Positions 1 to 64,000 of a stretch of 64,000 bases of DNA are shown here, piece by piece. A program made the translations under genes and the position numbers. The DNA is from an uncultured Oribacterium sp. (lineage in GTDB: Bacteria; Bacillota; Clostridia; Lachnospirales; Lachnospiraceae): positions 1,082-65,081 of the forward strand of contig CAMKKZ010000018.1 in assembly GCA_946413525.1 (NCBI GenBank), in the 5' to 3' direction. Positions within the stretch are counted from its first letter, which is position 1. The number at the start of each line of letters is the position of its first letter. Below the pieces are notes generated by a model. It saw only the letters and a list, made by a program, of their open reading frames with translations. It ran no database searches and had not been told where the DNA came from.

Positions 1-21
1 GCTCCGAAAGGAGTTTTCTAC

Positions 22-594
22 ATGAAAAAAGACTTAGGCTTAGTGCAGGCGGTTTACCCAATGCCGGTGCTGATGGTGGCGGCATATGATGAAAACGAAA
101 AGGTCAACGTCATGAACGTAGCGTGGGGACAGATCTGCGACGACGATAAGATCATCCTCTTCATCGGCGAGGGCAAGCGCACGTGGCTCAACATCAAGGC
201 AAGCAAAGCCTTCACCGTCGCTTTGGCTGACAAAGCGCACATGGACGTTGCCGACTTCTTCGGTATTGCTTCCGGCAACAAGATCGACGATAAATTCGAG
301 CGTACCGGCTATCACGCCGTAAAGAGTGACAAGGTCAACGCGCCGATCATCGAGGAGTTCCCGGTTGTCATGGAATGTGAGCTTTTAGAGTTCCTTCATA
401 CCGACTATGTTGACGGAATCGTAGGAAAGATCGTCAACGTAAAGGCCGAGGAAACAGTCCTCAGCGAGAACGGCAAGGTCGATCCCGAGAAGCTGAACGC
501 TCTGATGTTCGATCAGTTCCAGCACGGTTACTACATGACCGGTGAAAAGGTTGGCAAGGCATGGAATGCCGGTGCCGCACTCATGAAGAAATAA
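22..594 (+). CDS. flavin reductase-like FMN-binding protein
   Basis: 190-aa ORF; ATG preceded by AAAGGAG; YPMPVLMVAAYD..NVMNVAWGQ resembles the Flavin_Reduct split-barrel domain (by eye). Confidence 0.8.
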   Translation: MKKDLGLVQAVYPMPVLMVAAYDENEKVNVMNVAWGQICDDDKIILFIGEGKRTWLNIKASKAFTVALADKAHMDVADFFGIASGNKIDDKFERTGYHAVKSDKVNAPIIEEFPVVMECELLEFLHTDYVDGIVGKIVNVKAEETVLSENGKVDPEKLNALMFDQFQHGYYMTGEKVGKAWNAGAALMKK

Positions 595-614
595 TATAGA
601 AGGAGTTTTCAAAA

Positions 615-1121
615 ATGGAAAAAATCAATCTGCCGAAGGCGTCTTCTCTGACGTCACCGAATCCCGTAACGCTCGTCTGCACCCAAAAGCCCGATAGCAC
701 TACGAATCTTGCCACGGTTTCGTGGTGGACGTATCTTTCCTTCAATCCCGCAATGATCGCCTACGCAATGGCCAAGACCTCCTTCAGCGGCGAAATGGTG
801 CGTGAAAACAAGAAAGTCATTCTAACGATTCCCGGCTCCGCCATCAAGGATGCCGTCATGGGCTGCGGCATGTCCACAGGTCGGGATACCAATAAGATCG
901 AGAATCTCGGCATCAAGATGCAGAGCGTTCCCGGCAGCGATATTCAGATCCCGGAGCACACCCGCGTTGCGATCCAGTGCACCCTGAAGGAGTTCCATGA
1001 GGTTGGCGATCATTATCTCTACATTTGCAATGTGGAGCAGGTCTTTACCGATGAGAGCGAGGAAGCTCTCTTTGCGTGGAACGGCTATGCTAAGATCGCC
1101 ACAGCGAAGCAGGGGGAATAA
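615..1121 (+). CDS. flavin reductase-like protein (paralog of preceding gene)
   Basis: 168-aa ORF 20 nt after previous stop with the same AAGGAG-N8-ATG context; SPNPVTLVCT..NLATVSWWTYLSFNP fits Flavin_Reduct domain. Confidence 0.8.
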   Translation: MEKINLPKASSLTSPNPVTLVCTQKPDSTTNLATVSWWTYLSFNPAMIAYAMAKTSFSGEMVRENKKVILTIPGSAIKDAVMGCGMSTGRDTNKIENLGIKMQSVPGSDIQIPEHTRVAIQCTLKEFHEVGDHYLYICNVEQVFTDESEEALFAWNGYAKIATAKQGE

Positions 1122-1124
1122 AGA

Positions 1125-1373
1125 ATGGTTAAAACAGTATTGTCTGTAGACGGTCTCGTTTGCGATATGTGTGATGCGCATATGAATGACGCCATCCGCA
1201 GGGCATTCAAGGTCAAAAAGGTAAAGTCTTCTCACGCAAAAGGTGAAACGGTCATCATCACAGAAAATGAGCTTACCCGTGAGGGTATAGAAAAAGCGGT
1301 TAGCGAAACAGGATACAGAATCCTTTCTATGAAAACGGAGCCTTACGAAAAAAAAGGCTTGTTCGGATTCTGA
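1125..1373 (+). CDS. heavy-metal-associated (HMA) domain protein, CopZ-like
   Basis: 82-aa ORF; VDGLVCDMCDAH = GxxCxxC metal-binding loop of the HMA fold; terminator follows at 1383. Confidence 0.7.
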   Translation: MVKTVLSVDGLVCDMCDAHMNDAIRRAFKVKKVKSSHAKGETVIITENELTREGIEKAVSETGYRILSMKTEPYEKKGLFGF

Positions 1374-1382
1374 GAAATGTAC

Positions 1383-1420
1383 ACAGGCGGCGAGGTTCGA
1401 TCTTCGCTGCCTGTTTTTAT
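1383..1420 (+). terminator. Rho-independent terminator of the flavin reductase/HMA operon
   Basis: ACAGGCGGCGA-N10-TCGCTGCCTGT stem (one G-T pair) followed by TTTTAT, 10 nt after stop. Confidence 0.75.
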
Positions 1421-1780
1421 ATTTACCTCATTTCATGACGCAAGAAGGTAAATAAATCGATGAATAAAAACAGCCGGGACACCCCGGTTTCCGCAACTTA
1501 CCCCTCAAACGCCAACTTCCCCCTCAGGCGGCAAAATCGGCGGAGGAATAATTAAATTGTATCAATCTCGGTGTTTTTATATCTCTTAAATTTACACTGA
1601 GGTATCTTTCTGCTCAACCCCTTTCTGTACATTCATCGTTTACATTTTGAATTATACAGGAAGCTTGTGCCGTGGGAAAACCCGCAAAAAGTCAAGAATT
1701 CGTTTATCACAAATCCATTCTTTTATCAAGAGTTAATCTTTAAGACCTCGTTAATAAGCTTTCGTCTGGTTAAAACTGTT

Positions 1781-1823
1781 CAAAATAAAATAAAGACGGA
1801 AGTACCTATATTTCAGTACTTCC
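1781..1823 (-). terminator. Rho-independent terminator downstream of methyltransferase gene
   Basis: GGAAGTAC-N10-GTACTTCC perfect 8-bp stem; T-rich run on minus strand (plus-strand AAAATAAAATAAAG at 1781-1797). Confidence 0.6.
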
Positions 1824-1911
1824 GCCATAAGATTTGTCTGCATAGAATTCTTATCTGACTGGCTTCCTGCCGTTTAATTGGAATTCATCATGGGCTGATG
1901 TGATTCTTAGC

Positions 1912-3162
1912 CTAGGAAAGTTTGGACAAAAGGCAAGCCATCTCAATATTGTCCGTTTTTGGGAACATGTCTACGGCGCACATCCTGATCACCCGGTACC
2001 CCGCCTCCTGAAGGGGGACGAGGTCCCGGGCCAGGCTGGATGGCTTGCAGGCGACATAGACCATCCGGCTGACGCCGTAATCTATGATCTTTCGAAGCGC
2101 TTTGGAATGCACACCGTCCCGGGGCGGGTCCAGTATGATGACGTCCGGCTTTGGAACATCCGAAAGGCTCCCGTCCTCCCGTATGAGCCGCCCCCCCTCG
2201 CCAATGATTTTCAAGACATCTCCGGCAATGAAGCTGCAGTTCCCGATGCCGTTCAGCGCGGTGTTTTCCCGGGCCGCCTTCACCGCCTCCGGCACGAGCT
2301 CGATCCCTACGGCCTGCGATGCCCGGGCAGCCATCAGCTCCGTAATGGTGCCCGTTCCCGAATAAAGGTCGTAAATCACCGGCAGGCGGCCGGAATGAAC
2401 CGGATCCACCTCCCAGGAGGCGTATTCCCGCACCTTCCCATACAAGAGCTCGGCGCCCAGGGAATTTGTCTGGAAAAAGGAGAAAGGGGTGATCCTGAAA
2501 CGGAGGCCGAGGATTTCCTCAAAAAAGAAATCCGCTCCATACAATGTCTCCGTCCCCTCATCCTTAATGGCATCGGAAAGCGCGTCGTTCCTCGTATGGA
2601 GGATGCCGGCAAAATGCCCTTCCAGCTTTCCCTGCCCGCAAAGGCCCAGCAGGGACTCCTTCCAGCCTTCCAGAAGGGACTCCTCCGTTCCCCCAAGCCC
2701 GGGATCCTCCCCCGTGGTTACAAGGTCGGCCAGTATCTCCCCCGTCCTCTCCGCCCGCCTCACCAGAAGATGCCGAAGATACCCCCGGTGGGACTTCTTG
2801 TGGAAATAACTAATACCCAGGGCGGCAAAATAGTCCCTTGTTCTCTCAAGAATGAATCCGAAATCCGGATGGGGAAGCAGGCAGCAGTCCGCGTTCAGGA
2901 TATTGAAAAAGCTCCTCCGCTGGTGCAGGCCCAGCGTGAGCGGCCCATCCTTCTGCATATCGCCGAAAGTATATTCCATCTTATTCCGATAATGCAGCGC
3001 TTTGGGGGACGGGATAATCCCATCGTATATATAATCGTCCCTGATGACAGGCGAAAAGAGGCTGAGGACGCCTTCTTCCTTGGTCCTCAGCTCCTCCTCG
3101 TATCCTATGCCCTGATAACGGCATCCGCCGCACTTATCCGCATTCTCGCACAAGCCATTCAT
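1912..3162 (-). CDS. 23S rRNA (uracil-5-)-methyltransferase, RumA/TrmA family
   Basis: 416 aa; N-terminal Cys cluster CENADKCGGCRYQ, SAM motif DLYSGTGTI, C-terminal VYVACKPSSLARD; ATG 3 nt after upstream stop (coupled). Confidence 0.85.
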   Translation of the reverse strand: MNGLCENADKCGGCRYQGIGYEEELRTKEEGVLSLFSPVIRDDYIYDGIIPSPKALHYRNKMEYTFGDMQKDGPLTLGLHQRRSFFNILNADCCLLPHPDFGFILERTRDYFAALGISYFHKKSHRGYLRHLLVRRAERTGEILADLVTTGEDPGLGGTEESLLEGWKESLLGLCGQGKLEGHFAGILHTRNDALSDAIKDEGTETLYGADFFFEEILGLRFRITPFSFFQTNSLGAELLYGKVREYASWEVDPVHSGRLPVIYDLYSGTGTITELMAARASQAVGIELVPEAVKAARENTALNGIGNCSFIAGDVLKIIGEGGRLIREDGSLSDVPKPDVIILDPPRDGVHSKALRKIIDYGVSRMVYVACKPSSLARDLVPLQEAGYRVIRMCAVDMFPKTDNIEMACLLSKLS

Positions 3163-3165
3163 TGC

Positions 3166-3525
3166 TTACGACTCCGGCACGACGTCCGGATCCTCTTCCG
3201 CCTCAGGACCAGACTTCGACTCGCCGTCTTCCCCGTCATTATAGTCCTCATCCTCCTCGATATCATCGAAATCATCAAAATCGTCAAAGTCATCGTCAGG
3301 AGATATGAAACGATAAACAGCATAGATAAAGGCGCAGGCTGCGGCAACGACAGCCAGAATGGCGATGAGCTGCATCAGCCTTTTTTTGGAATCCTTGTCC
3401 TCCTGCTTCTCCACAAGGTATTCCATCATCCTGGAATGATTCAACAGGTCCTCGGCATGCTCCTTTGTCGCGGCAGCAAACTCCTGGGCATTGCTCTTCA
3501 ACGCTTCAATATCAATTTTTTCCAT
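3166..3525 (-). CDS. small single-pass membrane protein with poly-acidic tail
   Basis: ORF 3166..3561; ATG 3525 (MEKIDIEAL) has AAGGAGG 7 nt upstream, earlier ATG lies inside the leader repeat; TM LMQLIAILAVVAAACAFIYAV then DDDFDDFDDFDDIEEDEDY. Confidence 0.6.
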   Translation of the reverse strand: MEKIDIEALKSNAQEFAAATKEHAEDLLNHSRMMEYLVEKQEDKDSKKRLMQLIAILAVVAAACAFIYAVYRFISPDDDFDDFDDFDDIEEDEDYNDGEDGESKSGPEAEEDPDVVPES

Positions 3526-3532
3526 TTCCTGA

Positions 3533-3675
3533 CCTCCTTTATTATGGTTTTGGAGCCCCATTAATTTCCGACAAACGGCTGCGGTATCGCCAGCTACATG
3601 GCTCCTTTATCAAAGTGGTTTTGGCCGCTTTAATTCCCGGCAAACAGCGGCGGTATCGCAGACTACATGACTCCT
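3533..3675. repeat. two-hairpin intercistronic repeat, cluster a (2 units)
   Basis: Units 3533-3605 and 3606-3675: ..AAAGTGGTTTTGGCCGCTTTAATTCCCGGCAAACAGCGGCGGTATCGCAGACTACATGACTCC; between pcrA stop and next start. Confidence 0.85.
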
Positions 3676-3731
3676 CATTCCTGAAAGTATAACATTGATA
3701 ATGGACAATTTCCATAAAAAGAATAAAGGCT

Positions 3732-6413
3732 TTATCCAATCTTCTTTAATTTCGCGAAGCTCGCCAGCATTTTTTTCTGTCCCGCCGTGTCGAATTCAAC
3801 CGTCACCATGAAGTCCTTCTTGTTTTCAGCAATCTCCTTCACCGTGCCCTCCCCGAATTTGACGTGGGAAACCCGGTCTCCGGCGGCATAATCCAGGCTG
3901 CTGAGCATCTGTATTTCAGAGCCCTTCCGAATATGCCCTGCCAAAATATTGGCGTCACTGGGGTTCGAAATCCCCCTGCGGAAGCCGGGACGGCTTTTGG
4001 CCTGCGCTGCGCCCGCCCCGGAAGAGGGGGAATCCTTCCCGGCCCCCTCAAAGGAAGCCCTTCCGAAAGACTGACCACCGCCGGTGAAGCCCCCATATCC
4101 GGCATTGCCGCTGCCTTTCCAGCCATATGATCCGGGTAAATCCATGTACCCGTCATCTGAATCATACCTCCCGCGGTCAAGGCCGGGCAGAAGCTCCTTC
4201 CGTACCAGGTCGTCGGGCATTTCCTTCAGAAACCGGCTCGGCGGGAAGCTCTGGTACTGTCCGTTCACCATGCGGGACCTCCCCGAGGTCATCATAAGCT
4301 CTTCCCTCGCCCTTGTAATTCCCACATAGCAAAGCCTTCTTTCCTCCTCCACCGCCTCGGGGGACTGCATGGAGAGGAAGCCCGGAAAAAGGCCCTCGCT
4401 CATGCCCGCGAGGCAGACCCTGGGGAATTCCAGGCCCTTAGAACCATGAAGCGTCATAAGGGTGAGCGCGTCCTTCGAATCATCGGTCCGATCAATATCC
4501 GAAATCAGGGAAACCTCCTCCAGGAAGGCCGGGAGGGAGGGGCTTTCCGTCTCCTGCTCGAAGCTCACCGCCTTGGAAATGAGCTCCTCGATATTTTCAA
4601 ATCTTGTCTCCGCCTCCGTCTTCCCCTCCGAAAGCAATTCCTTGGCATACCCCGTATCATCCCGGATTGATTCGATGAGCTGCCGGAGGCTACATCCCGA
4701 GCCGGGTTCCGGATTGCCATGCGACGCGCCGGCGAAACCCGCGGCGGACGCCACTGGCCCCGATTTTACCGCACTAGCGACAGAAGCGGCGCCTGCCACC
4801 GTCCCCGATTTTTCCGCATCGGCGGAACCCGCGGCGGACGCCCCTGGCCCCGATTTTACCGTATTGGCGACAGATGCGGCGCCTGCCAACGTCCCCGATT
4901 TTGCCGCATTAGCGGAAACCGCGGCGGACGCCCCTGGCCCTGCTGTTCCCGCTCCGGCGGCATTCGCGTTTCCCATATATCCCGAAGCCGACAGCCTTTC
5001 CCGCCATCCATCTATGAACGCGGCAAATTCCTGCATCTGCTTTTCGCCCTTCCCGCGGATGCCCGCCTCCCGGGCATGGCAGACAGCGCTATACATTGTC
5101 ATCGGCTCATCCTCCGTGGAATAATCCAGGGCATAATTCCTGAGCTTCGCAATCGTGGTTTCCCCGATGCCGCGCTTAGGCACATTGATGATACGTTCCA
5201 GAGAAAGGTTGTCTGATTCATTGGCAATAAGCTTCATGTAGGCAAGGATGTCCTTAATCTCCCGCCTTTGGTAAAAGTTCACGCCGCCAACCATCTGGTA
5301 AGGCACGTTCATCTTGATGCACTGCTCTTCAAGAAGCCTGGACTGCGCGTTGGTCCGGTATAGGACGGCCTGGTCATGATAGGGGCGGCCGCAGTCCTTC
5401 ACGCTCCGTATAATGGCGGCAGCCTCTTCCGGGGCGGTGGGATACTCGTGGAAAAGAACCTCGGCGCCGCCCTTTTTCTCCGTCCACAGCCTCTTGTCCT
5501 TCCTCCCGAAATTATTCCGTATCACGGCATTCGCCACGTCCAGTATCCTGGATGTGGAACGATAATTCTGCTCAAGCTTGATGACCTTGGCGTTCGGCCA
5601 GCTTTTTTCAAAGGAAAGGATGTTCTCGATATTCGCTCCCCGGAAACTGTAGATGCTCTGATCATCGTCCCCGACCACGCAAATATTCTGGTATTTCCCC
5701 GCAAGCAGATAAACGAGCTGGAACTGTATGTCATTGGTGTCCTGATACTCATCCACCATGATATAATGGAAGCGTTCCTGGTAATAGGCGAGCGCCTCCT
5801 GGTGCTTCTTCAGAACTTCCACTGACCTGAGAAGCAGGTCGTCGAAATCCATGGCATTGTTGCTCCGCAGGCGTTTTTCATATTCCAGATAGCAATCCGC
5901 CATCCGCTTCTCCCGCAGGTTCCCGCCCGCCTCCTTCTGGAATTCGACAGGGTCCGTCCCGGAATTCTTGGCGGATGAAATCCTTGACAATACTTCCCTT
6001 TCCCTGAAAAGCTTGCCGCCATCCAGATTAAGGTCCTTGAATATCCCTTTCATGACGGTATTCTGGTCGTCCGTATCATAAATGGAAAAATCCCGGGTGT
6101 AGCCCAGGAGGTCGGCGTAACGGCGGAGGATACGCACGCACATGCTGTGAAAGGTGGATACCCACACGTCCTTTGCCCGGTCTCCCGAAAGCTTGTTCAC
6201 GCGTTCCCGCATCTCCCTGGCAGCCTTGTTGGTAAAGGTGATGGCCAAAATGTTCCATGGCATGACGCCGCAATTTTCCAAAAGATAGGCCACCCTGTGC
6301 GTCAGCACCCTTGTTTTACCGGATCCTGCGCCGGCCAGCACCAGAAGGGGTCCCTCAGTGCACCGTACGGCCTCAGCCTGTTCCTTATTCAAAATCTTGT
6401 CAAGATTGTCCAT
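3732..6413 (-). CDS. pcrA: ATP-dependent DNA helicase PcrA (UvrD family)
   Basis: AGAGSGKT Walker A, DEYQDTN, C-terminal Tudor-like GDRVSHVKFGEGTV; ORF opens at 6449 but ATG 6413 (MDNLDKILNKEQ) has GGAGG upstream. Confidence 0.9.
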   Translation of the reverse strand: MDNLDKILNKEQAEAVRCTEGPLLVLAGAGSGKTRVLTHRVAYLLENCGVMPWNILAITFTNKAAREMRERVNKLSGDRAKDVWVSTFHSMCVRILRRYADLLGYTRDFSIYDTDDQNTVMKGIFKDLNLDGGKLFREREVLSRISSAKNSGTDPVEFQKEAGGNLREKRMADCYLEYEKRLRSNNAMDFDDLLLRSVEVLKKHQEALAYYQERFHYIMVDEYQDTNDIQFQLVYLLAGKYQNICVVGDDDQSIYSFRGANIENILSFEKSWPNAKVIKLEQNYRSTSRILDVANAVIRNNFGRKDKRLWTEKKGGAEVLFHEYPTAPEEAAAIIRSVKDCGRPYHDQAVLYRTNAQSRLLEEQCIKMNVPYQMVGGVNFYQRREIKDILAYMKLIANESDNLSLERIINVPKRGIGETTIAKLRNYALDYSTEDEPMTMYSAVCHAREAGIRGKGEKQMQEFAAFIDGWRERLSASGYMGNANAAGAGTAGPGASAAVSANAAKSGTLAGAASVANTVKSGPGASAAGSADAEKSGTVAGAASVASAVKSGPVASAAGFAGASHGNPEPGSGCSLRQLIESIRDDTGYAKELLSEGKTEAETRFENIEELISKAVSFEQETESPSLPAFLEEVSLISDIDRTDDSKDALTLMTLHGSKGLEFPRVCLAGMSEGLFPGFLSMQSPEAVEEERRLCYVGITRAREELMMTSGRSRMVNGQYQSFPPSRFLKEMPDDLVRKELLPGLDRGRYDSDDGYMDLPGSYGWKGSGNAGYGGFTGGGQSFGRASFEGAGKDSPSSGAGAAQAKSRPGFRRGISNPSDANILAGHIRKGSEIQMLSSLDYAAGDRVSHVKFGEGTVKEIAENKKDFMVTVEFDTAGQKKMLASFAKLKKIG
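4731..4960 (-). repeat. in-frame 90-bp (2 x 45-bp) tandem repeat inside pcrA
   Basis: GCGGCGGACG recurs at 4741, 4831, 4921; encodes Ala/Gly/Ser-rich SGPGASAAGSADAEKSGTVAGAASVA.. blocks. Confidence 0.85.
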
Positions 6414-6484
6414 TGCTTCAAAAACCTCCAAAGCTTCCACCCCAACCATTCATACTTTGACTTAATGCCGCAGGCGTTGAGTCC

Positions 6485-6540
6485 CATTTGTGACGCGCCA
6501 GCGGCACAAATGAAGTATGAAAAGCTTGCTTTTCATACTT
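6485..6540. repeat. palindromic element related to MITE core
   Basis: CATTTGTG-N12-CACAAATG (6485-6512) then AAGTATGAAAAG-CTTG-CTTTTCATACTT (6513-6540); core GAAAAGCTTGCTTTTC also centres the MITEs at 26839 and 27553. Confidence 0.6.
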
Positions 6541-6569
6541 CCAGTCATGGGGTCCCGCCCCACAGAAAA

Positions 6570-6598
6570 ATCATGAAAGATCCTTTCATGATTTTTTG
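6570..6598. terminator. orphan hairpin with flanking A/T tracts (bidirectional terminator-like)
   Basis: ATCATGAAAG-ATC-CTTTCATGAT followed by TTTTT and preceded by AAAAA; no convergent gene ends here. Confidence 0.45.
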
Positions 6599-6680
6599 TC
6601 TTTTATTATCTTTAATCGTCCACATAGTTTGCAAAACTATTTCTTGTTGCCAATAGGTGATTATGTTATACTGGAGAAAA

Positions 6681-6858
6681 CCACTGTTTATTACACTCTA
6701 ATTATTAGTGCCCTGTTTATTACAATCTTTTTGTTAGCACCCTATTTAACTCTATTTATTATACTCTTTTTGTTAGCGCCCTATTTAACTCTATTTATTA
6801 TACTCTATTTGTCAGCACCCTATTTATTACATTCTATTTGGTAGCACCCTATTTGTGG
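6681..6858. repeat. AT-rich tandem array (29/39-bp units) with AGCACCCTATT motif
   Basis: AG(C/T)(A/G)CCCT(A/G)TTTA at 6708, 6736, 6775, 6814, 6843; two 39-bp units nearly identical. Confidence 0.8.
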
Positions 6859-6896
6859 CCGCACCTGGCGGCTGGTTGTTTTCGGAACAGAATGCT

Positions 6897-7574
6897 ATGG
6901 ACGATAATATTATAAATGAAATAATCAAATACCTTGAAAGCCTTCACCCGCTGCCCTCCGAAGATGTGCCTGACATCCAGCTTTACATGGATCAGGTGAC
7001 AGGATTTATGGAGGCCAGGCTTTCCATGCTGAAAAGGAACCCGGAGGACAAGGCGCTGACCAAGACCATGATCAACAACTATTCCAAAAACCGCCTTCTT
7101 CCGCCGTCCGAAAAGAAGCGCTACTCCCGGGAACATCTTCTCCTGCTCCTCTTCATCTATTATTATAAAGGCATCCTGAACCTCTCTGATATCTCAGTCA
7201 TCCTCGGTCCCCTGGAAGATAAATATTTCAATGGAACCAGCCCTCTGCGCCTGCAGGATATTTATGATGAAATATTTTCATTGGAAGACCGGGGGATGAA
7301 GGATCTGATCAATGACATCCGCAGGAAATATGACATTGCCAAAAACACCTTTCCGGAATCCAACGATAAAATCTCCGCCCTTTCCGGAGAGGATCAGGAA
7401 GAACTCCGTCTTTTCAGCTTCCTTTCCGAGCTTCTTTTCGATGTCTTCCTGAAACGGCGCGTAATGGAAATGATCATTGACCGGATCAGGCAGGACACAG
7501 CCATGAAAAAATCGGCCATGATGAATCAGAATACGTCAGCAGAAAAGCGGATGAAGGAAAAGCGCAGGAATTAA
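6897..7574 (+). CDS. DUF1836 domain protein
   Basis: LTKTMINNYSKNRLLPPSEKKRYSREHLLLLLFIYYYKGILNLSDI matches the DUF1836 signature; ORF opens at GTG 6855, first ATG at 6897 (start uncertain). Confidence 0.7.
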   Translation: MDDNIINEIIKYLESLHPLPSEDVPDIQLYMDQVTGFMEARLSMLKRNPEDKALTKTMINNYSKNRLLPPSEKKRYSREHLLLLLFIYYYKGILNLSDISVILGPLEDKYFNGTSPLRLQDIYDEIFSLEDRGMKDLINDIRRKYDIAKNTFPESNDKISALSGEDQEELRLFSFLSELLFDVFLKRRVMEMIIDRIRQDTAMKKSAMMNQNTSAEKRMKEKRRN

Positions 7575-7730
7575 CTATGCATCAAGTATATCTATGCATC
7601 AAGCATAACCATGCATCAGGCATAACCATGCATCAGGCATAACCATGCATCAGGCATAACCATGCATAAGGCATAACAAGGCATTAAGCATAACTATGCA
7701 TCAGGCATAACCATGCGTCATCAAGCATAG
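7575..7730. repeat. 17-bp tandem array (about 9 units)
   Basis: CATGCATCAGGCATAAC repeated head to tail, filling the convergent gap 7575-7720 and running into the stop codon of the next gene. Confidence 0.9.
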
Positions 7731-8026
7731 CTGCCACCATTGGACGACTCCAATACGAGGCTGTACCCGCCCGCGCCATGACGCAAGGCGCGGTTGACGC
7801 GGGAAATGGTCGCCGTAGCCGCGCCTGTCAGGTCTGCGATTTCAAGATAGGTCCGTCCCTTCAGGAGCATTTCGGCAATTTCAATCCTTTGAGCCATAGA
7901 CAGGATTTCATTAATTGTACACAAATCCTCAAAAAACCTTGCGCATTCTTCCCGGCTTTTCAAAGATAAGATTGCGTCATACAAGCGGTCAGGCGATCCA
8001 TCAGCCTGCCTTCCCCTGTTTTCCAT
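7721..8026 (-). CDS. TrpR-related YerC/YecD family protein
   Basis: 101 aa; LCTINEILSMAQRIEIAEMLLKGRTYLEIADLTGAATATISRVNRAL is the YerC/YecD HTH signature. Confidence 0.8.
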   Translation of the reverse strand: MENRGRQADGSPDRLYDAILSLKSREECARFFEDLCTINEILSMAQRIEIAEMLLKGRTYLEIADLTGAATATISRVNRALRHGAGGYSLVLESSNGGSYA

Positions 8027-8071
8027 ATAATTCTTCCCTTACCCTCGCCCGGGCCCCCTTCGGATGCCGGG

Positions 8072-10495
8072 TCAATCTTTCCATCCAATCGGGACGGGTC
8101 TCCTTGTATCAAAAACCTTTGTCACGTCCATAAGGTCAGAGACCCTGTTCTTGCCCCCGGAATAAGCCTCATACAGACGATACCCGTCCAGGTTCCTCCT
8201 TCCCTGGCGCATGAAGTTGTCGCCGAACTGAACCCAGTATTCATTCGAATCCACATTGCAGAAGTACCGGAAGCCCGCCGCCTCCAGCATATTGAACTTC
8301 TCATTTCCATGGTCATAGGGGTGCCAGTCCTTGATATCCGCCCCAAAGGGGTAGAGGAGAATGTCACAGGGTGCCGGAAGGAGAGACTCCACATTCCTCT
8401 CCCAGCGATCCGTATCCTTTGTAAGGGCGGCAAGATCCCTGGTCGTAAAATTCACATGTCCCCAGGAATGGGAAGACAGCTCATAACCATCCTCCACAAG
8501 GGCCTTGGTCAGCTCCCTTACCGTCTGACGATCCGCCTCCAGGTTTTCGTTTGGCGTGTTATTCGGGTCATAGAAGCCGGAATTGGGATCATAGCTCTCA
8601 TCCGTCCTGTATCCCAGCACGCCGTTATACCCGGTAAAGGCGATGATGGCCTTATGCCCATGATAGCTGAAATCCGGATGCTCCTCAACAAATCGATCCA
8701 GGATGGGGACAAGGTCGTAGTCCCCGATGCTGACGGTGCCGTCCCTTTCCGTATACTGCAGCTTCAGCTTCCCGTTCTCGTCCAGCACCATCTTGTCGGC
8801 AAAGCCGCATCCCTCCATATATTCATAGTAACATACATCGTCCTGAGACATGACGAAGGGCTTCTTCCCCTCCGGCAGCATGATCTGCTTCTGGACCATG
8901 TGCTCCTGCCCGTTCTCGTCCTTCTGAATCTCCGCAATGTCATGAAGCCCCACCAGCACGTAGCCCCGGGCGTACATTTCCGAAAGGATGGCCTCAAATT
9001 CAGGGATCGAGGTCATGACCTGGTTGAAGTCCTCCCCCCTTGGATCATCCGTCAGGGCCAGCTCGGGATCCACAATCAGGATATGGAAGAACACATGGGT
9101 GATTTCACTATTGTTTGCCGGCACAAGGGTGGCCTTTGTTGCCTCATAGCTCTCAATCCTGCTCTGTGCCTCCGGATTCTGGGCAAATGGAGAAGAATTG
9201 ATCAGTTCGATTGCGCCATCATAATCATAATGCATCGCCATCCTGTCACTTTGGGCGAATAGCTGCCCCATCTCTTCCTCGGACGGGGCGGATCCGCCAT
9301 CCTCGCCTGCAGGCTCCCCTGATTCTCCAGTCTCCCCGTCTCCTCCCCCTTCCGGCATTTCCCCTTCGATCTGTTCCTGTTCCGGGGCAGGGCCAAGGGG
9401 CGACTCATTTTTCCTTTTGTCCAGCCAGTGCCGGATGCCAAAAATCAACATGAAAATAAGGTCCGCCACAACCAGGATGATGATCAGGGGAACGAGCCAG
9501 CGGTTCTTTTTCCTGTCCCCTGGCCTGCGCCGCCCTGATGATTTCCTGCCGGCAGACTGTCCGCCCCTGCCCCTGGTCGTCATGCTGCGGCGTCCATTAT
9601 TCCCGGCTGCCGCCTCTCCAATCTTTCCGCGAGCCCTTCCGTAACGATCATCAACGCCGGCGCCATTCCTTTCAGGATATTCCTCGCCATAGCTTCCGGG
9701 TCTTTCCGCGTCATATTCATAACGACTGCCACCCTGCTCAGCCTGCTCACCCTGCCTGTGACGGCCATCCGCGTCATATTCATAGCGACCGCTGTCCTGC
9801 GCAGCCTGCCTCCGACGGCCATCCGCATCGTATTCATAGCGGCCGCCAGCCTGCACAGCCTGCCTCCGACGGCCATCCGCGTCGTATTCATAGCGACCGC
9901 CGTCCTGCTCAGCCTGCCGGCGATTGCCATCCGCGTCATATTCATAGCGACTGCCTGCCTGCGCAGCCTGCTGCCGACGGCCATCCGCGTCGTATTCATA
10001 ACGACTGCCTTCTCCCCTTTTATATGACCTGGAATCATTCAGAACATACCGGTCTTCACCCTCACTGCTATAATGTCCATTCTGTTCGACGGCATGACGC
10101 CCAGAGTTCTCCCGATCGTAAGAATCCAGGCCATCTTCCTTCAAAACTCCCGTTACCCCATTTCCATAAGGGTCTCTGTTGGAAATCCTTGCATTATCCT
10201 CAGAAAAGTTCCTGCTTTCCATGCTATAGCGATTCCCTGAATCTTGCTCATTCCTGTTGAAACGCGGTCTTCTCACTCTGCCTGTACCCGAATCCGGCCC
10301 ATTTGCGCCCGCGGCCAAAGGATCAACGTATTCCCTTCCCCCCGAAAGGCCGACTTCATCCTCAGGAATTCCGTTATAACGGCTGCCAGCTCCTCCCGAA
10401 AAATCATCCTCAGCAACGGTTTTTGTTCCCTCTATACTATTCCTTTGGTAATGCCTCGGAGGCCTGCCTCGTCTTTTTGAATTCTGATCCTCCAT
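8072..10495 (-). CDS. membrane-anchored polysaccharide deacetylase family protein with repeat-rich N-terminal tail
   Basis: TM LVPLIIILVVADLIFMLIFGI, C-terminal NodB-like region (..LSSHSWGHVNF..); ATG 10495 has GGGAGGG-N5, the 10528 ATG lies inside the leader repeat hairpin. Confidence 0.8.
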   Translation of the reverse strand: MEDQNSKRRGRPPRHYQRNSIEGTKTVAEDDFSGGAGSRYNGIPEDEVGLSGGREYVDPLAAGANGPDSGTGRVRRPRFNRNEQDSGNRYSMESRNFSEDNARISNRDPYGNGVTGVLKEDGLDSYDRENSGRHAVEQNGHYSSEGEDRYVLNDSRSYKRGEGSRYEYDADGRRQQAAQAGSRYEYDADGNRRQAEQDGGRYEYDADGRRRQAVQAGGRYEYDADGRRRQAAQDSGRYEYDADGRHRQGEQAEQGGSRYEYDAERPGSYGEEYPERNGAGVDDRYGRARGKIGEAAAGNNGRRSMTTRGRGGQSAGRKSSGRRRPGDRKKNRWLVPLIIILVVADLIFMLIFGIRHWLDKRKNESPLGPAPEQEQIEGEMPEGGGDGETGESGEPAGEDGGSAPSEEEMGQLFAQSDRMAMHYDYDGAIELINSSPFAQNPEAQSRIESYEATKATLVPANNSEITHVFFHILIVDPELALTDDPRGEDFNQVMTSIPEFEAILSEMYARGYVLVGLHDIAEIQKDENGQEHMVQKQIMLPEGKKPFVMSQDDVCYYEYMEGCGFADKMVLDENGKLKLQYTERDGTVSIGDYDLVPILDRFVEEHPDFSYHGHKAIIAFTGYNGVLGYRTDESYDPNSGFYDPNNTPNENLEADRQTVRELTKALVEDGYELSSHSWGHVNFTTRDLAALTKDTDRWERNVESLLPAPCDILLYPFGADIKDWHPYDHGNEKFNMLEAAGFRYFCNVDSNEYWVQFGDNFMRQGRRNLDGYRLYEAYSGGKNRVSDLMDVTKVFDTRRPVPIGWKD
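9700..10015 (-). repeat. in-frame 54-bp x 6 tandem repeat in deacetylase N-terminal tail
   Basis: GC(G/A)TC(A/G)TATTCATA(A/G)CG recurs at 9709, 9770, 9824, 9879, 9933, 9986; encodes GSRYEYDADGRRRQAAQA x 6. Confidence 0.9.
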
Positions 10496-10500
10496 TTTTC

Positions 10501-10600
10501 CCTCCCTATTAGAGTGAGTTTTTGCCACTCTGATTCAATGACAAGCCAGTGCGGTATCTCCATCAACAAGGCTCTCCTATTAAAGTGGTTTTTTGCCCCA
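10501..10600. repeat. two-hairpin intercistronic repeat, cluster b (1 unit + partial)
   Basis: CCTCCCTATTAGAGTGAGTTTTTGCCACTCTGATTCAATGACAAGCCAGTGCGGTATCTCC.. then TATTAAAGTGGTTTTTTGCC; supplies the SD of the deacetylase gene. Confidence 0.8.
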
Positions 10601-10980
10601 AGCCTTAACATAAAATGCCATTAAGAACTTATAGTATACCACAAATTCATCTCCGCTACTACTAATATTTTCAAGCTGAGACGAGGAAGAATCCTTCCGG
10701 CATGAAAAGTATCTTTTGCACCATGATTTTGGGAGGATTTAAAAATATTAAATTCCGAAAACTGTCTTGAAAACGTTGGAAAGTATCCGAAAATTTTTCG
10801 AGAAGCATATGTTTGCTGCTATAATCGAATATAAAAAACAGTCTTAAGGAAAAATACATAAATAATTCAAAACAAATTATAATATCTCAAAACAATTTAA
10901 AATGATATAACCGTTTAAAATGGTAGAATTAATTTATCATCTCATTATTCAATAAAGGAATAGTAAAACAACATCTGGAA

Positions 10981-11075
10981 AACAGCAACGCAACAAAGGA
11001 AAAACAACGTAATTGCAAAACAACAAAGCAATAACAACGTAATTGCAGAAACAGCAAAGGAATAGCAAAGGAATA
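10981..11075. repeat. short purine-rich direct repeats in rex leader
   Basis: AACAACGTAATTGCA at 11003 and 11033; AGCAAAGGAAT at 11053 and 11064. Confidence 0.5.
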
Positions 11076-11086
11076 GGACAATCAAT

Positions 11087-11734
11087 ATGACTAAGAAAGA
11101 AGTATCACCTGCCGTGATTCAGCGCCTTCCTCGTTACTATCGGTATCTCGAAGACCTGATGGATCAGGACGTCGAGCGAACCAGTTCCAGAATGCTTTCC
11201 GAAATCATGAACCTGACTGCTTCGCAAATCCGACAGGATTTGAACCAGTTCGGCGGCTTTGGACAGCAAGGATATGGTTACAATGTCAAGAAGCTTCATG
11301 ATGAAATAGGGAAGATACTGAACATTGATAAGGAGAACTGCCTGATCATCATCGGCGCGGGAAATCTGGGAAAGGCTCTTGCCAATTATGATGGCTTCCG
11401 CAAAAGGGGATTCCGAATATGCGCCATCTTTGATAAAGATCCCGGACTGACAGGGAAAACTATCGGCGGCCTGGAGGTCTTATCCATGGACCGGCTGGAA
11501 GACTTTATAAAAGAAAATAACATTCGGATCGCCGCCCTCTGCATACCAAAAGAATTCGCCAGGGATTTGACCGATGAACTGATCCGGATGGGCATATCAG
11601 GGATTTGGAACTTTGCCCATCTGGATCTGGACGTGCCCGATGGAATTCAGGTAGAAAGCGTACATCTTTCTGAGTCGCTGATGCGCCTTTCCTACAAGGT
11701 GGGAGAACTTTACCATAACGGCGATGAAAGCTGA
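11087..11734 (+). CDS. rex: redox-sensing transcriptional repressor Rex
   Basis: 215 aa; VIQRLPRYYRYL winged-helix start and Rossmann IIGAGNLGKAL. Confidence 0.9.
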   Translation: MTKKEVSPAVIQRLPRYYRYLEDLMDQDVERTSSRMLSEIMNLTASQIRQDLNQFGGFGQQGYGYNVKKLHDEIGKILNIDKENCLIIIGAGNLGKALANYDGFRKRGFRICAIFDKDPGLTGKTIGGLEVLSMDRLEDFIKENNIRIAALCIPKEFARDLTDELIRMGISGIWNFAHLDLDVPDGIQVESVHLSESLMRLSYKVGELYHNGDES

Positions 11735-11757
11735 CACAGAGGCCCTTTGAATTTGAT

Positions 11758-11863
11758 ACATCCTGACAAAACATTTTCATCAGTGTAAGGACATCCTGAC
11801 AAAACATTTCCATCGGCATATCTTGTCCGGTTTTGCCACATTTTGACAGGTTTTGTCAGGATG
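11758..11863. repeat. direct + inverted 14-22-bp repeats between convergent genes (terminator-like)
   Basis: ACATCCTGACAAAACATTT at 11758 and 11791; inverted GTTTTGTCAGGATG at 11850. Confidence 0.55.
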
Positions 11864-11895
11864 ACTCTTCTCGAGAATTTTCGGAGAGGCTCTTT

Positions 11896-13224
11896 TCACT
11901 GCGGTGCCTGGGCTTTTTTCCATTCCGGCAGCCCCGGAGTCATATACTCCTTTCCGATTCTCTGAATCAGGTGATGCGCGTCAGCCACCGGATCATAATT
12001 GCTCTTTGGCGGTTCAATGTGGATGGCCTCCACTTCCTTTCCCGCAGCGCCTTTCGCGTAATCAAGAACCCTTCGTTCCATCTTTTCCGCGGATACATCC
12101 TTCCTGTAAAAATACAGCCCTTTGGTCTTTCCGGCTCTGGCCATCTCATAGCAGACCACACGGAAAGACGCCTCGATATCCGGGTCGGATCTCATTTCCC
12201 CAAGAAGGCTCTCCGCCTTCCCCTCCTCCACAAGGATGCGCAGCGCGACCACATGGTCGTCCTTGCCGTACATGCCGGCCATATAGTTCCTATAGGGGGA
12301 CCGCCGCATATTTTCAAAATCCTGCAGCTCCTGACGGCTCACCTCCCCCTCGTGAAAGATGAGCATGGTATTCGTCCGTATGGCAAAAAGGCACAGACAA
12401 AAGCCTCGTTTCAAGAGCTTTTTTCGAAGCATGTACAAATCCTTATGCGGAATGGACATCATATCATAGTATTCATTTTCCCGCATGTCATAAAGGGCCG
12501 CGCCATCCATTACGATAATCGGGAGATTTATGCGCAGGGCGCTCATCTGCGAAATCATGAAAGAGGGAGCCCACCTGGTTTCCAGACAGATTTTCGCTCC
12601 TTCATCATAGAGTCGGTTCAACTCGATCATGACCCTTGACGGCACCATGGAATATCGGTCGGCGGCGATATCGCGCAGGCGGAGGAAGAATACTTTCTCC
12701 GGATGACGGATGGTGGGAAGATGGACCCCGTTAACAATGACGGCCACGCACACACCGATAATCGTGTCGAAAATCCTGTCAAAGGTCTGCTGCAGCGGCG
12801 CTTCAACATCCGGATAGGTGATGATGACGCAGAGAAATACGATCGCTGCCAGGCTTGCGCTGTCGGAAATGCGCAGGGCCACGCAGGTATATAGCACTGC
12901 GGCAACCCCGATCGTCATAAACAGATAAACCAGCAGCATGTTCGAGTTAATATGGGGCGCGTATTGCATAAGGAGCAGGAACAAAAGCCCCCAGATCCCT
13001 CCCATGACCGTGCCAATAATGCGGTTCCAGGCCGCGCGCATGGAGTCCTTGTCATAGGGCTGCATACATATTATGGCGGCAATGGTAGACTGGCTCGCCA
13101 TTCCGCGGTATCCACGCAGGATATAGATGACAAGACAGATGAATACAGCCGCTGCCGTCTTGATGATACGGAGACCTAATGGCGGAAAATGCCCATGCCT
13201 TATGATTTTGTTTTTTATTTCCAT
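11896..13224 (-). CDS. ArAE/FUSC-type membrane protein fused to a degenerate HAD-like domain
   Basis: 442 aa; N-terminal 4-5 TM helices (LGLRIIKTAAAVFICLVIY..), C-terminal half resembles Cof-type HAD fold but lacks DxDxT; AAGGAGG 10 nt before ATG. Confidence 0.6.
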   Translation of the reverse strand: MEIKNKIIRHGHFPPLGLRIIKTAAAVFICLVIYILRGYRGMASQSTIAAIICMQPYDKDSMRAAWNRIIGTVMGGIWGLLFLLLMQYAPHINSNMLLVYLFMTIGVAAVLYTCVALRISDSASLAAIVFLCVIITYPDVEAPLQQTFDRIFDTIIGVCVAVIVNGVHLPTIRHPEKVFFLRLRDIAADRYSMVPSRVMIELNRLYDEGAKICLETRWAPSFMISQMSALRINLPIIVMDGAALYDMRENEYYDMMSIPHKDLYMLRKKLLKRGFCLCLFAIRTNTMLIFHEGEVSRQELQDFENMRRSPYRNYMAGMYGKDDHVVALRILVEEGKAESLLGEMRSDPDIEASFRVVCYEMARAGKTKGLYFYRKDVSAEKMERRVLDYAKGAAGKEVEAIHIEPPKSNYDPVADAHHLIQRIGKEYMTPGLPEWKKAQAPQ

Positions 13225-13355
13225 AACCCTTTGACCTCCTTTTCACCCGGCAGAACAGAATCCCCACACCGGCGCCCTGCTGTTCCGAGCCACCGCGGAG
13301 CCGGCCACTACTTACAAGCTGCTGACCGTGGACCGGCATGCCGTTCCGAGCCGCT

Positions 13356-13720
13356 GCAGAGCCAGTGCCCCCCTTCGGGACGACTGACCAATGCGGAGCC
13401 AGCTCCCCCTTCGGGACGATTGACCACTGCAGAGCCAAGCGCCCCCTTCGGGACGATTGACCGCCGCGGAGCCAGCACCCCCTTTGGGACGATTGACCGC
13501 CGCGGAGCCAGCGCCCCCTTCGGGACGATTGACCGCTGCGGAGCCAGCGCCCCCTTCGGGACGATTGACCGCCGCGGAGCCAGCGTCCCCTTCGGGACGA
13601 TTGCCCGCTGCAGAGCCAGCGCCCCCTTCGGGACGATTGCCCGCTGCAGAACCAAGCGCCCCCTTCGGGACGATTGCCCGCTGCAGAGCCAGCACCCCCT
13701 TCGGGACGACTAACTGCTGC
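13356..13720. repeat. 36-bp x 10 GC-rich tandem array
   Basis: GC(G/A)GAGCCAGCGCCCCCTTCGGGACGATTGACCGCC units starting 13356, 13393, 13429, 13466, 13502, 13538, 13574, 13610, 13646, 13683; no spacers. Confidence 0.9.
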
Positions 13721-13764
13721 GGTTCAGAAAATAGCCTGTCCTAACCACCAGTATAAAAACTAGA

Positions 13765-13803
13765 CAGGGCATGAATGCCCCCCACTGGAACATTCATGCC
13801 CTG
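13765..13803. repeat. CATGAATG-type palindromic hairpin (copy 1)
   Basis: CAGGGCATGAATG-N13-CATTCATGCCCTG; related hairpins at 24426 and 61007. Confidence 0.6.
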
Positions 13804-13871
13804 GCAGCCCCGGAAATTCCGAATGCCGAACAATTATATAGCAATTATCGAATAATTATAATTTTCAAATT

Positions 13872-14035
13872 ATTGCAATGATATTATCGAATAACCGTCA
13901 TTTGATTGCAATGATATTATCGAATAATCATCATTTGATTGCAATGATATTATCGAATAATCGTCATTTGATTGCAATGATATTATCGAATAATCGTCAT
14001 TTGATTGCAATGAAATCATCAATCAATCATCGAAC
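13872..14035. repeat. 33-bp x 4.5 AT-rich tandem array
   Basis: ATTGCAATGATATTATCGAATAATCGTCATTTG starting 13872, 13905, 13938, 13971, 14004; just downstream of uxuB stop. Confidence 0.9.
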
Positions 14036-14070
14036 ACTCTTTACGTAATCGTTGTTCATTGATCAATCAG

Positions 14071-15702
14071 TTATCCAAGATATTTCTTCAGGGTAGCCCT
14101 GACCGCCCCCGGGCCGGCCAGCTCCTCCAGGAAGAACGCTTCCACCCTGCTGCCGATTCCGGCCGCGTAGAGGTCGCTGCCGAAAATATTTGCGTTGGAA
14201 AGGATGGGCTGCAGCTTCTCATGGATTTCCTCCGCTCCCTGCCCCGCGCCCAGCTTGATTCCATCCAGCTTGCCGGTCAGCTCGTCCAGCATCGGGTCAG
14301 AGGAACGTTCGAAGGCCTTCCCCTCATCGTCCACTCCAAGAAGGTAACGGAGCCATCCCGCAATGGCCAGCGGTATCGCTTCCAGCTTCTTTGCGTCTCC
14401 ATAGGCCGCCACATAAGACTTGATGGTCTCGCCATAACGGATGCCCACCTTCTGAGATGTGTCCGTCGCGATTCGCTGAGGCGTGTCCGGCATAAACGGA
14501 TTCGGAATGCGGACATTAATCACCTCGTCCACGAAATCCTTCGGGGAAAGGATGCCCGGATCCGTCACCACCGGCATGCCCTCCACGGGGCCAATGCGGT
14601 GCACCAGCTCCCGGAGCTCCGGATCCTTCATTTCATCCGCAATGAGCGTATATCCGAGCACGCAGCCGTAAACCGCCAAGGCCGTATGAAGCGGGTTCAG
14701 GCAGGTGGTCACCTTCATCCTCTCCACCTTGTTGACCGTATCCCTGTCGGTCATATAAACGCCAGCCTTCTCCAGCGCCGGGCGCCCATTCGGGAAATGA
14801 TCCTCCACCACCAGGTACTGGGGGCCTTCGGCATTGACAAAGGGAGCAATATATGTACGCTTCGAGGTAATGACCGGGGCCATGTCCTCAATGCCCAGCT
14901 TCTCCAGCTCCGCCTGCACGGACTCCGCCGGGCGGGGGGTAATCTTGTCAATCATGGACCAAGGGAACGAAACCTGCTTCTCATCGGAAATCCAGGTAAT
15001 GAAATCAGCAGGGACATGCCCCTTCTTCTCCCATTCCCCGGCCATGCCGAGGACCGAGTTGCGCAGCTTCTCCCCGTTATGGGAGCAGTTGTCCATCGAG
15101 ACCACCGCGATCGGGTGCCTTCCCGCTTTGAAGCGCTCATAAAGCAGGGCTGCCACGATGGCCATCGCCGCACCCGGCGCCGAGGGTCCCCGGTCAATAT
15201 CGGCCTGCACGAAGGGGAAGAACTTCCCGTCCGCGCCCTTCAGGGCGTAACCCTTCTCCGTGATGGTGAAGGAGCACATCTGGAGGCCGGGATTCGTGAA
15301 GATTTCTTTCAGCCTCTTCCATTCCGCTGTCTCCGCGCCATCCTTCGCAGCCTGCGCCTTAATCGCCTCAGAAAGGGATCCGATCACCTGCTTCTCCGTG
15401 GAACCGTCCGCCTTCAGCGTAACGCCCAGCACCAGATTGTCGTAAGGATTGTAAATCTTGTCCACCACGTCGAAATCAAAGGTTTCCACACAGGTAATCC
15501 CGCGATCCGCCTCGCCCGAAGCCAGCAGCTTATCCGCAATGCCGCCCAGGAAAATGCGGAAAATATTCCCGATTCCGAAATGCACCCATACGGGATTCTT
15601 CTTTGTCGCTTCCGTGACCTTATCTATATCATAGCCGGGAAGGGCGACTCCAGCCGCTTCCCAGGCTGCCTTATCACGAATACCTTCTTTTGTCAGTTTC
15701 AT
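14071..15702 (-). CDS. uxuB: mannitol dehydrogenase family oxidoreductase, fructuronate reductase-like
   Basis: 543 aa; VWVHFGIGNIFRIF dinucleotide-binding start typical of long-chain mannitol-DH family; adjacent to uxuA. Confidence 0.75.
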   Translation of the reverse strand: MKLTKEGIRDKAAWEAAGVALPGYDIDKVTEATKKNPVWVHFGIGNIFRIFLGGIADKLLASGEADRGITCVETFDFDVVDKIYNPYDNLVLGVTLKADGSTEKQVIGSLSEAIKAQAAKDGAETAEWKRLKEIFTNPGLQMCSFTITEKGYALKGADGKFFPFVQADIDRGPSAPGAAMAIVAALLYERFKAGRHPIAVVSMDNCSHNGEKLRNSVLGMAGEWEKKGHVPADFITWISDEKQVSFPWSMIDKITPRPAESVQAELEKLGIEDMAPVITSKRTYIAPFVNAEGPQYLVVEDHFPNGRPALEKAGVYMTDRDTVNKVERMKVTTCLNPLHTALAVYGCVLGYTLIADEMKDPELRELVHRIGPVEGMPVVTDPGILSPKDFVDEVINVRIPNPFMPDTPQRIATDTSQKVGIRYGETIKSYVAAYGDAKKLEAIPLAIAGWLRYLLGVDDEGKAFERSSDPMLDELTGKLDGIKLGAGQGAEEIHEKLQPILSNANIFGSDLYAAGIGSRVEAFFLEELAGPGAVRATLKKYLG

Positions 15703-15756
15703 AGTTCCTATATCATCCTTTCTGCCACCGCCCCGACAGCCATCCGCTTCAAAGAT

Positions 15757-15828
15757 CAGACCTGCTTCAAACAGGCTTTCTTCGAGCAGGCTTTTTTCAG
15801 TCAGACCTGCTTCAATCAGGCCTTCTTC
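15757..15828. repeat. 27-bp direct repeat x 2 (45-bp period) between uxuA and uxuB
   Basis: CAGACCTGCTTCAA(A/T)CAGGC(T/C)TTCTTC at 15757 and 15802. Confidence 0.7.
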
Positions 15829-15891
15829 ACCGCCCTTTGACTTACATCATGGGCGGCGGGATCTCTTTCGATGAATTTCAATAATCAATCC

Positions 15892-16980
15892 TTATTTCGC
15901 TGCCTTATGGCTCTTGTCAATCGCTTCCCAAAGTCCCTGGATATAGGTGGCTCCAAGGGCCCTGTCATAAAGGCCGTAGCCCGGCATGGCTTCCTCGCCC
16001 CAGATCATGCGGCCATGGTCCGGACGGATGGGGCCGTCAAAGCCCGTCTCATAAAGCGCGCGAACGATTTCATACATGTCGAAATTCCCATCGCTGGAAA
16101 TATGGCAGGCTTCCTCGAAATCGAGCGTATCCGGATTTGTATCATTAAAATGAAGGTTCCGGACATGGGCGAAATGAATCCTTCCCTCCAGGACGCGGAT
16201 CATGTGCGGCAGGTCGTTCTTCAGGCTGGTGCCGTAGGAGCCGGAACAGAAGGTGACCCCGTTGTGCACGTCGTCAACGGCCTTCATCAGGCGAAGGATG
16301 TTCTCCTCCGAATTGATGATCCTGGTCAGCCCGAAAACGCTCCAGGCGGGATCATCCGGGTGGATGGCCATCTTGATGTCATATTTATTGCAGACCGGCA
16401 TGATGGCCTTCAGGAAGTAGACCAAGTTGTCAAACAGCTTCTCGCCATCCGTATCCTTGTACATTTCAAAGAGTTCCTGCACCCTGGCCATCCTCTCAGG
16501 TTCCCAGCCTGGAAGGACCGTGCCATTTGCCATCTTCTCAATGGACGCCGCAAGGTCATTGGGGTCGATCGCGTCGATAGCTTTCTGGCTGTAAGCCAGT
16601 ACGGTGGAGCCGTCCGCGCGCACCCTTGCCAGCTCTGTCCTGGTCCAGTCAAAGACCGGCATGAAATTGTAGCAGACCAGACGGATGTCCTCCTTGCCAA
16701 GGTTTTCCAGTGTCTGGATGTAATGGTCAATGTACATGTCCCTGTCCTTGTCCGCAACCTTGATGGAGTCACAGACATTCACGCTCTCAATGCCGGAAAG
16801 GCGGAGTCCCGCATCTTCAATCTCCTTCTTGAGCGCGCGGATGTCCTCCGGCTTCCAGACCTCCCCCGGCGTCGTGTCATACAGCGTGCTGATAATGCCC
16901 GTCACACCGGGAACCTGGCGAATCTGTTTCAGCGTCACCGTATCAAATTTCGAACCATACCAACGCATCGTCATTTCCAT
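15892..16980 (-). CDS. uxuA: mannonate dehydratase
   Basis: 362 aa; MEMTMRWYGSKFDTVTLKQIRQ.PGV N-terminus characteristic of UxuA. Confidence 0.9.
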   Translation of the reverse strand: MEMTMRWYGSKFDTVTLKQIRQVPGVTGIISTLYDTTPGEVWKPEDIRALKKEIEDAGLRLSGIESVNVCDSIKVADKDRDMYIDHYIQTLENLGKEDIRLVCYNFMPVFDWTRTELARVRADGSTVLAYSQKAIDAIDPNDLAASIEKMANGTVLPGWEPERMARVQELFEMYKDTDGEKLFDNLVYFLKAIMPVCNKYDIKMAIHPDDPAWSVFGLTRIINSEENILRLMKAVDDVHNGVTFCSGSYGTSLKNDLPHMIRVLEGRIHFAHVRNLHFNDTNPDTLDFEEACHISSDGNFDMYEIVRALYETGFDGPIRPDHGRMIWGEEAMPGYGLYDRALGATYIQGLWEAIDKSHKAAK

Positions 16981-17035
16981 ATTGGCAAACTCCTTTCATT
17001 ATCTACATCAATTTAATTTATATCTATTTCATTAT

Positions 17036-17174
17036 ATCTATTCAGCGCCCTCCGGATTTTAGATCAACGCCTCTGGATTTCAGATCAACGTTCCTGGATT
17101 ACAAATCAACGCCATCCGGATTCCAGATCAACGCCCCTGGATTCCAAATCAGCGCCATCCGGATTTCAAAAAAT
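17036..17174. repeat. solo MITE terminus followed by 21-22-bp x 6 array of its subterminal segment
   Basis: CTATTCAGCGCCCTCCGGATTTTAGATCAAC matches MITE end ATTCAGCACCCTCTGGATTTCAGAG; units start 17047, 17069, 17090, 17111, 17133, 17154. Confidence 0.75.
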
Positions 17175-17224
17175 TTCAAATGGAAAGCATGCCGCCCACA
17201 TTCTACCATTATAATCTATTTTTC

Positions 17225-17923
17225 TCAAACAAAGTATTGCGGATATTTTTCCATGAGGACTTCTTTTTCCTTATGGTGTCTGGACAAATGCTGCTCCATC
17301 CGCTCCCTTGCCGAGGGAAAATCCCGGCGGCAGACCGCATCCAGAATTTTTCCATGATCCTCCACCACATCGGCATGGTACATGGTTTCCATGGAAAGGG
17401 TACGCAGCCGGTCAAACGCCCTGGTCACTGAGCGTACCTTGTCAAAAACGCGTCCTTTCCCAACGGAAAGGAAAAGAAGTCGGTGGAACTGGTTGTCCAG
17501 CTCCATCAGCATCCCCGTATTCTCCTCCCTCAAGCTGATTTCCTGTTCGGAAAGATTGCCTCTTAATTTCGCAAGAAAAATATCCTCTATGCCCTTGCAG
17601 CACAATTCCAGCACAGCCACCTCCGCGGCCAGACGAAGGAAGCCGGATTCCTCCAGAACCTCGTAATTGATCCTGGTAATATAGCTCCCTTTCTGCGGAA
17701 TGGTTTCCACCATGTCCATCTGGCTTAGTTCAATCAGAGCCTCCCGCACCGGAGTGCGCGAACAACGTAATTGTGCGGAAAGCTCCGCTTCGCTGATGGC
17801 CGTGCCTGGAGGAAGCTGCAAATGGATAATATTATACAAAAGCGTTCGTTCCGCATAGCTCCTGGCCGTTTCCCTGGGCAACCTTTCCAGAATCTCCATC
17901 CTGTCCCTCCCGGTCAGTCCCAA
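17225..17923 (-). CDS. GntR family transcriptional regulator (FadR/FCD subfamily)
   Basis: 232 aa; winged HTH ISEAELSAQLRCSRTPVREALIELSQMDMV plus all-helical C-terminal domain. Confidence 0.85.
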   Translation of the reverse strand: MGLTGRDRMEILERLPRETARSYAERTLLYNIIHLQLPPGTAISEAELSAQLRCSRTPVREALIELSQMDMVETIPQKGSYITRINYEVLEESGFLRLAAEVAVLELCCKGIEDIFLAKLRGNLSEQEISLREENTGMLMELDNQFHRLLFLSVGKGRVFDKVRSVTRAFDRLRTLSMETMYHADVVEDHGKILDAVCRRDFPSARERMEQHLSRHHKEKEVLMEKYPQYFV

Positions 17924-18026
17924 TTGCAGGCATCTCTCGATGCAGCTTTAGAATGCTTCTCTGAAACATGCGCGGAAAAGAAAATATTCCCGCGCGTGTC
18001 TCGTTCATGTCAATCATGTCAAGACA

Positions 18027-19055
18027 TTAGAACGTAAGGACGATTTTCCGAATGGAAGGATCCCTTGAATCATTGAAGTCGAAGGCCTTCTGCGCGTCCA
18101 GGAACGGGAAGGTATGAGAGATCTTGTGATCGAGATCGAGCTTCCCTTCATTGACCAGGTCGATGGCAGTCTGGAATTTCCTGTTCTGGAGCCTTGAGCC
18201 CCGGATGTCCAGTTCCTTTGACGTGATTCCGAACTGCGTCACCTCGGTAGGCGATACCGAGAATCCCATGGTAATGACGCGGCCCGCGTTTCCGGTCACC
18301 TTGATCAATGTTCCCAGCGAATCCTTCGTGCAGGCGCAGTCGATGGACAGCGTCGGCCCATAGGCATCGGTGGTATATTCCTTCATTTTCTCTTCAATGT
18401 TTTCCTTAAGCAGGTTGATGGTATAATCCGCGCCGTTCTCCTTCGCTTCCTTCAGCTTGTCGTCCACGACGTCGGCCACCATGATCTTCGCCCCGCTCAT
18501 CTTCGCGATGCTCAGCATCCTTGTGCCAAGAGCTCCTACGCCCATGATGAGCACCTCGTCCTCCGCGGAAATCTCCGCGCGGGAGCAGGCCTGGATGGCG
18601 ATCGTGGTCGGCTCGATCAGAACCGCGTCCTCATAACGCAGCTTATCCGGCAGGAGATAGCAGTCCGTATCCGGGACAGCCATATACTCACGATAACCGC
18701 CGTCAATGTGCACGCCACGGACCCGAAGGTTCTGGCAGACATTCGGCCGGTTGTGGCGGCACGCGTAGCAGTGGCCGCAGCACGTTACCTGATCGATAAT
18801 GACACGATCCCCTACCTTCACCTTTTTTGCCGAAGGCCCGGTCTCCACGACCTCGCCCACCATCTCATGCCCGATTACTCGGGGATAAGTGGCGGCAGCA
18901 TTCGTCCCGTGATATATGCCCACATCAGAACCACAGATGCCTGCGGCCTTGATCTTGACCAGGACATTGTTCTTCTCATCAATTACCGGCATATCCATGT
19001 CGATAATCCTGAGCTCCTCCGGTTTGACAATCTGTACAGCCTTAATTTTTTCCAT
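18027..19055 (-). CDS. Zn-dependent MDR-family alcohol/polyol dehydrogenase
   Basis: 342 aa; GICGSD, GHE..G, structural Zn cluster CGHCYACRHNRPNVC, Rossmann IMGVGALG. Confidence 0.85.
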   Translation of the reverse strand: MEKIKAVQIVKPEELRIIDMDMPVIDEKNNVLVKIKAAGICGSDVGIYHGTNAAATYPRVIGHEMVGEVVETGPSAKKVKVGDRVIIDQVTCCGHCYACRHNRPNVCQNLRVRGVHIDGGYREYMAVPDTDCYLLPDKLRYEDAVLIEPTTIAIQACSRAEISAEDEVLIMGVGALGTRMLSIAKMSGAKIMVADVVDDKLKEAKENGADYTINLLKENIEEKMKEYTTDAYGPTLSIDCACTKDSLGTLIKVTGNAGRVITMGFSVSPTEVTQFGITSKELDIRGSRLQNRKFQTAIDLVNEGKLDLDHKISHTFPFLDAQKAFDFNDSRDPSIRKIVLTF

Positions 19056-19146
19056 ACTTCCTTTATCGCCTTTCTGGACAGGTATGATTTGAATGCGACA
19101 GTTCAGTCCAGCCGAACAGTCACATTAATGGATTGATTCAACGAAA

Positions 19147-19308
19147 ACCAGGCACTTGCCTAAAATCAGGTAGTTGCCAAGAATCAGGCACTTGCACGAA
19201 ATCAGGTGGCTGCCTGAAATCAGGCAGCTACCCAAATTCAGGCGGCTGCCTGGAATCAGGCAGCTACCCGAATTCAAACGTTTGCCCAAAATCGAGCAAA
19301 AGCCAAAA
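19147..19308. repeat. 18-bp x 9 tandem array of imperfect palindromes
   Basis: Exact 18-bp register from 19147; best units ATCAGGCAGCTGCC(T/C)GAA contain palindrome CAGGCAGCTGCCTG. Confidence 0.9.
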
Positions 19309-19317
19309 ATAATCTTA

Positions 19318-20595
19318 TCAGCCCATGATCAGGTTTGCCGCGCCAACGGTCAGGGCAGGCACATAAGTCACCAGGGCAAGGACCGTGAAGTTTGAAATGA
19401 GGAAAGGCACCAGAGCCTTGACATTTTCCGCCAGCTTGTTGCCTCCGATGGCCGTAGCCGCAAACAGGCAGACACCCACGGGAGGGGTCGTAAGGCCCAG
19501 GACCAGGTTCATGACCACGATGACGCCGAACTGGATAGGGTCAACACCGACCGATGTCGCGACCTGCAGGAGCACCGGGAAAAGGATCAGCTCCGCCGCG
19601 ATGGTTTCCATGAACATTCCGACAAAGATAAGGAACAGGTTGATAAGGAGAAGCAGCAGGTACTTATTCCTCGTGATGGAAAGCATCGCGTCCGCGATCA
19701 TGTTGGGGATCCTCTCCTTGGTCATAATATACGCGAAAACATTGGCAAAGGCCACGAGGGCCATGATGGCGGCCGCGCTGGAAAGCGTGGTCTTAAGGCA
19801 GCCGTAGAAGGACTTCAGGGTCATCTTCCGATAAATCAGGAAGCTGACGATAAGGCCGTAGGTCACGCAGACGATGGAAGCCTCCGTCGGAGTCATCACG
19901 CCGCCCATGATGCCGAAAAGGATAATGAAGGTCATGATGATGGCCCAGATGGCCTCCCGGCCGGCATGGAACATCTCCTTGATGGTCGCCCTCTTGTCCC
20001 TCTTCGGATAATTGCGCTTAACCGACTCGTACCAGCAGACAAAGCACATTCCCGCGCCCATCAGTATGCCCGGCACAATGCCTGCCATGAACATTTTCGA
20101 AACAGAAAGGCCGGTCATGGTCGCCGCGATGATCATGTTCACCGAAGGAGGGATGATAGGCCCCATGCAGGAGGACGCCGCGGTAACGGCCACGGAGAAG
20201 GGCACATCGTAGCCCTGGTTCACCATCATGGGGATTTCAATTCCCCCAAGGGCCACGGTATCGGAAAGGGCCGTGCCGGAAATGCCGGCAAAGACCATGG
20301 ATGCCGCCACATTGGCATAGGCAAGACCGCCCCGGAAATGCCCCAGGCAGGTCTCCGCGAAATCAAGAAGCTTGTCGGAAATTCCGCCCACATTCATCAG
20401 GTTCCCGGCAAAGGTAAAGCCCGGGATGCAGAGCAGCGTGAAGGAATCCATGCCGCTGAAAAAACGCTGGGCGAAGGTGGAAAGGGGCATTCCCGCCCCG
20501 ATGAAGTAAACGCAGGACGCGATTCCGAGGCTGAAGGCCACCGGAATACCTATCGCAAGACAGACAATGAATACAATAAACAGCGTTGCAATCAT
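19318..20595 (-). CDS. dctM: TRAP transporter large permease
   Basis: 425-aa polytopic protein, DctM-like; overlaps dctQ stop by 4 nt. Confidence 0.9.
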   Translation of the reverse strand: MIATLFIVFIVCLAIGIPVAFSLGIASCVYFIGAGMPLSTFAQRFFSGMDSFTLLCIPGFTFAGNLMNVGGISDKLLDFAETCLGHFRGGLAYANVAASMVFAGISGTALSDTVALGGIEIPMMVNQGYDVPFSVAVTAASSCMGPIIPPSVNMIIAATMTGLSVSKMFMAGIVPGILMGAGMCFVCWYESVKRNYPKRDKRATIKEMFHAGREAIWAIIMTFIILFGIMGGVMTPTEASIVCVTYGLIVSFLIYRKMTLKSFYGCLKTTLSSAAAIMALVAFANVFAYIMTKERIPNMIADAMLSITRNKYLLLLLINLFLIFVGMFMETIAAELILFPVLLQVATSVGVDPIQFGVIVVMNLVLGLTTPPVGVCLFAATAIGGNKLAENVKALVPFLISNFTVLALVTYVPALTVGAANLIMG

Positions 20596-21164
20596 GATCC
20601 CATTTCCTCCTTTGCCTCATTAACCTGGCGTTCCATGCCCGACTCCTGCTCCTCCTTTGTCTCCGGCTTGTTGAAATCCCGGAAAAGCTGATACAGCCTG
20701 ATGACAAGGCTGATGCAAACGAAGCCGTAAAGCAGGACCTGTGAGAAATAAATATACTGCATCGGGATCTGCATCGCCGTGGAAACCATGCGGAACTTGA
20801 TGAAAGCGAAAGTAGGCACCGCCCTGAAAAGGATGAAGCCGCTGAGAAGCAGCATGGCCATCTTGATCAGAATGTCAATCGCCTTGTTCACCTTGTGCAG
20901 GCCCCTGGCTTCCAATGAGTCATGGAGAAATTCCACATTCACGAACTCATCCTTCAGGATGGCGACGCCGCAGCCAAAGGCGACCATGTAAATGAAGGTA
21001 TACCTTGCCGCTTCCTCGGTCCAGGACGGGGCGGAGGAAAGGAAATTCCGCGCGATGACCTGCACCATAACGCAGACGCAGAAAGCAAGGAAAAAGAATC
21101 CGCCGATTGCCGAAAGGACCTCACGGTAAATGGCAACCAGCCTGTCAAAATCATTTTTCTTCAT
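20592..21164 (-). CDS. dctQ: TRAP transporter small permease
   Basis: 190 aa, 4 TM, position between dctP and dctM. Confidence 0.85.
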   Translation of the reverse strand: MKKNDFDRLVAIYREVLSAIGGFFFLAFCVCVMVQVIARNFLSSAPSWTEEAARYTFIYMVAFGCGVAILKDEFVNVEFLHDSLEARGLHKVNKAIDILIKMAMLLLSGFILFRAVPTFAFIKFRMVSTAMQIPMQYIYFSQVLLYGFVCISLVIRLYQLFRDFNKPETKEEQESGMERQVNEAKEEMGS

Positions 21165-21328
21165 GATAATAGACTCCTATAATTTCAATTATGACGGCAC
21201 TGCGGTCTTCCTTCCAGCGGTACGGCGGTCCCGTGATGATAGGACAGGGTGATAAAATCCCCTGCCCGCCCGCAAGCCGCCGGTTGCCGCAAGGCAACGT
21301 CCCCAAGGTCTTCCTTGCGGCGGCTTTG

Positions 21329-21370
21329 CTAAAAAAACAGAAGCCGGCAGCTTTTCAGGCCGCCGGCTTC
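21329..21370 (-). terminator. intra-operon terminator/attenuator after dctP
   Basis: GAAGCCGGC-N13-GCCGGCTTC stem; T-run on minus strand (plus-strand TAAAAAAA 21329-21337). Confidence 0.6.
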
Positions 21371-21435
21371 AGCATTATCCGCAGAACGGCTTATCCATGA
21401 TCATGCCGTAATATGCCGTCTCTTTCAGACATCGA

Positions 21436-22503
21436 TCAGGCCAGTGCGGAAATCTCTTCGTAAATCTCCTTCTGGCTGTCCGTAAGGATGGGAAGAACAC
21501 CAGCGATCATCTTGTCGGCGAATTCCTTCGTATCGACCTCGATGAACTCCATACCCTCTTCCTGAAGCTGCTTCTCATAGGCTGCCTCGTTCGCAAGGAA
21601 GAGCTCATGCTCGTAATCCTGGCAATGCTTTCCGGCATCCAGAACGACCTGCTGCAGATCCTCGGGAAGGGCATCGAACTGAGCCTTGCCCATTGCGATA
21701 TAGACCCATGCGCGAAGGTGCGCGGTCTTGATGAGGTACTTCTGAACCTCGTAGAAGGACTGGGTCTGGATCATGGCATAAGGGTTCTCCTGCGCCTCGA
21801 TGGTGCCCTGGTTCAGGGACGTGAACACCTCATTCAGAGCCATCGGGGTGGGCTTCGCGCCAATGGCCTCGAAAGCGGCCACGGTCATCGGGGACTGAGG
21901 GGTCCGGATCAGAAGGTTCTGGCAGTCTGCCACGGACTCAATCTTCCTGTTGGATGTAATGTAACGGGGTCCCCTGGTGAAATAGCCAAGCACCTTCATG
22001 CCGCTCTCTTCCATCAGGCCTTCCAGCTTCTTGCCCACTTCGCCGGTCAGCACCTTCTCCATCTGCTCATCGGACTGAATCAGGTACGGCATGCCGATCA
22101 TGCCAAGATCCGGCTGGTAGGTCTGCATTGACTCACCGGTGAAGGTAAGGTCGCAGCCGCCCTGCTGAAGGATGGAAGCGATCATGTCAACCTCGGAACC
22201 AAGCTGGGAGTTGGGATAGACCTCAACCTTGATCCGGCCATTGGAATTCTTTTCGACCTGCTCCTTGAAATCAAGGGAAGCCTGGTGCCAGGAATCGCTC
22301 TCGGCATTGATGTGACCGATGGAAATCGTGAATTCCGCATTGCTGGTGTCCACGGCGCCCTCTCCGGAATCAGCGGCCGCAGCGGCCTCGGTCTCAGCGC
22401 CTGCCGCCTTCGTCTCCGGAGCCGGGGCATCGCTGCCGCCGCAGGCTGCGAGAGACAGTACCATGGCGGAAGCCATCGCCAGAGCAATCAAACTCTTCTT
22501 CAT
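21436..22503 (-). CDS. dctP: TRAP transporter substrate-binding lipoprotein
   Basis: 355 aa; lipobox LSLAAC, DctP-family body. Confidence 0.9.
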   Translation of the reverse strand: MKKSLIALAMASAMVLSLAACGGSDAPAPETKAAGAETEAAAAADSGEGAVDTSNAEFTISIGHINAESDSWHQASLDFKEQVEKNSNGRIKVEVYPNSQLGSEVDMIASILQQGGCDLTFTGESMQTYQPDLGMIGMPYLIQSDEQMEKVLTGEVGKKLEGLMEESGMKVLGYFTRGPRYITSNRKIESVADCQNLLIRTPQSPMTVAAFEAIGAKPTPMALNEVFTSLNQGTIEAQENPYAMIQTQSFYEVQKYLIKTAHLRAWVYIAMGKAQFDALPEDLQQVVLDAGKHCQDYEHELFLANEAAYEKQLQEEGMEFIEVDTKEFADKMIAGVLPILTDSQKEIYEEISALA

Positions 22504-22569
22504 AATATTATCCTCCTAGAAATTCCGCGCGGCACGGCCGCGCCTTGAACCCGTACACTTTGATTGTGT

Positions 22570-22583
22570 ACTAGTATACCAGT
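22570..22583. promoter_or_regulatory. candidate GntR-family operator upstream of dctP
   Basis: ACTAGTATACCAGT, 12/14 palindrome with GT-N-TA-N-AC core, 67-80 nt upstream of the dctP start. Confidence 0.3.
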
Positions 22584-22729
22584 TGAGATAACTATACACA
22601 GATTTATCTTTCATGTCAATATCCAAAATCATTTTTGTTTCAGATTAAGAAAGAATCATGTAAGGATCATGAAAGGATCACTAAAGAATCATGAAAGAAA
22701 TCCGGCAGGTATCCGTATGAACTCATCCC

Positions 22730-23590
22730 TTATTTCCCTTTTCCTGCCGGGCGCCGGATCACAATCAGCTCCTTCAAGTTCTTTACGATCTCCTCCTGGG
22801 AAAGGGAAGCCTGGGATGAGGAAGCCTGGGAAGGAGAAGCCTGAAATGAGGAAGCCTGGGAAGGGGTGCCGGCATTGCCCCTGCCCTCCGCGGCCACGGT
22901 CTTCAAAAAAGCAATCAAGCCCTTTTCCGTAAATATTTCTTCGGGATGCCTTGTATTCAGCGTCACGTTCCGATTGGTAAATACGGCAAAAACCTTTAGG
23001 GGGACAGACCGCATTCCCTTGCTGTCCATGGCCGCCCTGGCCAGGGCGTACTGCTCTTTGTTCCCCTTCAGGGGATTCGGGATCTCCGTATCCACCCCGT
23101 TCATATGCTGCACAAAGCGGCCTTCCTCCATTTCCGTAATGGTGCCGGAGAAGCCAAAGCAGTTAAAGGCATAGACCGCCCCATTTTTCATCACGATCAG
23201 GGCGGCCAGCCCTCCCAGCTTCCCCTTCCATTCAATAGTTGCCGGAAAAAAAGGGACGCATTTGTTCCGTCTTGAAAATATCATCAGCGTAGAGACAAGC
23301 TCCATCAGCTCATTTTTTCCCCCATTATGGAGATGGGGCTCCCTGCGGTTCTTCCTGTCCCGGCTGTACTTCTCCGCCTCTTCCGCCGTCATTTCCTTCT
23401 TCCGCAGGCTGAAAAACAGCATGCGGTACAAATCCTCCACCGTAAGCCCGGTCCTTGCCATGATCATCGGGATAATGAAGATGAGCAGAAGGGCCAGGAT
23501 CAGCGGAAGAACCTGGTCAAATGTAAAGGCCATACGAAGCGGCATCATACGAAACATGGCATCCCCTTTCCGTACCAAAGGCATTTTCAC
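22730..23590 (-). CDS. hypothetical membrane-anchored protein (possible degenerate NERD-like domain)
   Basis: 286 aa; N-terminal TM VLPLILALLLIFIIPMIMA; central GGLAALIVMKNGAVYAFNCFGFSGTI resembles NERD core without catalytic residues; C-terminal QASS repeats. Confidence 0.55.
   Translation of the reverse strand: MKMPLVRKGDAMFRMMPLRMAFTFDQVLPLILALLLIFIIPMIMARTGLTVEDLYRMLFFSLRKKEMTAEEAEKYSRDRKNRREPHLHNGGKNELMELVSTLMIFSRRNKCVPFFPATIEWKGKLGGLAALIVMKNGAVYAFNCFGFSGTITEMEEGRFVQHMNGVDTEIPNPLKGNKEQYALARAAMDSKGMRSVPLKVFAVFTNRNVTLNTRHPEEIFTEKGLIAFLKTVAAEGRGNAGTPSQASSFQASPSQASSSQASLSQEEIVKNLKELIVIRRPAGKGK
22795..22868 (-). repeat. in-frame 15-bp x 4-5 repeat
   Basis: GAAGCCTGGGA at 22806, 22821, 22836 (variant), 22851; encodes QASSFQASPSQASSSQASLSQ. 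Confidence 0.8.
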
Positions 23591-23608
23591 CTTTTGGCAA
23601 TAATAGTT

Positions 23609-23752
23609 TTATAATTTGTTTTCCCCGGACTTGGCGGCAACGATGTTGTCGGCCTTTTTCCCCATATATTTCCTGACATCGATCACCGCAAACGCCATTT
23701 CAAAAAAGCCCAGAGCAATCACAACTGCCCCGGCAATAAAATCTCCACTCAT
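23609..23752 (-). CDS. 47-aa small membrane protein (below ORF-track cutoff)
   Basis: ATG 23752 preceded by AAAAAGGAGGAAATTATCC; MSGDFIAGAVVIALGFFEMAFAVIDVRKYMGKKADNIVAAKSGENKL, one TM; stop 18 nt before next start. Confidence 0.45.
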   Translation of the reverse strand: MSGDFIAGAVVIALGFFEMAFAVIDVRKYMGKKADNIVAAKSGENKL

Positions 23753-23898
23753 GGATAATTTCCTCCTTTTTCACATGTCTCCCTGTTCTTTTTTGACACA
23801 GCTCCAAGCCCTTGTTTCTTTCGAAACAAAGACCCAGGCATACCGCGTCCAAATGCATCATCGCGATCCATATAGCTCAAAAGACAGTGAAAAAGGAA

Positions 23899-24357
23899 TT
23901 ACCGACACTGATCCTGCTGGTGAAAGATGTACGTTACAATGTAATTTTTTCGGAAAGAAATGAATTCCTGAAAGATGACAATGACCCATGCCCTCAATAT
24001 CAGGGCAGACGTGACAAGGGGCAGGAAAAATAAAAGCGTTTTTTCCGCCCTTCCCTGCCTGTTCTGCGGTCGAATCCGCTTCTCAACAATCCGGTTCTCA
24101 GGATGTCCGAGGGCCAGCTCGTCCGCCTTTTGCAGTTGTACGGGCAGGATCTCGATAGGCACCTGCAGGAGAGGCGCGGAGGAAGCCTGGATTTCCTGGC
24201 TGCCCTCGGGAGAAATCGCCAGACCGTTTCCTGCATGAAGGCGGAAAGCAATGTCATTAAAAATGAAAAGCAACGCAATGCAGGCAACAGCCAGACTGCG
24301 CCACAGAAGGGTGGCATGATATTTATTATTCATATTATGCTGCCTGTCCCCCCGCAT
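23899..24357 (-). CDS. hypothetical two-TM membrane protein
   Basis: 152-aa ORF; likely start MNNKYH at 24333; TM at LAVACIALLFIF and LLFFLPLVTSALILRAWVIVIF; no recognisable domain. Confidence 0.4.
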   Translation of the reverse strand: MRGDRQHNMNNKYHATLLWRSLAVACIALLFIFNDIAFRLHAGNGLAISPEGSQEIQASSAPLLQVPIEILPVQLQKADELALGHPENRIVEKRIRPQNRQGRAEKTLLFFLPLVTSALILRAWVIVIFQEFISFRKNYIVTYIFHQQDQCR

Positions 24358-24425
24358 CTTGACACTTGCCTCCCTGAAAGTTCCGAATAATTGTCAAACC
24401 GATTCAAAAAGAAACACTGAAATCA

Positions 24426-24467
24426 TATAGGACATGAATGTTCCTGAAGGAACATTCATATCCTATA
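24426..24467. repeat. CATGAATG-type palindromic hairpin (copy 2)
   Basis: TATAGGACATGAATGTTCC-TGAA-GGAACATTCATATCCTATA, 19-bp stem with one mismatch. Confidence 0.75.
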
Positions 24468-24511
24468 ATATTTAATCGTTGCATGTCAATGATTCATTTA
24501 ATCCTCCACGC

Positions 24512-24555
24512 CTATGTTTCAGGACACATGTTTCAGGGCTCGTGTTTCAGGGCAT
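24512..24555. repeat. 14-bp x 3 tandem repeat
   Basis: (A/G)TGTTTCAGG at 24514, 24528, 24542. Confidence 0.7.
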
Positions 24556-24738
24556 GATTCATGTTGTAACGAAGCAATGCCATATCGCGTCAGCGAGGCT
24601 TCCCATGCAAACGGGCAATAAGGCAGCAAAAGGCAAATAAGCGCCTGCTTTTATCTTTTTCTTGACTCTGATATAAGGCAATACTATAATAAGTAGTATT
24701 AAAAACCACATTGCGGACAGGTGGAAAGGCGGCTTCAA

Positions 24739-25596
24739 ATGGAATACACAATTATAGGCGATAGCTGTTCTGATTACACGAAGGAAATGAAGCAAAATCC
24801 GATTTTCAGGCTGATACCACTGACCCTGATGATCGGAAACTACAGCGTGATTGACGATGAGAGTTTTGACCAACTGGATTTCATACGCCGCGTCAAGGCC
24901 TCCCCGATTGGTCCCACAACGGCCTGCCCCTCCCCCGAGGCTTATCTCAGGGCTTATGAAAATGCCGACGCGAAGGAGATCTACGTGATCACCCTTTCGG
25001 AGCATCTTTCCGGGAGCTACCAGTCAGCGAAGGTGGCCGAGCATATGTTCATGGACAATCACCCGGACATGATGGGGAAGAAGCTTCACGTGTTCAGTTC
25101 GGACACGGCCAACGCCGGACAATGCAATCTTTGCATAGAAATTGACGAACTCAAACGAAACGGCGCGAGCTTCGAGGAAGTCGTAAAGAAAGTCACGCAA
25201 AAAATCGATGTGATGCAGACCTGGTTCGTGCTGGAATCCCTGGAGACCCTGAGGAAAAACGGCAGGCTGTCCAGAGTCAAAAGCCTGCTGGCCACGGTGC
25301 TCAATATCAAGCCCGTCATGGGAGCAGACCATGGCGTGATTGTAAAAAGGGATCAGCAGCGGGGAATCGGCAAGGCGCTGAAACGCATGGTGGAGATGGC
25401 CGTGGAAAAAGCTGGCGGGCCGGAGAAAACAAAGGACCTGCGCGTCGTGATCGTCCATGTGAACAACCCGGAAAGAGCCCTCTATGTCCGCAGGCTGCTG
25501 GAAAAGGCAGCTCCATTCCGTGAAATCGTGACCACCGAGGCCATGGGAGTGACCACAGTATACGCGAATGACGGCGGCGTCGTCATTGCCTTATAA
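24739..25596 (+). CDS. DegV family fatty-acid-binding protein
   Basis: MEYTIIGDSCSDY.. start, TACPSP and ..TTVYANDGGVVIAL end typical of DegV; ORF opens at 24721, ATG at 24739. Confidence 0.85.
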   Translation: MEYTIIGDSCSDYTKEMKQNPIFRLIPLTLMIGNYSVIDDESFDQLDFIRRVKASPIGPTTACPSPEAYLRAYENADAKEIYVITLSEHLSGSYQSAKVAEHMFMDNHPDMMGKKLHVFSSDTANAGQCNLCIEIDELKRNGASFEEVVKKVTQKIDVMQTWFVLESLETLRKNGRLSRVKSLLATVLNIKPVMGADHGVIVKRDQQRGIGKALKRMVEMAVEKAGGPEKTKDLRVVIVHVNNPERALYVRRLLEKAAPFREIVTTEAMGVTTVYANDGGVVIAL

Positions 25597-25725
25597 TCGG
25601 ATTTATACTGTAAGCACTATGCCAGGCACAAAAAGACAATCGAGCAGGGGTGATGAAATCCCCCTGCTCGTCCGTGAGCCGCCACTTTGCCGCAAGGAAA
25701 CATCTTCCTTACGGCGGCCCTGCGA

Positions 25726-25781
25726 TAAAAAAGCCATTGCCGGAGGACAAAAGCTCCTTCCGGCAATGGCTCTTCTTTTTG
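25726..25781. terminator. bidirectional terminator between degV and lipoprotein gene
   Basis: GCCATTGCCGGA-N14-TCCGGCAATGGC flanked by AAAAAA (5') and TCTTCTTTTT (3'). Confidence 0.7.
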
Positions 25782-26783
25782 TCAGGACGCATCCCCCAAA
25801 TATTCCTCATAGATATCAAAGAAATTGGACGCGGTGCTTTCCGGGTGTTCGGAAAGGTCGATTTCATTCCAGAAAGCTTCCCGGAAGCGGACAATGTGCT
25901 CGTCCCGGAAAGCGTGAAATTCAGAAAGGAACGCGTTCGACCGTATCGACCTTTCCAATTTCTCCTTCCTTTCCTCGGTGGCGCCCTCGTCATAGTCATT
26001 CAGGCATTTCAGGATGTAGTATTTGCCGTCCATTTCAAAAACCGAGGATATCCCGTTTTTTTCCAGCGAAAAGGCCTGCCTGTAGAATTCATTGTCCTGC
26101 TCAAACCTTGATAGCTGAAGCTCCGTTACCTGCTCCTCCGATGACTGCCTGGCAAAATAGGCAAAATTTGCCCCCTCCTTTGTCACGTCCTGGTATAGCT
26201 GCTCCGCCGTTCCCCTGTCAGAAAGCACGATTTGCTGTACGGTAATGACCTTGGCATCGGAATCGGAAACCTCAAATTCCACATCGTCCAGGATGGTTTC
26301 AGCCGTCCTCTGGGCGATATAATACTCCTCATAGACGGTCGTCACATCCTTCTGGGTACACCAGTCCATCAGCGCGCGGTCTTCCTCCGACAAGCCTTCA
26401 TAAAACGCGGCAGCAGCAGCACGAATCCTCTCCTGCTCCTCCGTGGTCAGCGGCATCCCCTTTTCCTTCGCCATGAGGTTCAGGGTTTTGATATCCTGAA
26501 GAAACTCCTTCATCCTGGCCACAAAGTACGGTCCGTAAAGGCTTTCCCTCTGTCCCTTCAAAGGGACAGACCATATCTCCGTCCCCAAAAGGCTCTGGTA
26601 ACGATTCCGTTCCGAGGCAATGACCACCATCGCCTCGGCCTTGGAATAGCCGGGAATGCTCTCCGTCTTGCCGGTAATCTCAATTCCCTTGCAAGAGCTG
26701 AGGACAAGGGCAAAAAGAAACAAAATCACAAAAAAACGCCAGGTTCCGATATGCCCGGAACCGCGCCAGGCGGAACTCGCCAT
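25782..26783 (-). CDS. PrsA/SurA-like peptidyl-prolyl isomerase lipoprotein (parvulin-like, degenerate)
   Basis: Start MASSAWRG at 26783 (GAGGGAGGGGGG upstream); lipobox LVLSSC; parvulin-like ..GANFAYFARQSSEE..GKYYILKCL; upstream ORF extension lies in MITE A. Confidence 0.6.
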   Translation of the reverse strand: MASSAWRGSGHIGTWRFFVILFLFALVLSSCKGIEITGKTESIPGYSKAEAMVVIASERNRYQSLLGTEIWSVPLKGQRESLYGPYFVARMKEFLQDIKTLNLMAKEKGMPLTTEEQERIRAAAAAFYEGLSEEDRALMDWCTQKDVTTVYEEYYIAQRTAETILDDVEFEVSDSDAKVITVQQIVLSDRGTAEQLYQDVTKEGANFAYFARQSSEEQVTELQLSRFEQDNEFYRQAFSLEKNGISSVFEMDGKYYILKCLNDYDEGATEERKEKLERSIRSNAFLSEFHAFRDEHIVRFREAFWNEIDLSEHPESTASNFFDIYEEYLGDAS

Positions 26784-26838
26784 CTTGCCCCCCTCCCTCT
26801 CAGAACATTTTTTGCCGCCCTGATTCAACAAATTATCG

Positions 26839-27000
26839 TAACTATTCAGCACCCTATTCGCAGTCGCCTTTGGCGACTGCTCATGTGGGCGTTCAGAGGC
26901 GCTCCGCGCCTTGTCCGCCCTCTGGATTTCCGAGAATTCCAAATGAAAAGCAAGCTTTCCATTTGGAATTCTCGGAAATCCAGAGGGTGCTGAATAGTTA
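26839..27000 (+). mobile_element. 162-bp MITE-like element, copy A
   Basis: TIRs TAACTATTCAGCACCCT (26839-26855) / AGGGTGCTGAATAGTTA (26984-27000); flanking direct repeat CAAATTATCG at 26829-26838 and 27001-27010; internal hairpins. Confidence 0.8.
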
Positions 27001-27044
27001 CAAATTATCGAATCGCCCGCAACGCGTCTTCCGTTTCGGCATTT

Positions 27045-27512
27045 TCAAATAATGTGGTACATGGCGCCCATGATATAAGCGATGATTATTCCAAGGATTG
27101 CGCCTGCCAGTACCTGGAGCGGGGTATGGCCCACATATTCCTTAAGCTTTTTCTCAAACTCATCCTCCTCCCAGTCAAACGGATTGTCCAGAAGGATCTT
27201 GTTCAAAATCACGGCCTGCTTGCCTGTTTCCCTTCTCACGCCGGTGGCATCATACATCACAACGCTTGAAAAAACGAAACAGACAGCAAAATACGGACTT
27301 TCCAGACCATACTGCAGCGCGGCAGATACCGTCAAAGCCACAACAAGGGAAGAGTGGCTGGAGGGCATGCCGCCTGAACCAGTCATCCTCTCCCAATTGA
27401 CGCTCTTATTAAAGTAGGCATCGATTGCCGTCTTGAGCACCTGTGCGGAAAACCAGCCCATCACAGCAGCCATCAACATGTAATTAGCCAATAGCGCATC
27501 CAAAAAATTCAT
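27045..27512 (-). CDS. divergent PAP2 family (DUF212) membrane protein
   Basis: 155 aa; GGMPSSHSSLVVAL and VVMYDATGVRRETGKQA are the DUF212/acid-phosphatase-related signature. Confidence 0.85.
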   Translation of the reverse strand: MNFLDALLANYMLMAAVMGWFSAQVLKTAIDAYFNKSVNWERMTGSGGMPSSHSSLVVALTVSAALQYGLESPYFAVCFVFSSVVMYDATGVRRETGKQAVILNKILLDNPFDWEEDEFEKKLKEYVGHTPLQVLAGAILGIIIAYIMGAMYHII

Positions 27513-27552
27513 TCCTTCTTCCCCAGCTAACGCTTCCCTTCATTCATTATTT

Positions 27553-27714
27553 GTAACAATTCAGCACCCTCTGGATTTCAGAGAATTCCAAATGGAAAGC
27601 TTGCTTTTCATTTGAAATTCTTTTAAGTCCAGAGGGCGGACAAGGCGCGGAGCGCCTCTGAACGCGCGCATGAAGCCGCCAAAGGCGACCGCAAACAGGG
27701 TGCTGAATAGTCAC
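27553..27714 (-). mobile_element. 162-bp MITE-like element, copy B (inverted relative to A)
   Basis: TIRs GTAACAATTCAGCACCCT / AGGGTGCTGAATAGTCAC; flanking direct repeat CATTATTT at 27545-27552 and 27715-27722; roughly 85-90% identical by eye to reverse complement of A. Confidence 0.8.
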
Positions 27715-27744
27715 CATTATTTACCATTATTTATCATTCATTAT

Positions 27745-27798
27745 TCATAATAAATAACCGGACTTTCCCACGGCATCCTCTCTTGTGCCGTGGGAAAG
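27745..27798 (-). terminator. terminator downstream of glgA
   Basis: CTTTCCCACGGCA-N10-TGCCGTGGGAAAG 13-bp stem, T-rich tract on minus strand. Confidence 0.65.
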
Positions 27799-27830
27799 CC
27801 GATTGAAACCTTGAATTGGCGTGCCAAGAC

Positions 27831-27950
27831 AGCGCGGCAAGCCACAGGCAAGGCCAGGACTTGATAGCCCGGCGCGGCTAGCCACAGGCAGGGCCAGGAC
27901 TTGATAGCCCGGCGCGGCTAGCCACAGGCAAGGCCAGGGCTTAATAGCCG
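27831..27950. repeat. 40-bp x 3 tandem repeat overlapping the glgA stop
   Basis: GCGCGGC(A/T)AGCCACAGGCA(A/G)GGCCAGG(A/G)CTT(G/A)ATAGCC units at 27831, 27871, 27911; third unit contains the last glgA codons and TAA. Confidence 0.85.
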
Positions 27951-29386
27951 ATCAGCCAGTCATACAGTTCCTGATACTTCAGGGCGGAGGAATGCCATGA
28001 GAAATCCTTCAGCATCGCCCTGTCCACCATCTTGTTCCATTCCCTCTTCCGGTCGTAATAGATCCTCTCCGCGTAACGGATGGCGCCCAGCATTTCATGG
28101 GCATTGTAATTCGTGAAGGAGAAGCCCGTGCCGCTGTCCTCGAACTCATTGTACGGCTCCACGGTATCCTTCAGGCCGCCGGTCTCCCGGACAATGGGGA
28201 GCGTCCCGTAACGCAGGGCGATAAGCTGTGAAAGCCCGCAGGGCTCGAACAGCGAAGGCATCAGGTAGGCATCGCAGGCAGCATAAATCTTGTGGCTGAT
28301 CTCATTGGAATAATAAATCTGCGCGGAAACCTTGTCATGGTATTTCCAGTCATAATGACGGAACATATTCTCATACTGCTCATCCCCCGTTCCAAGGACG
28401 ACGAACTGTATGGCGTCCTGGCAGAGCTCGTCCATGACGCACTGGACAAGGTCCAGCCCCTTCTGATCCGTCAGACGGGAAACCACGCCGATCATCATCC
28501 GGCCCGGATCCACCGTCATGCCCCAATCCTCCTGAAGAGCCTGCTTGTTCTTGAACTTTTCCTTTCGGAAATTCTTCTGGTTGTAATTCTTGACAAGGAA
28601 GGGGTCGTGCTCCGGATCCCATTCCTCATAGTCTATGCCGTTCACGATGCCCCGGAGATCATGCTCCCTGGCGCAGAGCAGGCCGTCCAGCCCCTCCCCG
28701 TAGAATGGCATCTTGATTTCCTGCGCGTATGTGTCGGACACGGTCGTAATGGCATCCGCGTAGACAATGCCGCCCTTCAGGAGGTTCCCGTCCTTCTTGC
28801 ATTCCAGCTTGTCCGGCGTGAAATAGTAATCCGAAAGCTGGGTGAAGCGCTGGATCGTCTTCACGTCCCACACGCCCTGGAACTTCAGGTTGTGGATGGT
28901 GATGACGCTCTTGATGGAACGGTAGAACTCCCCGCCGGCGAAACGATCCTTCAGGAGCACCGGCACCAGGCCGGTCTGCCAGTCATGGCAATGGATCAAA
29001 TCCGGATGGAAGTCCAGAAGCGGCAGCGCGGACAGAGCGGCATAGCAGAAGAAGCAGAACTTCTCCAGGTCCCAATACCAGTCGCCGTAAGGCCTGTCTC
29101 CGGAAAAATAGGACTCATTGTCAATGAAATAATAAGTGACATCCTCGTAGACATACTTCAGGACGCCCACATAACGGGATATCCCCAAGTAATCCATGTA
29201 GAAATGGGTGACATATTCCATCTTTTCGCGCCATTTCCAGGGGATGCACATATACTTCGGGATAATGACCCTGCAATCATAATAATTGCGGTCAATCGTC
29301 CTGGGAAGGGATCCCACTACGTCCGCAAGCCCCCCCGTCTTGATAAACGGGACCGCTTCGGATGCAAGAAATAAAATATTCTTCAT
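27941..29386 (-). CDS. glgA: glycogen synthase
   Basis: KTGGLADV ADP-glucose motif near N-terminus; ATG 29386 (MKNILFLASE) has AAGGAGG 8 nt upstream (ORF track starts at TTG 29392). Confidence 0.9.
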   Translation of the reverse strand: MKNILFLASEAVPFIKTGGLADVVGSLPRTIDRNYYDCRVIIPKYMCIPWKWREKMEYVTHFYMDYLGISRYVGVLKYVYEDVTYYFIDNESYFSGDRPYGDWYWDLEKFCFFCYAALSALPLLDFHPDLIHCHDWQTGLVPVLLKDRFAGGEFYRSIKSVITIHNLKFQGVWDVKTIQRFTQLSDYYFTPDKLECKKDGNLLKGGIVYADAITTVSDTYAQEIKMPFYGEGLDGLLCAREHDLRGIVNGIDYEEWDPEHDPFLVKNYNQKNFRKEKFKNKQALQEDWGMTVDPGRMMIGVVSRLTDQKGLDLVQCVMDELCQDAIQFVVLGTGDEQYENMFRHYDWKYHDKVSAQIYYSNEISHKIYAACDAYLMPSLFEPCGLSQLIALRYGTLPIVRETGGLKDTVEPYNEFEDSGTGFSFTNYNAHEMLGAIRYAERIYYDRKREWNKMVDRAMLKDFSWHSSALKYQELYDWLIGY

Positions 29387-29439
29387 AAGCAAAACCTCCT
29401 TGAGCCTTGATATATCATAATATTTATAGTTTACTATGA

Positions 29440-31092
29440 TTATCCGTTGTTCGCAAGAAGTTTAAGTTCTCTTGCATTGGCAAGCACGGTTTCCGTGAGC
29501 CTCCCTCCGGCCAGAAGCCTGGCCAGCTCCCTCACGGATTCCTCCCCTTCCAGTTCCCGGATCCCTGTGCGGGTCTTGTCGCCCTCAACGGTCTTTTCGA
29601 TGACAAAATGAGTATCGGCCTTCGCGGCGATCTGGGGAAGGTGCGTGATAAGGATGACCTGGTGGAGGCGGGCGATCTTCTTCAGCTTGTCGGAAACCTT
29701 TTCCGCCGTCCTCCCTGAAATTCCCGTGTCGATCTCATCAAAAATCAGCGTGGGAATCGAGTCCGTATCCGCAAGCACCGTCTTGATGGAAAGCATGATC
29801 CGGGAGAGCTCGCCGCCGGAGGCGACCTCGGAAAGGGGGCGGACCGGCTCCCCGGGATTCAGGCTCACCATGAAGCGCGCCTCGTCCCTCCCGTTCGGTC
29901 CCGGCTTTGGCAGGACGGAAAAGGCCATGTCGAACTGCACGGAAAGAAATCCAAGCTCCTCCATTTCCCCGCGTATCCGGCCACACAAAAGCTCCGCCCC
30001 CCGCTTCCTGATCTCGCTCAGCCTGGAGCAATTATCCAGAAGCTCCTTCGACAGGGCCGCGCCCTCCCGGCGCAGCCTTTCCCTGCTTTCCTCGTAATGC
30101 TCAAGCTCCGCAAGCCTTGCCTTCTTTGCCTCCAGGGTCTCCATGACCTTCCCGACCGTCCCCCCATATTTCAGAAGGAGGTTCCTCAGAAAGTCCAGCC
30201 TCTCCGTCACGGCCGTGGCCTCTTCCTCGTCAAAATCATTTTCGTCAAGATAATGCGACAATTCCCGCGCCGTATCGCCCGCAATGCTCTCCAGGTCGAA
30301 CAGGCTGTCCGCCGGTCCCTTCAGCCCGCCATCGTATTGCAGCGCGTCCTGCAGTTCCCGCACGGCCCTCGAAAAATCAGCGCCCTCCAGTATCCGGAGG
30401 GCCTCCGTGACGCTGCCAAGGATTTTTTTCGCGTTCTGGAAACGGCGTGCTTTTTCCGAAAGCTCTTCCTCTTCCCCCTCCCGGAGCCTGGCCGCCTCTA
30501 TCTCGCCAATCTCAAAGCGGAGGAAGTCCAGCTCCCTTTTGAGCTGTCCCTCGTCCATCTGCAGGGATGCGTATTTCTGACGCACCTCCGAATAACGCCT
30601 GTAGGAGGCCGCCACGGCCTCCCTGGCTTCCGCCGCCTCCCCGGAAAGAAAGGCGTCCAGAATGCGGAGGTGCGACCCCTCCTTCAGAAGGCTCTGATGC
30701 TCATGCTGGCCATGAATGTCTATGAGCAGCTCCGTCACAGAGCGTAATTTTGCCACGGTGGAGGCCTGGTCATTAATCCGGATTTCCGAACGCTTGTCCG
30801 TAATCTTCCTCCGGATGATAAGCTGCCCATCCTCCGGCTCCACCTCCAGCTCGTTCAGTTTTTTTAGCTGTTCCTCCGTGAAGTCCGAAAAAACAAGCTC
30901 CACAAAGCCGCTGGACTGACCCTTCCGGATCAGATCCTTCCCGGCCTTTTGCCCAAGGGCAAGACCGATGGAATCGAACAGGATTGATTTTCCCGCGCCC
31001 GTCTCCCCGGTCAGGATATTAAGGCCCGGCCCGAACTCCACATCCGAAGAATCAATCAGGGCCAGATCCTTTACATGGAGATGATTCAGCAT
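29440..31092 (-). CDS. recN: DNA repair protein RecN
   Basis: GETGAGKSI Walker A, SMC-like coiled coil, C-terminal SGGELSR; start MLNHLHVKDL at 31092 with GGAGGGAGAGGG upstream. Confidence 0.9.
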   Translation of the reverse strand: MLNHLHVKDLALIDSSDVEFGPGLNILTGETGAGKSILFDSIGLALGQKAGKDLIRKGQSSGFVELVFSDFTEEQLKKLNELEVEPEDGQLIIRRKITDKRSEIRINDQASTVAKLRSVTELLIDIHGQHEHQSLLKEGSHLRILDAFLSGEAAEAREAVAASYRRYSEVRQKYASLQMDEGQLKRELDFLRFEIGEIEAARLREGEEEELSEKARRFQNAKKILGSVTEALRILEGADFSRAVRELQDALQYDGGLKGPADSLFDLESIAGDTARELSHYLDENDFDEEEATAVTERLDFLRNLLLKYGGTVGKVMETLEAKKARLAELEHYEESRERLRREGAALSKELLDNCSRLSEIRKRGAELLCGRIRGEMEELGFLSVQFDMAFSVLPKPGPNGRDEARFMVSLNPGEPVRPLSEVASGGELSRIMLSIKTVLADTDSIPTLIFDEIDTGISGRTAEKVSDKLKKIARLHQVILITHLPQIAAKADTHFVIEKTVEGDKTRTGIRELEGEESVRELARLLAGGRLTETVLANARELKLLANNG

Positions 31093-31121
31093 CCCTCTCC
31101 CTCCATTTTTACTTATTCGTA

Positions 31122-31234
31122 ATTGCGCATTTTGCATTCAATATTATGCATTACCTATTCAAAATTGCGCATTATATATTTCGAATTTGGGATTGCGCGT
31201 TATATATTTCGAATTTGGGATCACGCGTTATCCC
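31122..31234. repeat. 28-bp tandem repeat between argR and recN
   Basis: ATTGCGC(A/G)TTATATATTTCGAATTTGGG at 31164 and 31192, partial copies at 31122 and 31220. Confidence 0.8.
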
Positions 31235-31693
31235 TCATTGCGGTTTCACAAGCTTCTGGATCTTCTCAAGCATGGCCATGGCATCCTTTGGCTCCTTCAG
31301 AGCGCACATAATCGTATCATCCCCCGCCAGCGTGCCTACAAGCTTTTCAAAATGAAGCTGGTCCAGCGCCGCTGCCAGCGCGTTGGCCATGCCGGACATT
31401 GTATGCACCACCAGGAGGTTCCCGGCTGTATCCATGGAGATCAGCCCCTCCCGCAGAACACGGACATACTTCTCACGGCCGTCCGCCCCGTTATCCTCAC
31501 TCCCCCGGTAATGATGCTTTCCGTCCGCTCCCTTCGTCTTAAAGAGCTTAAGCTCCCTGATATCCTTGGAAAGCGTAGCCTGCGTTACCTTAAAGCCCTC
31601 CCCTTCCAGAAGCTCCTTCAGAGTCTCCTGTGTATCCACCGTTCGGAGCCTTACCAGCTCCAGAATTTTGTCCTGCCTGCTTTTTTTCGTCAT
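31235..31693 (-). CDS. argR: arginine repressor
   Basis: 152 aa; N-terminal winged helix KSRQDKILELV..TQETL, C-terminal ..DTAGNLLVVHTMSGMANALAAALD. Confidence 0.9.
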   Translation of the reverse strand: MTKKSRQDKILELVRLRTVDTQETLKELLEGEGFKVTQATLSKDIRELKLFKTKGADGKHHYRGSEDNGADGREKYVRVLREGLISMDTAGNLLVVHTMSGMANALAAALDQLHFEKLVGTLAGDDTIMCALKEPKDAMAMLEKIQKLVKPQ

Positions 31694-31787
31694 ATCACCT
31701 TACTAACCTCTATGCCCCGCCGCATTTTCAGAATCTTAATGCCTCAAGATGTCGCGGCGAAAGCATCGAGTCAGGGGACGCGCGCCT

Positions 31788-32609
31788 TTATACAGGCTTC
31801 ATTTTGTCCCGGAGTATTTTCATAAAGCTTCGCCTCCCAATCCTGAGCAGCGTCGTCCTCTCCCCGGCCTTCCTGATCCGGACAAGATCCCCCTGCTCAA
31901 GCGGGCAGAGCTTCCAGCCGTCAAAGGCCGCCACCTGGCTGTCGGATTCCACATGTATTTCCAATATGCTGGAATCGTCCATCACTACGGCCCGGCCATT
32001 CAGGGAATGGGAGCAGATCGGTGTCATTACATAAACAGGAGCCATCGGGGAGACGATCGGCCCCCCCGCCGAAAGATTGTAGGCAGTGGAACCGGTGGGC
32101 GTTGATACGATGAAGCCGTCCGCCGCGTAATTCATGAGCTCCTGACCATCGCAAAAAACGCTGAAATGGAGCATATTAATGCCGACCTGCCTGGAAAGGA
32201 GGATTTCATTCAGTGCCAGGCCTTTCTCTATCCTGCAGCCGTTCCGGATAATCTCGCCATACAGCATGGCCCTCTTGTCCAGCTCATAACGACTGGCCAG
32301 CAGCGCGCTGAGGGCGCCGGGTATCTGCTCCATTTCCATCACCTCCGCAAGATACCCAAGATGGCCGACATTGATCCCCAGAATGGGAATTGCCTCCCCC
32401 TGGAGGATTCCCGCCGCCCGAAGGATCGTGCCGTCCCCGCCCAGCGTGATCAGGTAATCCGACCCAGCCAGTTCCTCCCGAGTATACGTTTCGGTCACGA
32501 AAAGGCGCGCCGATACGCCATGCTCCCTGAGAAAATGAAGCACGGTGTCAGCATAGGCATGAACGCCTTCCTTTTTCCTGTTGGCGATAATGGAAATATT
32601 CATAGACAC
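31788..32609 (-). CDS. nadK: NAD kinase
   Basis: 273 aa; GGDGT motif (ITLGGDGTILRAAG) and STPTGSTAYNLSAGGPIV. Confidence 0.9.
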   Translation of the reverse strand: MSMNISIIANRKKEGVHAYADTVLHFLREHGVSARLFVTETYTREELAGSDYLITLGGDGTILRAAGILQGEAIPILGINVGHLGYLAEVMEMEQIPGALSALLASRYELDKRAMLYGEIIRNGCRIEKGLALNEILLSRQVGINMLHFSVFCDGQELMNYAADGFIVSTPTGSTAYNLSAGGPIVSPMAPVYVMTPICSHSLNGRAVVMDDSSILEIHVESDSQVAAFDGWKLCPLEQGDLVRIRKAGERTTLLRIGRRSFMKILRDKMKPV

Positions 32610-32661
32610 AATTTATAAACATTCAGCCTGGTTGCATCAATTTAGTCCTTCATTCCTCACG

Positions 32662-33795
32662 CTAAAGCGCGGCATGGGAAAGCTCAACAACTCTCCGTAC
32701 CATGGAGTCCACCCTCGCCGAGGCCTCCTCCCCGGCCATTCCGCCATCTTTCCCGGCGTCCTCATTTCCTTCTCCGGGCTTCGAGGCTTTTCCTCCGGCG
32801 TCCACGCCTTTTTCCCTGGCCTTTCCGCCATCTTTCCCGGCGTCCGCGCTTCCTTCTCCGGGCTTCAAGGCTTTTCCTCCGGCGTCCACGCCTTTTCCCC
32901 CGGCCTTTCCGCCATCTTTCCCGGCGTCCGCGCTTCCTTCTCCGGGCTTCGAGGCTTTTTCCCCGGCCTTTCCGGCCTCCCCGCCTTTCGACAGCCAGAG
33001 CAGGTATTCGATATTGCCCTCCGGCCCGCGTATCGGCGAATAATCAAGACCCCTTACTGAAAAGCCGGACTCCTCCGAAAAGGCGATAATGCCTTCAATC
33101 ACACTGCGGTGCACGTCAGGATCCCTCACAACCCCCTTTTTCCCTACCTGCTCCCTCCCCGCCTCGAACTGCGGCTTGATAAGGCAGACCATCTCCCCCC
33201 TTTCGGACAGGAGATCGGCCGCAACAGGAAGCACCAGCCTGAGGCCTATGAAGGAAACGTCAATGGAGATGAAATCCGCCGCCTCCCCGATATCCTGAGG
33301 CCTGACATAGCGAATGTTGCGCTTTTCCATGACAACGACCCGCTCGTCATTCCTTAATTTCCAGTCGAGCTGCCCGTGCCCCACATCAATGGCGTAGACC
33401 CGGGAGGCGCCGTTTTGAAGCATGCAGTCCGTAAAACCGCCCGTAGACGCCCCGATATCAATGCATACCTTCCCTTCAAGGGAAAGGGCAAAACAGGAAA
33501 GGGCCTTCTCCAGCTTCAGCCCTCCCCTGGACACATAACGGAGCTCCGTGCCGCGGACGCTTATCACGGCTTCCCGGGGAAAAAGGCTTCCGGCCTTGTC
33601 TTCCTTCTGCCCGTCCACATATACGAGGCCCGCCATGATGCATCTCTTCGCCCTCTCGCGGGAAGGGGCAAGCCCCCTTTCCACCAAAAGCACGTCCAGC
33701 CTCTCTTTTCCACCGCCGGAGCCGGGGACATTCCCCCGTTTCCCACGGGAACCGCGGAGCGGGGGGACGTCCCCGGTTCCAGTTCCGAACTGCAT
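32662..33795 (-). CDS. tlyA: TlyA family rRNA (cytidine-2'-O)-methyltransferase with repeat-rich C-terminal extension
   Basis: S4 domain RLDVLLVERGLAPSRERAKRCI, FtsJ motif IDIGASTGGFTD; start MQFGTG at 33795 (GGTAGGAG upstream), ORF-track start 33849 is inside the leader repeat. Confidence 0.85.
   Translation of the reverse strand: MQFGTGTGDVPPLRGSRGKRGNVPGSGGGKERLDVLLVERGLAPSRERAKRCIMAGLVYVDGQKEDKAGSLFPREAVISVRGTELRYVSRGGLKLEKALSCFALSLEGKVCIDIGASTGGFTDCMLQNGASRVYAIDVGHGQLDWKLRNDERVVVMEKRNIRYVRPQDIGEAADFISIDVSFIGLRLVLPVAADLLSERGEMVCLIKPQFEAGREQVGKKGVVRDPDVHRSVIEGIIAFSEESGFSVRGLDYSPIRGPEGNIEYLLWLSKGGEAGKAGEKASKPGEGSADAGKDGGKAGGKGVDAGGKALKPGEGSADAGKDGGKAREKGVDAGGKASKPGEGNEDAGKDGGMAGEEASARVDSMVRRVVELSHAAL
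32735..32985 (-). repeat. in-frame 84-bp x ~2.7 tandem repeat at tlyA 3' end
   Basis: CCGCCATCTTTCCCGGCGTCC at 32741, 32825, 32909; encodes KPGEGSADAGKDGGKA..KGVDAGGKA blocks. Confidence 0.85.
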
Positions 33796-33810
33796 ACTCC
33801 TACCCTCTTT

Positions 33811-33957
33811 CTCCCCTATTAGAGTGGGTTTTTGCCACTCTGATTTCATGACAAACCGATGCGGTATCGCATCAGCAAGGCTCCCCTGTCAGAGTGGGGG
33901 TTGACCACTCTAAGTTCCTGACATAGCGAACCGCTTGCGGGGCAAATCGGCTCTCCC
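33811..33957. repeat. two-hairpin intercistronic repeat, cluster c (2 units)
   Basis: CTCCCCTATTAGAGTGGGTTTTTGCCACTCTGATTTCATGACAAACCGATGCGGTATCGCATCAGCAAGGCTCCCC + type III unit; between dxs stop and tlyA start. Confidence 0.85.
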
Positions 33958-34039
33958 GACGGAACCCGGGACGCCTGCTCGTTCCATAGCGACGCGGAAC
34001 AAGGCAGTGCCCCAGGCTCCGCCGCCCCCGTTCCGTTAA

Positions 34040-35905
34040 TCACTCAAAAAGCTCTTCCTCCAGCCTTTGGATAATGGAGTCGGAATCGATCCTCAGGCCG
34101 GCCCTCAGCTTTGTGACATCGCCATGCTCGACATAATTGTCCGGCAGAGAAATAATGACGACCCTGACCTCCGGATGCTGCCTTTGCATATAATCCAGCA
34201 CCGTTTCGCCAAAGCCGCCCCTCCGCACATTTTCCTCCAGCGTAACAATCGCCCTGTGCCCCTTTTCCACCAGATCGTCCAGAAGCTCCGTATCCACCGG
34301 CTTCACAAACCTCGCGTTGGCCAGGGTGAAATCCCGCCCCCTCGCCCGCTCCTTTTCACGGATATGCACCGCGGTGGAAACCATGGATCCGGCGGCCACC
34401 ATGGCAATCTCATGCCCTTCATAGAGCATCTCCCCCCTGCCAAGGGCAATGGGCGCCCGGAAGTCGGAAAGCTCCTGGTAGGCAGTCCCCCGGGGGTAGC
34501 GTATGGCGACCGGCTGTCCCAGTTCCAGGGCGAAGGCAAGCATATCCCTCAGCTCGTTGGCATTTTTTGGCGCCATGACCGTCATATTCGGAATGCTGCC
34601 CAGGTAGGAGTAATCAAAAATGCCCTGATGAGTCTCCCCGTCCGATCCCACAAGGCCTGCGCGGTCTACCGCAAAGACCACCGGCAGACGCATTATGCAG
34701 ACATCATGCACGATCTGGTCATAGCCGCGCTGCAGGAAGCTGGAATACACGGCCACCACCGGCTTCAGCCCCATGCTGGCCATTCCCGCCGCGCTGGTGA
34801 CGGCATGCGCCTCCGCGATGCCGACGTCGAAAAACCTTTCCGGGAAAGCCTTCTCAAAAGCCGCAAGACCCGTTCCGCCGGGCATGGCGGCCGTAACGGC
34901 CACGATTCTCTGATCCATCCCGCCCAGCCTGACCAGCTCCTCGGAAAAAACGTCCGTATAATCCGGCGCTGTCTTTGGCTTTTTCGGCAGGCCGCTCGCG
35001 ATTTCGAAAGGCGCCACGCCGTGGAAACGGTCCGGATGCTGCTCGGCCGGTGGGTAGCCTTTCCCTTTTTTCGTCTGGACATGCACCAGGACCGCGTGAT
35101 CGATCCTGGACGCCTCCCGGATGACCCTCCGCACGGCGGAAATATTATGCCCGTCCACCGGACCCAAGTAGGTTATGCCCATGTCTTCAAATAGCATGCC
35201 GGGCAGCAGGAGCTGTTTGATGGAATTCTTTGTTCTTTGGAGATACTTGACCAGCCATCGGCCAATGACCGGCACAGACAGGAGGAAGCTGCCCACGGAA
35301 ATCTTGAATTGATTATATCCTCTGTCGGAACGGATGCCGTTCAGATATTTTGACATCCCGCCCACATTCCTGGAAATGGACATATTATTATCATTTAGGA
35401 CAATGATGAAATTTTTCTTCATGCGAGCCGCGTTGTTCAGGCCCTCGTAGGCCATGCCGCCCGTCAGGGCTCCATCCCCGATCACCGCCACGACCGAAAA
35501 ATCCTCCCCCTTCAGATCCCTGGCCTGAGCGATGCCCAGGGCGGCGGAAATGGACGTGGAACTGTGGCCCGTATCAAAACAGTCGAAAGGGCTTTCAGAC
35601 CGCTTCGGAAAACCGCTGAGGCCGCCGTACTGCCGGAGGCCGTCAAAATTATCCTTCCTTCCGGAAAGGATTTTGTGCGTATATGCCTGATGTCCCACGT
35701 CCCATACGATACGATCCCTGGGAAGGTCAAGCGCCAGATAAAGCCCGATGGTCAGCTCCACCACGCCAAGGTTTGACGCAAGATGCCCGCCATACTGGGA
35801 GGTCTTTTCGATTATGAATTCACGAATTTCCCCGGCAAGCGCGTTCAGTTCCCGCGAGGAAAGCTTTCTCAAATCCTCGGGTCCGCGAATATTTTCCAGA
35901 AACAC
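34040..35905 (-). CDS. dxs: 1-deoxy-D-xylulose-5-phosphate synthase
   Basis: GHSSTSISAALG, TPP motif GDGALTGGMAYEGLNNA; likely GTG start 35905 (GGGAGG-N6) rather than TTG 35929. Confidence 0.9.
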   Translation of the reverse strand: MFLENIRGPEDLRKLSSRELNALAGEIREFIIEKTSQYGGHLASNLGVVELTIGLYLALDLPRDRIVWDVGHQAYTHKILSGRKDNFDGLRQYGGLSGFPKRSESPFDCFDTGHSSTSISAALGIAQARDLKGEDFSVVAVIGDGALTGGMAYEGLNNAARMKKNFIIVLNDNNMSISRNVGGMSKYLNGIRSDRGYNQFKISVGSFLLSVPVIGRWLVKYLQRTKNSIKQLLLPGMLFEDMGITYLGPVDGHNISAVRRVIREASRIDHAVLVHVQTKKGKGYPPAEQHPDRFHGVAPFEIASGLPKKPKTAPDYTDVFSEELVRLGGMDQRIVAVTAAMPGGTGLAAFEKAFPERFFDVGIAEAHAVTSAAGMASMGLKPVVAVYSSFLQRGYDQIVHDVCIMRLPVVFAVDRAGLVGSDGETHQGIFDYSYLGSIPNMTVMAPKNANELRDMLAFALELGQPVAIRYPRGTAYQELSDFRAPIALGRGEMLYEGHEIAMVAAGSMVSTAVHIREKERARGRDFTLANARFVKPVDTELLDDLVEKGHRAIVTLEENVRRGGFGETVLDYMQRQHPEVRVVIISLPDNYVEHGDVTKLRAGLRIDSDSIIQRLEEELFE

Positions 35906-35962
35906 GCAGCACCTCCCTTCCCGGCACAAAAAATAACGGGAAAACCCACGTTTACGGCAAAT

Positions 35963-37099
35963 TCACCTGTCCCGATGTACCAGGGATTCAAAAAGTGACA
36001 AGAGGAAATCCCTCTCCCCCCCGTCCAGTCCTTCGGAAGGGATGGAACACAGGAGCTCCCCGGCCTCGGCGGAAAGTCTTGCCACCTCCGCAGCCGCTTT
36101 TTCTATTCCATGCAAAGTAACGTAGGTGGTTTTCCCGTTTTCCTCGTCCGAGTGGACAGGCTTTCCCAGCGTGTCATCGGTAGATGTCACGTCCAAGATG
36201 TCGTCCTGAATCTGGAAGGCAAAGCCCACCCTCTCCGCCACCCTGCGGAGCACTTCGATATCCGCCTCGGGGGCCCCGGCCAGCACGGCTCCAATGGACA
36301 GGGAGGCGGCAATCAGCCTCGATGTCTTCAAGCTGTAAATGAAATGAAGCTGATCCTCGGACAGTGCCTTCCCCGTCATTTCCACATCCACGACCTGACC
36401 GCCCAACATGCCATATACCCCGGAATCATGGGAGAGGTAATATACCGCTTCCATTGCATCACGCATATATCGAAGCAATTGCCCCGCCGCGCCCGGATTC
36501 CCATCCTGAGAAAACGCGGCCCACGGCTGCCCTTCCCGAGAAGACACGGCTTCCGGCTGCCCCTCCCGGGAAGACACGGCTTCCGGCTGCCCTTCCCGAG
36601 AAGATAAGGCTTCCGGCTGCCCTTTCTGAGAAAACGCGGCCCACGGCTGCCCTTCATTCTGAGAAAAGGCCTCATACTGCCGTCTCACAGCGGCGGAAAC
36701 AGCCTCAAAGGCATACAGCGACAGGGCGTCACCGCAAAGAGTGCCCATGTCCACCCCGTACTTAAACCATACGGATTCCCTTCCCCTGCGGTATTTGTCA
36801 TTATCCATGCAGGGGAGGTCGTCATGGCAGAGGGAAAAGGTATGGATCATTTCCATAGAAGCCATGGCGGCTTCCAGCACGGGCCTCATAAAGCCGTCCC
36901 TTGCGGAATCCTTTTTGAACAATTCATAGGCAGTCAGCATCATCAGGGGACGCAGGCGCTTGCCGCCGGCCTCCACCGCATAGTGAAGGGCTTCCATGAC
37001 CCTTTCCTGCTGCCCCTCCACCGCCGGGAGCTGCCTCCTGATGATATCCTCGCATAACTGCGTCCTTTTTTTCATCTCAAGAGAGAATTCCATCTTCAT
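35963..37099 (-). CDS. ispA: polyprenyl (farnesyl/geranylgeranyl) diphosphate synthase with internal repeat insertion
   Basis: FARM LCHDDLPCMDND and SARM FQIQDDILD; alternative ATG at 37075 one nt after xseB stop. Confidence 0.85.
   Translation of the reverse strand: MKMEFSLEMKKRTQLCEDIIRRQLPAVEGQQERVMEALHYAVEAGGKRLRPLMMLTAYELFKKDSARDGFMRPVLEAAMASMEMIHTFSLCHDDLPCMDNDKYRRGRESVWFKYGVDMGTLCGDALSLYAFEAVSAAVRRQYEAFSQNEGQPWAAFSQKGQPEALSSREGQPEAVSSREGQPEAVSSREGQPWAAFSQDGNPGAAGQLLRYMRDAMEAVYYLSHDSGVYGMLGGQVVDVEMTGKALSEDQLHFIYSLKTSRLIAASLSIGAVLAGAPEADIEVLRRVAERVGFAFQIQDDILDVTSTDDTLGKPVHSDEENGKTTYVTLHGIEKAAAEVARLSAEAGELLCSIPSEGLDGGERDFLLSLFESLVHRDR
36505..36670 (-). repeat. in-frame 30-bp x 5 tandem repeat inside ispA
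   Basis: GGCTGCCC at 36525, 36555, 36585, 36615, 36645; encodes EGQPEAVSSR-type decapeptides between FARM and SARM. Confidence 0.9.
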
Positions 37100-37286
37100 C
37101 CAGAACCTTTACCTGTTTTTCAATCCTGTCAATACTGTCATTTGCTTCCTTCAGGAGCCCTACGCCTTTTTTGTACATCTCGAAGGACTTTTCCAGGCTT
37201 TCCTCTTCCTCCAGCTTCTGCATCAGCTCATCCAGTTCCTGGAAAAGCTCATTCAGGCTCTTCTTCTTTGTCTTCGCTTGCGCCAT
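37077..37286 (-). CDS. xseB: exodeoxyribonuclease VII small subunit
   Basis: MAQAKTKKKSLNELFQELDELMQKLE..; start 37286 with GGGAAGGGGA upstream. Confidence 0.85.
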   Translation of the reverse strand: MAQAKTKKKSLNELFQELDELMQKLEEEESLEKSFEMYKKGVGLLKEANDSIDRIEKQVKVLDEDGILS

Positions 37287-37413
37287 CCGGTCCCCTTCCC
37301 TATCCAGTCCACATTGCTCCATGCCCCGTCAACATCTACAGAATAAAGTTTGAATGCTGCGGAAAAATCCGAACAAAGAATGCCTGGAAAAACGCGGCCA
37401 CCCGGCTGCGCCG

Positions 37414-38694
37414 CTATACGCTGCCGTCCTCCGCGGGGCAGACCTCGGAAACCCTGCTCAGGAAATAGCCATCCTTCAGCGTGGTCCTGACATCGTCCCC
37501 TTCCTTCACGCTGCTTATTGAGGAAATCCTCCTTCCCCCGGCATCCTGCACATAGCCAAAGCCAGAGGACATTTTCCGGAGCGGTGATGCCGCTTCCAGC
37601 CTCTCACAGAGAATATCCAGCCTATGGCGGCACGAAAGGAGCTTTTTTTCCAGCATTGCCTTCATTTCTTCATAAGACTCAGCCTTTTTCTTTGCCCGTT
37701 CCATGGCAGCATCCCAAAGCCGGCGGAGCCTGCCCTCCATCTCAACGCAGTGCTGCCTTTCCGCCATGAGCACCGTCAGGGGATTGAATTTCGAAAGCTG
37801 CAGGCGCAGAACGGAATGACGCTGCCTCTCCCGGGACAGCTTTTCCATCATGGTGGCGGACAGTGCCGCTTTCAGGGAAACAATCTGCTCAGAGAACCTG
37901 GCATAATCAAAGACGGCCAACTCCGCCGCGGCGGATGGCGTAGGAGCCCGCAGATCCGCCACAAAGTCCGCGATTGTCACATCGGTTTCGTGCCCGACGG
38001 CGGAAATGACCGGCGTATCCGCGTTAAAGATTGCCATGGCCACGCTTTCCTCATTAAAAGCCCATAAATCCTCGATGGAACCGCCTCCGCGCCCCACGAT
38101 CAGCACATCCAGCCCCATCCTGTCCAGGCGCTCGATGCCGTTCACAATGGAAGCGGCCGCGCCGTCCCCCTGCACCAAAGCAGGGTACAGGAAGAGCTCC
38201 ACGTAAGGGTTCCGCCTTTTCGCGATCTGGATAATGTCCCGCACCGCGGCTCCTGTCTCTGCCGTGACAATGCCCACCCTCATGGCATAGGGCGGAATCG
38301 GCTTTTTGTACATGTCGTCAAAAAGCCCCATTTCCCGAAGTTCGGCCTTCAACTGTTCAAAGCGAATATACAGCTCGCCAATGCCGTCCATGCTGATCCG
38401 CTTTGCGTAAATCTGGTAAGACCCGCCCCTCTCGTACACGCCGATCCGCCCCGTACATAACACCTGCATGCCGTTTTCCAGACGGAATGAAAGCCCGCCC
38501 CTGTCCCCGGCAAACATAATGCCCGATATCTGGGAAAGCGGATCCTTCAGCGTGAAATAAATATGCCCGGACGGATGGTATTTCAGGTTGGACAGCTCCC
38601 CCTTCAGGGTTATATCAGATAAGGCGAAATCATTAGAAAAAACCCGGGAGATATAACGGTTGATCTCCGAAACCGTATAAGCTTTGCCGCTCAT
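37414..38694 (-). CDS. xseA: exodeoxyribonuclease VII large subunit
   Basis: 426 aa; N-terminal OB fold ([17 protein letters not shown]), catalytic core, helical tail; overlaps nusB stop by 4 nt. Confidence 0.9.
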
Positions 38695-39356
38695 GGATTG
38701 ACATCCTGCCCTACGCCGCCGGTTTCATTTTCCGAAGAACGCGTATCTGCCTGACTTTCCGAAATGCGCCCATCCGCTGACGAATCCTCCGCCCTTCCGG
38801 CGTGAGATGGCTGCTGCCTGTTAAGCACGATATGCAACTTCCTGCCCTTCCGGCTGCCCTCCCGAAGTTCCCCTTTCCGTGATGACCTCTCCTGTCCCGA
38901 GCGCACAGGACGCCTCTCCTTTTCCGGACTGACGATACGCCCAAGCACTCCATTGACGAAAGAACCCGATTCATCACCGCCATAGCGTTTGGCCAGTTCC
39001 ACGGCCTCATTAATGGAAACGCTCTCCGGAACCGTTTCATCATAACTGATTTCATAAAGGGCCAGGCGGAGGATTGCAAGGTCTGTTTTGGACATCCTCC
39101 GGGTGGTCCACCCCTCCGTAGCCTCGTTCACCTTCCCATCCAGCTCCGAAAGCAGCGAGAGAACCTTCTCCACATCACGACAGATTCTTTCCCTGTCCTC
39201 TTCCGACACGCGCGATAGCAGCACCGTCCTGTCCCCATCGTCATAATCCGGGGAATCAAAATAAGCCCGCAGCTGCTTCCCGGAATCCTCTCCCGGATAG
39301 AACTGCGAAAGAAAAAGGAGCTTGAATTTATGATCTCTTTCCTCGCGCCTAGTCAT
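38691..39356 (-). CDS. nusB: transcription antitermination factor NusB with ~80-aa basic/disordered C-terminal extension
   Basis: [14 protein letters not shown].., [11 protein letters not shown].., [25 protein letters not shown] are NusB motifs. Confidence 0.85.
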
Positions 39357-39735
39357 TATCTTCCGTCACCAAACCCGCAATCCTGATATCCACATTTTTC
39401 ACTGAAAGCCCCGTCATATTCTCTATGGCTCGGCTGACCTTCTCCTGCACTTTCTCAGAAACCTTTGGAATGGGATAGCCATATTTCACGGTCAGATTGA
39501 GTGCCACAGAAACACTTTCACCATCAATTTCAATTTTGACTCCCCTGGACAGATCCCGGATGCCCATCCTGGAAATGATCGCGCCGGACCAGCCGCCGGA
39601 CATGGAATCCACGCCCTCCACCTCCGTGGCGGCAATGCCGGCTATGATGGCAACAACCTCGTCGGCAATAATGACCTCCCCGTTCTCGTCTTTTTCATAA
39701 ACCAAATGTGTCTTTCTCTCTTCTGCCTGCTCCAT
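39349..39735 (-). CDS. Asp23/Gls24 family envelope stress protein
   Basis: 128 aa; [20 protein letters not shown].. and ..NVDIRIAGL typical of Asp23 family. Confidence 0.85.
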
Positions 39736-39739
39736 TTTC

Positions 39740-39900
39740 CCTCCCTGTCAGAATGGCTCCTGCCCACTCTGATCATATGACAAGCCGATGCTGCATCGCG
39801 TCAGCCAGCCTCCAGTCCGAACGGCTTCCGCCCACTCTGATCATATGACAAGCCGACGCGGCATCGCGTCAGCCAGCCTCCAGTCCGAACGGTTTTCAAG
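39740..39900. repeat. two-hairpin intercistronic repeat, cluster d (2 divergent units)
   Basis: ..CCCACTCTGATCATATGACAAGCCGATGCTGCATCGCGTCAGCCAGCCTCC twice; hairpin A variants CGATG-CTG-CATCG and GACGCG-GCAT-CGCGTC. Confidence 0.8.
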
Positions 39901-40046
39901 CCTTCCTGATTCCCGGCAAGGAAACAAGTTTCCCAGACCGGGCCTCCCCGTTCCTTCAGTTGAGTTCTCCTATCATACCATTTTGCCCGGATAATGTAAA
40001 GTGGGAGCGGCATTTACATATTCTTGAAGGATATCAATGAAGGATA

Positions 40047-42035
40047 TCAGCAAAGATCAAAGGCAAAAGTTTCGTAAATCCACCTGTGGAAAGCAAGGCT
40101 GTCATTCGGCTTGGTCAGCCTGAAAATCACCAGGGTTTTGTTTTTTTCTCCGCTGACAGAATGCCACTCGATTGATTTATATTCCGCGGGGACAACGATC
40201 TCCCCATCTCGGGAAAGGACGCCCTGTTTACCTGATTCATCCGTAACAATCATGAAGCAATCCTCATACAAGGCGGAAACATCCTTGTAGCTTCCATACT
40301 CCGCCTCGACTTCCACAGATTTTTTTCCCTCCTTTTCGACAAGCCGCAGCAATGCGGCATGGCCGTCAATTACCGCCGTCAGCATTGGCGAATCGGAATC
40401 AATTGAGAAATGTATTTTACTGTCCGCTCCCAAAAAAGGGTAATCTCCTTCCTCATCTATCAAAGCCCATGTGCCATTGGAGTTCTTTACGCAGGCGACC
40501 CCGAGCTCGGGATCAAAATCACAGGCGTCCAGGAACTTTCTTGTCGCGCGCTGTCCCGAGGAATCAATAAAATAAGCAAAGAAGGGGTCTTCCCGCACAA
40601 GGGCCATCCCGTATTCAAAATCCGAAGCATCGAGATAGATGGCCGGCGTGAGCTCATTACCGGCATCATCCCGGTAACCCAGAAGCCCGTTCTCCCCGAT
40701 ATACCTGTAAATGTCAGGATATTCCGACTGATGGGATTCCGCGGACTCTGCAAATTTATGCGTCTGCCCGTTCCCGGCTTTCGATCCGGTTTTCATCGCC
40801 GACACGTCTGTTTCAAATTCCGGCCTGATTTCAATCGTTGGCTCTTCCGGATCAGGCTCAGTGCTGATTTTAATCACCGGCTCTTCCGAATCAGTCACCG
40901 TACTGATTTTAATCACCGGCTCTTCCGAATCATCTGCCGTCCCGCTTACAATGCCCGCTTCTGTTTCGGCAGACGGCCCAAAGCTCATCATATATTCGTC
41001 TATCCGTTCAAAATACTCCGCCGCCCTGCCCTTGCTATAATCACGGGCATCCTTCTCGCACTCCTGATAAAAATAATCATAAAAGCCTCTATCCTCAGCA
41101 TCCACGTAATGCAGGAATTCCTCTTTGAATTTGGCCGCATTGGAAAAAAAAGAGAGCCCTTTTGCCTCCTCGTCCAACTTGTCATACACATCAACGACAC
41201 GGTACTGCATGGCATGTCTGGCCTCATGCGCAACCGTCTCCACGAAACTTTCCGAAGAATAGTGTATAAGCCCGTTCAGGTTCAACATGATCTGATGCCC
41301 CCTATCGCTATATGAGCCCAGGAGAATTTCCTCAAGATTGTCGGCACCGACCTTCAGCTCATGAGGGATGCCGAGGTGTATGCGCTCGATATTTGCCACC
41401 GTCCGTAAAACATCCATTTTTTCCCCTACAGTCAATGTCCCCCAGACTCCGCTCCGAAGCTTTATCAGCGTTTCGATGTTATTCTCGATGGTCTGCCCTT
41501 CCCCCTCGGACTGCCCTGCCAGGGCGGCTTCCGGCAGGATGAGGGTGTAGCCCATAATTTTGTTCATCCCGATTATCAGCATGACGAAGAAAAGGGCCGT
41601 ACACATGATATTCCGGACCCCCCGCATGGTCAGGAATGCCCGCCACATAAGGACCTTCCGAATTCTCCCCCTGTTCCGGATCCTCCGGCAAAAAACAAGC
41701 GCCGCGTATGCCAGGGCAAAGACCAATGCGGCCAGAATGGACGCCCTGACAAAGCTCCCGCTGACAGACAGATAAGCAAGGACCGTATAAATACCAAATC
41801 CGCCTGTAATATCGAAGAACACGCTGAGGCTGTTCCGCTCCCTTTTCATCCCAAACAGGATTCCGACCAGACAGCATGCCAGGACGATTCCCATCAGAAT
41901 AAGCCTGGATTCATCAGCCGTACGGGAATCAAGGCATCTGAACAAAAGAGCCTTATAGCAAATCCATCCAATAATCAAGCAGTTAACATGGGAAATCGCA
42001 AATCCCACTTTATCCTTCGTATTCTCACCGTACAT
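40047..42035 (-). CDS. polytopic membrane protein with HEXXH motif and C-terminal WG-containing repeats
   Basis: 662 aa; ~5 N-terminal TM helices, VAHEARHAMQY (H270-E-x-x-H274), EEPVIKIST repeats, then GLLGYRDDAGNEL.. / GTWALIDEEGDYPF WG-type repeats. Confidence 0.65.
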   Translation of the reverse strand: MYGENTKDKVGFAISHVNCLIIGWICYKALLFRCLDSRTADESRLILMGIVLACCLVGILFGMKRERNSLSVFFDITGGFGIYTVLAYLSVSGSFVRASILAALVFALAYAALVFCRRIRNRGRIRKVLMWRAFLTMRGVRNIMCTALFFVMLIIGMNKIMGYTLILPEAALAGQSEGEGQTIENNIETLIKLRSGVWGTLTVGEKMDVLRTVANIERIHLGIPHELKVGADNLEEILLGSYSDRGHQIMLNLNGLIHYSSESFVETVAHEARHAMQYRVVDVYDKLDEEAKGLSFFSNAAKFKEEFLHYVDAEDRGFYDYFYQECEKDARDYSKGRAAEYFERIDEYMMSFGPSAETEAGIVSGTADDSEEPVIKISTVTDSEEPVIKISTEPDPEEPTIEIRPEFETDVSAMKTGSKAGNGQTHKFAESAESHQSEYPDIYRYIGENGLLGYRDDAGNELTPAIYLDASDFEYGMALVREDPFFAYFIDSSGQRATRKFLDACDFDPELGVACVKNSNGTWALIDEEGDYPFLGADSKIHFSIDSDSPMLTAVIDGHAALLRLVEKEGKKSVEVEAEYGSYKDVSALYEDCFMIVTDESGKQGVLSRDGEIVVPAEYKSIEWHSVSGEKNKTLVIFRLTKPNDSLAFHRWIYETFAFDLC
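40826..40935 (-). repeat. in-frame 39-bp x ~2.8 repeat
   Basis: GGCTCTTCCG at 40840, 40879, 40918; encodes SEEPVIKISTVTD units. Confidence 0.8.
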
Positions 42036-42157
42036 ACAGATGCCTCCTTCCTAATTTATTTTTTGATGATTCGGCGACCCATGGATATCATCCCCCGCCG
42101 CATTAATACGGCGCGGCATGTCCTGATACATCTAACACATTCGGAATCCCATGATTA

Positions 42158-43222
42158 TCAGTCTCCGTTCCGGCAGATCAGTTCTGCCATTTTCAGAATC
42201 TCGTCATGAAGCTCCAGATTCTTTTTCCACTTCTCATCCAGAGCCCCGTATCCGACAAGCGCGCCAAGGATGTTCCCGGTAATGGCGCCCGTGGAATCGC
42301 TGTCCCCGTTATGGTTTGCCGCCGCGATGATGCCTGCGGAAAAGTCCCGCCGATATCGCAGGGAGCAATAGACCGCGATGGCGAGCGCCTCTTCCCCGAC
42401 CCATCCCTCTCCGAGCTTGTGGATGTTTTCGATATCCGGCCCGTCATTTTTCGAAAGCGCAACGGCCAGGGACGTGATCTCCTCCATCCGCCTGAGCTCA
42501 TTCCCCCTTAACGCGCGGAAAATCTTTTTCATCGAGCTTACGGACTGCCGGACGATTGACTCAAGATCCTTCTCCGTGAAAATCAGCTCATGCACTATAT
42601 GGGTGAGCATGGCGGCCGGAATATATCCGAGCGGGCTGCCATGGGTAATGGCGGCGATCTGGGCCGATTCCCTTTCCAAAAGCCCCAGGCTGGTCCCCCC
42701 GAGCATCCCGACCGGAGCCGCCCGCATCACCCCTCCGCAGCCATGGCTGTCATTCGGATGGGCGACAATATAGTCCGGCTTGTAGATATTGTCACGGTTT
42801 GCGTACAGCGCGCCAAGGCAGGTATTGCCTGGCGCGCGCCGTCTGTAGAGCCCCTGGATGGACAGCAGGAAGGAGTTCCCATCCGGCGCGTACTTCTCCT
42901 CCTGGGTCTTCAGCCAGTCAAGATAGGACCTGGCCACGAAATGGCGCGGGTGGCCGTCCCCCTCCGACTCGAGGTAATGGACCAGCCCCTCCGCGGTAAA
43001 GAGCGTCATCTGCGTATCATCGGAGATCCTCGCGGCACCGTACAAAAGCCTGTACTCCTGTATCCCGCCTTCCCCGTATTTTTCAAAAATGCTTTTTTCA
43101 TCCAAAAACTCAACGGCATATCCCAGAGCGTCCCCCGCCGCCCCGCCGATAAAGCATCCCCGTATCTTGTCCTTTTGCTCATCAGATAATTCGGACTGCC
43201 TGAAAATCGTATTGCACACCAT
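42158..43222 (-). CDS. ADP-ribosylglycohydrolase family protein
   Basis: 354 aa; IRGCFIGGAAGDALGYAVEF and C-terminal ANHNGDSDSTGAITGNILGA metal-site motifs. Confidence 0.85.
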   Translation of the reverse strand: MVCNTIFRQSELSDEQKDKIRGCFIGGAAGDALGYAVEFLDEKSIFEKYGEGGIQEYRLLYGAARISDDTQMTLFTAEGLVHYLESEGDGHPRHFVARSYLDWLKTQEEKYAPDGNSFLLSIQGLYRRRAPGNTCLGALYANRDNIYKPDYIVAHPNDSHGCGGVMRAAPVGMLGGTSLGLLERESAQIAAITHGSPLGYIPAAMLTHIVHELIFTEKDLESIVRQSVSSMKKIFRALRGNELRRMEEITSLAVALSKNDGPDIENIHKLGEGWVGEEALAIAVYCSLRYRRDFSAGIIAAANHNGDSDSTGAITGNILGALVGYGALDEKWKKNLELHDEILKMAELICRNGD

Positions 43223-43402
43223 GTTCCCCTTTCCTCCCTCCTCCCTCTTAACAGAGCCATTTTGAGCCTTGTATTATTACATTTCGGCAATCCTGCGCTT
43301 CCCATAATTTATTCCGAAATATATATTTCGAGACGAGGAATGCTGCGGTTAAATCCTAAAACATTTGCCCCACACACGGCAGAATTCCAGAGTCCCATGG
43401 TA

Positions 43403-43432
43403 TTGAAGTAATGTAATTATTTGTGTTATACT
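43403..43432 (+). promoter_or_regulatory. sigma-A-type promoter of terD
   Basis: TTGAAG-N18-TATACT with TG upstream of -10; predicts ~150-nt leader with two hairpins. Confidence 0.5.
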
Positions 43433-43585
43433 ATTCAGGTACTAAACAAAGACGCATCGTTTACTCCAGAGTTTGACTGCAGTACAAAAATGCCGTAGTC
43501 AAATCCTGAAAAACACGCCTGGATGAATATTTTTCAGGAATCCGAAACGATCGGATAATCATTATGACAAAGGAGGGTGAACAGT

Positions 43586-44167
43586 ATGGCAGTTAATTTA
43601 TCAAAGGGACAGAAGGTAGACCTGACAAAGGGAAATCCCGGTCTCAAGAAAATCCTTGTCGGCCTTGGATGGGATGTCAACGCCTTTGATTCCGGCGGAG
43701 ATTTTGACCTGGATGCCGCGGCCTTCATGGTCGGTCCGGACGGCAAATGCCCCAGCGAGAAGGAATTCGTGTTCTACAGCAACCTTAATCATCCAAGCGG
43801 TGCCGTCAGCCACCAGGGCGACAACCTTACCGGCGCGGGCGAGGGGGATGATGAGCAGATCCTTGTGGACCTCAGCCTGGTACCGGCCAACATTGACAAG
43901 ATTGCCTTCACCGTGACCATCTATGACGCGGACAACCGCCGCCAGAACTTCGGCCAGGTTTCCAACGCCTATATCCACCTCATGGACCAGGTCAACAACG
44001 TGGATCTGATCCGTTACGACCTCGGGGAGGATTTCTCCATCGAAACGGCCGTGGTCGTGGGCGAGCTTTACAGGAACGGCAGCGAATGGAAGTTTAATGC
44101 CATCGGCAGCGGCTTCCAGGGCGGTCTTGCCGCCCTTTGCGCCCACTATGGCATCCAGGCCGGCTGA
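43586..44167 (+). CDS. terD: TerD family stress protein
   Basis: [13 protein letters not shown].., [22 protein letters not shown] Ca-binding motifs; AAGGAGGG 8 nt before ATG 43586. Confidence 0.9.
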
Positions 44168-44243
44168 TTCAATGGACGCATAGGTCGATTTGCCCCGCAA
44201 GCAGTTTGGTGTGTCAATAAATCAGCTACAAATAACGTAACAA

Positions 44244-44298
44244 AGCCGCCGTCCCCGGAGAGGTAGAAAAACCCTCCGGGGACGGCGGCTTGATTTTC
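44244..44298. terminator. bidirectional terminator between terD and the 585-aa gene
   Basis: AGCCGCCGTCCCCGGAG-N13-CTCCGGGGACGGCGGCT 17-bp stem, then TGATTTTC. Confidence 0.8.
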
Positions 44299-44315
44299 AA
44301 TCGGCGGGCCCGGGC

Positions 44316-46073
44316 TTACATCGTGGGCGCCTGGACTTGATTCGCATCTTTCTTCACATTGGCATGCTCCCTGACAATGCCGGCCTTCCTGCGGCGGAAA
44401 GCGGCGCGCACTCCGGCTCTTTCTTCCAGCTCCTGTAAGCTTACAGGCGTCCTCCTCCGTTGACTGGCGGCAGCGCGGATCTCCTCTGCCTTTTTCGGAT
44501 CGACCAGGTTCAAGATACCCAGGGCTCCCGCAAACCTGTCTTTCCCGGCCTTTGTTATCTGCTCTTTCATCCTTCCGTTACTCAGGTATTTCTGGCAGGC
44601 ATTGGAAATCTTTTGAGCGCTTTCCGCAAGCGCCCTTTTCTCCATGTTGTTCAGTTCCTTTTTGCCGGTAAGCTCCGTGAAGGTCTTCAGTTCGGACATC
44701 ATATTTTTATATTCCTTGCTGTCTCCGAAAAGTCTCCAGCTTCCGTTCATCATGTCATAATAATTCAAAAGCTTTTCCTGAAATTCAGGCTCCTTGCTTT
44801 TTTCAGCGAAGGCCATCTTTTCCCCCATGTATATGGCCCTATTCATCATGCCAAAGTTATCTTTCCCCATCTTTGGATAGTCCCCAAGCAAAAAACAGGT
44901 GCTTTCTACTGCTGCCTTTATAATCTTCGGATCTTCACCTGCCATCGACTTCTTTATTTTATCAATGAATTCAGGATCGTTTACATTCACATTTTTTAAA
45001 TTTTCCAGGAAGGTCTGGCTTTTTTTCGCGAGATTCTGGAAAAATTCGCTCTTTTCCTCGTAGGACTGGAAACCCTCCTCAGTTTTGCTCTTGCAAGCTT
45101 TGGAAAGCTGCTGCATCTCTTCTACCCAGCCCTTGTAAGGCTCGGCCATGTTTTTTATTTCATAATCCGCCCCGAAGGCGTCATTCGTGATGCCATCGAA
45201 CTGGGCGGAAAAATTGGACAGAAACACCACCTCCTCATTCGTCATATTCTTCTGAAGCTGTTCTCTTCTCAAAGAGATGTTAGCGGAAGCTGTTGACAAA
45301 TTGTGATGTTTATCACTTAAATATACACCATGAAGCACCTGATTGAGATTCGTTGTGTTATCCGTTTTCTGAAAGAATTTTTCCATCGTTTCATACGGTA
45401 TGGAAGCCACTTCCTCTCCGGCTTTCTGGAGCCTCTCCAGCTTCTTATCCATGGCATTCAGGTATTTGTTCTCATCGAGCTTCGCCATCGTTGCCAGGGA
45501 CGTATTCTCAAGTCTGAACGTGAAATCATAATAGTCATTATAGGCTTTAAAATAATTAATGAATTTCTCGCTCACAGGCTGAAGATCCGGATCATTCTTC
45601 AGCATCGCGGAAGTCGGCATATGTTCAATCTGCTCAAAGATGAAGGTACTGATTATGAATGTTTCATCGGACATATGATCCAGCGCGTTCTCTTTGTCGG
45701 AAGTATAGCGCCTCATCTGGATTTCGTAATATCTCAAATACTCATAAAGAAAAGGCTGCCTTTTACTGAGTCTATCATTCTTCAGCATTTTCTGTACAAG
45801 CTTCAACGAACTATCCATGGCCTCCTGCCCCGAGCGGGCTATATCTTCATTGATAGAACCGTTTTTGAAACCGTTAGGAAGATCAAGCGCAGGATATTCT
45901 AAATTAACTATACCTTTAGTAAGCGTCCCCATAATGTCTTTATTCAGCTGATCATCCCAAATAACGATCAGCTTATTGATGTCGTCTCTGTATTTCCAAA
46001 GACCCTCCCAATTATAAAGTACACTCATAAGACTTTGAAAAATTCCAAACGTGGCAATTGAGTAGTGCTTCAT
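44316..46073 (-). CDS. hypothetical all-helical protein, AT-rich orphan
   Basis: 585-aa uninterrupted ORF with own consensus promoter; sampled lines 33-37% GC versus 55-62% nearby; no motif recognised. Confidence 0.7.
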   Translation of the reverse strand: MKHYSIATFGIFQSLMSVLYNWEGLWKYRDDINKLIVIWDDQLNKDIMGTLTKGIVNLEYPALDLPNGFKNGSINEDIARSGQEAMDSSLKLVQKMLKNDRLSKRQPFLYEYLRYYEIQMRRYTSDKENALDHMSDETFIISTFIFEQIEHMPTSAMLKNDPDLQPVSEKFINYFKAYNDYYDFTFRLENTSLATMAKLDENKYLNAMDKKLERLQKAGEEVASIPYETMEKFFQKTDNTTNLNQVLHGVYLSDKHHNLSTASANISLRREQLQKNMTNEEVVFLSNFSAQFDGITNDAFGADYEIKNMAEPYKGWVEEMQQLSKACKSKTEEGFQSYEEKSEFFQNLAKKSQTFLENLKNVNVNDPEFIDKIKKSMAGEDPKIIKAAVESTCFLLGDYPKMGKDNFGMMNRAIYMGEKMAFAEKSKEPEFQEKLLNYYDMMNGSWRLFGDSKEYKNMMSELKTFTELTGKKELNNMEKRALAESAQKISNACQKYLSNGRMKEQITKAGKDRFAGALGILNLVDPKKAEEIRAAASQRRRTPVSLQELEERAGVRAAFRRRKAGIVREHANVKKDANQVQAPTM

Positions 46074-46114
46074 TTCAATTTCCTTTCAAGTCTATCCCAA
46101 TGTAAAAACAAATT

Positions 46115-46143
46115 CATTATACTTTGTGATGCCGCCTTTTTCA
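46115..46143 (-). promoter_or_regulatory. consensus sigma-A promoter of the 585-aa gene
   Basis: Minus strand TTGAAA (46143-46138) N17 TATAAT (46120-46115), ~45 nt before ATG 46073. Confidence 0.6.
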
Positions 46144-46161
46144 ACTGATAAAACAGCTTTA

Positions 46162-46390
46162 ACCGCGGCACAGGGAATGCCGCGGTAGGAACCGGTACCA
46201 AGTATGCCTGATGCATAGTTAATACCCAGGTATAAACTATGCATCAGGCATACTTAGTACCGTATTTGGCGCATCCCACAGGGATGCGTCTGAAGAAAAT
46301 ATGCCTTCAGGCATGTTTTCTTCAGATTTTTCCGCAGCATTCCCTGGCTGCGGAAAAACCCAGGTTTTTCTGCGGCCAGTGAATGCCGCA
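46162..46390. other. cluster of six or seven consecutive stable hairpins
   Basis: CCGCGGCA/TGCCGCGG 46162-46184; 27-bp stem 46193-46219/46234-46260; CGCATCCC/GGGATGCG; 16-bp stem 46289-46324; TTCCGCAGC/GCTGCGGAA; TCTGCGGC/GCCGCAGA. Confidence 0.8.
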
Positions 46391-46430
46391 GACTCTGAAC
46401 GATTTCCTGGAAAATGGATCTGCCCCGGCT

Positions 46431-48248
46431 TCAGATTGCCCCGCGGGTAAGGACTGCCTTGTTCCGAAGCACCGGATCCATGCTGTTCCTCGCGCTCTGA
46501 CGCACAGCCGCCCTCCGCTTCTCCATCGCCTCCCTGAACTCTTTCTTTTCCGGATGAAGCGCGTCCTCCTCGGCTACAAGATTATTATAATTTGTCCTGA
46601 CCCTCATGGAAACCTCCTTATATTGTCCGGCATATGCCCCATAGAACTTGTTCGCCGTAGCCAGCGAAGCTTTAAGCTCGGGCTCGTCCTTGTCCTTGTT
46701 GGCCATGCCGATTGTCAAAAGCTCCTTCGACATTTCCTCGATGGACTCCTCCGCCGCGACGCCGACCCTCATCATTCTGGCAGCCACCTTCCTCTCATCG
46801 GGGGAAAGCTTTTCCGACTTCATGCAGTCGCTGGCAAGGTCGGTCACCGTCCGAAGCTGATCCATCAGGGAGCGCCCGAAATGCACGGTGCTCATGTCCG
46901 CCCCTGTGTCGTCCTTCATCTCCCGCAGCCACTTCTGAAGTTTGTCCATATTGTCCTTCAGAAGCCTTGCCTCCGGTGAAAGATGGGAGCCCTTCTGGCC
47001 AAGCTCCGCGGCTCCCTGCTCAAGGTTGTCCGAGAAGAACGGGCCGGTAAGGGCCTCCACCACGTTGGAAACGGCGGCCATCCTGTACATCTCGTCATGC
47101 TCCATCCGGACGGGGGCGACCATTTCCTTCGGAAGCATCCAGTCGCTGTGGCCCATAATGCCGCTCTCCCTAATGTCACCGAACTCCCTTTTGAGCTTGA
47201 CTCCCTGCTTCTGCCTTTCGTCCTGCTCTCCGACATTGGCGTTCATTGTCGCGTTATCGAGGAATTGAAGCTGCCCGTTTTCCAGATCCGCGTCCGGGAA
47301 GGCTTCTTCAATTTCCCTGCGATTATTTTCTTTCGTAAGCGACACGTCCTTCAGCCATACAATGTCGATGCCATCTGCCCCGTTCCCAAGGCTGCCATCC
47401 ACCAGCTTCGAAAGCTTCACATGGTAGCTGTAGTTCGGGTCAGGATTCTTGCTTTTCGCCATTTCCTTATCCCGTCCCTCCAGATACCTTTCGCTTATGC
47501 TGGGGAGCGAGTCCTTGAAAATGATTTCGTCCCCTTCAATCCCGACGATGGTACGGAAATGCCCTCCGCTTACCATGCCGACGGGCGACTTGTCCTTCGT
47601 CAGGGCCTCCTTGATCATGTTGATCAGGGCAGTCACCGCGTTCTGCTTATAATTTTCCTCTCCTATCCCGGCAGCATCCCCCATCCAGTCCTGGTAACCG
47701 TTCACGGTAAAGGAACGCATGGCCGTATTCGGAAGCACCTCCTGCATCAGATCCGACATTTCCATCGGGTTGCTCACGGTGTCCTCATTCATATGGCGAG
47801 TCGCATCGTTGTTCAGCGCCCTGCCCTCCTCCAGGCTGATATTCGGACGATAGGCCCGGATCTCCTCCTGGCTCAGGTTGACCCCGCGGCTCTGCAGCAG
47901 GAGCTGGTAGGTGCAGGACCAGCAGCCATTGTCGGAGCTCTGCAGCTCGTCCAGGTGAATGTCTGGGAGCACGGCCCCGTTTTTGGTCTCTCGCACAGTG
48001 GGAAGCGGCGCTTCATACCCTTCCTTCCTGTTCTCCTTTCCGATTTCAGCCACCTTTTCCGAAACCTGGATCCTGGCATTAAGATGATCCTTCTCATCCT
48101 GGCTAAGCTCCGGATTCTTGTCGAGAAAATCCTTCAGAAGATCCGGATTCCCCGTATTCCGATACCCTTTATTCTCATTCGCATTAAGCTTGTTGCCCTT
48201 CGGGAACTGCGCACTCCTGCTAATATTTATTTTCTTAGGCATATTCAT
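46431..48248 (-). CDS. papain-like cysteine protease domain protein with large helical C-terminal region
   Basis: 605 aa; Q103-x5-C109-W110 (ELQSSDNGCW), H230-x5-G (GGHFRTIVG), D246 16 residues after His = papain-fold spacing; no signal peptide; start may be ATG 48242. Confidence 0.7.
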   Translation of the reverse strand: MNMPKKINISRSAQFPKGNKLNANENKGYRNTGNPDLLKDFLDKNPELSQDEKDHLNARIQVSEKVAEIGKENRKEGYEAPLPTVRETKNGAVLPDIHLDELQSSDNGCWSCTYQLLLQSRGVNLSQEEIRAYRPNISLEEGRALNNDATRHMNEDTVSNPMEMSDLMQEVLPNTAMRSFTVNGYQDWMGDAAGIGEENYKQNAVTALINMIKEALTKDKSPVGMVSGGHFRTIVGIEGDEIIFKDSLPSISERYLEGRDKEMAKSKNPDPNYSYHVKLSKLVDGSLGNGADGIDIVWLKDVSLTKENNRREIEEAFPDADLENGQLQFLDNATMNANVGEQDERQKQGVKLKREFGDIRESGIMGHSDWMLPKEMVAPVRMEHDEMYRMAAVSNVVEALTGPFFSDNLEQGAAELGQKGSHLSPEARLLKDNMDKLQKWLREMKDDTGADMSTVHFGRSLMDQLRTVTDLASDCMKSEKLSPDERKVAARMMRVGVAAEESIEEMSKELLTIGMANKDKDEPELKASLATANKFYGAYAGQYKEVSMRVRTNYNNLVAEEDALHPEKKEFREAMEKRRAAVRQSARNSMDPVLRNKAVLTRGAI

Positions 48249-48249
48249 T

Positions 48250-48535
48250 CTCCTCTATTAGAGTGGTTTTTTGCCACTCTAATTTCCTGACATACCGATG
48301 CGGTATCGCATCATTAAGGCTCCTCTATTAAATAAAGTAAATAAAGTGGTTTTTTTGCCATTTTAATTCATGACAAACCGATGTGATATCGCAAACTACA
48401 TGGCTCCTATATTAAAGTGGTTTTTTGACCGCTTTAATTTCTGACTAACAACTGCGGTATTGCAAGCTACATGGCTCCTTTAAAAGTGAGTTTTTGCCTC
48501 GATGCGGTATCGCGTTTCGCGTTAATATAGCTTCT
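48250..48535. repeat. two-hairpin intercistronic repeat, cluster e (4 units)
   Basis: CTCCTCTATTAGAGTGGTTTTTTGCCACTCTAATTTCCTGACATACCGATGCGGTATCGCATCATTAAGGCTCC followed by three type I units ending CTACATGGCTCC. Confidence 0.9.
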
Positions 48536-48612
48536 AAAATGAGTTTTCACTTTTGAATACGGCTGCATTATACAACCAGTGACGACACAAAAGCGTCACA
48601 AAGCTAATTAAT

Positions 48613-48659
48613 GTAATTATTCAGCGCCCTGTTCGCAGCCGCCTTTGGCGAATGCTCAT
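48613..48659 (+). mobile_element. truncated MITE-like end (left 47 nt only)
   Basis: GTAATTATTCAGCGCCCTGTTCGCAGCCGCCTTTGGCGAATGCTCAT aligns with the left end of copy A. Confidence 0.6.
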
Positions 48660-48692
48660 TATCACCTTTGGAAGCTTATCGCCCGGAGGACC

Positions 48693-49565
48693 CTATGCGG
48701 AAAGGAAGTCCCGGACGGCCTGTATGCGGCTTGCCGCCATCTTCCTCCCCGTCCGATATACCCTTTCCAGCTCCGCCGGGTCACTTTCCGTCCTGCCGAT
48801 CCCAAGGCTTTCCGATGGCCGGATGATCATAAGCTCCCCCGCCCGTTCCAGGGACTCCAGCTCCCTGATCTGCGCGTTATACCGCTCATGGCGCACCTTC
48901 ATGGCCTCCCAAACCTTCGGATATTTCCTCAAAACGATCCGGAACAGCGGGAGGGCGGAAGCCTTTTCCTTACGGTACTCCGCAGGCTGGGTCAGAACGA
49001 CCACATTCCGATCATACCCCCGCTCCTTCATGCAGCGGTAAGGGACAGCCTCCACGATTCCCCCGTCCAGCAGGCTGTACCCATCCACATTCACCACCCT
49101 GGATACCAGCGGCATGGAAGCGGAAGCCCGCATCCATTCCATGTCCCTCTGCCCGCCATCCGTGCATTGATAATAAACCTCCCTGCCGGTCCTGACATCC
49201 GTGGCGCCGATATAGAATTCCATCGGGTTTTCGGCAAAGGCCTTCCTGTCAAAAACATCCAGCTTGTCCGGAATCTCATGATAGCAGAATTCAGCCCCAT
49301 AAAGATCCCCGGTCTTCACCAGGGAACGCAGGCTGCAATATCTTGGATCCTTACCGTATTTTATGTTATAACGAATTCCCCGTCCAATCTGACGGGACTT
49401 AAAATTACACCCGAACACGGCCCCCGCGGAAATGCCGGCCGCGCCGTCAAATGTAATCCCATTTTCCATGAAAACATCCAGCACGCCGCAGGAAAACATC
49501 CCGCGCATCGCGCCCCCCTCCAGGATCAGCCCTTTCTTCATTCCTTTCTCCATTCCTTTCTTCAT
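48693..49565 (-). CDS. patatin-like phospholipase
   Basis: GGAMRG oxyanion motif, GISAG (GxSxG), LLDGG catalytic Asp; start at one of three repeat-borne ATGs (49565/49553/49541), ORF-track extension overlaps upstream gene. Confidence 0.85.
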   Translation of the reverse strand: MKKGMEKGMKKGLILEGGAMRGMFSCGVLDVFMENGITFDGAAGISAGAVFGCNFKSRQIGRGIRYNIKYGKDPRYCSLRSLVKTGDLYGAEFCYHEIPDKLDVFDRKAFAENPMEFYIGATDVRTGREVYYQCTDGGQRDMEWMRASASMPLVSRVVNVDGYSLLDGGIVEAVPYRCMKERGYDRNVVVLTQPAEYRKEKASALPLFRIVLRKYPKVWEAMKVRHERYNAQIRELESLERAGELMIIRPSESLGIGRTESDPAELERVYRTGRKMAASRIQAVRDFLSA

Positions 49566-49575
49566 TCCTTTCTTT
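49530..49575 (-). repeat. 12-bp x 3 repeat at patatin start
   Basis: TTCATTCCTTTC-type units at 49538, 49550, 49562; each gives AAAGGAATG (weak SD + ATG), encoding MKKG/MEKG. Confidence 0.75.
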
Positions 49576-49641
49576 AATCTTCTCCTTAATAATTTCCTTA
49601 ATAATCTATTTCTATGACATCTACGGCGCAAAGCGGATCCC

Positions 49642-51390
49642 CTATAACAGCCCGGCAATGCAGGCTTTCCTGCAGAAGCACACGCCATAAGAAACCACCC
49701 CCGCATAGCCCTCCGAAAGGACCCCTTCCTCATACCGTTTTTCCCGGATCTGCCGGAAGGCCTCCTCAATGCCGCCCTTCATCTGGTTAAAGGCTTTCCG
49801 GACCTTAAGCTCGAAAAGATAGGCGGGATCCGCCGGACGGTGCGGATAGAGGATAATGTCGGGACGCCCGTCACCGGCCTCCCGGTTGGAGCGGACATCA
49901 TATCTCGGGAAACCCATGAGGAGGGAAAGGAGGAATCCGTGATAAAAGCTTTCCCCGCTGTCAAAGGTGCTGATTGCCTGTTCAAGCAGGCCGCTTATAT
50001 AATCCGCCACCCCGTCCGCATCCCTCCGGCGCACCGCGTCATACAGTGCCGTCCTGTCCGACTGCTTTATAATCCCGTTGAACCATCTGCGGATCTGGTC
50101 CATATATACATATCTTATCTCCTCATTGGGGATACGCATGGTCAGCCAGGTTTCATTTACCTCAAAACGTTCGGACACCTTCCTCATATATCCCGTAAAG
50201 AAAAGGAAGTTCCAGAGATTATCCTCCGATTGATAAATGTCGTCATAGGTGATATCCTCATGAACCCTTTTTTCGATCACGCCTCCACCAATCAAAATGT
50301 TAAGCTCGTCCTTCTGTTCCTCGCTGGCATGCTCCACCAGATCCTTTATAATGGAATTTGACGAGGTGTTTGACCAGTAGGGCTCCGGAAACGCGTCCGG
50401 ATTGTACAGGTGGACCTTTACGTACTTAATCACGCTCCACGGATTATACACTTCCGCGTCCCCGAAGAGATAGCCGTCATACCAGGCCCGTACCTCTTCC
50501 TCCTTCTCACTCACGCCATAGTCCCTGAGCATCTGCATGGTTTCATCAGGGGTAAATCCGAAATACTCCCCAAAGGCATTATCACGCACAGAACAGATTT
50601 CCAGATGGTTAAGTCCCGTGAATATGCTCTCCTTGCTGATCCTGAGGCACCCCGTCACAACCGCGAATTCCAGCGCGTCATTGGTCTTCAGCGCGGACTC
50701 AAACAGGGAGCGTATGAACCCGACCATCTCCTGGTAAAACCCGGCATAATACGCGTTCTCCAGCGGGACGTCGTACTCGTCCAGGAGAATCACCACATTC
50801 CTGCCATAATGCAGCTTAAGGCATTCGGAAAGGGTCTTCACCGCAGTGGAAAAGCGCGCGACCTCCTTTTCAAAGCCCTCAGCCGCCTCCTTACTGTCCC
50901 GGAAATGCTTACTCTTCTCCTCCCATTCAATGTTGGCATTATATAAGGCCCGGAAAACAGCCTTTTGGTTCTCCGGCACCTTTTCCGAAAGGAGCACATA
51001 GGAATGCCGCGTAAACTCCCATATGATTTCTTCCCGAAGCTTCAGGAAGGCCGCGTAAAAATCCGGCTGCTTCGCGGATTTCAGGCTCAGCTTAATTACC
51101 GGGTACTGTCCCATTTTAGACAGAATCCCTTCGCCACAGCCCATGATCTTCATCCCGTCGAAATACCTCCGGTTGTCCACCGGCTTCCCATCGTTATCCA
51201 GCTCCGCCTCGAAAAAGGTCCGCAGCATGGACAGGGCCAGGGTCTTCCCAAAGCGCCTCGGGCGGGTAAAAAGCGTAACAATCCCGCCTTTCTCTACGAC
51301 ATCACGGATCAACAGCGTCTTATCCACATAATAGCATCCATCATCAATAATTCTCTTGTAATTTTCATACCCGATCCCTATTTTCTTCAT
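49642..51390 (-). CDS. AAA-ATPase_like / PD-(D/E)XK nuclease family protein
   Basis: 582 aa; GIGYENYKRIIDDGCYYVDKTLLI..TRPRRFGKTLALSMLRTFFE matches the predicted AAA-ATPase N-domain usually fused to PDDEXK_9. Confidence 0.8.
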   Translation of the reverse strand: MKKIGIGYENYKRIIDDGCYYVDKTLLIRDVVEKGGIVTLFTRPRRFGKTLALSMLRTFFEAELDNDGKPVDNRRYFDGMKIMGCGEGILSKMGQYPVIKLSLKSAKQPDFYAAFLKLREEIIWEFTRHSYVLLSEKVPENQKAVFRALYNANIEWEEKSKHFRDSKEAAEGFEKEVARFSTAVKTLSECLKLHYGRNVVILLDEYDVPLENAYYAGFYQEMVGFIRSLFESALKTNDALEFAVVTGCLRISKESIFTGLNHLEICSVRDNAFGEYFGFTPDETMQMLRDYGVSEKEEEVRAWYDGYLFGDAEVYNPWSVIKYVKVHLYNPDAFPEPYWSNTSSNSIIKDLVEHASEEQKDELNILIGGGVIEKRVHEDITYDDIYQSEDNLWNFLFFTGYMRKVSERFEVNETWLTMRIPNEEIRYVYMDQIRRWFNGIIKQSDRTALYDAVRRRDADGVADYISGLLEQAISTFDSGESFYHGFLLSLLMGFPRYDVRSNREAGDGRPDIILYPHRPADPAYLFELKVRKAFNQMKGGIEEAFRQIREKRYEEGVLSEGYAGVVSYGVCFCRKACIAGLL

Positions 51391-51400
51391 TAATCCCAGC

Positions 51401-51625
51401 CCTCTTCCCTATTAAAGTGGTTTTTTAGTTGCTTTAATTCATGATAAACAACTGCGGCATCGCAGGCTAAATGGCTCTTCTATTTAAAGTGGTTTTGGTT
51501 GCTTTAATTCCTGATAAACAACTGCGGTATCGCAGGCTAAATGGCTCTTCTATTTAAAGTGGTTTTGGTCGCTTTAATTCCTGATAAACAACTGCGGTAT
51601 CGCAGGCTAAATGGCTCTTCTATGC
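51401..51625. repeat. two-hairpin intercistronic repeat, cluster f (3 tandem units)
   Basis: Units 51411-51480, 51481-51550, 51551-51620; last two 70 bp each, differing only at 51500 (T) vs 51570 (C). Confidence 0.95.
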
Positions 51626-51836
51626 AATAGTCTTCTACATTATAACAAAATAGGGAGCGTCATTTCAACAGCCGGACAAAACGCGCGGCCAATGCATCAA
51701 AAGAAGCCCGGAGCCTGCCTTGCTGCATGTCGCAGCGGCCTGCTCCCGGGCTTCGTGAAAAGGAGGAATCTTCATTATTACTACTCAGGGAACCTCTGAA
51801 CAGTTACTCTCGTTTACATTCCCTCTATCGTCTGAA

Positions 51837-54125
51837 TTACCTCCTCTTATTCCGATTAAAATTGATAAGGCAGCCTGCCTTTACGATTTCCCGCTCGTTC
51901 TCCGTCATGTCCAGGATATAGAGGTGGATCTCCTCCGCCTTCCCGTCCTTGATGATGTAGGCAGGAATATCGGAAAGGTCGCCGTCCAGCGCCTTCCTCG
52001 CGCCCGGGACATAGATATAATCCCCGACTTCAAAGCCCGTCGGCTCGCCCTTCAAATGGAAGGGAAGCATGCCCCAGTTCATGCAGTTGGAACGGTAACG
52101 CTTGGTTGCGTACTCCTGTGTAATGTTGGCCAGCGCGCCAAGAACTCTCTGGCAGCTCGCGGCCTGCTCCCTCGCGGAGCCATCGCCGGGCTTATTGGCA
52201 TAGATCGTCGATCCAAGCTCCACATCTGCCGCGTCAATCTTCTCCTGCCCCGGGATGCCGCGGATCACGTCAAGGATAGCGGAGAGCTCGGAGCCGGGCT
52301 TCCCGGCGATACGCTCCCTTTCCATGGCCTGTACCGCCTTGGCGCGTCCCACATATTCCGGATCCCTGCGGGACAGGGTGAATTCCGCAAGCCCCAGCGG
52401 ATTGGAGCGGAAGGAGGAAGTCTCGCCGGAAGGGATCAGCTCGTCCGTCGTCGTGACCTCGTCAAGGATCTTTGAAACCACCTTCAGAAGGACATTTTCC
52501 CCAAGGGCCTCCTGCTCCGGCCAGTCCTTGATGTTCGGCCCGAAACGAAGCTCTTTGGAAGGCTCCGCCTTGTCAAAGCCCTGATAGACCCGGGACTTGT
52601 AGGAGCGGTCATCGTAATTGTACTCGGGAATGTCTCCCCAGCAGTCAAACTCCTCCGCGGATGTCAGCTTTCCGCCGTTTGCCGCCGTAGCCGCGATGGA
52701 ACGCGCGTCCATCAGCGCCACGGCCGCCATCTGCCCGTTGCCCGGCTTGCTGCCCTCCCGGTTCGGGAAGTTCCTGGTCGTATGACGGATTGCCAGGGCA
52801 TTGTTTGCCGGTGTATCCCCGGCGCCGAAGCAGGGGCCGCAGAAGGCCGTGCGGATGACCGCGCCGGCATCCATCAGGTCGGCCAGAAGCCCCTTCCTGT
52901 CCAGGTCGGTAAAAACAGGCTGAGAGGAAGGGTAGACGGAAAGATAGAACTCATCGAAGCCAATGCTCCTGCCCTTCAGGCAATGGGCTGCCTCCACGAC
53001 ATTGGTGTAATTGCCTCCGGCGCAGCCGCCGATCACGCCCTGCTGCACCTGGAGCTTCCCGTCCTTTGTCACCTTGTCAAGCAGCTTGAACTCCGCCCTT
53101 CCCTCGGCGACCCTCGCCGCCTCTTTTTCCGTCTCGCGGAGAATGTCCTCGAGATTCTCATACAGCTCGTCAATCTCATACCCGTTGGAAGGGTGGAAAG
53201 GCAGGGCGATCATCGGCTTTACCGTGGAAAGGTCCACATAGACACAGCCGTCGTAATAGGCCAGCTCCTCCGGCTCGACCTTGCGGAAATCACTTTCCCT
53301 GTTGTGCTTCGCAAGGAACGCCTTCGTATCCTCATCGGTCCGCCAGATGGAGGAAAGACATGTCGTTTCCGTCGTCATGACATCGATGCCGTTTCGGAAA
53401 TCCGTCGTCATGGTGGAAACGCCGGGACCCACGAATTCCATGACCTTATTCTTCACATAACCCTTCTTGAAAACGGCACGGATGATGGCAAGCGCAATAT
53501 CATGAGGACCGACATAGGGAGCCGGCTTCCCATCAAGGTAAATGGCCACGACCCCGGGATAGGCCACGTCATAGGTATCCCGAAGGAGCTGCTTCACCAG
53601 CTCGCCGCCGCCCTCGCCGATGGCCAGGGTCCCCAGCGCGCCGTAGCGGGTGTGGGAATCCGATCCCAGGATCATCTTGCCGCCTCCCGCGAAATTCTCC
53701 CGCATGTACTGGTGGAGCACCGCGATGTGGGGAGGCACAAAGATGCCGCCGTATTTTTTCGCCGCCGAAAGCCCAAAGAGGTGGTCATCGTCATTAATGG
53801 TGCCGCCAACGGCGCAGAGCGAATTGTGGCAGCAGGTCAGGACATACGGGATTGGGAATTTGTCCATCCCGGAGGCCCTTGCCGTCTGCACAATGCCCAC
53901 ATAGGTAATGTCATGGGATGTCATCGCGTCGAAACGGATCTGAAGCTTTTCCATATCCCCGGAAATATTATGGGATTTCAGAATGCCATAGGCCATGGTT
54001 CCCTTTTTCGCTTCTTCCCTGTCCGCAGCCCTTCCCAAAAGCTGCTCAACCTTCGCGGACTCCGATTCCGGGACAAGCTCCTTTCCCTTCACCAGGTAAA
54101 CGCCGCCGTCATAAAGCTTTACCAT
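51837..54125 (-). CDS. aconitase-superfamily hydratase of unknown specificity (fused large + swivel domains)
   Basis: 762 aa; [14 protein letters not shown] and FCGPCFG Fe-S ligand motifs, C-terminal swivel [11 protein letters not shown]; not the canonical GSCTN aconitase signature. Confidence 0.8.
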
Positions 54126-54135
54126 AATGTCATAT

Positions 54136-54180
54136 CCTCCTCTATTAAAGTGGTTTCTGCTTATCTTATACTCTTTAACG
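54136..54180. repeat. degenerate two-hairpin repeat remnant, cluster g
   Basis: CCTCCTCTATTAAAGTGGTTTCTGC.. keeps SD and left arm of hairpin B only. Confidence 0.5.
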
Positions 54181-54187
54181 CCGGCTT

Positions 54188-54295
54188 TTGCCTATGCCTA
54201 TTTTACAGATCTGCGAAACTCAGAAGTGCAATCCTTGATACAATAATGCGCTGAAATTGCCTATGCCAATTTTACAGTTCTGCGAAACTCAGAAG
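54188..54295. repeat. 40-bp direct repeat x 2 (69-bp period)
   Basis: TTGCCTATGCC(T/A)ATTTTACAG(A/T)TCTGCGAAACTCAGAAG at 54188 and 54257. Confidence 0.8.
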
Positions 54296-54408
54296 GCTCT
54301 GCGCAGTAATTTTGAATAGAATTACGTTAACGAGTATAATTGCCGGCAAATAGATGCTGAATCGCGGCAAGGCTTTCCTGCCATGAAAAGCTGCTGCCTC
54401 TCTGAAAA

Positions 54409-56385
54409 TCAATCCTCATCCTGTATCAGGCCTTCCTTCACAAGCTGCTGCTTCAGGAAACGGAGCTGCCCGCCGGCCAGCACCACCTCCATCTCGCTGT
54501 CGGAAAGCTCAAGCCGGGTATAGAAGCTGAGTCCCTTTGTCTTGTCCTCCACCAGGACCCTGCGGCCCCGAATCTGATCCGGAAAGTCGCGGATCTCGAT
54601 TTCATCCATCAGCTCCACCCGGTCATAATCCGCCGGGTTTTCAAACAGCATCGGAACAATGCCGTGATTGATCAGGTTGCCTTTGTGGATCCTGGCAATG
54701 CTCTTCGCAATCACGCACTTCACCCCAAGGTACATCGGATTGATCGCGGCATGCTCCCTGGAGCTCCCCTGTCCGTAATTCTCGCCCCCGATGATGATGG
54801 ACCGCTGCATCTCCCTGGCACGCTCTGAAAATTCCGGATCATAGCGGTTGTAGCAGTATTTCGACATGAGCGGGATATTGGAACGCATGCTGGAAAACTC
54901 CGCGCCCGCCGGGGTAATGTCGTCCGTGGAAATATTGTCCCCTCCCTTCAGGGAAATCCCGCAGTTCAAATGCTGCGCCGGCTTTTCAGGAACCGGGAGA
55001 TATTTGATGTTCGGCCCCTTCACGACCTCCACCTTCGCCGCTTCCTCTTCCGGAAGGGGCGGGATCAGCAGGGAATCATCGATCTCATAGGACAGCGGCT
55101 CATGGATTTCCGCGAGCTTTGCCACATCCTCCCCGAGAATGTCCTCCGCCGTCGCGAAGGTTCCCTTGATAGCCGTAGCCGCGGCGGACTCCGGGCTTAC
55201 AAGATAGATATTCGCGTTCGGGGATCCCGCGCGGCCGCGGAAATTCCTGTTGGAGGTACGCACCGCAATGCCGTTTGTGGGCGGAACCTGCCCGATGGCG
55301 CAGCATGGACCGCAGGCAATTTCCAGAATACGCACGCCCGCGTCAATCAGCATCTCAAGATAGCCGTCCTTCATCAGTTGCTTGTAAACCTGCCTCGACG
55401 AGATCCCCAGCGTACACTGCACGCATTCATTGACATGCCTGCCCTGCATGACGAGCGCCGCCTTCGCGAGATCCGCGTAAGAGGCGTTGGTGCAGGAACC
55501 CATGAACACCTGCTGCACGGGCGGATGATCCTTTAAATCCTTCATAGGGATCACATTGTCCGGCTGATGGGGCAGTGCGATCAGCGGCTCCAGGGCGGAC
55601 AGGTCGATCTCCATTTCCCCGTCATATTCCGCGTCCTGATCCGGAAGCAGCTCCACATAATCCTTGCCCCTCCCCTGGGCCTCCAGAAAGCGCTTCACCA
55701 CGGCGTCCGCCGGGAAAATCGACGAGGTCGCGCCCATTTCCGCGCCCATGTTGGTGATCGTCATGCGCTCAGGAACCTCCAGGTTCTCCGCCCCCTCGCC
55801 GGTGTATTCATAAACCTTTCCAAGACCGCCCTTGACCGTAAGCCTCCGGAGCATTTCCAGAATGACTTCCTTCGCGTTGACGCCGGGACGAAGCTTTCCC
55901 TTCAGATTCACGCGGATGACCTCCGGCATGGTAAGGCGCATCGGTACACCCGTCATCGCCGTGGCCACGTCCATACCGCCCACGCCGATGGCCAGCATCC
56001 CCACCGCGCCGCTGGAGGGCGTATGGCTGTCTCCTCCCATCAGCACCTTCCCGGGAGCCGCGAAACGCGACGTATGTATTGTATGGCAGATGCCATTGCC
56101 CGGGCGGGATACATAAACACCATATTTCTCCGCGGCCGTCCTTAAGTAAATGTGGTCGTCCGGCGTCTTGAAGTCGATGTACAGAAGATTGTGATCCAGA
56201 TTGGAGACGCTCAGCTCGGTCCGGGCACGGGGAAGCCCCACAGCCTCAAAGGCCAGGTAGGTCATAACCGCGTTGATATCATGCGTCAGGGTCTGGTCAA
56301 CCTTCAAAAAAACATCCTTGCCAGGCTCCATAACGCCTGAAACAAGATGTGACTGGATGATTTTACGTGTCAGATTCATTCCCAT
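54409..56385 (-). CDS. aconitate hydratase (short clostridial type)
   Basis: 658 aa; GDSHT, MGSCTNASY, ACGPC Fe-S motifs plus swivel domain. Confidence 0.85.
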   Translation of the reverse strand: MGMNLTRKIIQSHLVSGVMEPGKDVFLKVDQTLTHDINAVMTYLAFEAVGLPRARTELSVSNLDHNLLYIDFKTPDDHIYLRTAAEKYGVYVSRPGNGICHTIHTSRFAAPGKVLMGGDSHTPSSGAVGMLAIGVGGMDVATAMTGVPMRLTMPEVIRVNLKGKLRPGVNAKEVILEMLRRLTVKGGLGKVYEYTGEGAENLEVPERMTITNMGAEMGATSSIFPADAVVKRFLEAQGRGKDYVELLPDQDAEYDGEMEIDLSALEPLIALPHQPDNVIPMKDLKDHPPVQQVFMGSCTNASYADLAKAALVMQGRHVNECVQCTLGISSRQVYKQLMKDGYLEMLIDAGVRILEIACGPCCAIGQVPPTNGIAVRTSNRNFRGRAGSPNANIYLVSPESAAATAIKGTFATAEDILGEDVAKLAEIHEPLSYEIDDSLLIPPLPEEEAAKVEVVKGPNIKYLPVPEKPAQHLNCGISLKGGDNISTDDITPAGAEFSSMRSNIPLMSKYCYNRYDPEFSERAREMQRSIIIGGENYGQGSSREHAAINPMYLGVKCVIAKSIARIHKGNLINHGIVPMLFENPADYDRVELMDEIEIRDFPDQIRGRRVLVEDKTKGLSFYTRLELSDSEMEVVLAGGQLRFLKQQLVKEGLIQDED

Positions 56386-56435
56386 AGTTTACTCCCCTTA
56401 ATTATCAGATAGATGTATTGACAAATCAGACTATC

Positions 56436-56680
56436 TTGACTTCTGACAAGCCGGCACGGTATTAAAAAACACGCCCATTCTGATCATGCGCTCTTTTATT
56501 AAAGTGGTTTTTTCGCCAGTTTAATTCCGGACAAATATCTGCGGTATCGCAGGCTATATGCTTCCTTAATCAAAGTGGTCTTCCGCCCGTTTTAATTCCT
56601 GATACGCAGCTTCGGCACCGCTGTCGCAGGCTATTTGACTCCTTAATCTGAATGGGTGTGCCGCTCTGACTTCTCACAAA
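56436..56680. repeat. two-hairpin intercistronic repeat, cluster h (2 units + fragments)
   Basis: TTATTAAAGTGGTTTTTTCGCCAGTTTAATTCCGGACAAATATCTGCGGTATCGCAGGCTATATGCTTCC and a more divergent second unit. Confidence 0.8.
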
Positions 56681-56721
56681 TCAAGGTAATGTGTAACGAC
56701 TCATGTACTGTATTTGAATTA

Positions 56722-57543
56722 TCAGGTATTCGGATTGTCAAGCATCCTCTCCGCTTCCTCTTCCGTCCACAGCCCCTTCCGGTCCTTAAGTATGCTTTCA
56801 AGCAGCGGTTCCGCCTTTTCCTTTTCTCCCCTCCGGAGAAAGAACGAGGCCATTTCCAGCTCCATCTCCTTTCGGTGTATCAGGTTCGTCGAGAGCTCTA
56901 TCTCTTCGCTAAGGAAGGCGGTATCCGTTTCGTCTGATGCCAGAAGGGCGTTCCTCCTGGCCTCCGAAAGCCGGATACAGATTCCCAGATTTTGCGCCAG
57001 CATCCTCGCCCTGTGCTCCGCCGCCTCCTTAAGAGAGCCCATATCCTTTATATACCCCTCCGCCTTTTCCGCATCCTTCCGGAGAAGGGCCAGATTACAG
57101 CGCTGGTTCACGATCAGGGCTGTAGTGGGAAGGGCATGCATGCGGAGCTTTTCGGGCTCCACACTGTTTACCAGCCTCTCCGCTTCCTCGAATTTCCCAA
57201 TAGCCTCATACGCGAAGGACAGCTTCTGAACTCCGTTCACATATTCAGAAAGCTCATGAGGTATCTTCTCATTCATGGGACCGAACACCCGGATATATTC
57301 CTCCGGCTTTGTATCCCGGAAAAGGAGCGCATCAATTTCCCGAAGCCTCCGGCTTGCCAGGATCATGGCCAGCACCCTCCCAAGGACGCCGCCAAGTATA
57401 ATAAAGAGGCCCATGAAAAATATTCGCCCGTATTCCTGCCCGACAAGGATCTCCCCATGGTAATAAAAAAGGAAGAACAGCCCGGCCGATACTGCACAAA
57501 CAAACATCAATACATAAGTAGTCCATTTATAATATACGGCCAT
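56722..57543 (-). CDS. hypothetical membrane protein with helical-repeat (TPR-like) C-terminal domain
   Basis: 273 aa; two TM (YVLMFVCAVSAGLFFLFYY, FFMGLFIILGGVLGRVLAMIL) then amphipathic helices; no specific motif. Confidence 0.5.
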   Translation of the reverse strand: MAVYYKWTTYVLMFVCAVSAGLFFLFYYHGEILVGQEYGRIFFMGLFIILGGVLGRVLAMILASRRLREIDALLFRDTKPEEYIRVFGPMNEKIPHELSEYVNGVQKLSFAYEAIGKFEEAERLVNSVEPEKLRMHALPTTALIVNQRCNLALLRKDAEKAEGYIKDMGSLKEAAEHRARMLAQNLGICIRLSEARRNALLASDETDTAFLSEEIELSTNLIHRKEMELEMASFFLRRGEKEKAEPLLESILKDRKGLWTEEEAERMLDNPNT

Positions 57544-57640
57544 AGCTGTTCTCCCCCCGCTATCATACTCTGCTCTATTCTGTTTTTATCGTTTAAACAC
57601 AAGTCCTGTCTCAATGCATTTCATCCTGCTTAAGACAGGC

Positions 57641-57750
57641 CTCAATCCTGATTTCTGATTCAGATAGATATCAATCCTGATTCGAAAATCATCATTCTTG
57701 ATTCAAAAATCATCGATTCTGATTCGGAAATCATCAATACTGATTCAAGC
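57641..57750. repeat. ~21-bp x 5 tandem array
   Basis: TCATC(A/G)ATTCTGATTC(A/G)(A/G)AAA-type units between membrane-protein start and transporter stop. Confidence 0.75.
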
Positions 57751-57811
57751 TGTACCCGATCAGACTTTTCATTCTCGTTTTCCCTTGAAGCATCCTTGCG
57801 GAGCCTTCCGA

Positions 57812-59137
57812 TCAGTGAAGCCAGAAGGAGAAGAGGAAGGAAGCCACGATCAGGACAATGCCGCCGCCAAGCCTGGAGCTAAGCTGCGCGTAAGCGATCA
57901 GATCCATACGGTCTGCAGCGCCAAGGCAGGCAAGGTCGCCGTTTCCGCCACGGTTCGCCATGCAAAGGCCGGCCGTAAGGGCGGAGTCAATGGGATAGAA
58001 ACCTACAAGGTAGCCGATGCCGCCGGCTCCGATGATGGCTCCGATGACAATGAAAAGTGCCATAATGATGTTGCCGGGTGCCATGGCGGTGAAGAGCTCG
58101 CCAAGGTTGAAGTCCGCGCCCATGCCGCACATGATGATGATACCCAGCTTGCCGGAGAAGAAGCTCTGCAGCCTCTTGGCGCCGGCGCGCACACGGGCAG
58201 GGATCAGGCCTGTCGCCGCAAGGATGACCACGAAGATGATCATATAGGCATAGGCATGGATCGGGGCACCCGCAATTTCCGGAAGGATGACCTTGTTCAT
58301 GATGCGGCCCACGCTGTAGCAGGCGAAGGCCAGAAGGAACGCGCCGGCAAGGTCGTCATTATCCGTTTTGATCTTTGCGTCGTCCCTTGTCAGGTTGCCG
58401 CCCTTCCGGATCAGCGTCTTCTTGTCGCCTGTGAGGGAGGGAACCTTCTCTCCCAGAGCGTTCAGCGCGGCAGAGGCGATGATACAGAAGATGTTCGCGA
58501 TGGTCAGAATGATGATGGCAAAGGAATAATAATCCGCCGAAGGCTCCCCTGTGATCTGATTATAAATCTGGGAAAGGGGAACGGCACCGGCGCCGTTTCC
58601 GCCGCCCATGATCGGCAGCACATACTTGATGATTGCTTCCGTCGGCTTGACACCGAAAGGAATACCGCTTATGACGCCCAGAACCATGGCTGCCGCAAGG
58701 CCGCCCAGTATCGCCGGAATATAGCCTGCGAAGGAGCGAAGAAGGATATCCCTGTCAAGGGAAAGAACCGAGCCGACAATCAACATGACGATGAACATTT
58801 CCAGGAAGTTCGCATCGTCAGAGATAAAGCTGTTAATGGCGTCCAGCCCCTCCTGAGGGACATAACCAAACTGCTTTAGAATCGCCACGCCAAAGAATGT
58901 AAGCAGAAGGCCGCCGCCGATATACTTGTTCCAAATAGGGATACGCTCGCCAAGCTCATTAAAAATAACCGCGAGACCAAAGCAGATTGCCAATGTCCCC
59001 GTCATGGTGGTGGACTGCACCATGGAGTCCCCCGCCTTGATGTACATGGGACAAAGGCAGAGGGCAACGCAGATAAGCGCCAGCCACCAGGGCTGCCCGC
59101 CGAGCCAGAGCCCGGATCTTTCATTTGTGTCTGACAT
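57812..59137 (-). CDS. 2-hydroxycarboxylate transporter (CitS/MleP family)
   Basis: Polytopic protein resembling citrate:Na+ / malate permeases; start MSDTNERSG at 59137 with AAGGAGG 6 nt upstream. Confidence 0.75.
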   Translation of the reverse strand: MSDTNERSGLWLGGQPWWLALICVALCLCPMYIKAGDSMVQSTTMTGTLAICFGLAVIFNELGERIPIWNKYIGGGLLLTFFGVAILKQFGYVPQEGLDAINSFISDDANFLEMFIVMLIVGSVLSLDRDILLRSFAGYIPAILGGLAAAMVLGVISGIPFGVKPTEAIIKYVLPIMGGGNGAGAVPLSQIYNQITGEPSADYYSFAIIILTIANIFCIIASAALNALGEKVPSLTGDKKTLIRKGGNLTRDDAKIKTDNDDLAGAFLLAFACYSVGRIMNKVILPEIAGAPIHAYAYMIIFVVILAATGLIPARVRAGAKRLQSFFSGKLGIIIMCGMGADFNLGELFTAMAPGNIIMALFIVIGAIIGAGGIGYLVGFYPIDSALTAGLCMANRGGNGDLACLGAADRMDLIAYAQLSSRLGGGIVLIVASFLFSFWLH

Positions 59138-59535
59138 TTCGTTCCTCCTTTTCAGACGTTTCGAAGTAGAGCAAAGCAGCAACATTACAGAGTATAACAA
59201 AAAGAAAAGTATTATTCATCAAAAAAAATTTTAATTTTTCACCGCCTGTACACCATCTGTGCGTTTGCCATTCAAAGCGATTTTTTGACGCGTGATGAAA
59301 GGAAGATGTTTCTGAAAAATAATGCGAAAATAATGTTTAATGCGCTTGCCGCCCAGGCTGCCGGGCGATTTTATGATTCATTTCGAGACGAAGCTGCTTT
59401 CAAAAAAATGCTTAATGCACTTCCACCCATGGCAATATTATGGACGGGCTTTGCCGGAGTCAAACAACGCTGATAAGGCTTTGGATGAATTCCCGGCCGA
59501 TATTGCAAGGACGCGGGGACACAAGGGCAATTTCC

Positions 59536-60717
59536 TCAGCCCCTGGCTTCAATGCCCTTGATGGTTTCCAGCAGGTAATCGGTGAACTCCGCGGCGCTGG
59601 CATCCTCCACCTGCGTAGTGACCACCAGCTTCCGTTCCGTCACCGTGCATATCTCCAGGGCTTCCTCAAGGATTGCCTTCCTGTCCGCATAGCCGATGTG
59701 GGCCATCATCTGCCCCATGGCGCGGATCAGGGAGCAGGGATCCGCATAATTCCCTCTCCCATGGCTCATAAGATAAGGAGCCGTCCCGTGAATCGCCTCA
59801 AAGAGCGCGTACTTGTTTCCGATATTCGATGAGCAGGCCGTCCCCAAGCCGCCCTGATGCTCCGCCGCCACGTCCGTGACAATGTCGCCGTAAAGGTTGG
59901 GAAGCACGATGACCTCTATGCCCTTGTTGAATTCCGGATCCAGCATCTTCGCCGCCATCGCGTCCACCAGCTTCTCCGTCACCTCGATCTCCGGGTATTC
60001 CTCCTCGCCGATACGATGCACCGTCTTGATAAAGTTGCCATCCACCAGCTTCACGATGTTCCCCTTGGTTACGATGGTCACGTTCTTTTTGCCGTTCTTC
60101 CGGGCGAATTCAAAGGCCGCCCTCGCGATCCTCTCCGCGCCCGGCTTCGTCAGGACCTTGAAATCAATGGCCAGATCCTCGTTCACCTCGATGCCCTTGT
60201 TGCCCCAGATATATTCGCCTTCTATATTCTCACGGAAGAAGGTCCAGTCAATGCCCTTGTCCGGGATCCGGATCGGACGGACAGCGGCGAAGAGGTTCAG
60301 CCCCCTCCTGAGAAGGGAATTGGCGCTGACCAGGTTCGGGAGCCCTTCCCCTGCCCTCGGCGTAACAAAGGGGCCCTTGACCAGCACGTCGCACTTTTTG
60401 CACTCCTCAAAAACCTCGTCCGGAAGGGACTGCATCTTCGCCACCCGGTTTTCAATCGTCATTCCTTCGATAATGCGGATCTCCACCCGTCCGGAAGCAA
60501 TCTCCCCCTTCAAGAGCTCCTTCACCACCCTGAGTGCCTGCTCCATGATGATGGGGCCGATGCCGTCACCCGGCAGGATGCCGATGACAATGTGGGAAAG
60601 CTTCGAAAAATCCTTGACCTCCGTATCCTCCTTCATCTTTTCAATCCGCTCATACTCCCCGCGAATCAGCTCGGCAAATTTCTCCGATGCAATCCGAATC
60701 TCCTCTTCCCGCGTCAT
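59536..60717 (-). CDS. isocitrate/isopropylmalate dehydrogenase family protein (NAD-IDH-like)
   Basis: 393 aa; ILPGDGIGPII, NLYGDIVTD, ~40-aa N-terminal helical extension. Confidence 0.85.
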   Translation of the reverse strand: MTREEEIRIASEKFAELIRGEYERIEKMKEDTEVKDFSKLSHIVIGILPGDGIGPIIMEQALRVVKELLKGEIASGRVEIRIIEGMTIENRVAKMQSLPDEVFEECKKCDVLVKGPFVTPRAGEGLPNLVSANSLLRRGLNLFAAVRPIRIPDKGIDWTFFRENIEGEYIWGNKGIEVNEDLAIDFKVLTKPGAERIARAAFEFARKNGKKNVTIVTKGNIVKLVDGNFIKTVHRIGEEEYPEIEVTEKLVDAMAAKMLDPEFNKGIEVIVLPNLYGDIVTDVAAEHQGGLGTACSSNIGNKYALFEAIHGTAPYLMSHGRGNYADPCSLIRAMGQMMAHIGYADRKAILEEALEICTVTERKLVVTTQVEDASAAEFTDYLLETIKGIEARG

Positions 60718-61006
60718 GGCAAATTATCCTCCATTTTCAAATTATATGGCTTTACAAATATGCACAAATTCTCTTGAAGCTTCATGAATATCCATGTGCT
60801 TTTTTCTGATTTTCATTATAATCAAAGCCAGCACATAAGTAAAATATATAGTTTGGCATATATGGTATGCAATTTTTTTTATGTCTTAGTGATGATTCAT
60901 TTTTAAGCCCCTGAATCGATTCGGAAAGGTTTTGACGCGCTCCAAGGAAAAGCGCGTCAAAATCCTCCCTTTGGTCGGACAAACCCTTTCGGGGTTCGCC
61001 AAGTAC

Positions 61007-61043
61007 GGACATAAATGTTCCTGAAGTAACATTCATGTCCTAT
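61007..61043. repeat. CATGAATG-type palindromic hairpin (copy 3)
   Basis: GGACATAAATGTTCC-TGAAG-TAACATTCATGTCC immediately downstream of the LysR stop. Confidence 0.6.
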
Positions 61044-61047
61044 TGAT

Positions 61048-62154
61048 TTATTCCTCTCCTCCGAATTCCTGCTGCATCAGTTCAATGAGGTAACGTTCCG
61101 CGCGGTCAAGATAAACGTCTTCTTTATATATAACATTGACATCCCAGGCGCTTTCTTCCCCTGCATGAAAAACAGAAAGCTCCTTCATGGAACGCATGGC
61201 CATCAGCACCCGCTCCGGAACAATGGTGATTCCCAGTCCCGCCTTGGCAAGCTCCGCGGCGGAAAGACAGCTTGACACCTCCATGGCCTCCTTCGGGAAA
61301 AAACCGGCCTTCCTCATAATGACATCCGTCTTTTTCCGGATGTACTGGCCCCTCCGCATGATAATGAACGGAAGACGGCGAAGCTTTTTGATGTCAGCGA
61401 CGGGAATATCCTCCGACCGGGTCAGAACCCCCTCATAGCTGCTTTTCCGCACGGCATCCGCCCCCATCCCATCTATCAGAGTGGTTTTTTGCAACTCTGA
61501 ATTCTGACATGGCGACCCGCCTGCGGGACAAGTCGGCTCATCCGGTCCCTCACTTCCTGAATGGAATCCGCTGCCCTGGCCATCAATGGCCATGTCCCTT
61601 TCGCATGAAAGCCCAAGTTCCGCCTCCACCATACCGGCCGCCGCCACCAGCAGAATCCTCTCCCTATAGATACGCTCACATTTCAGCCCGGCGGGAAAAT
61701 CCGTTTCCTCCCCCGGCAGTATGGCAAGTGAGAGCTTGTCCTTTTCCAGATCGCGGATAATGTCATCCGATTTGGACTCGGAAAGCCTGATCTGGATTCC
61801 CGGGAAAAGCTCCCGGAATTTCCCGGCCACCCTGGGGAGCATATAACCGGCTCGTTCCGTCGGGATGCCAAGGCGTATCTCCCCCTTCTCCCCATGCCCG
61901 ATGTCCCGAAGCTCCCTCCGGAGATTGTCCCGGAGCTTCAGGATCTGCCGCGCCGTCGAAATATACTTCTCCCCGGCATAGGTAAGCGTGATCGGATTGC
62001 TCTTCCGATCAAACAGCTTTACATCCATCTCTTCCTCCACCTTTGAAACAATATGGGAAAGAGCTGGCTGCGAGATATACAGCCGCCGGGCCGCCTTCGT
62101 AATGCTGCCCTGATCGGCAATGGTCGTCATATAAACAAGCTCACGAAAATCCAT
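61048..62154 (-). CDS. LysR family transcriptional regulator carrying an in-frame repeat-element insertion
   Basis: HTH GSITKAARRLYISQPALSHIVSKVEEEM; start MDFRELVYM at 62154; effector domain about 55-60 aa longer than typical LysR proteins around 61440-61620. Confidence 0.8.
   Translation of the reverse strand: MDFRELVYMTTIADQGSITKAARRLYISQPALSHIVSKVEEEMDVKLFDRKSNPITLTYAGEKYISTARQILKLRDNLRRELRDIGHGEKGEIRLGIPTERAGYMLPRVAGKFRELFPGIQIRLSESKSDDIIRDLEKDKLSLAILPGEETDFPAGLKCERIYRERILLVAAAGMVEAELGLSCERDMAIDGQGSGFHSGSEGPDEPTCPAGGSPCQNSELQKTTLIDGMGADAVRKSSYEGVLTRSEDIPVADIKKLRRLPFIIMRRGQYIRKKTDVIMRKAGFFPKEAMEVSSCLSAAELAKAGLGITIVPERVLMAMRSMKELSVFHAGEESAWDVNVIYKEDVYLDRAERYLIELMQQEFGGEE
61471..61543. repeat. 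two-hairpin repeat (type III unit) inside the LysR coding sequence
   Basis: ATCTATCAGAGTGGTTTTTTGCAACTCTGAATTCTGACATGGCGACCCGCCTGCGGGACAAGTCGGCTCATCC, same orientation as intergenic copies, read through in frame. Confidence 0.85.
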
Positions 62155-62157
62155 ATT

Positions 62158-62262
62158 TCCTCTTCTATTCAGAGTGGTTTTTTGTCGCTCTGAGTTCTGA
62201 CACTGCGAACAGCATGCGGGGCAAACTGGCTCTTCTATAAAGAGTGGGAATTTGTCCAATTA
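62158..62262. repeat. two-hairpin intercistronic repeat, cluster i (type III unit + fragment)
   Basis: CTTCTATTCAGAGTGGTTTTTTGTCGCTCTGAGTTCTGACACTGCGAACAGCATGCGGGGCAAACTGGCTCTTC; abuts LysR start. Confidence 0.85.
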
Positions 62263-62485
62263 AATATAAATCATCTTAGTCTTTGTCGGTTGCAGGATAA
62301 GAAAGCTCCGTGTACGCCGTCATCTTCATAAACCTGTGGATGTATTTACCGCATCCCCCCTCTTTTTTTCGTAATATAATTTTACCACAAGCAGGCTTTC
62401 ATATCCACGAATAAAATGACCTTGACAGAGCTTTTGAACACTCTGAGTTGTTTTTCTCATTTCACACTCTTAAAGATTCCGTCCC

Positions 62486-64000
62486 TCATCTCCGATAATA
62501 ATTAATCAGGCAGCCGGCGCACAGGATTTCCCTTTCTTCTTCTGTGAGACTGCCCAGAGTGCATTGGATTTTACGAGTTATATGCAACGGTACATAACCT
62601 GAAAAAGCTTTGTCCGATGCCCTGCCAATCTCAGATTCCGGAAAAGCCCCGGCAGTGGCAGCGGCACGTCTGCCAATCCCATCCGCTTCCCGGAATTCAG
62701 ACTCCGGAAAAGCCACTACCTCCGCTTCCAGTTCTTCCTTCCCACTCTTCAACATTTCCCGTATATTCCGAATGAGCAGAAAAGTCCCAACGGGAAGACA
62801 GGGGTCATCCTCCGTCCTGAGCGGCAGCAGCCCCCAGTTGATGCAGTTGCTGCGGTACCGCTTCGTCGAATATTCATTAGCCAGGTTGGCCCATCCCCCC
62901 AGCACCTTCTGACAACTGGCCGCCTGCTCCCGGGAGGATCCGTCCCCGATCTGCTCGGAAACCATCAGGGAACCATAAGAAATTTCCGATACATCGCAAT
63001 GCAATTCCCCGGAAAGCGCGGAAAGCAGCTCCGAAGCCTTGAAGCGCGTACCTTCGGAAGCGGTATTTTTTGCTGCTTTGAAGCCCGCACTTTGGGAAAC
63101 GCCTTCCCTCGCCGCCCTCTCTTTTTCGGATAACAAAATACCAATCTCCCTGGCTTCTGACCGAATCTCCTTTGCCCTCCCAACGTAGCCGGGATCCCGG
63201 CTCTGCATGGTAAATTCAGAAATCTTTTCCGGATTGCTGCGGTAGGAGCTGGATTCCCCGGAGGGCAGCAGCTCGTCCGTTGTGACAGAGCCCTTGTAGG
63301 AACCCGCCACCTTGAGAAGAAGATGCTTCTTAAGAACAGGCATTTCCGGCCAGTCGGCGATGTTCGGACCCATGACAAGCTCCACCTCCGAATCCCCCTT
63401 CCCGAAATAATCAAATACCTGGCTCTCATAAATCCCCGGGGAATATAGATAGGCATGCTCCCTCCAGGTCTCCTCCGGAAGCTCCGTCGCCGACGTCAGC
63501 CTTCCGTCATTCCGCACAGTGGCCGCAATGGAGCGGGCATCCATGAGGAATACCGCGGCCATCTGTCCCTGTCCGGGCTTGCTTCCCTCCCGGTTCGTAT
63601 AATTCCTTGTCACATGCCGTATGGAAAGCTGGTTGTTGGCCGGCGTGTCCGTCACGCCGAAGCAGGGGCCGCAGATGGCCGGACGCATGGTCACGCCGCA
63701 CTGTGCCAGCTCCGAAGCAATGCCGCTGCGCATAAGCGCGTCCATGACGGGCAGGCTTGACGGATTCACATGGAGGTTCAGCCCGTCCCCCCGGATCCCG
63801 TGCCCCCTGAGAATGTCCGCAATAGCCGCTATGTTTTCAAACATCCCGCCGGCGCAGCCGCTCACCAGGGCCTGATCCGGGTAAAAACCCCCGTTCCGAA
63901 TATGGCGCATGATGGAAAACGCCTTTCCCTTGTCCCCCTTGATCCTTCTTCCTTCCTTTTCCACTTCAGAAAGCATATCATCCAGATTTAAAAGGAATTC
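62486..64000 (-). CDS. aconitase-superfamily hydratase, paralog of 51837..54125 (5' end beyond window)
   Basis: Frame stays open to position 64000; VSGCAGGMF, ICGPCFG, GDGSSREQAAS, C-terminal CAGCLINYYRR parallels [14 protein letters not shown] of the paralog. Confidence 0.8.
   Translation of the reverse strand, partial: EFLLNLDDMLSEVEKEGRRIKGDKGKAFSIMRHIRNGGFYPDQALVSGCAGGMFENIAAIADILRGHGIRGDGLNLHVNPSSLPVMDALMRSGIASELAQCGVTMRPAICGPCFGVTDTPANNQLSIRHVTRNYTNREGSKPGQGQMAAVFLMDARSIAATVRNDGRLTSATELPEETWREHAYLYSPGIYESQVFDYFGKGDSEVELVMGPNIADWPEMPVLKKHLLLKVAGSYKGSVTTDELLPSGESSSYRSNPEKISEFTMQSRDPGYVGRAKEIRSEAREIGILLSEKERAAREGVSQSAGFKAAKNTASEGTRFKASELLSALSGELHCDVSEISYGSLMVSEQIGDGSSREQAASCQKVLGGWANLANEYSTKRYRSNCINWGLLPLRTEDDPCLPVGTFLLIRNIREMLKSGKEELEAEVVAFPESEFREADGIGRRAAATAGAFPESEIGRASDKAFSGYVPLHITRKIQCTLGSLTEEEREILCAGCLINYYRR
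62620..62715 (-). repeat. in-frame duplication in hydratase paralog
   Basis: CTGCCAATC..TCAGA(T/C)TCCGGAAAAGCC at 62622 and 62670; encodes AFPESE(F/I).. twice, absent from paralog. Confidence 0.7.

Follow-up and report, generated by a model that had tools for sequence, protein, structure and literature searches.

A two-hairpin repeat oriented with its neighbouring genes in a relative of Oribacterium

Among described short repeats, RPEs are about 150 bp long and occur in obligate intracellular Alphaproteobacteria, both between genes and in frame inside housekeeping genes (PMC10969869). REP sequences are single palindromes of 20-40 nt with a conserved GT(A/G)G head, typically arranged as inverted doublets or in alternating orientation (PMC2817692). 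MITEs (Correia/NEMIS, ERIC, RUP) and the pneumococcal BOX are small, non-coding, multi-copy repeats without a transposase of their own; they are intergenic, often co-transcribed with their neighbours, divided into subfamilies and modular in appearance. The ends of IS608-type elements carry similar hairpins. In Bacillus, STAB-SD sequences and 5′ stem-loop stabilisers are single, gene-specific elements that protect mRNA from 5′-to-3′ decay.

How does the repeat described here compare with these systems? It was found in a 64-kb stretch of DNA (the window), and it appears to be private to one uncultured gut or rumen bacterium, a relative of Oribacterium. Its appearance is that of a novel type of small selfish repeat and not that of a known RNA or repeat family. 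With moderate confidence, we regard it as an interspersed repeat that is lineage-specific and non-autonomous, and place it among the small selfish elements of the broad class that includes MITE, REP, BOX and RPE.

The repeat family, its flanking boxes and the adjacent genes

Profile and covariance-model searches located 17 full or near-full units and about seven fragments at 11 loci in the window. The units are about 70 nt long (range 68-83 nt). They were matched by nhmmer with E values of 1e-20 to 1e-3, and a covariance model run with filters off recovered 17 units at E<0.005; the pattern of hairpin B had five matches in the window, against 0.00 expected in shuffles. An earlier sequence-only reading had described a two-hairpin family at ten loci. 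A repeated unit of about 69-76 nt is present at 10/10 of these by nhmmer and the covariance model, and the description as a whole was confirmed in part. The units are not an assembly artefact, given that two further sequencing runs, assembled independently, contain identical ones.

In the gene-sense direction, each unit consists of hairpin A (a short GC hairpin of 4-6 bp with a tetraloop), the conserved linker (T)GTCAG, hairpin B (an A/T-rich stem of 9-10 bp with an A-rich loop), TAATAG and a locus-specific purine box resembling GGAG, and the same box also stands before the unit. All units of all arrays are direct and head-to-tail. They sort into three subfamilies (I, II and III), as had been proposed; the modular mixing that had been proposed with them occurs among the units of arrays, the hairpin-A and hairpin-B types being mostly linked.

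The orientation of the units tracks that of the genes. Ten loci lie on the + strand and adjoin − strand genes, in keeping with the single orientation claimed previously, and one, a degenerate subfamily-III unit on the − strand (44180-44248), departs from it; this copy adjoins terD, which is among the few + strand genes of the window, 13 nt downstream of its stop. Replication direction and gene orientation are confounded across the window with the exception of this one degenerate copy, which, as a single case (n=1), speaks more for coupling to transcription than for coupling to replication. Its GCTTGCGGGGCAAATCG is identical to the corresponding stretch of unit 33886, and it adjoins a long perfect-stem hairpin in the convergent spacer, which reads as a terminator and is not listed by the consensus scan. 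The sequence-only reading had overlooked both this reversed copy and the in-frame, genic nature of some copies.

The flagged array (48250-48513, + strand) lies upstream of an ORF of 603-605 aa (start 48242 or 48248). Its proximal unit (48250-48325) belongs to subfamily I and has perfect hairpins, two further units (48340-48403 and 48404-48479) belong to subfamily II, and the last (48477-48513) is internally deleted. On the same strand, antisense to − strand genes, two subfamily-II units (3534-3601 and 3602-3676) form the array 3534-3676, which separates pcrA (stop 3732) from a 120-aa ORF (start about 3525), with the proximal box AAAGGAGG 8 nt from the ATG. The array at 10501-10599 (+ strand), directly upstream of a repeat-rich polysaccharide-deacetylase gene (start 10495) and divergent from rex, joins a subfamily-I unit (10501-10576) to a truncated one (10572-10599) that retains the loop, the right arm of hairpin B and the box; the array is identical in a conspecific strain (L117). 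A mixed array (33811-33955, + strand), situated between dxs (stop 34040) and tlyA (start 33795), comprises a proximal subfamily-I unit with intact hairpins (33811-33885) and a subfamily-III unit (33886-33955). Upstream of asp23 (start 39735) are two GC-richer units (39740-39814 and about 39808-39882; array 39740-39882, + strand); an asp23-upstream unit is also carried by the independent assemblies L081 and L082, which break inside it.

Three near-identical subfamily-II units (51404-51619, + strand) precede an AAA-ATPase/PD-(D/E)XK gene (start 51390). Near the aconitase-family gene (start 54125), a + strand fragment consisting of the right arm of hairpin B and a GAGGAGG box (54137-54160) provides the Shine-Dalgarno-like sequence of the gene; about 170 nt containing two 40-nt direct repeats separate it from a second + strand fragment (54330-54375) made up of box, hairpin A and linker. 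The array at 56435-56704 (+ strand), in which two subfamily-II units (56491-56565 and 56563-56634) have degenerate fragments on both sides, is the sole array that does not abut a start codon, lying about 105 nt from position 56385. Upstream of the lysR start (62154), a subfamily-III unit (62160-62234) is followed by a truncated one (62233-62264; array 62160-62264, + strand), and within the lysR ORF itself (61048-62154) a solitary subfamily-III unit (61468-61542, + strand) is read in frame as DEPTCPAGGSPCQNSELQKTTLIDG. This last copy, given as 61471-61543 in the sequence-only reading, is not intergenic.

Each unit or array is flanked on both sides by its purine box: AATAGAGGAG at 48250, AGGGGAG at 33811 and ATAGAAGAG at 62160, the last also being found at the distal edge of the 51404 array. 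At 48250, 33811 and 62160 the boxes are 7-10 nt long and identical on both sides, and they look like target-site duplications. The boxes are also alike across loci, so that a duplication and a conserved target combined with an element end are indistinguishable, and the signal comes from few loci and 1-nt differences. The box nearest the gene has the look of a Shine-Dalgarno sequence and is no more than about 15 nt from the start codon in 8/9 intergenic arrays, in agreement with the earlier claim that the proximal unit often ends in such a sequence. With a GGAG box at its end, a unit that inserted immediately before a start codon would leave a usable ribosome-binding site, and insertions would therefore be tolerated, even between formerly overlapping or translationally coupled genes. 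The arrays would then be transcribed as 5′ leaders or intercistronic spacers, and most copies would decay neutrally after insertion.

Promoter-like sites occur on the − strand, which is the gene-sense strand, just distal of three arrays: a TG-extended TGGAAA-17-TATACT (3686-3714) at the 3534 array, a TG-extended TTTACA-17-TATGAT (39972-40000) at the asp23 array and a strong TTGAAA-18-TATAAT with TG and 11/12 matches (51639-51668) immediately beside the 51404 array, which the site would place in a 5′ leader. These three arrays are therefore probably mRNA leaders, and it is plausible, in line with the sequence-only reading, that the units affect translation initiation or mRNA stability. We considered that the units might be selected cis-acting elements of the sense mRNA, situated in the 5′ leader or the intercistronic spacer. 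Hairpin B, immediately 5′ of a GGAG box left unpaired, would present that ribosome-binding site and shield it from upstream sequence, while additional boxes and hairpins would guard the transcript against 5′-to-3′ decay. Such a role is in accord with the sense transcription implied by the promoter-like sites, with the Shine-Dalgarno distance of the proximal box in 8/9 arrays, with the fixed orientation and with the identity of units between strains (see below); fixed orientation and start-codon adjacency could indeed result from selection and not from insertion specificity. However, the host genes are unrelated, close relatives manage without the element, and copies inside ORFs and downstream of terD lie where a leader function would make no sense. 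Taken together with the hairpin data that follow, this makes selection for a role in the mRNA unlikely.

Hairpin pairing and strand

The pairing of both hairpins was analysed with hand-specified covariance models. On the + strand, 88.4% of cells are paired, versus 80.1% in shuffles and 29-46% in slid controls. Compensatory change is seen in 9/16 pairs, which vary on both sides; pair 13-40, for example, is AU in seven units and GC in seven, with no broken pairs. Two hairpins maintained by compensatory changes, as previously claimed, are thus supported. RNAalifold predicted no structure on a plain MAFFT alignment of the units, because variable loop lengths displace the arms. No sequence relationship connects hairpin A (GATGCG/CGCATC type) with hairpin B (ATTAGAGTGG/CCACTCTAAT), and these two internal hairpins are the only inverted repeats of the unit: a comparison of the first 25 nt with the reverse complement of the last 25 nt gave a best local score of 3-4, that is, no terminal inverted repeats.

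A difference between strands is confined to hairpin B. Model-based pair counts gave 19 G-U cells on the + strand versus 4 on the gene-sense strand, cells that are not independent, since shared subfamily variants are counted repeatedly; correspondingly, 92.9% of hairpin-B cells are paired on the + strand versus 84.9% on the sense strand, where A-C mismatches appear. The wobble asymmetry noted in the sequence-only reading therefore stands for hairpin B and is absent from hairpin A. Its suggestion that the folded species is antisense RNA or single-stranded DNA is backed by the hairpin-B wobbles alone and not by whole-unit minimum free energies, by which 8/17 units are more stable on the + strand (Wilcoxon p=0.64) and whose means of −18.3 and −19.5 kcal/mol indicate no strand preference.

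Folding better than that of shuffles is limited to the best-kept units (e.g., 48250, z = −4.4 / −4.6). In units 51404 and 3602, where z is near 0 to +1, the sense-strand hairpins are lost, and the whole 51404 array (51395-51640) has z = +1.2 on the sense strand and −0.7 on the + strand. Structural decay is thus present in many copies, as expected of relics. The many copies without sense-strand hairpins, together with the A-C mismatches of hairpin B on that strand, speak against selection on the sense mRNA.

Could the units instead act as single-stranded DNA, like REP/RAYT or IS200/IS605-derived miniature elements? In that case, hairpins on one strand would serve as the recognition site of a Y1 (HUH) transposase, and cutting and joining beside a guide-specified GGAG box would yield strict orientation, head-to-tail arrays and no inverted repeats. 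Subterminal hairpins, insertion beside a specific short motif, the strict orientation and the absence of terminal inverted repeats all conform to this expectation, as do the excess of G-U cells on the + strand and a GTAG 5′ of hairpin A (sense strand) in four units, which resembles the head of REP sequences (PMC2817692). Several observations are nevertheless at variance with it. The two hairpins bear no resemblance to each other in sequence; of about 17 units, only 4 have GTAG before hairpin A, and the rest have TTAG, ATAG or none; the units never alternate or form inverted pairs as in REP doublets and BIMEs; and the flanking box is locus-specific, as in a duplication, and not element-specific. 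Further, no Y1 transposase gene is present in the window, whole-unit energies lack a strand bias, and the wobbles favour the + strand, which is C-rich, runs antisense to almost every gene of the window and, to judge from GC skew and gene orientation, is probably the leading-strand template, which is not the strand that such elements use. A single-stranded DNA element is therefore distinctly improbable.

Other roles for the unit were considered and rejected. On the sense strand, a 5-bp stem with UUGUUUAUCA behind it is seen in subfamily II alone, and subfamilies I and III have no U-run, which does not fit an intrinsic terminator. ARAGORN found no tRNA or tmRNA gene in the window, and a tRNA-derived or tRNA-like repeat was discarded. 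The mini-ORFs of the sense strand vary by subfamily (ATG-TAG, MRYRIGLS, MMRYRIGMSGN), unlike a conserved leader peptide. No consistent −35/−10 pair was found within the unit on either strand.

Spread of the units between genes and into proteins

The nearest relatives, whose DXS is 75-77% identical, have no units at their three asp23-nusB-xseA-ispA-dxs-tlyA syntenic loci, and in them dxs and tlyA overlap without a spacer. A genome-contig search, in which the best GTDB representative had a DXS 65% identical, yielded 80 other DXS loci, none of which carries the repeat. The whole window had no Rfam match at the gathering score, and the earlier remark that the family was not a recognisable one holds; at permissive Rfam thresholds, two arrays matched only snoRNA and viral pseudoknot models by chance, at E 0.9-8 and with scores well short of the gathering scores. 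A JGI metagenome scan with the hairpin-B pattern gave 34 loci, each of them a chance hit confined to the pattern itself. Of two patterns scanned against viral contigs, one found nothing and the other found two AT-rich phage contigs whose only common feature was a terminator-like hairpin, and plasmid and phage BLAST with the units gave no match. No transposase or other mobilising gene is present in the 64-kb window.

Within arrays, neighbours may differ more than distant units do. Two arrays mix subfamilies (33811/33886 and 48250/48340/48404). Unit 33811 shares 89% identity with unit 48250, 14 kb away, and 66% with its neighbour 33886, while unit 48250 is 77% identical to its own neighbours. 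Independent insertions side by side are therefore needed. Subfamily I, which looks the youngest, is the gene-proximal unit in 3/3 arrays that contain it. In contrast, the three units between 514xx and 516xx share 90-94% mutual identity, which fits local duplication, and the identity matrix indicates the same for the 39740 array.

We asked whether duplication might suffice, the units having spread without transposition, by local slippage, unequal crossing-over and gene conversion from a few ancient seeds in a duplication-prone genome. The window is rich in other tandem repeats in genes and spacers, one of these arrays varies in length between strains, the boxes are array-specific, and the 51404 and 39740 arrays are local duplications. 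Seeding is nonetheless required by at least 11 dispersed loci in 64 kb and at least five genic sites on other contigs; moreover, the units most alike in sequence often stand tens of kilobases from each other, whereas adjacent ones differ, and relatives have no units. We regard spread by duplication from old seeds as very unlikely.

These data show that the unit was inserted repeatedly, in an orientation fixed relative to the adjacent gene and often directly beside an existing unit or a start codon, and that it expanded locally by tandem duplication. The earlier reading of a mobile or slippage-prone element is supported by the syntenic absence, the mixed-subfamily neighbours and the 514xx-516xx duplication; the interpretation of which it formed part is supported in part. 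Orthologous units show 100% conservation among strains of 95-99% identity, which is compatible with constraint or recent common descent, and no clean pair of filled and empty sites was found among the strains compared.

A 69-nt, stop-free subfamily persists in coding regions as in-frame modules of 23 aa. Such copies occur in LysR, in NusB of strain L082 and, in the same genome as the window, in P0147, P0149, P0150 and P0151. All are in one strand and one frame, and a matched reverse-frame search found none. The LysR module divides the substrate-binding domain; P0147 contains two units, which divide a flavodoxin-like domain, and P0149 contains two full and four shortened units. A length polymorphism of nusB among strains measures 228 nt, which is bigger than the unit, and was rejected as a footprint of transposition because it is a deletion between TGAAGCCG microhomologies.

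How the units insert may be approached from the 5′-truncated copies at 10572, 54137 and 62233, which retain only loop, right arm and box. Together with the absence of inverted repeats and the duplication-like flanks, these copies are what transcription-coupled or target-primed insertion, more than any known bacterial transposase, would be expected to leave. They would suit an undescribed type of mobile element that targets ribosome-binding sites (GGAG-like boxes), takes the direction of the gene, brings a replacement Shine-Dalgarno box so that insertion is neutral, inserts by a transcription-coupled or RNA-mediated (target-primed) route and, in its 69-nt form, seeds 23-residue modules. In this full form the proposal is rather improbable, although the fixed orientation, the lack of inverted repeats and the box flanks do point to an insertion mechanism yet to be assigned.

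If our preferred reading of a small selfish repeat is correct, the family is a clean natural example of an element that spares its host by bringing its own ribosome-binding site, which would explain how it wedges between tightly packed or overlapping genes and accumulates in 5′ leaders. In practical terms, short-read assembly breaks at units of the family (contigs L081 and L082 both end within one), ORF calls are inflated through N-terminal extensions and read-through C-termini, and the family could serve as a strain-typing marker of this lineage.

Comparison with described repeats

The likeness to STAB-SD and the 5′ stem-loop stabilisers of Bacillus, namely GGAG boxes without a productive start codon and hairpins in what would be Firmicute 5′ leaders, is one of functional analogy only; here we have a dispersed repeat family. 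With IS200/IS605-derived miniature elements (PATE-like), the units share the lack of inverted terminal repeats, subterminal hairpins and oriented insertion beside a short motif. Their flanking box, however, is duplication-like, no TnpA gene is found in the window, and the unrelated hairpins A and B do not provide the similar hairpins at both ends, which speaks against this assignment. Dense, short, extragenic hairpin repeats in arrays recall REP/BIME with RAYT (TnpA-REP), and in one subfamily GTAG directly precedes the sense-strand hairpin A; the inconstancy of that motif, the two different hairpins per unit and the exclusively direct arrangement argue against membership, and some copies here lie inside genes.

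The traits of MITEs and BOX listed at the outset recur in this family, co-transcription probably included; it is small (68-83 nt), multi-copy (at least 17 in 64 kb) and without coding capacity for a transposase. The missing terminal inverted repeats speak against derivation from a DDE transposon, and the family differs further from MITEs and BOX in its strict gene-relative orientation, its box-sharing head-to-tail arrays and the ribosome-binding site supplied by the proximal unit. To RPEs it is linked by being a short, structured, lineage-private repeat that lies both between genes and in frame, where it adds a peptide module at tolerated positions of unrelated proteins, as in the divided domains of LysR and P0147. 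It is set apart from them by description: its units are about 70 nt long, form head-to-tail arrays with fixed orientation and frame, lie mostly at ribosome-binding sites and belong to a Lachnospiraceae-type gut or rumen host. RPE-like, in-frame colonisation of proteins would accordingly extend beyond obligate intracellular bacteria to a free-living gut or rumen Firmicute.

Copy number, orientation and hairpin structure

The window represents ordinary chromosomal sequence from a member of the Clostridia; the − strand carries ~43 of its roughly 48 genes, and + strand GC skew is negative throughout. Pfam scans identified pcrA, rex, uxuA, a TRAP transporter, glgA, recN, argR, nadK, tlyA, dxs, ispA, xseA, nusB, asp23, three aconitase-family genes, icd, a 2-hydroxycarboxylate transporter and lysR, and no transposase gene in the window. 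Among DXS proteins, the nearest share 75-77% identity (one labelled as coming from an Oribacterium sp. MAG, another from a bovine gut metagenome); the best GTDB representative reaches only 65%.

The sequence-only reading had proposed a repeat family at ten loci in a single orientation. The family was confirmed: a profile built from eight units gave ~20 matches, all on the + strand, at ten loci, the hairpin-B pattern matched 5 times against 0.00 expected, and a covariance model of both hairpins, run with filters off, recovered 17 units at E<0.005. The covariance-model search also revealed an overlooked copy on the − strand (44180-44248), which has GCTTGCGGGGCAAATCG in common with the unit starting at 33886. 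This copy is found 13 nt downstream from terD, which belongs to the small + strand minority of genes. Therefore, the orientation relative to the adjacent gene is identical at 11 of 11 loci, and the single orientation holds in gene-relative terms but not in window coordinates. An assembly artefact is ruled out by independent Logan assemblies from two other runs, in which the asp23 and rex loci carry identical units; two of those contigs terminate within a unit. These two short-read contigs of the same species, L081 and L082 (1-87), break within the asp23-proximal unit, and at L082 1130-1357 gene callers run nusB through a former spacer into a unit, yielding a 297-aa product; thus, the repeats distort both assembly and annotation.

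In gene-sense order, a unit consists of a GGAG-like purine box, CC plus ~8 variable bases, hairpin A (4-6 bp, tetraloop), a near-invariant (T)GTCAG linker, hairpin B (9-10 bp, A/T-rich, loop CAAAAAA) and TAATAG, followed by the next purine box. In a model-based alignment, 88.4% of cells were paired, versus 80.1% in shuffles and 29-46% with slid partners, and both sides had changed in 9 of 16 pairs (pair 13-40 was AU in 7 and GC in 7, with zero broken); because the alignment had itself been fitted to that structure and the copies share ancestry, these figures support the compensatory changes claimed for both hairpins without constituting a formal test. Unit 48250 folded better than its shuffles (z = -4.4 / -4.6), as did units 33811, 48404 and 56491 (z near -2.5 to -2.9), whereas units 51404 and 3602 and the whole 51404 array folded no better. 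Since only the best-kept units beat their shuffles, the hairpin structure is a trait of the source element that has since been lost from many copies.

The wobble asymmetry previously read as favouring the + strand, which is antisense to the adjacent − strand genes, was found in hairpin B (19 G-U cells versus 4 on the gene-sense strand; 92.9% versus 84.9% of cells paired) but not in hairpin A. Even in hairpin B, the asymmetry is largely one inherited variant (right arm ...CCGC... or ...TTGC...) of subfamily II and some of subfamily III, so the wobble cells are not independent. Whole-unit energies showed no strand preference (+ strand more stable in 8 of 17 units, p=0.64). Folding of the + strand is a lead, not a result.

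Subfamilies and mode of spread

Subfamily I (33811, 48250 and 10501) shows 79-89% mutual identity; the identity matrix further separates subfamily II (48404, the 514xx-516xx units, 3534, 3602, 56491 and 48340) and subfamily III (61468, 62160, 33886 and the reversed 44180). The three subtypes of the sequence-only reading are better seen as three subfamilies: inside each, a hairpin-A type mostly goes with one hairpin-B type, so the recombination implied by "modular" combination is limited, and it is the arrays that are mixed. Unit 33811 matches 48250, at a distance of 14 kb, with 89% identity but its neighbour 33886 with only 66%, and 48250 is 77% identical to its neighbouring units; such mixed arrays require separate insertions that landed next to one another, in phase and equally oriented. 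The 514xx-516xx units (90-94% identical, n=3) and the 397xx-398xx units (84%, n=2) look like local duplications. The dissimilar neighbours and near-identical tandems support, as repeated insertion and local duplication, the suggestion of a mobile or slippage-prone element. Subfamily I is gene-proximal in 3 of the 3 arrays that contain it and has the most intact hairpins of the three.

No terminal inverted repeats were found. The purine boxes bracketing each unit or array are more alike within a locus than between loci: 48250 is flanked on each side by AATAGAGGAG and 33811 by AGGGGAG, while ATAGAAGAG flanks 62160 on each side and also marks the distal edge of the 51404 array. These boxes look like a 7-10 nt target duplication; alternatively, given the small differences between loci, they may combine a conserved target with a matching end of the element. 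Truncated distal units at 10572, 62233 and 54137 contain only the loop, the hairpin-B right arm and the box.

Gene starts and in-frame copies

The remark that the proximal unit often ends in the Shine-Dalgarno sequence fits the spacing: 8 of 9 intergenic arrays have their proximal box at Shine-Dalgarno distance, ≤ ~15 nt from the start codon. On the distal side, 62-180 nt separate the arrays from the upstream stop codon, and TG-extended promoter-like sites within this gap at 51668-51639 (11/12 matches), 40000-39972 and 3714-3686 suggest that three arrays are probably 5′ leaders. Units are absent from three syntenic loci of relatives. The dxs and tlyA genes overlap in these relatives; in the window, a 244-nt spacer holding two units separates them, and tlyA has gained a new stretch at its N-terminus. 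We infer that an element with its own GGAG box would be tolerable at such a junction.

The unit at 61468-61542 is genic rather than intergenic: it sits in frame inside lysR, whose substrate-binding domain it splits. In L082, the nusB ORF runs through a subfamily-III unit, which is read in that frame as well; in the window, a 228-nt deletion between TGAAGCCG microhomologies has removed that unit from nusB. When unit translations in this frame were searched against proteins, four further proteins with modules were found, which source labels and single-member clusters suggest belong to the same MAG; a matched control search with reverse-strand frames found none. The modules, DEPxCPAGGSLCQNSExQKPTLI (23 aa = 69 nt), occur 1-6 in tandem per protein, and one pair splits a flavodoxin-like domain. 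The one known parallel that could be documented for such in-frame repeats is the Rickettsia palindromic elements (PMC10969869).

Other repeats and known families

Unrelated intergenic tandem arrays occur at 7555-7741, 13297-13722, 13858-14031, 19146-19271, 27832-27951 and 6684-6854 (periods of 17, 36-37, 33, 18, 40 and ~39-68 nt); the 36-nt array is ~300 nt shorter in conspecific strain L117, and hence these arrays vary between strains. Housekeeping genes carry in-frame tandem repeats of 45, 54, 84, 30 and 15 nt (pcrA 4725-4949, a deacetylase 9705-10026, tlyA 32729-32980, ispA 36493-36681 and 22795-22869). TlyA has 377 aa (274-278 in orthologues of relatives), NusB 221 or 297 (179-186) and IspA 378 (312-334); repeat-driven protein expansion seems genome-wide in this organism. 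A second interspersed, partly palindromic family (core ...CCTCTGGATTTCAGAGAATTCCAAATGGAAAGC...; 17038-17192, 26908-26955 and 27557-27604) again lies near gene starts (ppiC-like and DUF212 genes, uxuA/gntR spacer). Two 40-nt direct repeats (CTTCTGAGTTTCGCAGAWCTGTAAAATWGGCATAGGCAA) at 54160-54330, between the halves of a split unit and upstream of the aconitase-family gene starting at 54125, could be an operator or regulatory insert. Directly adjoining the reversed unit, a long perfect hairpin (GCCGCCGTCCCCGGAG...CTCCGGGGACGGCGGC; 44250-44300) with T-rich tails, between terD (+) and the convergent gene 44316-46073 (−), looks like a bidirectional terminator. A single metabolic cluster (51837-63976) holds four repeat arrays, three aconitase-family genes (two full-length, one divergent), isocitrate/isopropylmalate dehydrogenase, a 2-hydroxycarboxylate transporter and a LysR regulator; its paralogous segments 52647-52866 and 63479-63698 are 72% identical.

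The impression of an unrecognised family was borne out, with no match in Rfam and no trace in plasmids, phages, viral contigs or JGI metagenomes. Two AT-rich phage contigs from IMG/VR (L121 1103-1123 and L122 1255-1275) match the hairpin AGAGTGGTTTTTTGCCACTCT exactly and have a T-run behind it, as a terminator, with the rest of the unit absent; this likeness looks like chance or convergence rather than homology. In contrast to REP/BIME, the repeat shows neither a GT(A/G)G head nor alternating orientation; it lacks the inverted repeats of classical MITEs and the conserved U-run of terminators, and, unlike in IS200/IS605-type miniature elements, its two hairpins are mutually unrelated. Its combination of fixed orientation, flanking boxes without inverted repeats, mixed head-to-tail arrays, Shine-Dalgarno supply and 23-aa genic modules in a Firmicute could not be matched to any described family. 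The two-hairpin repeat is real, lineage-specific and oriented with its genes, and there is support for its repeated insertion, its local duplication and its in-frame spread into proteins. The best explanation is a small, non-autonomous mobile element with a ribosome-binding box, within the already known class of interspersed structured repeats.
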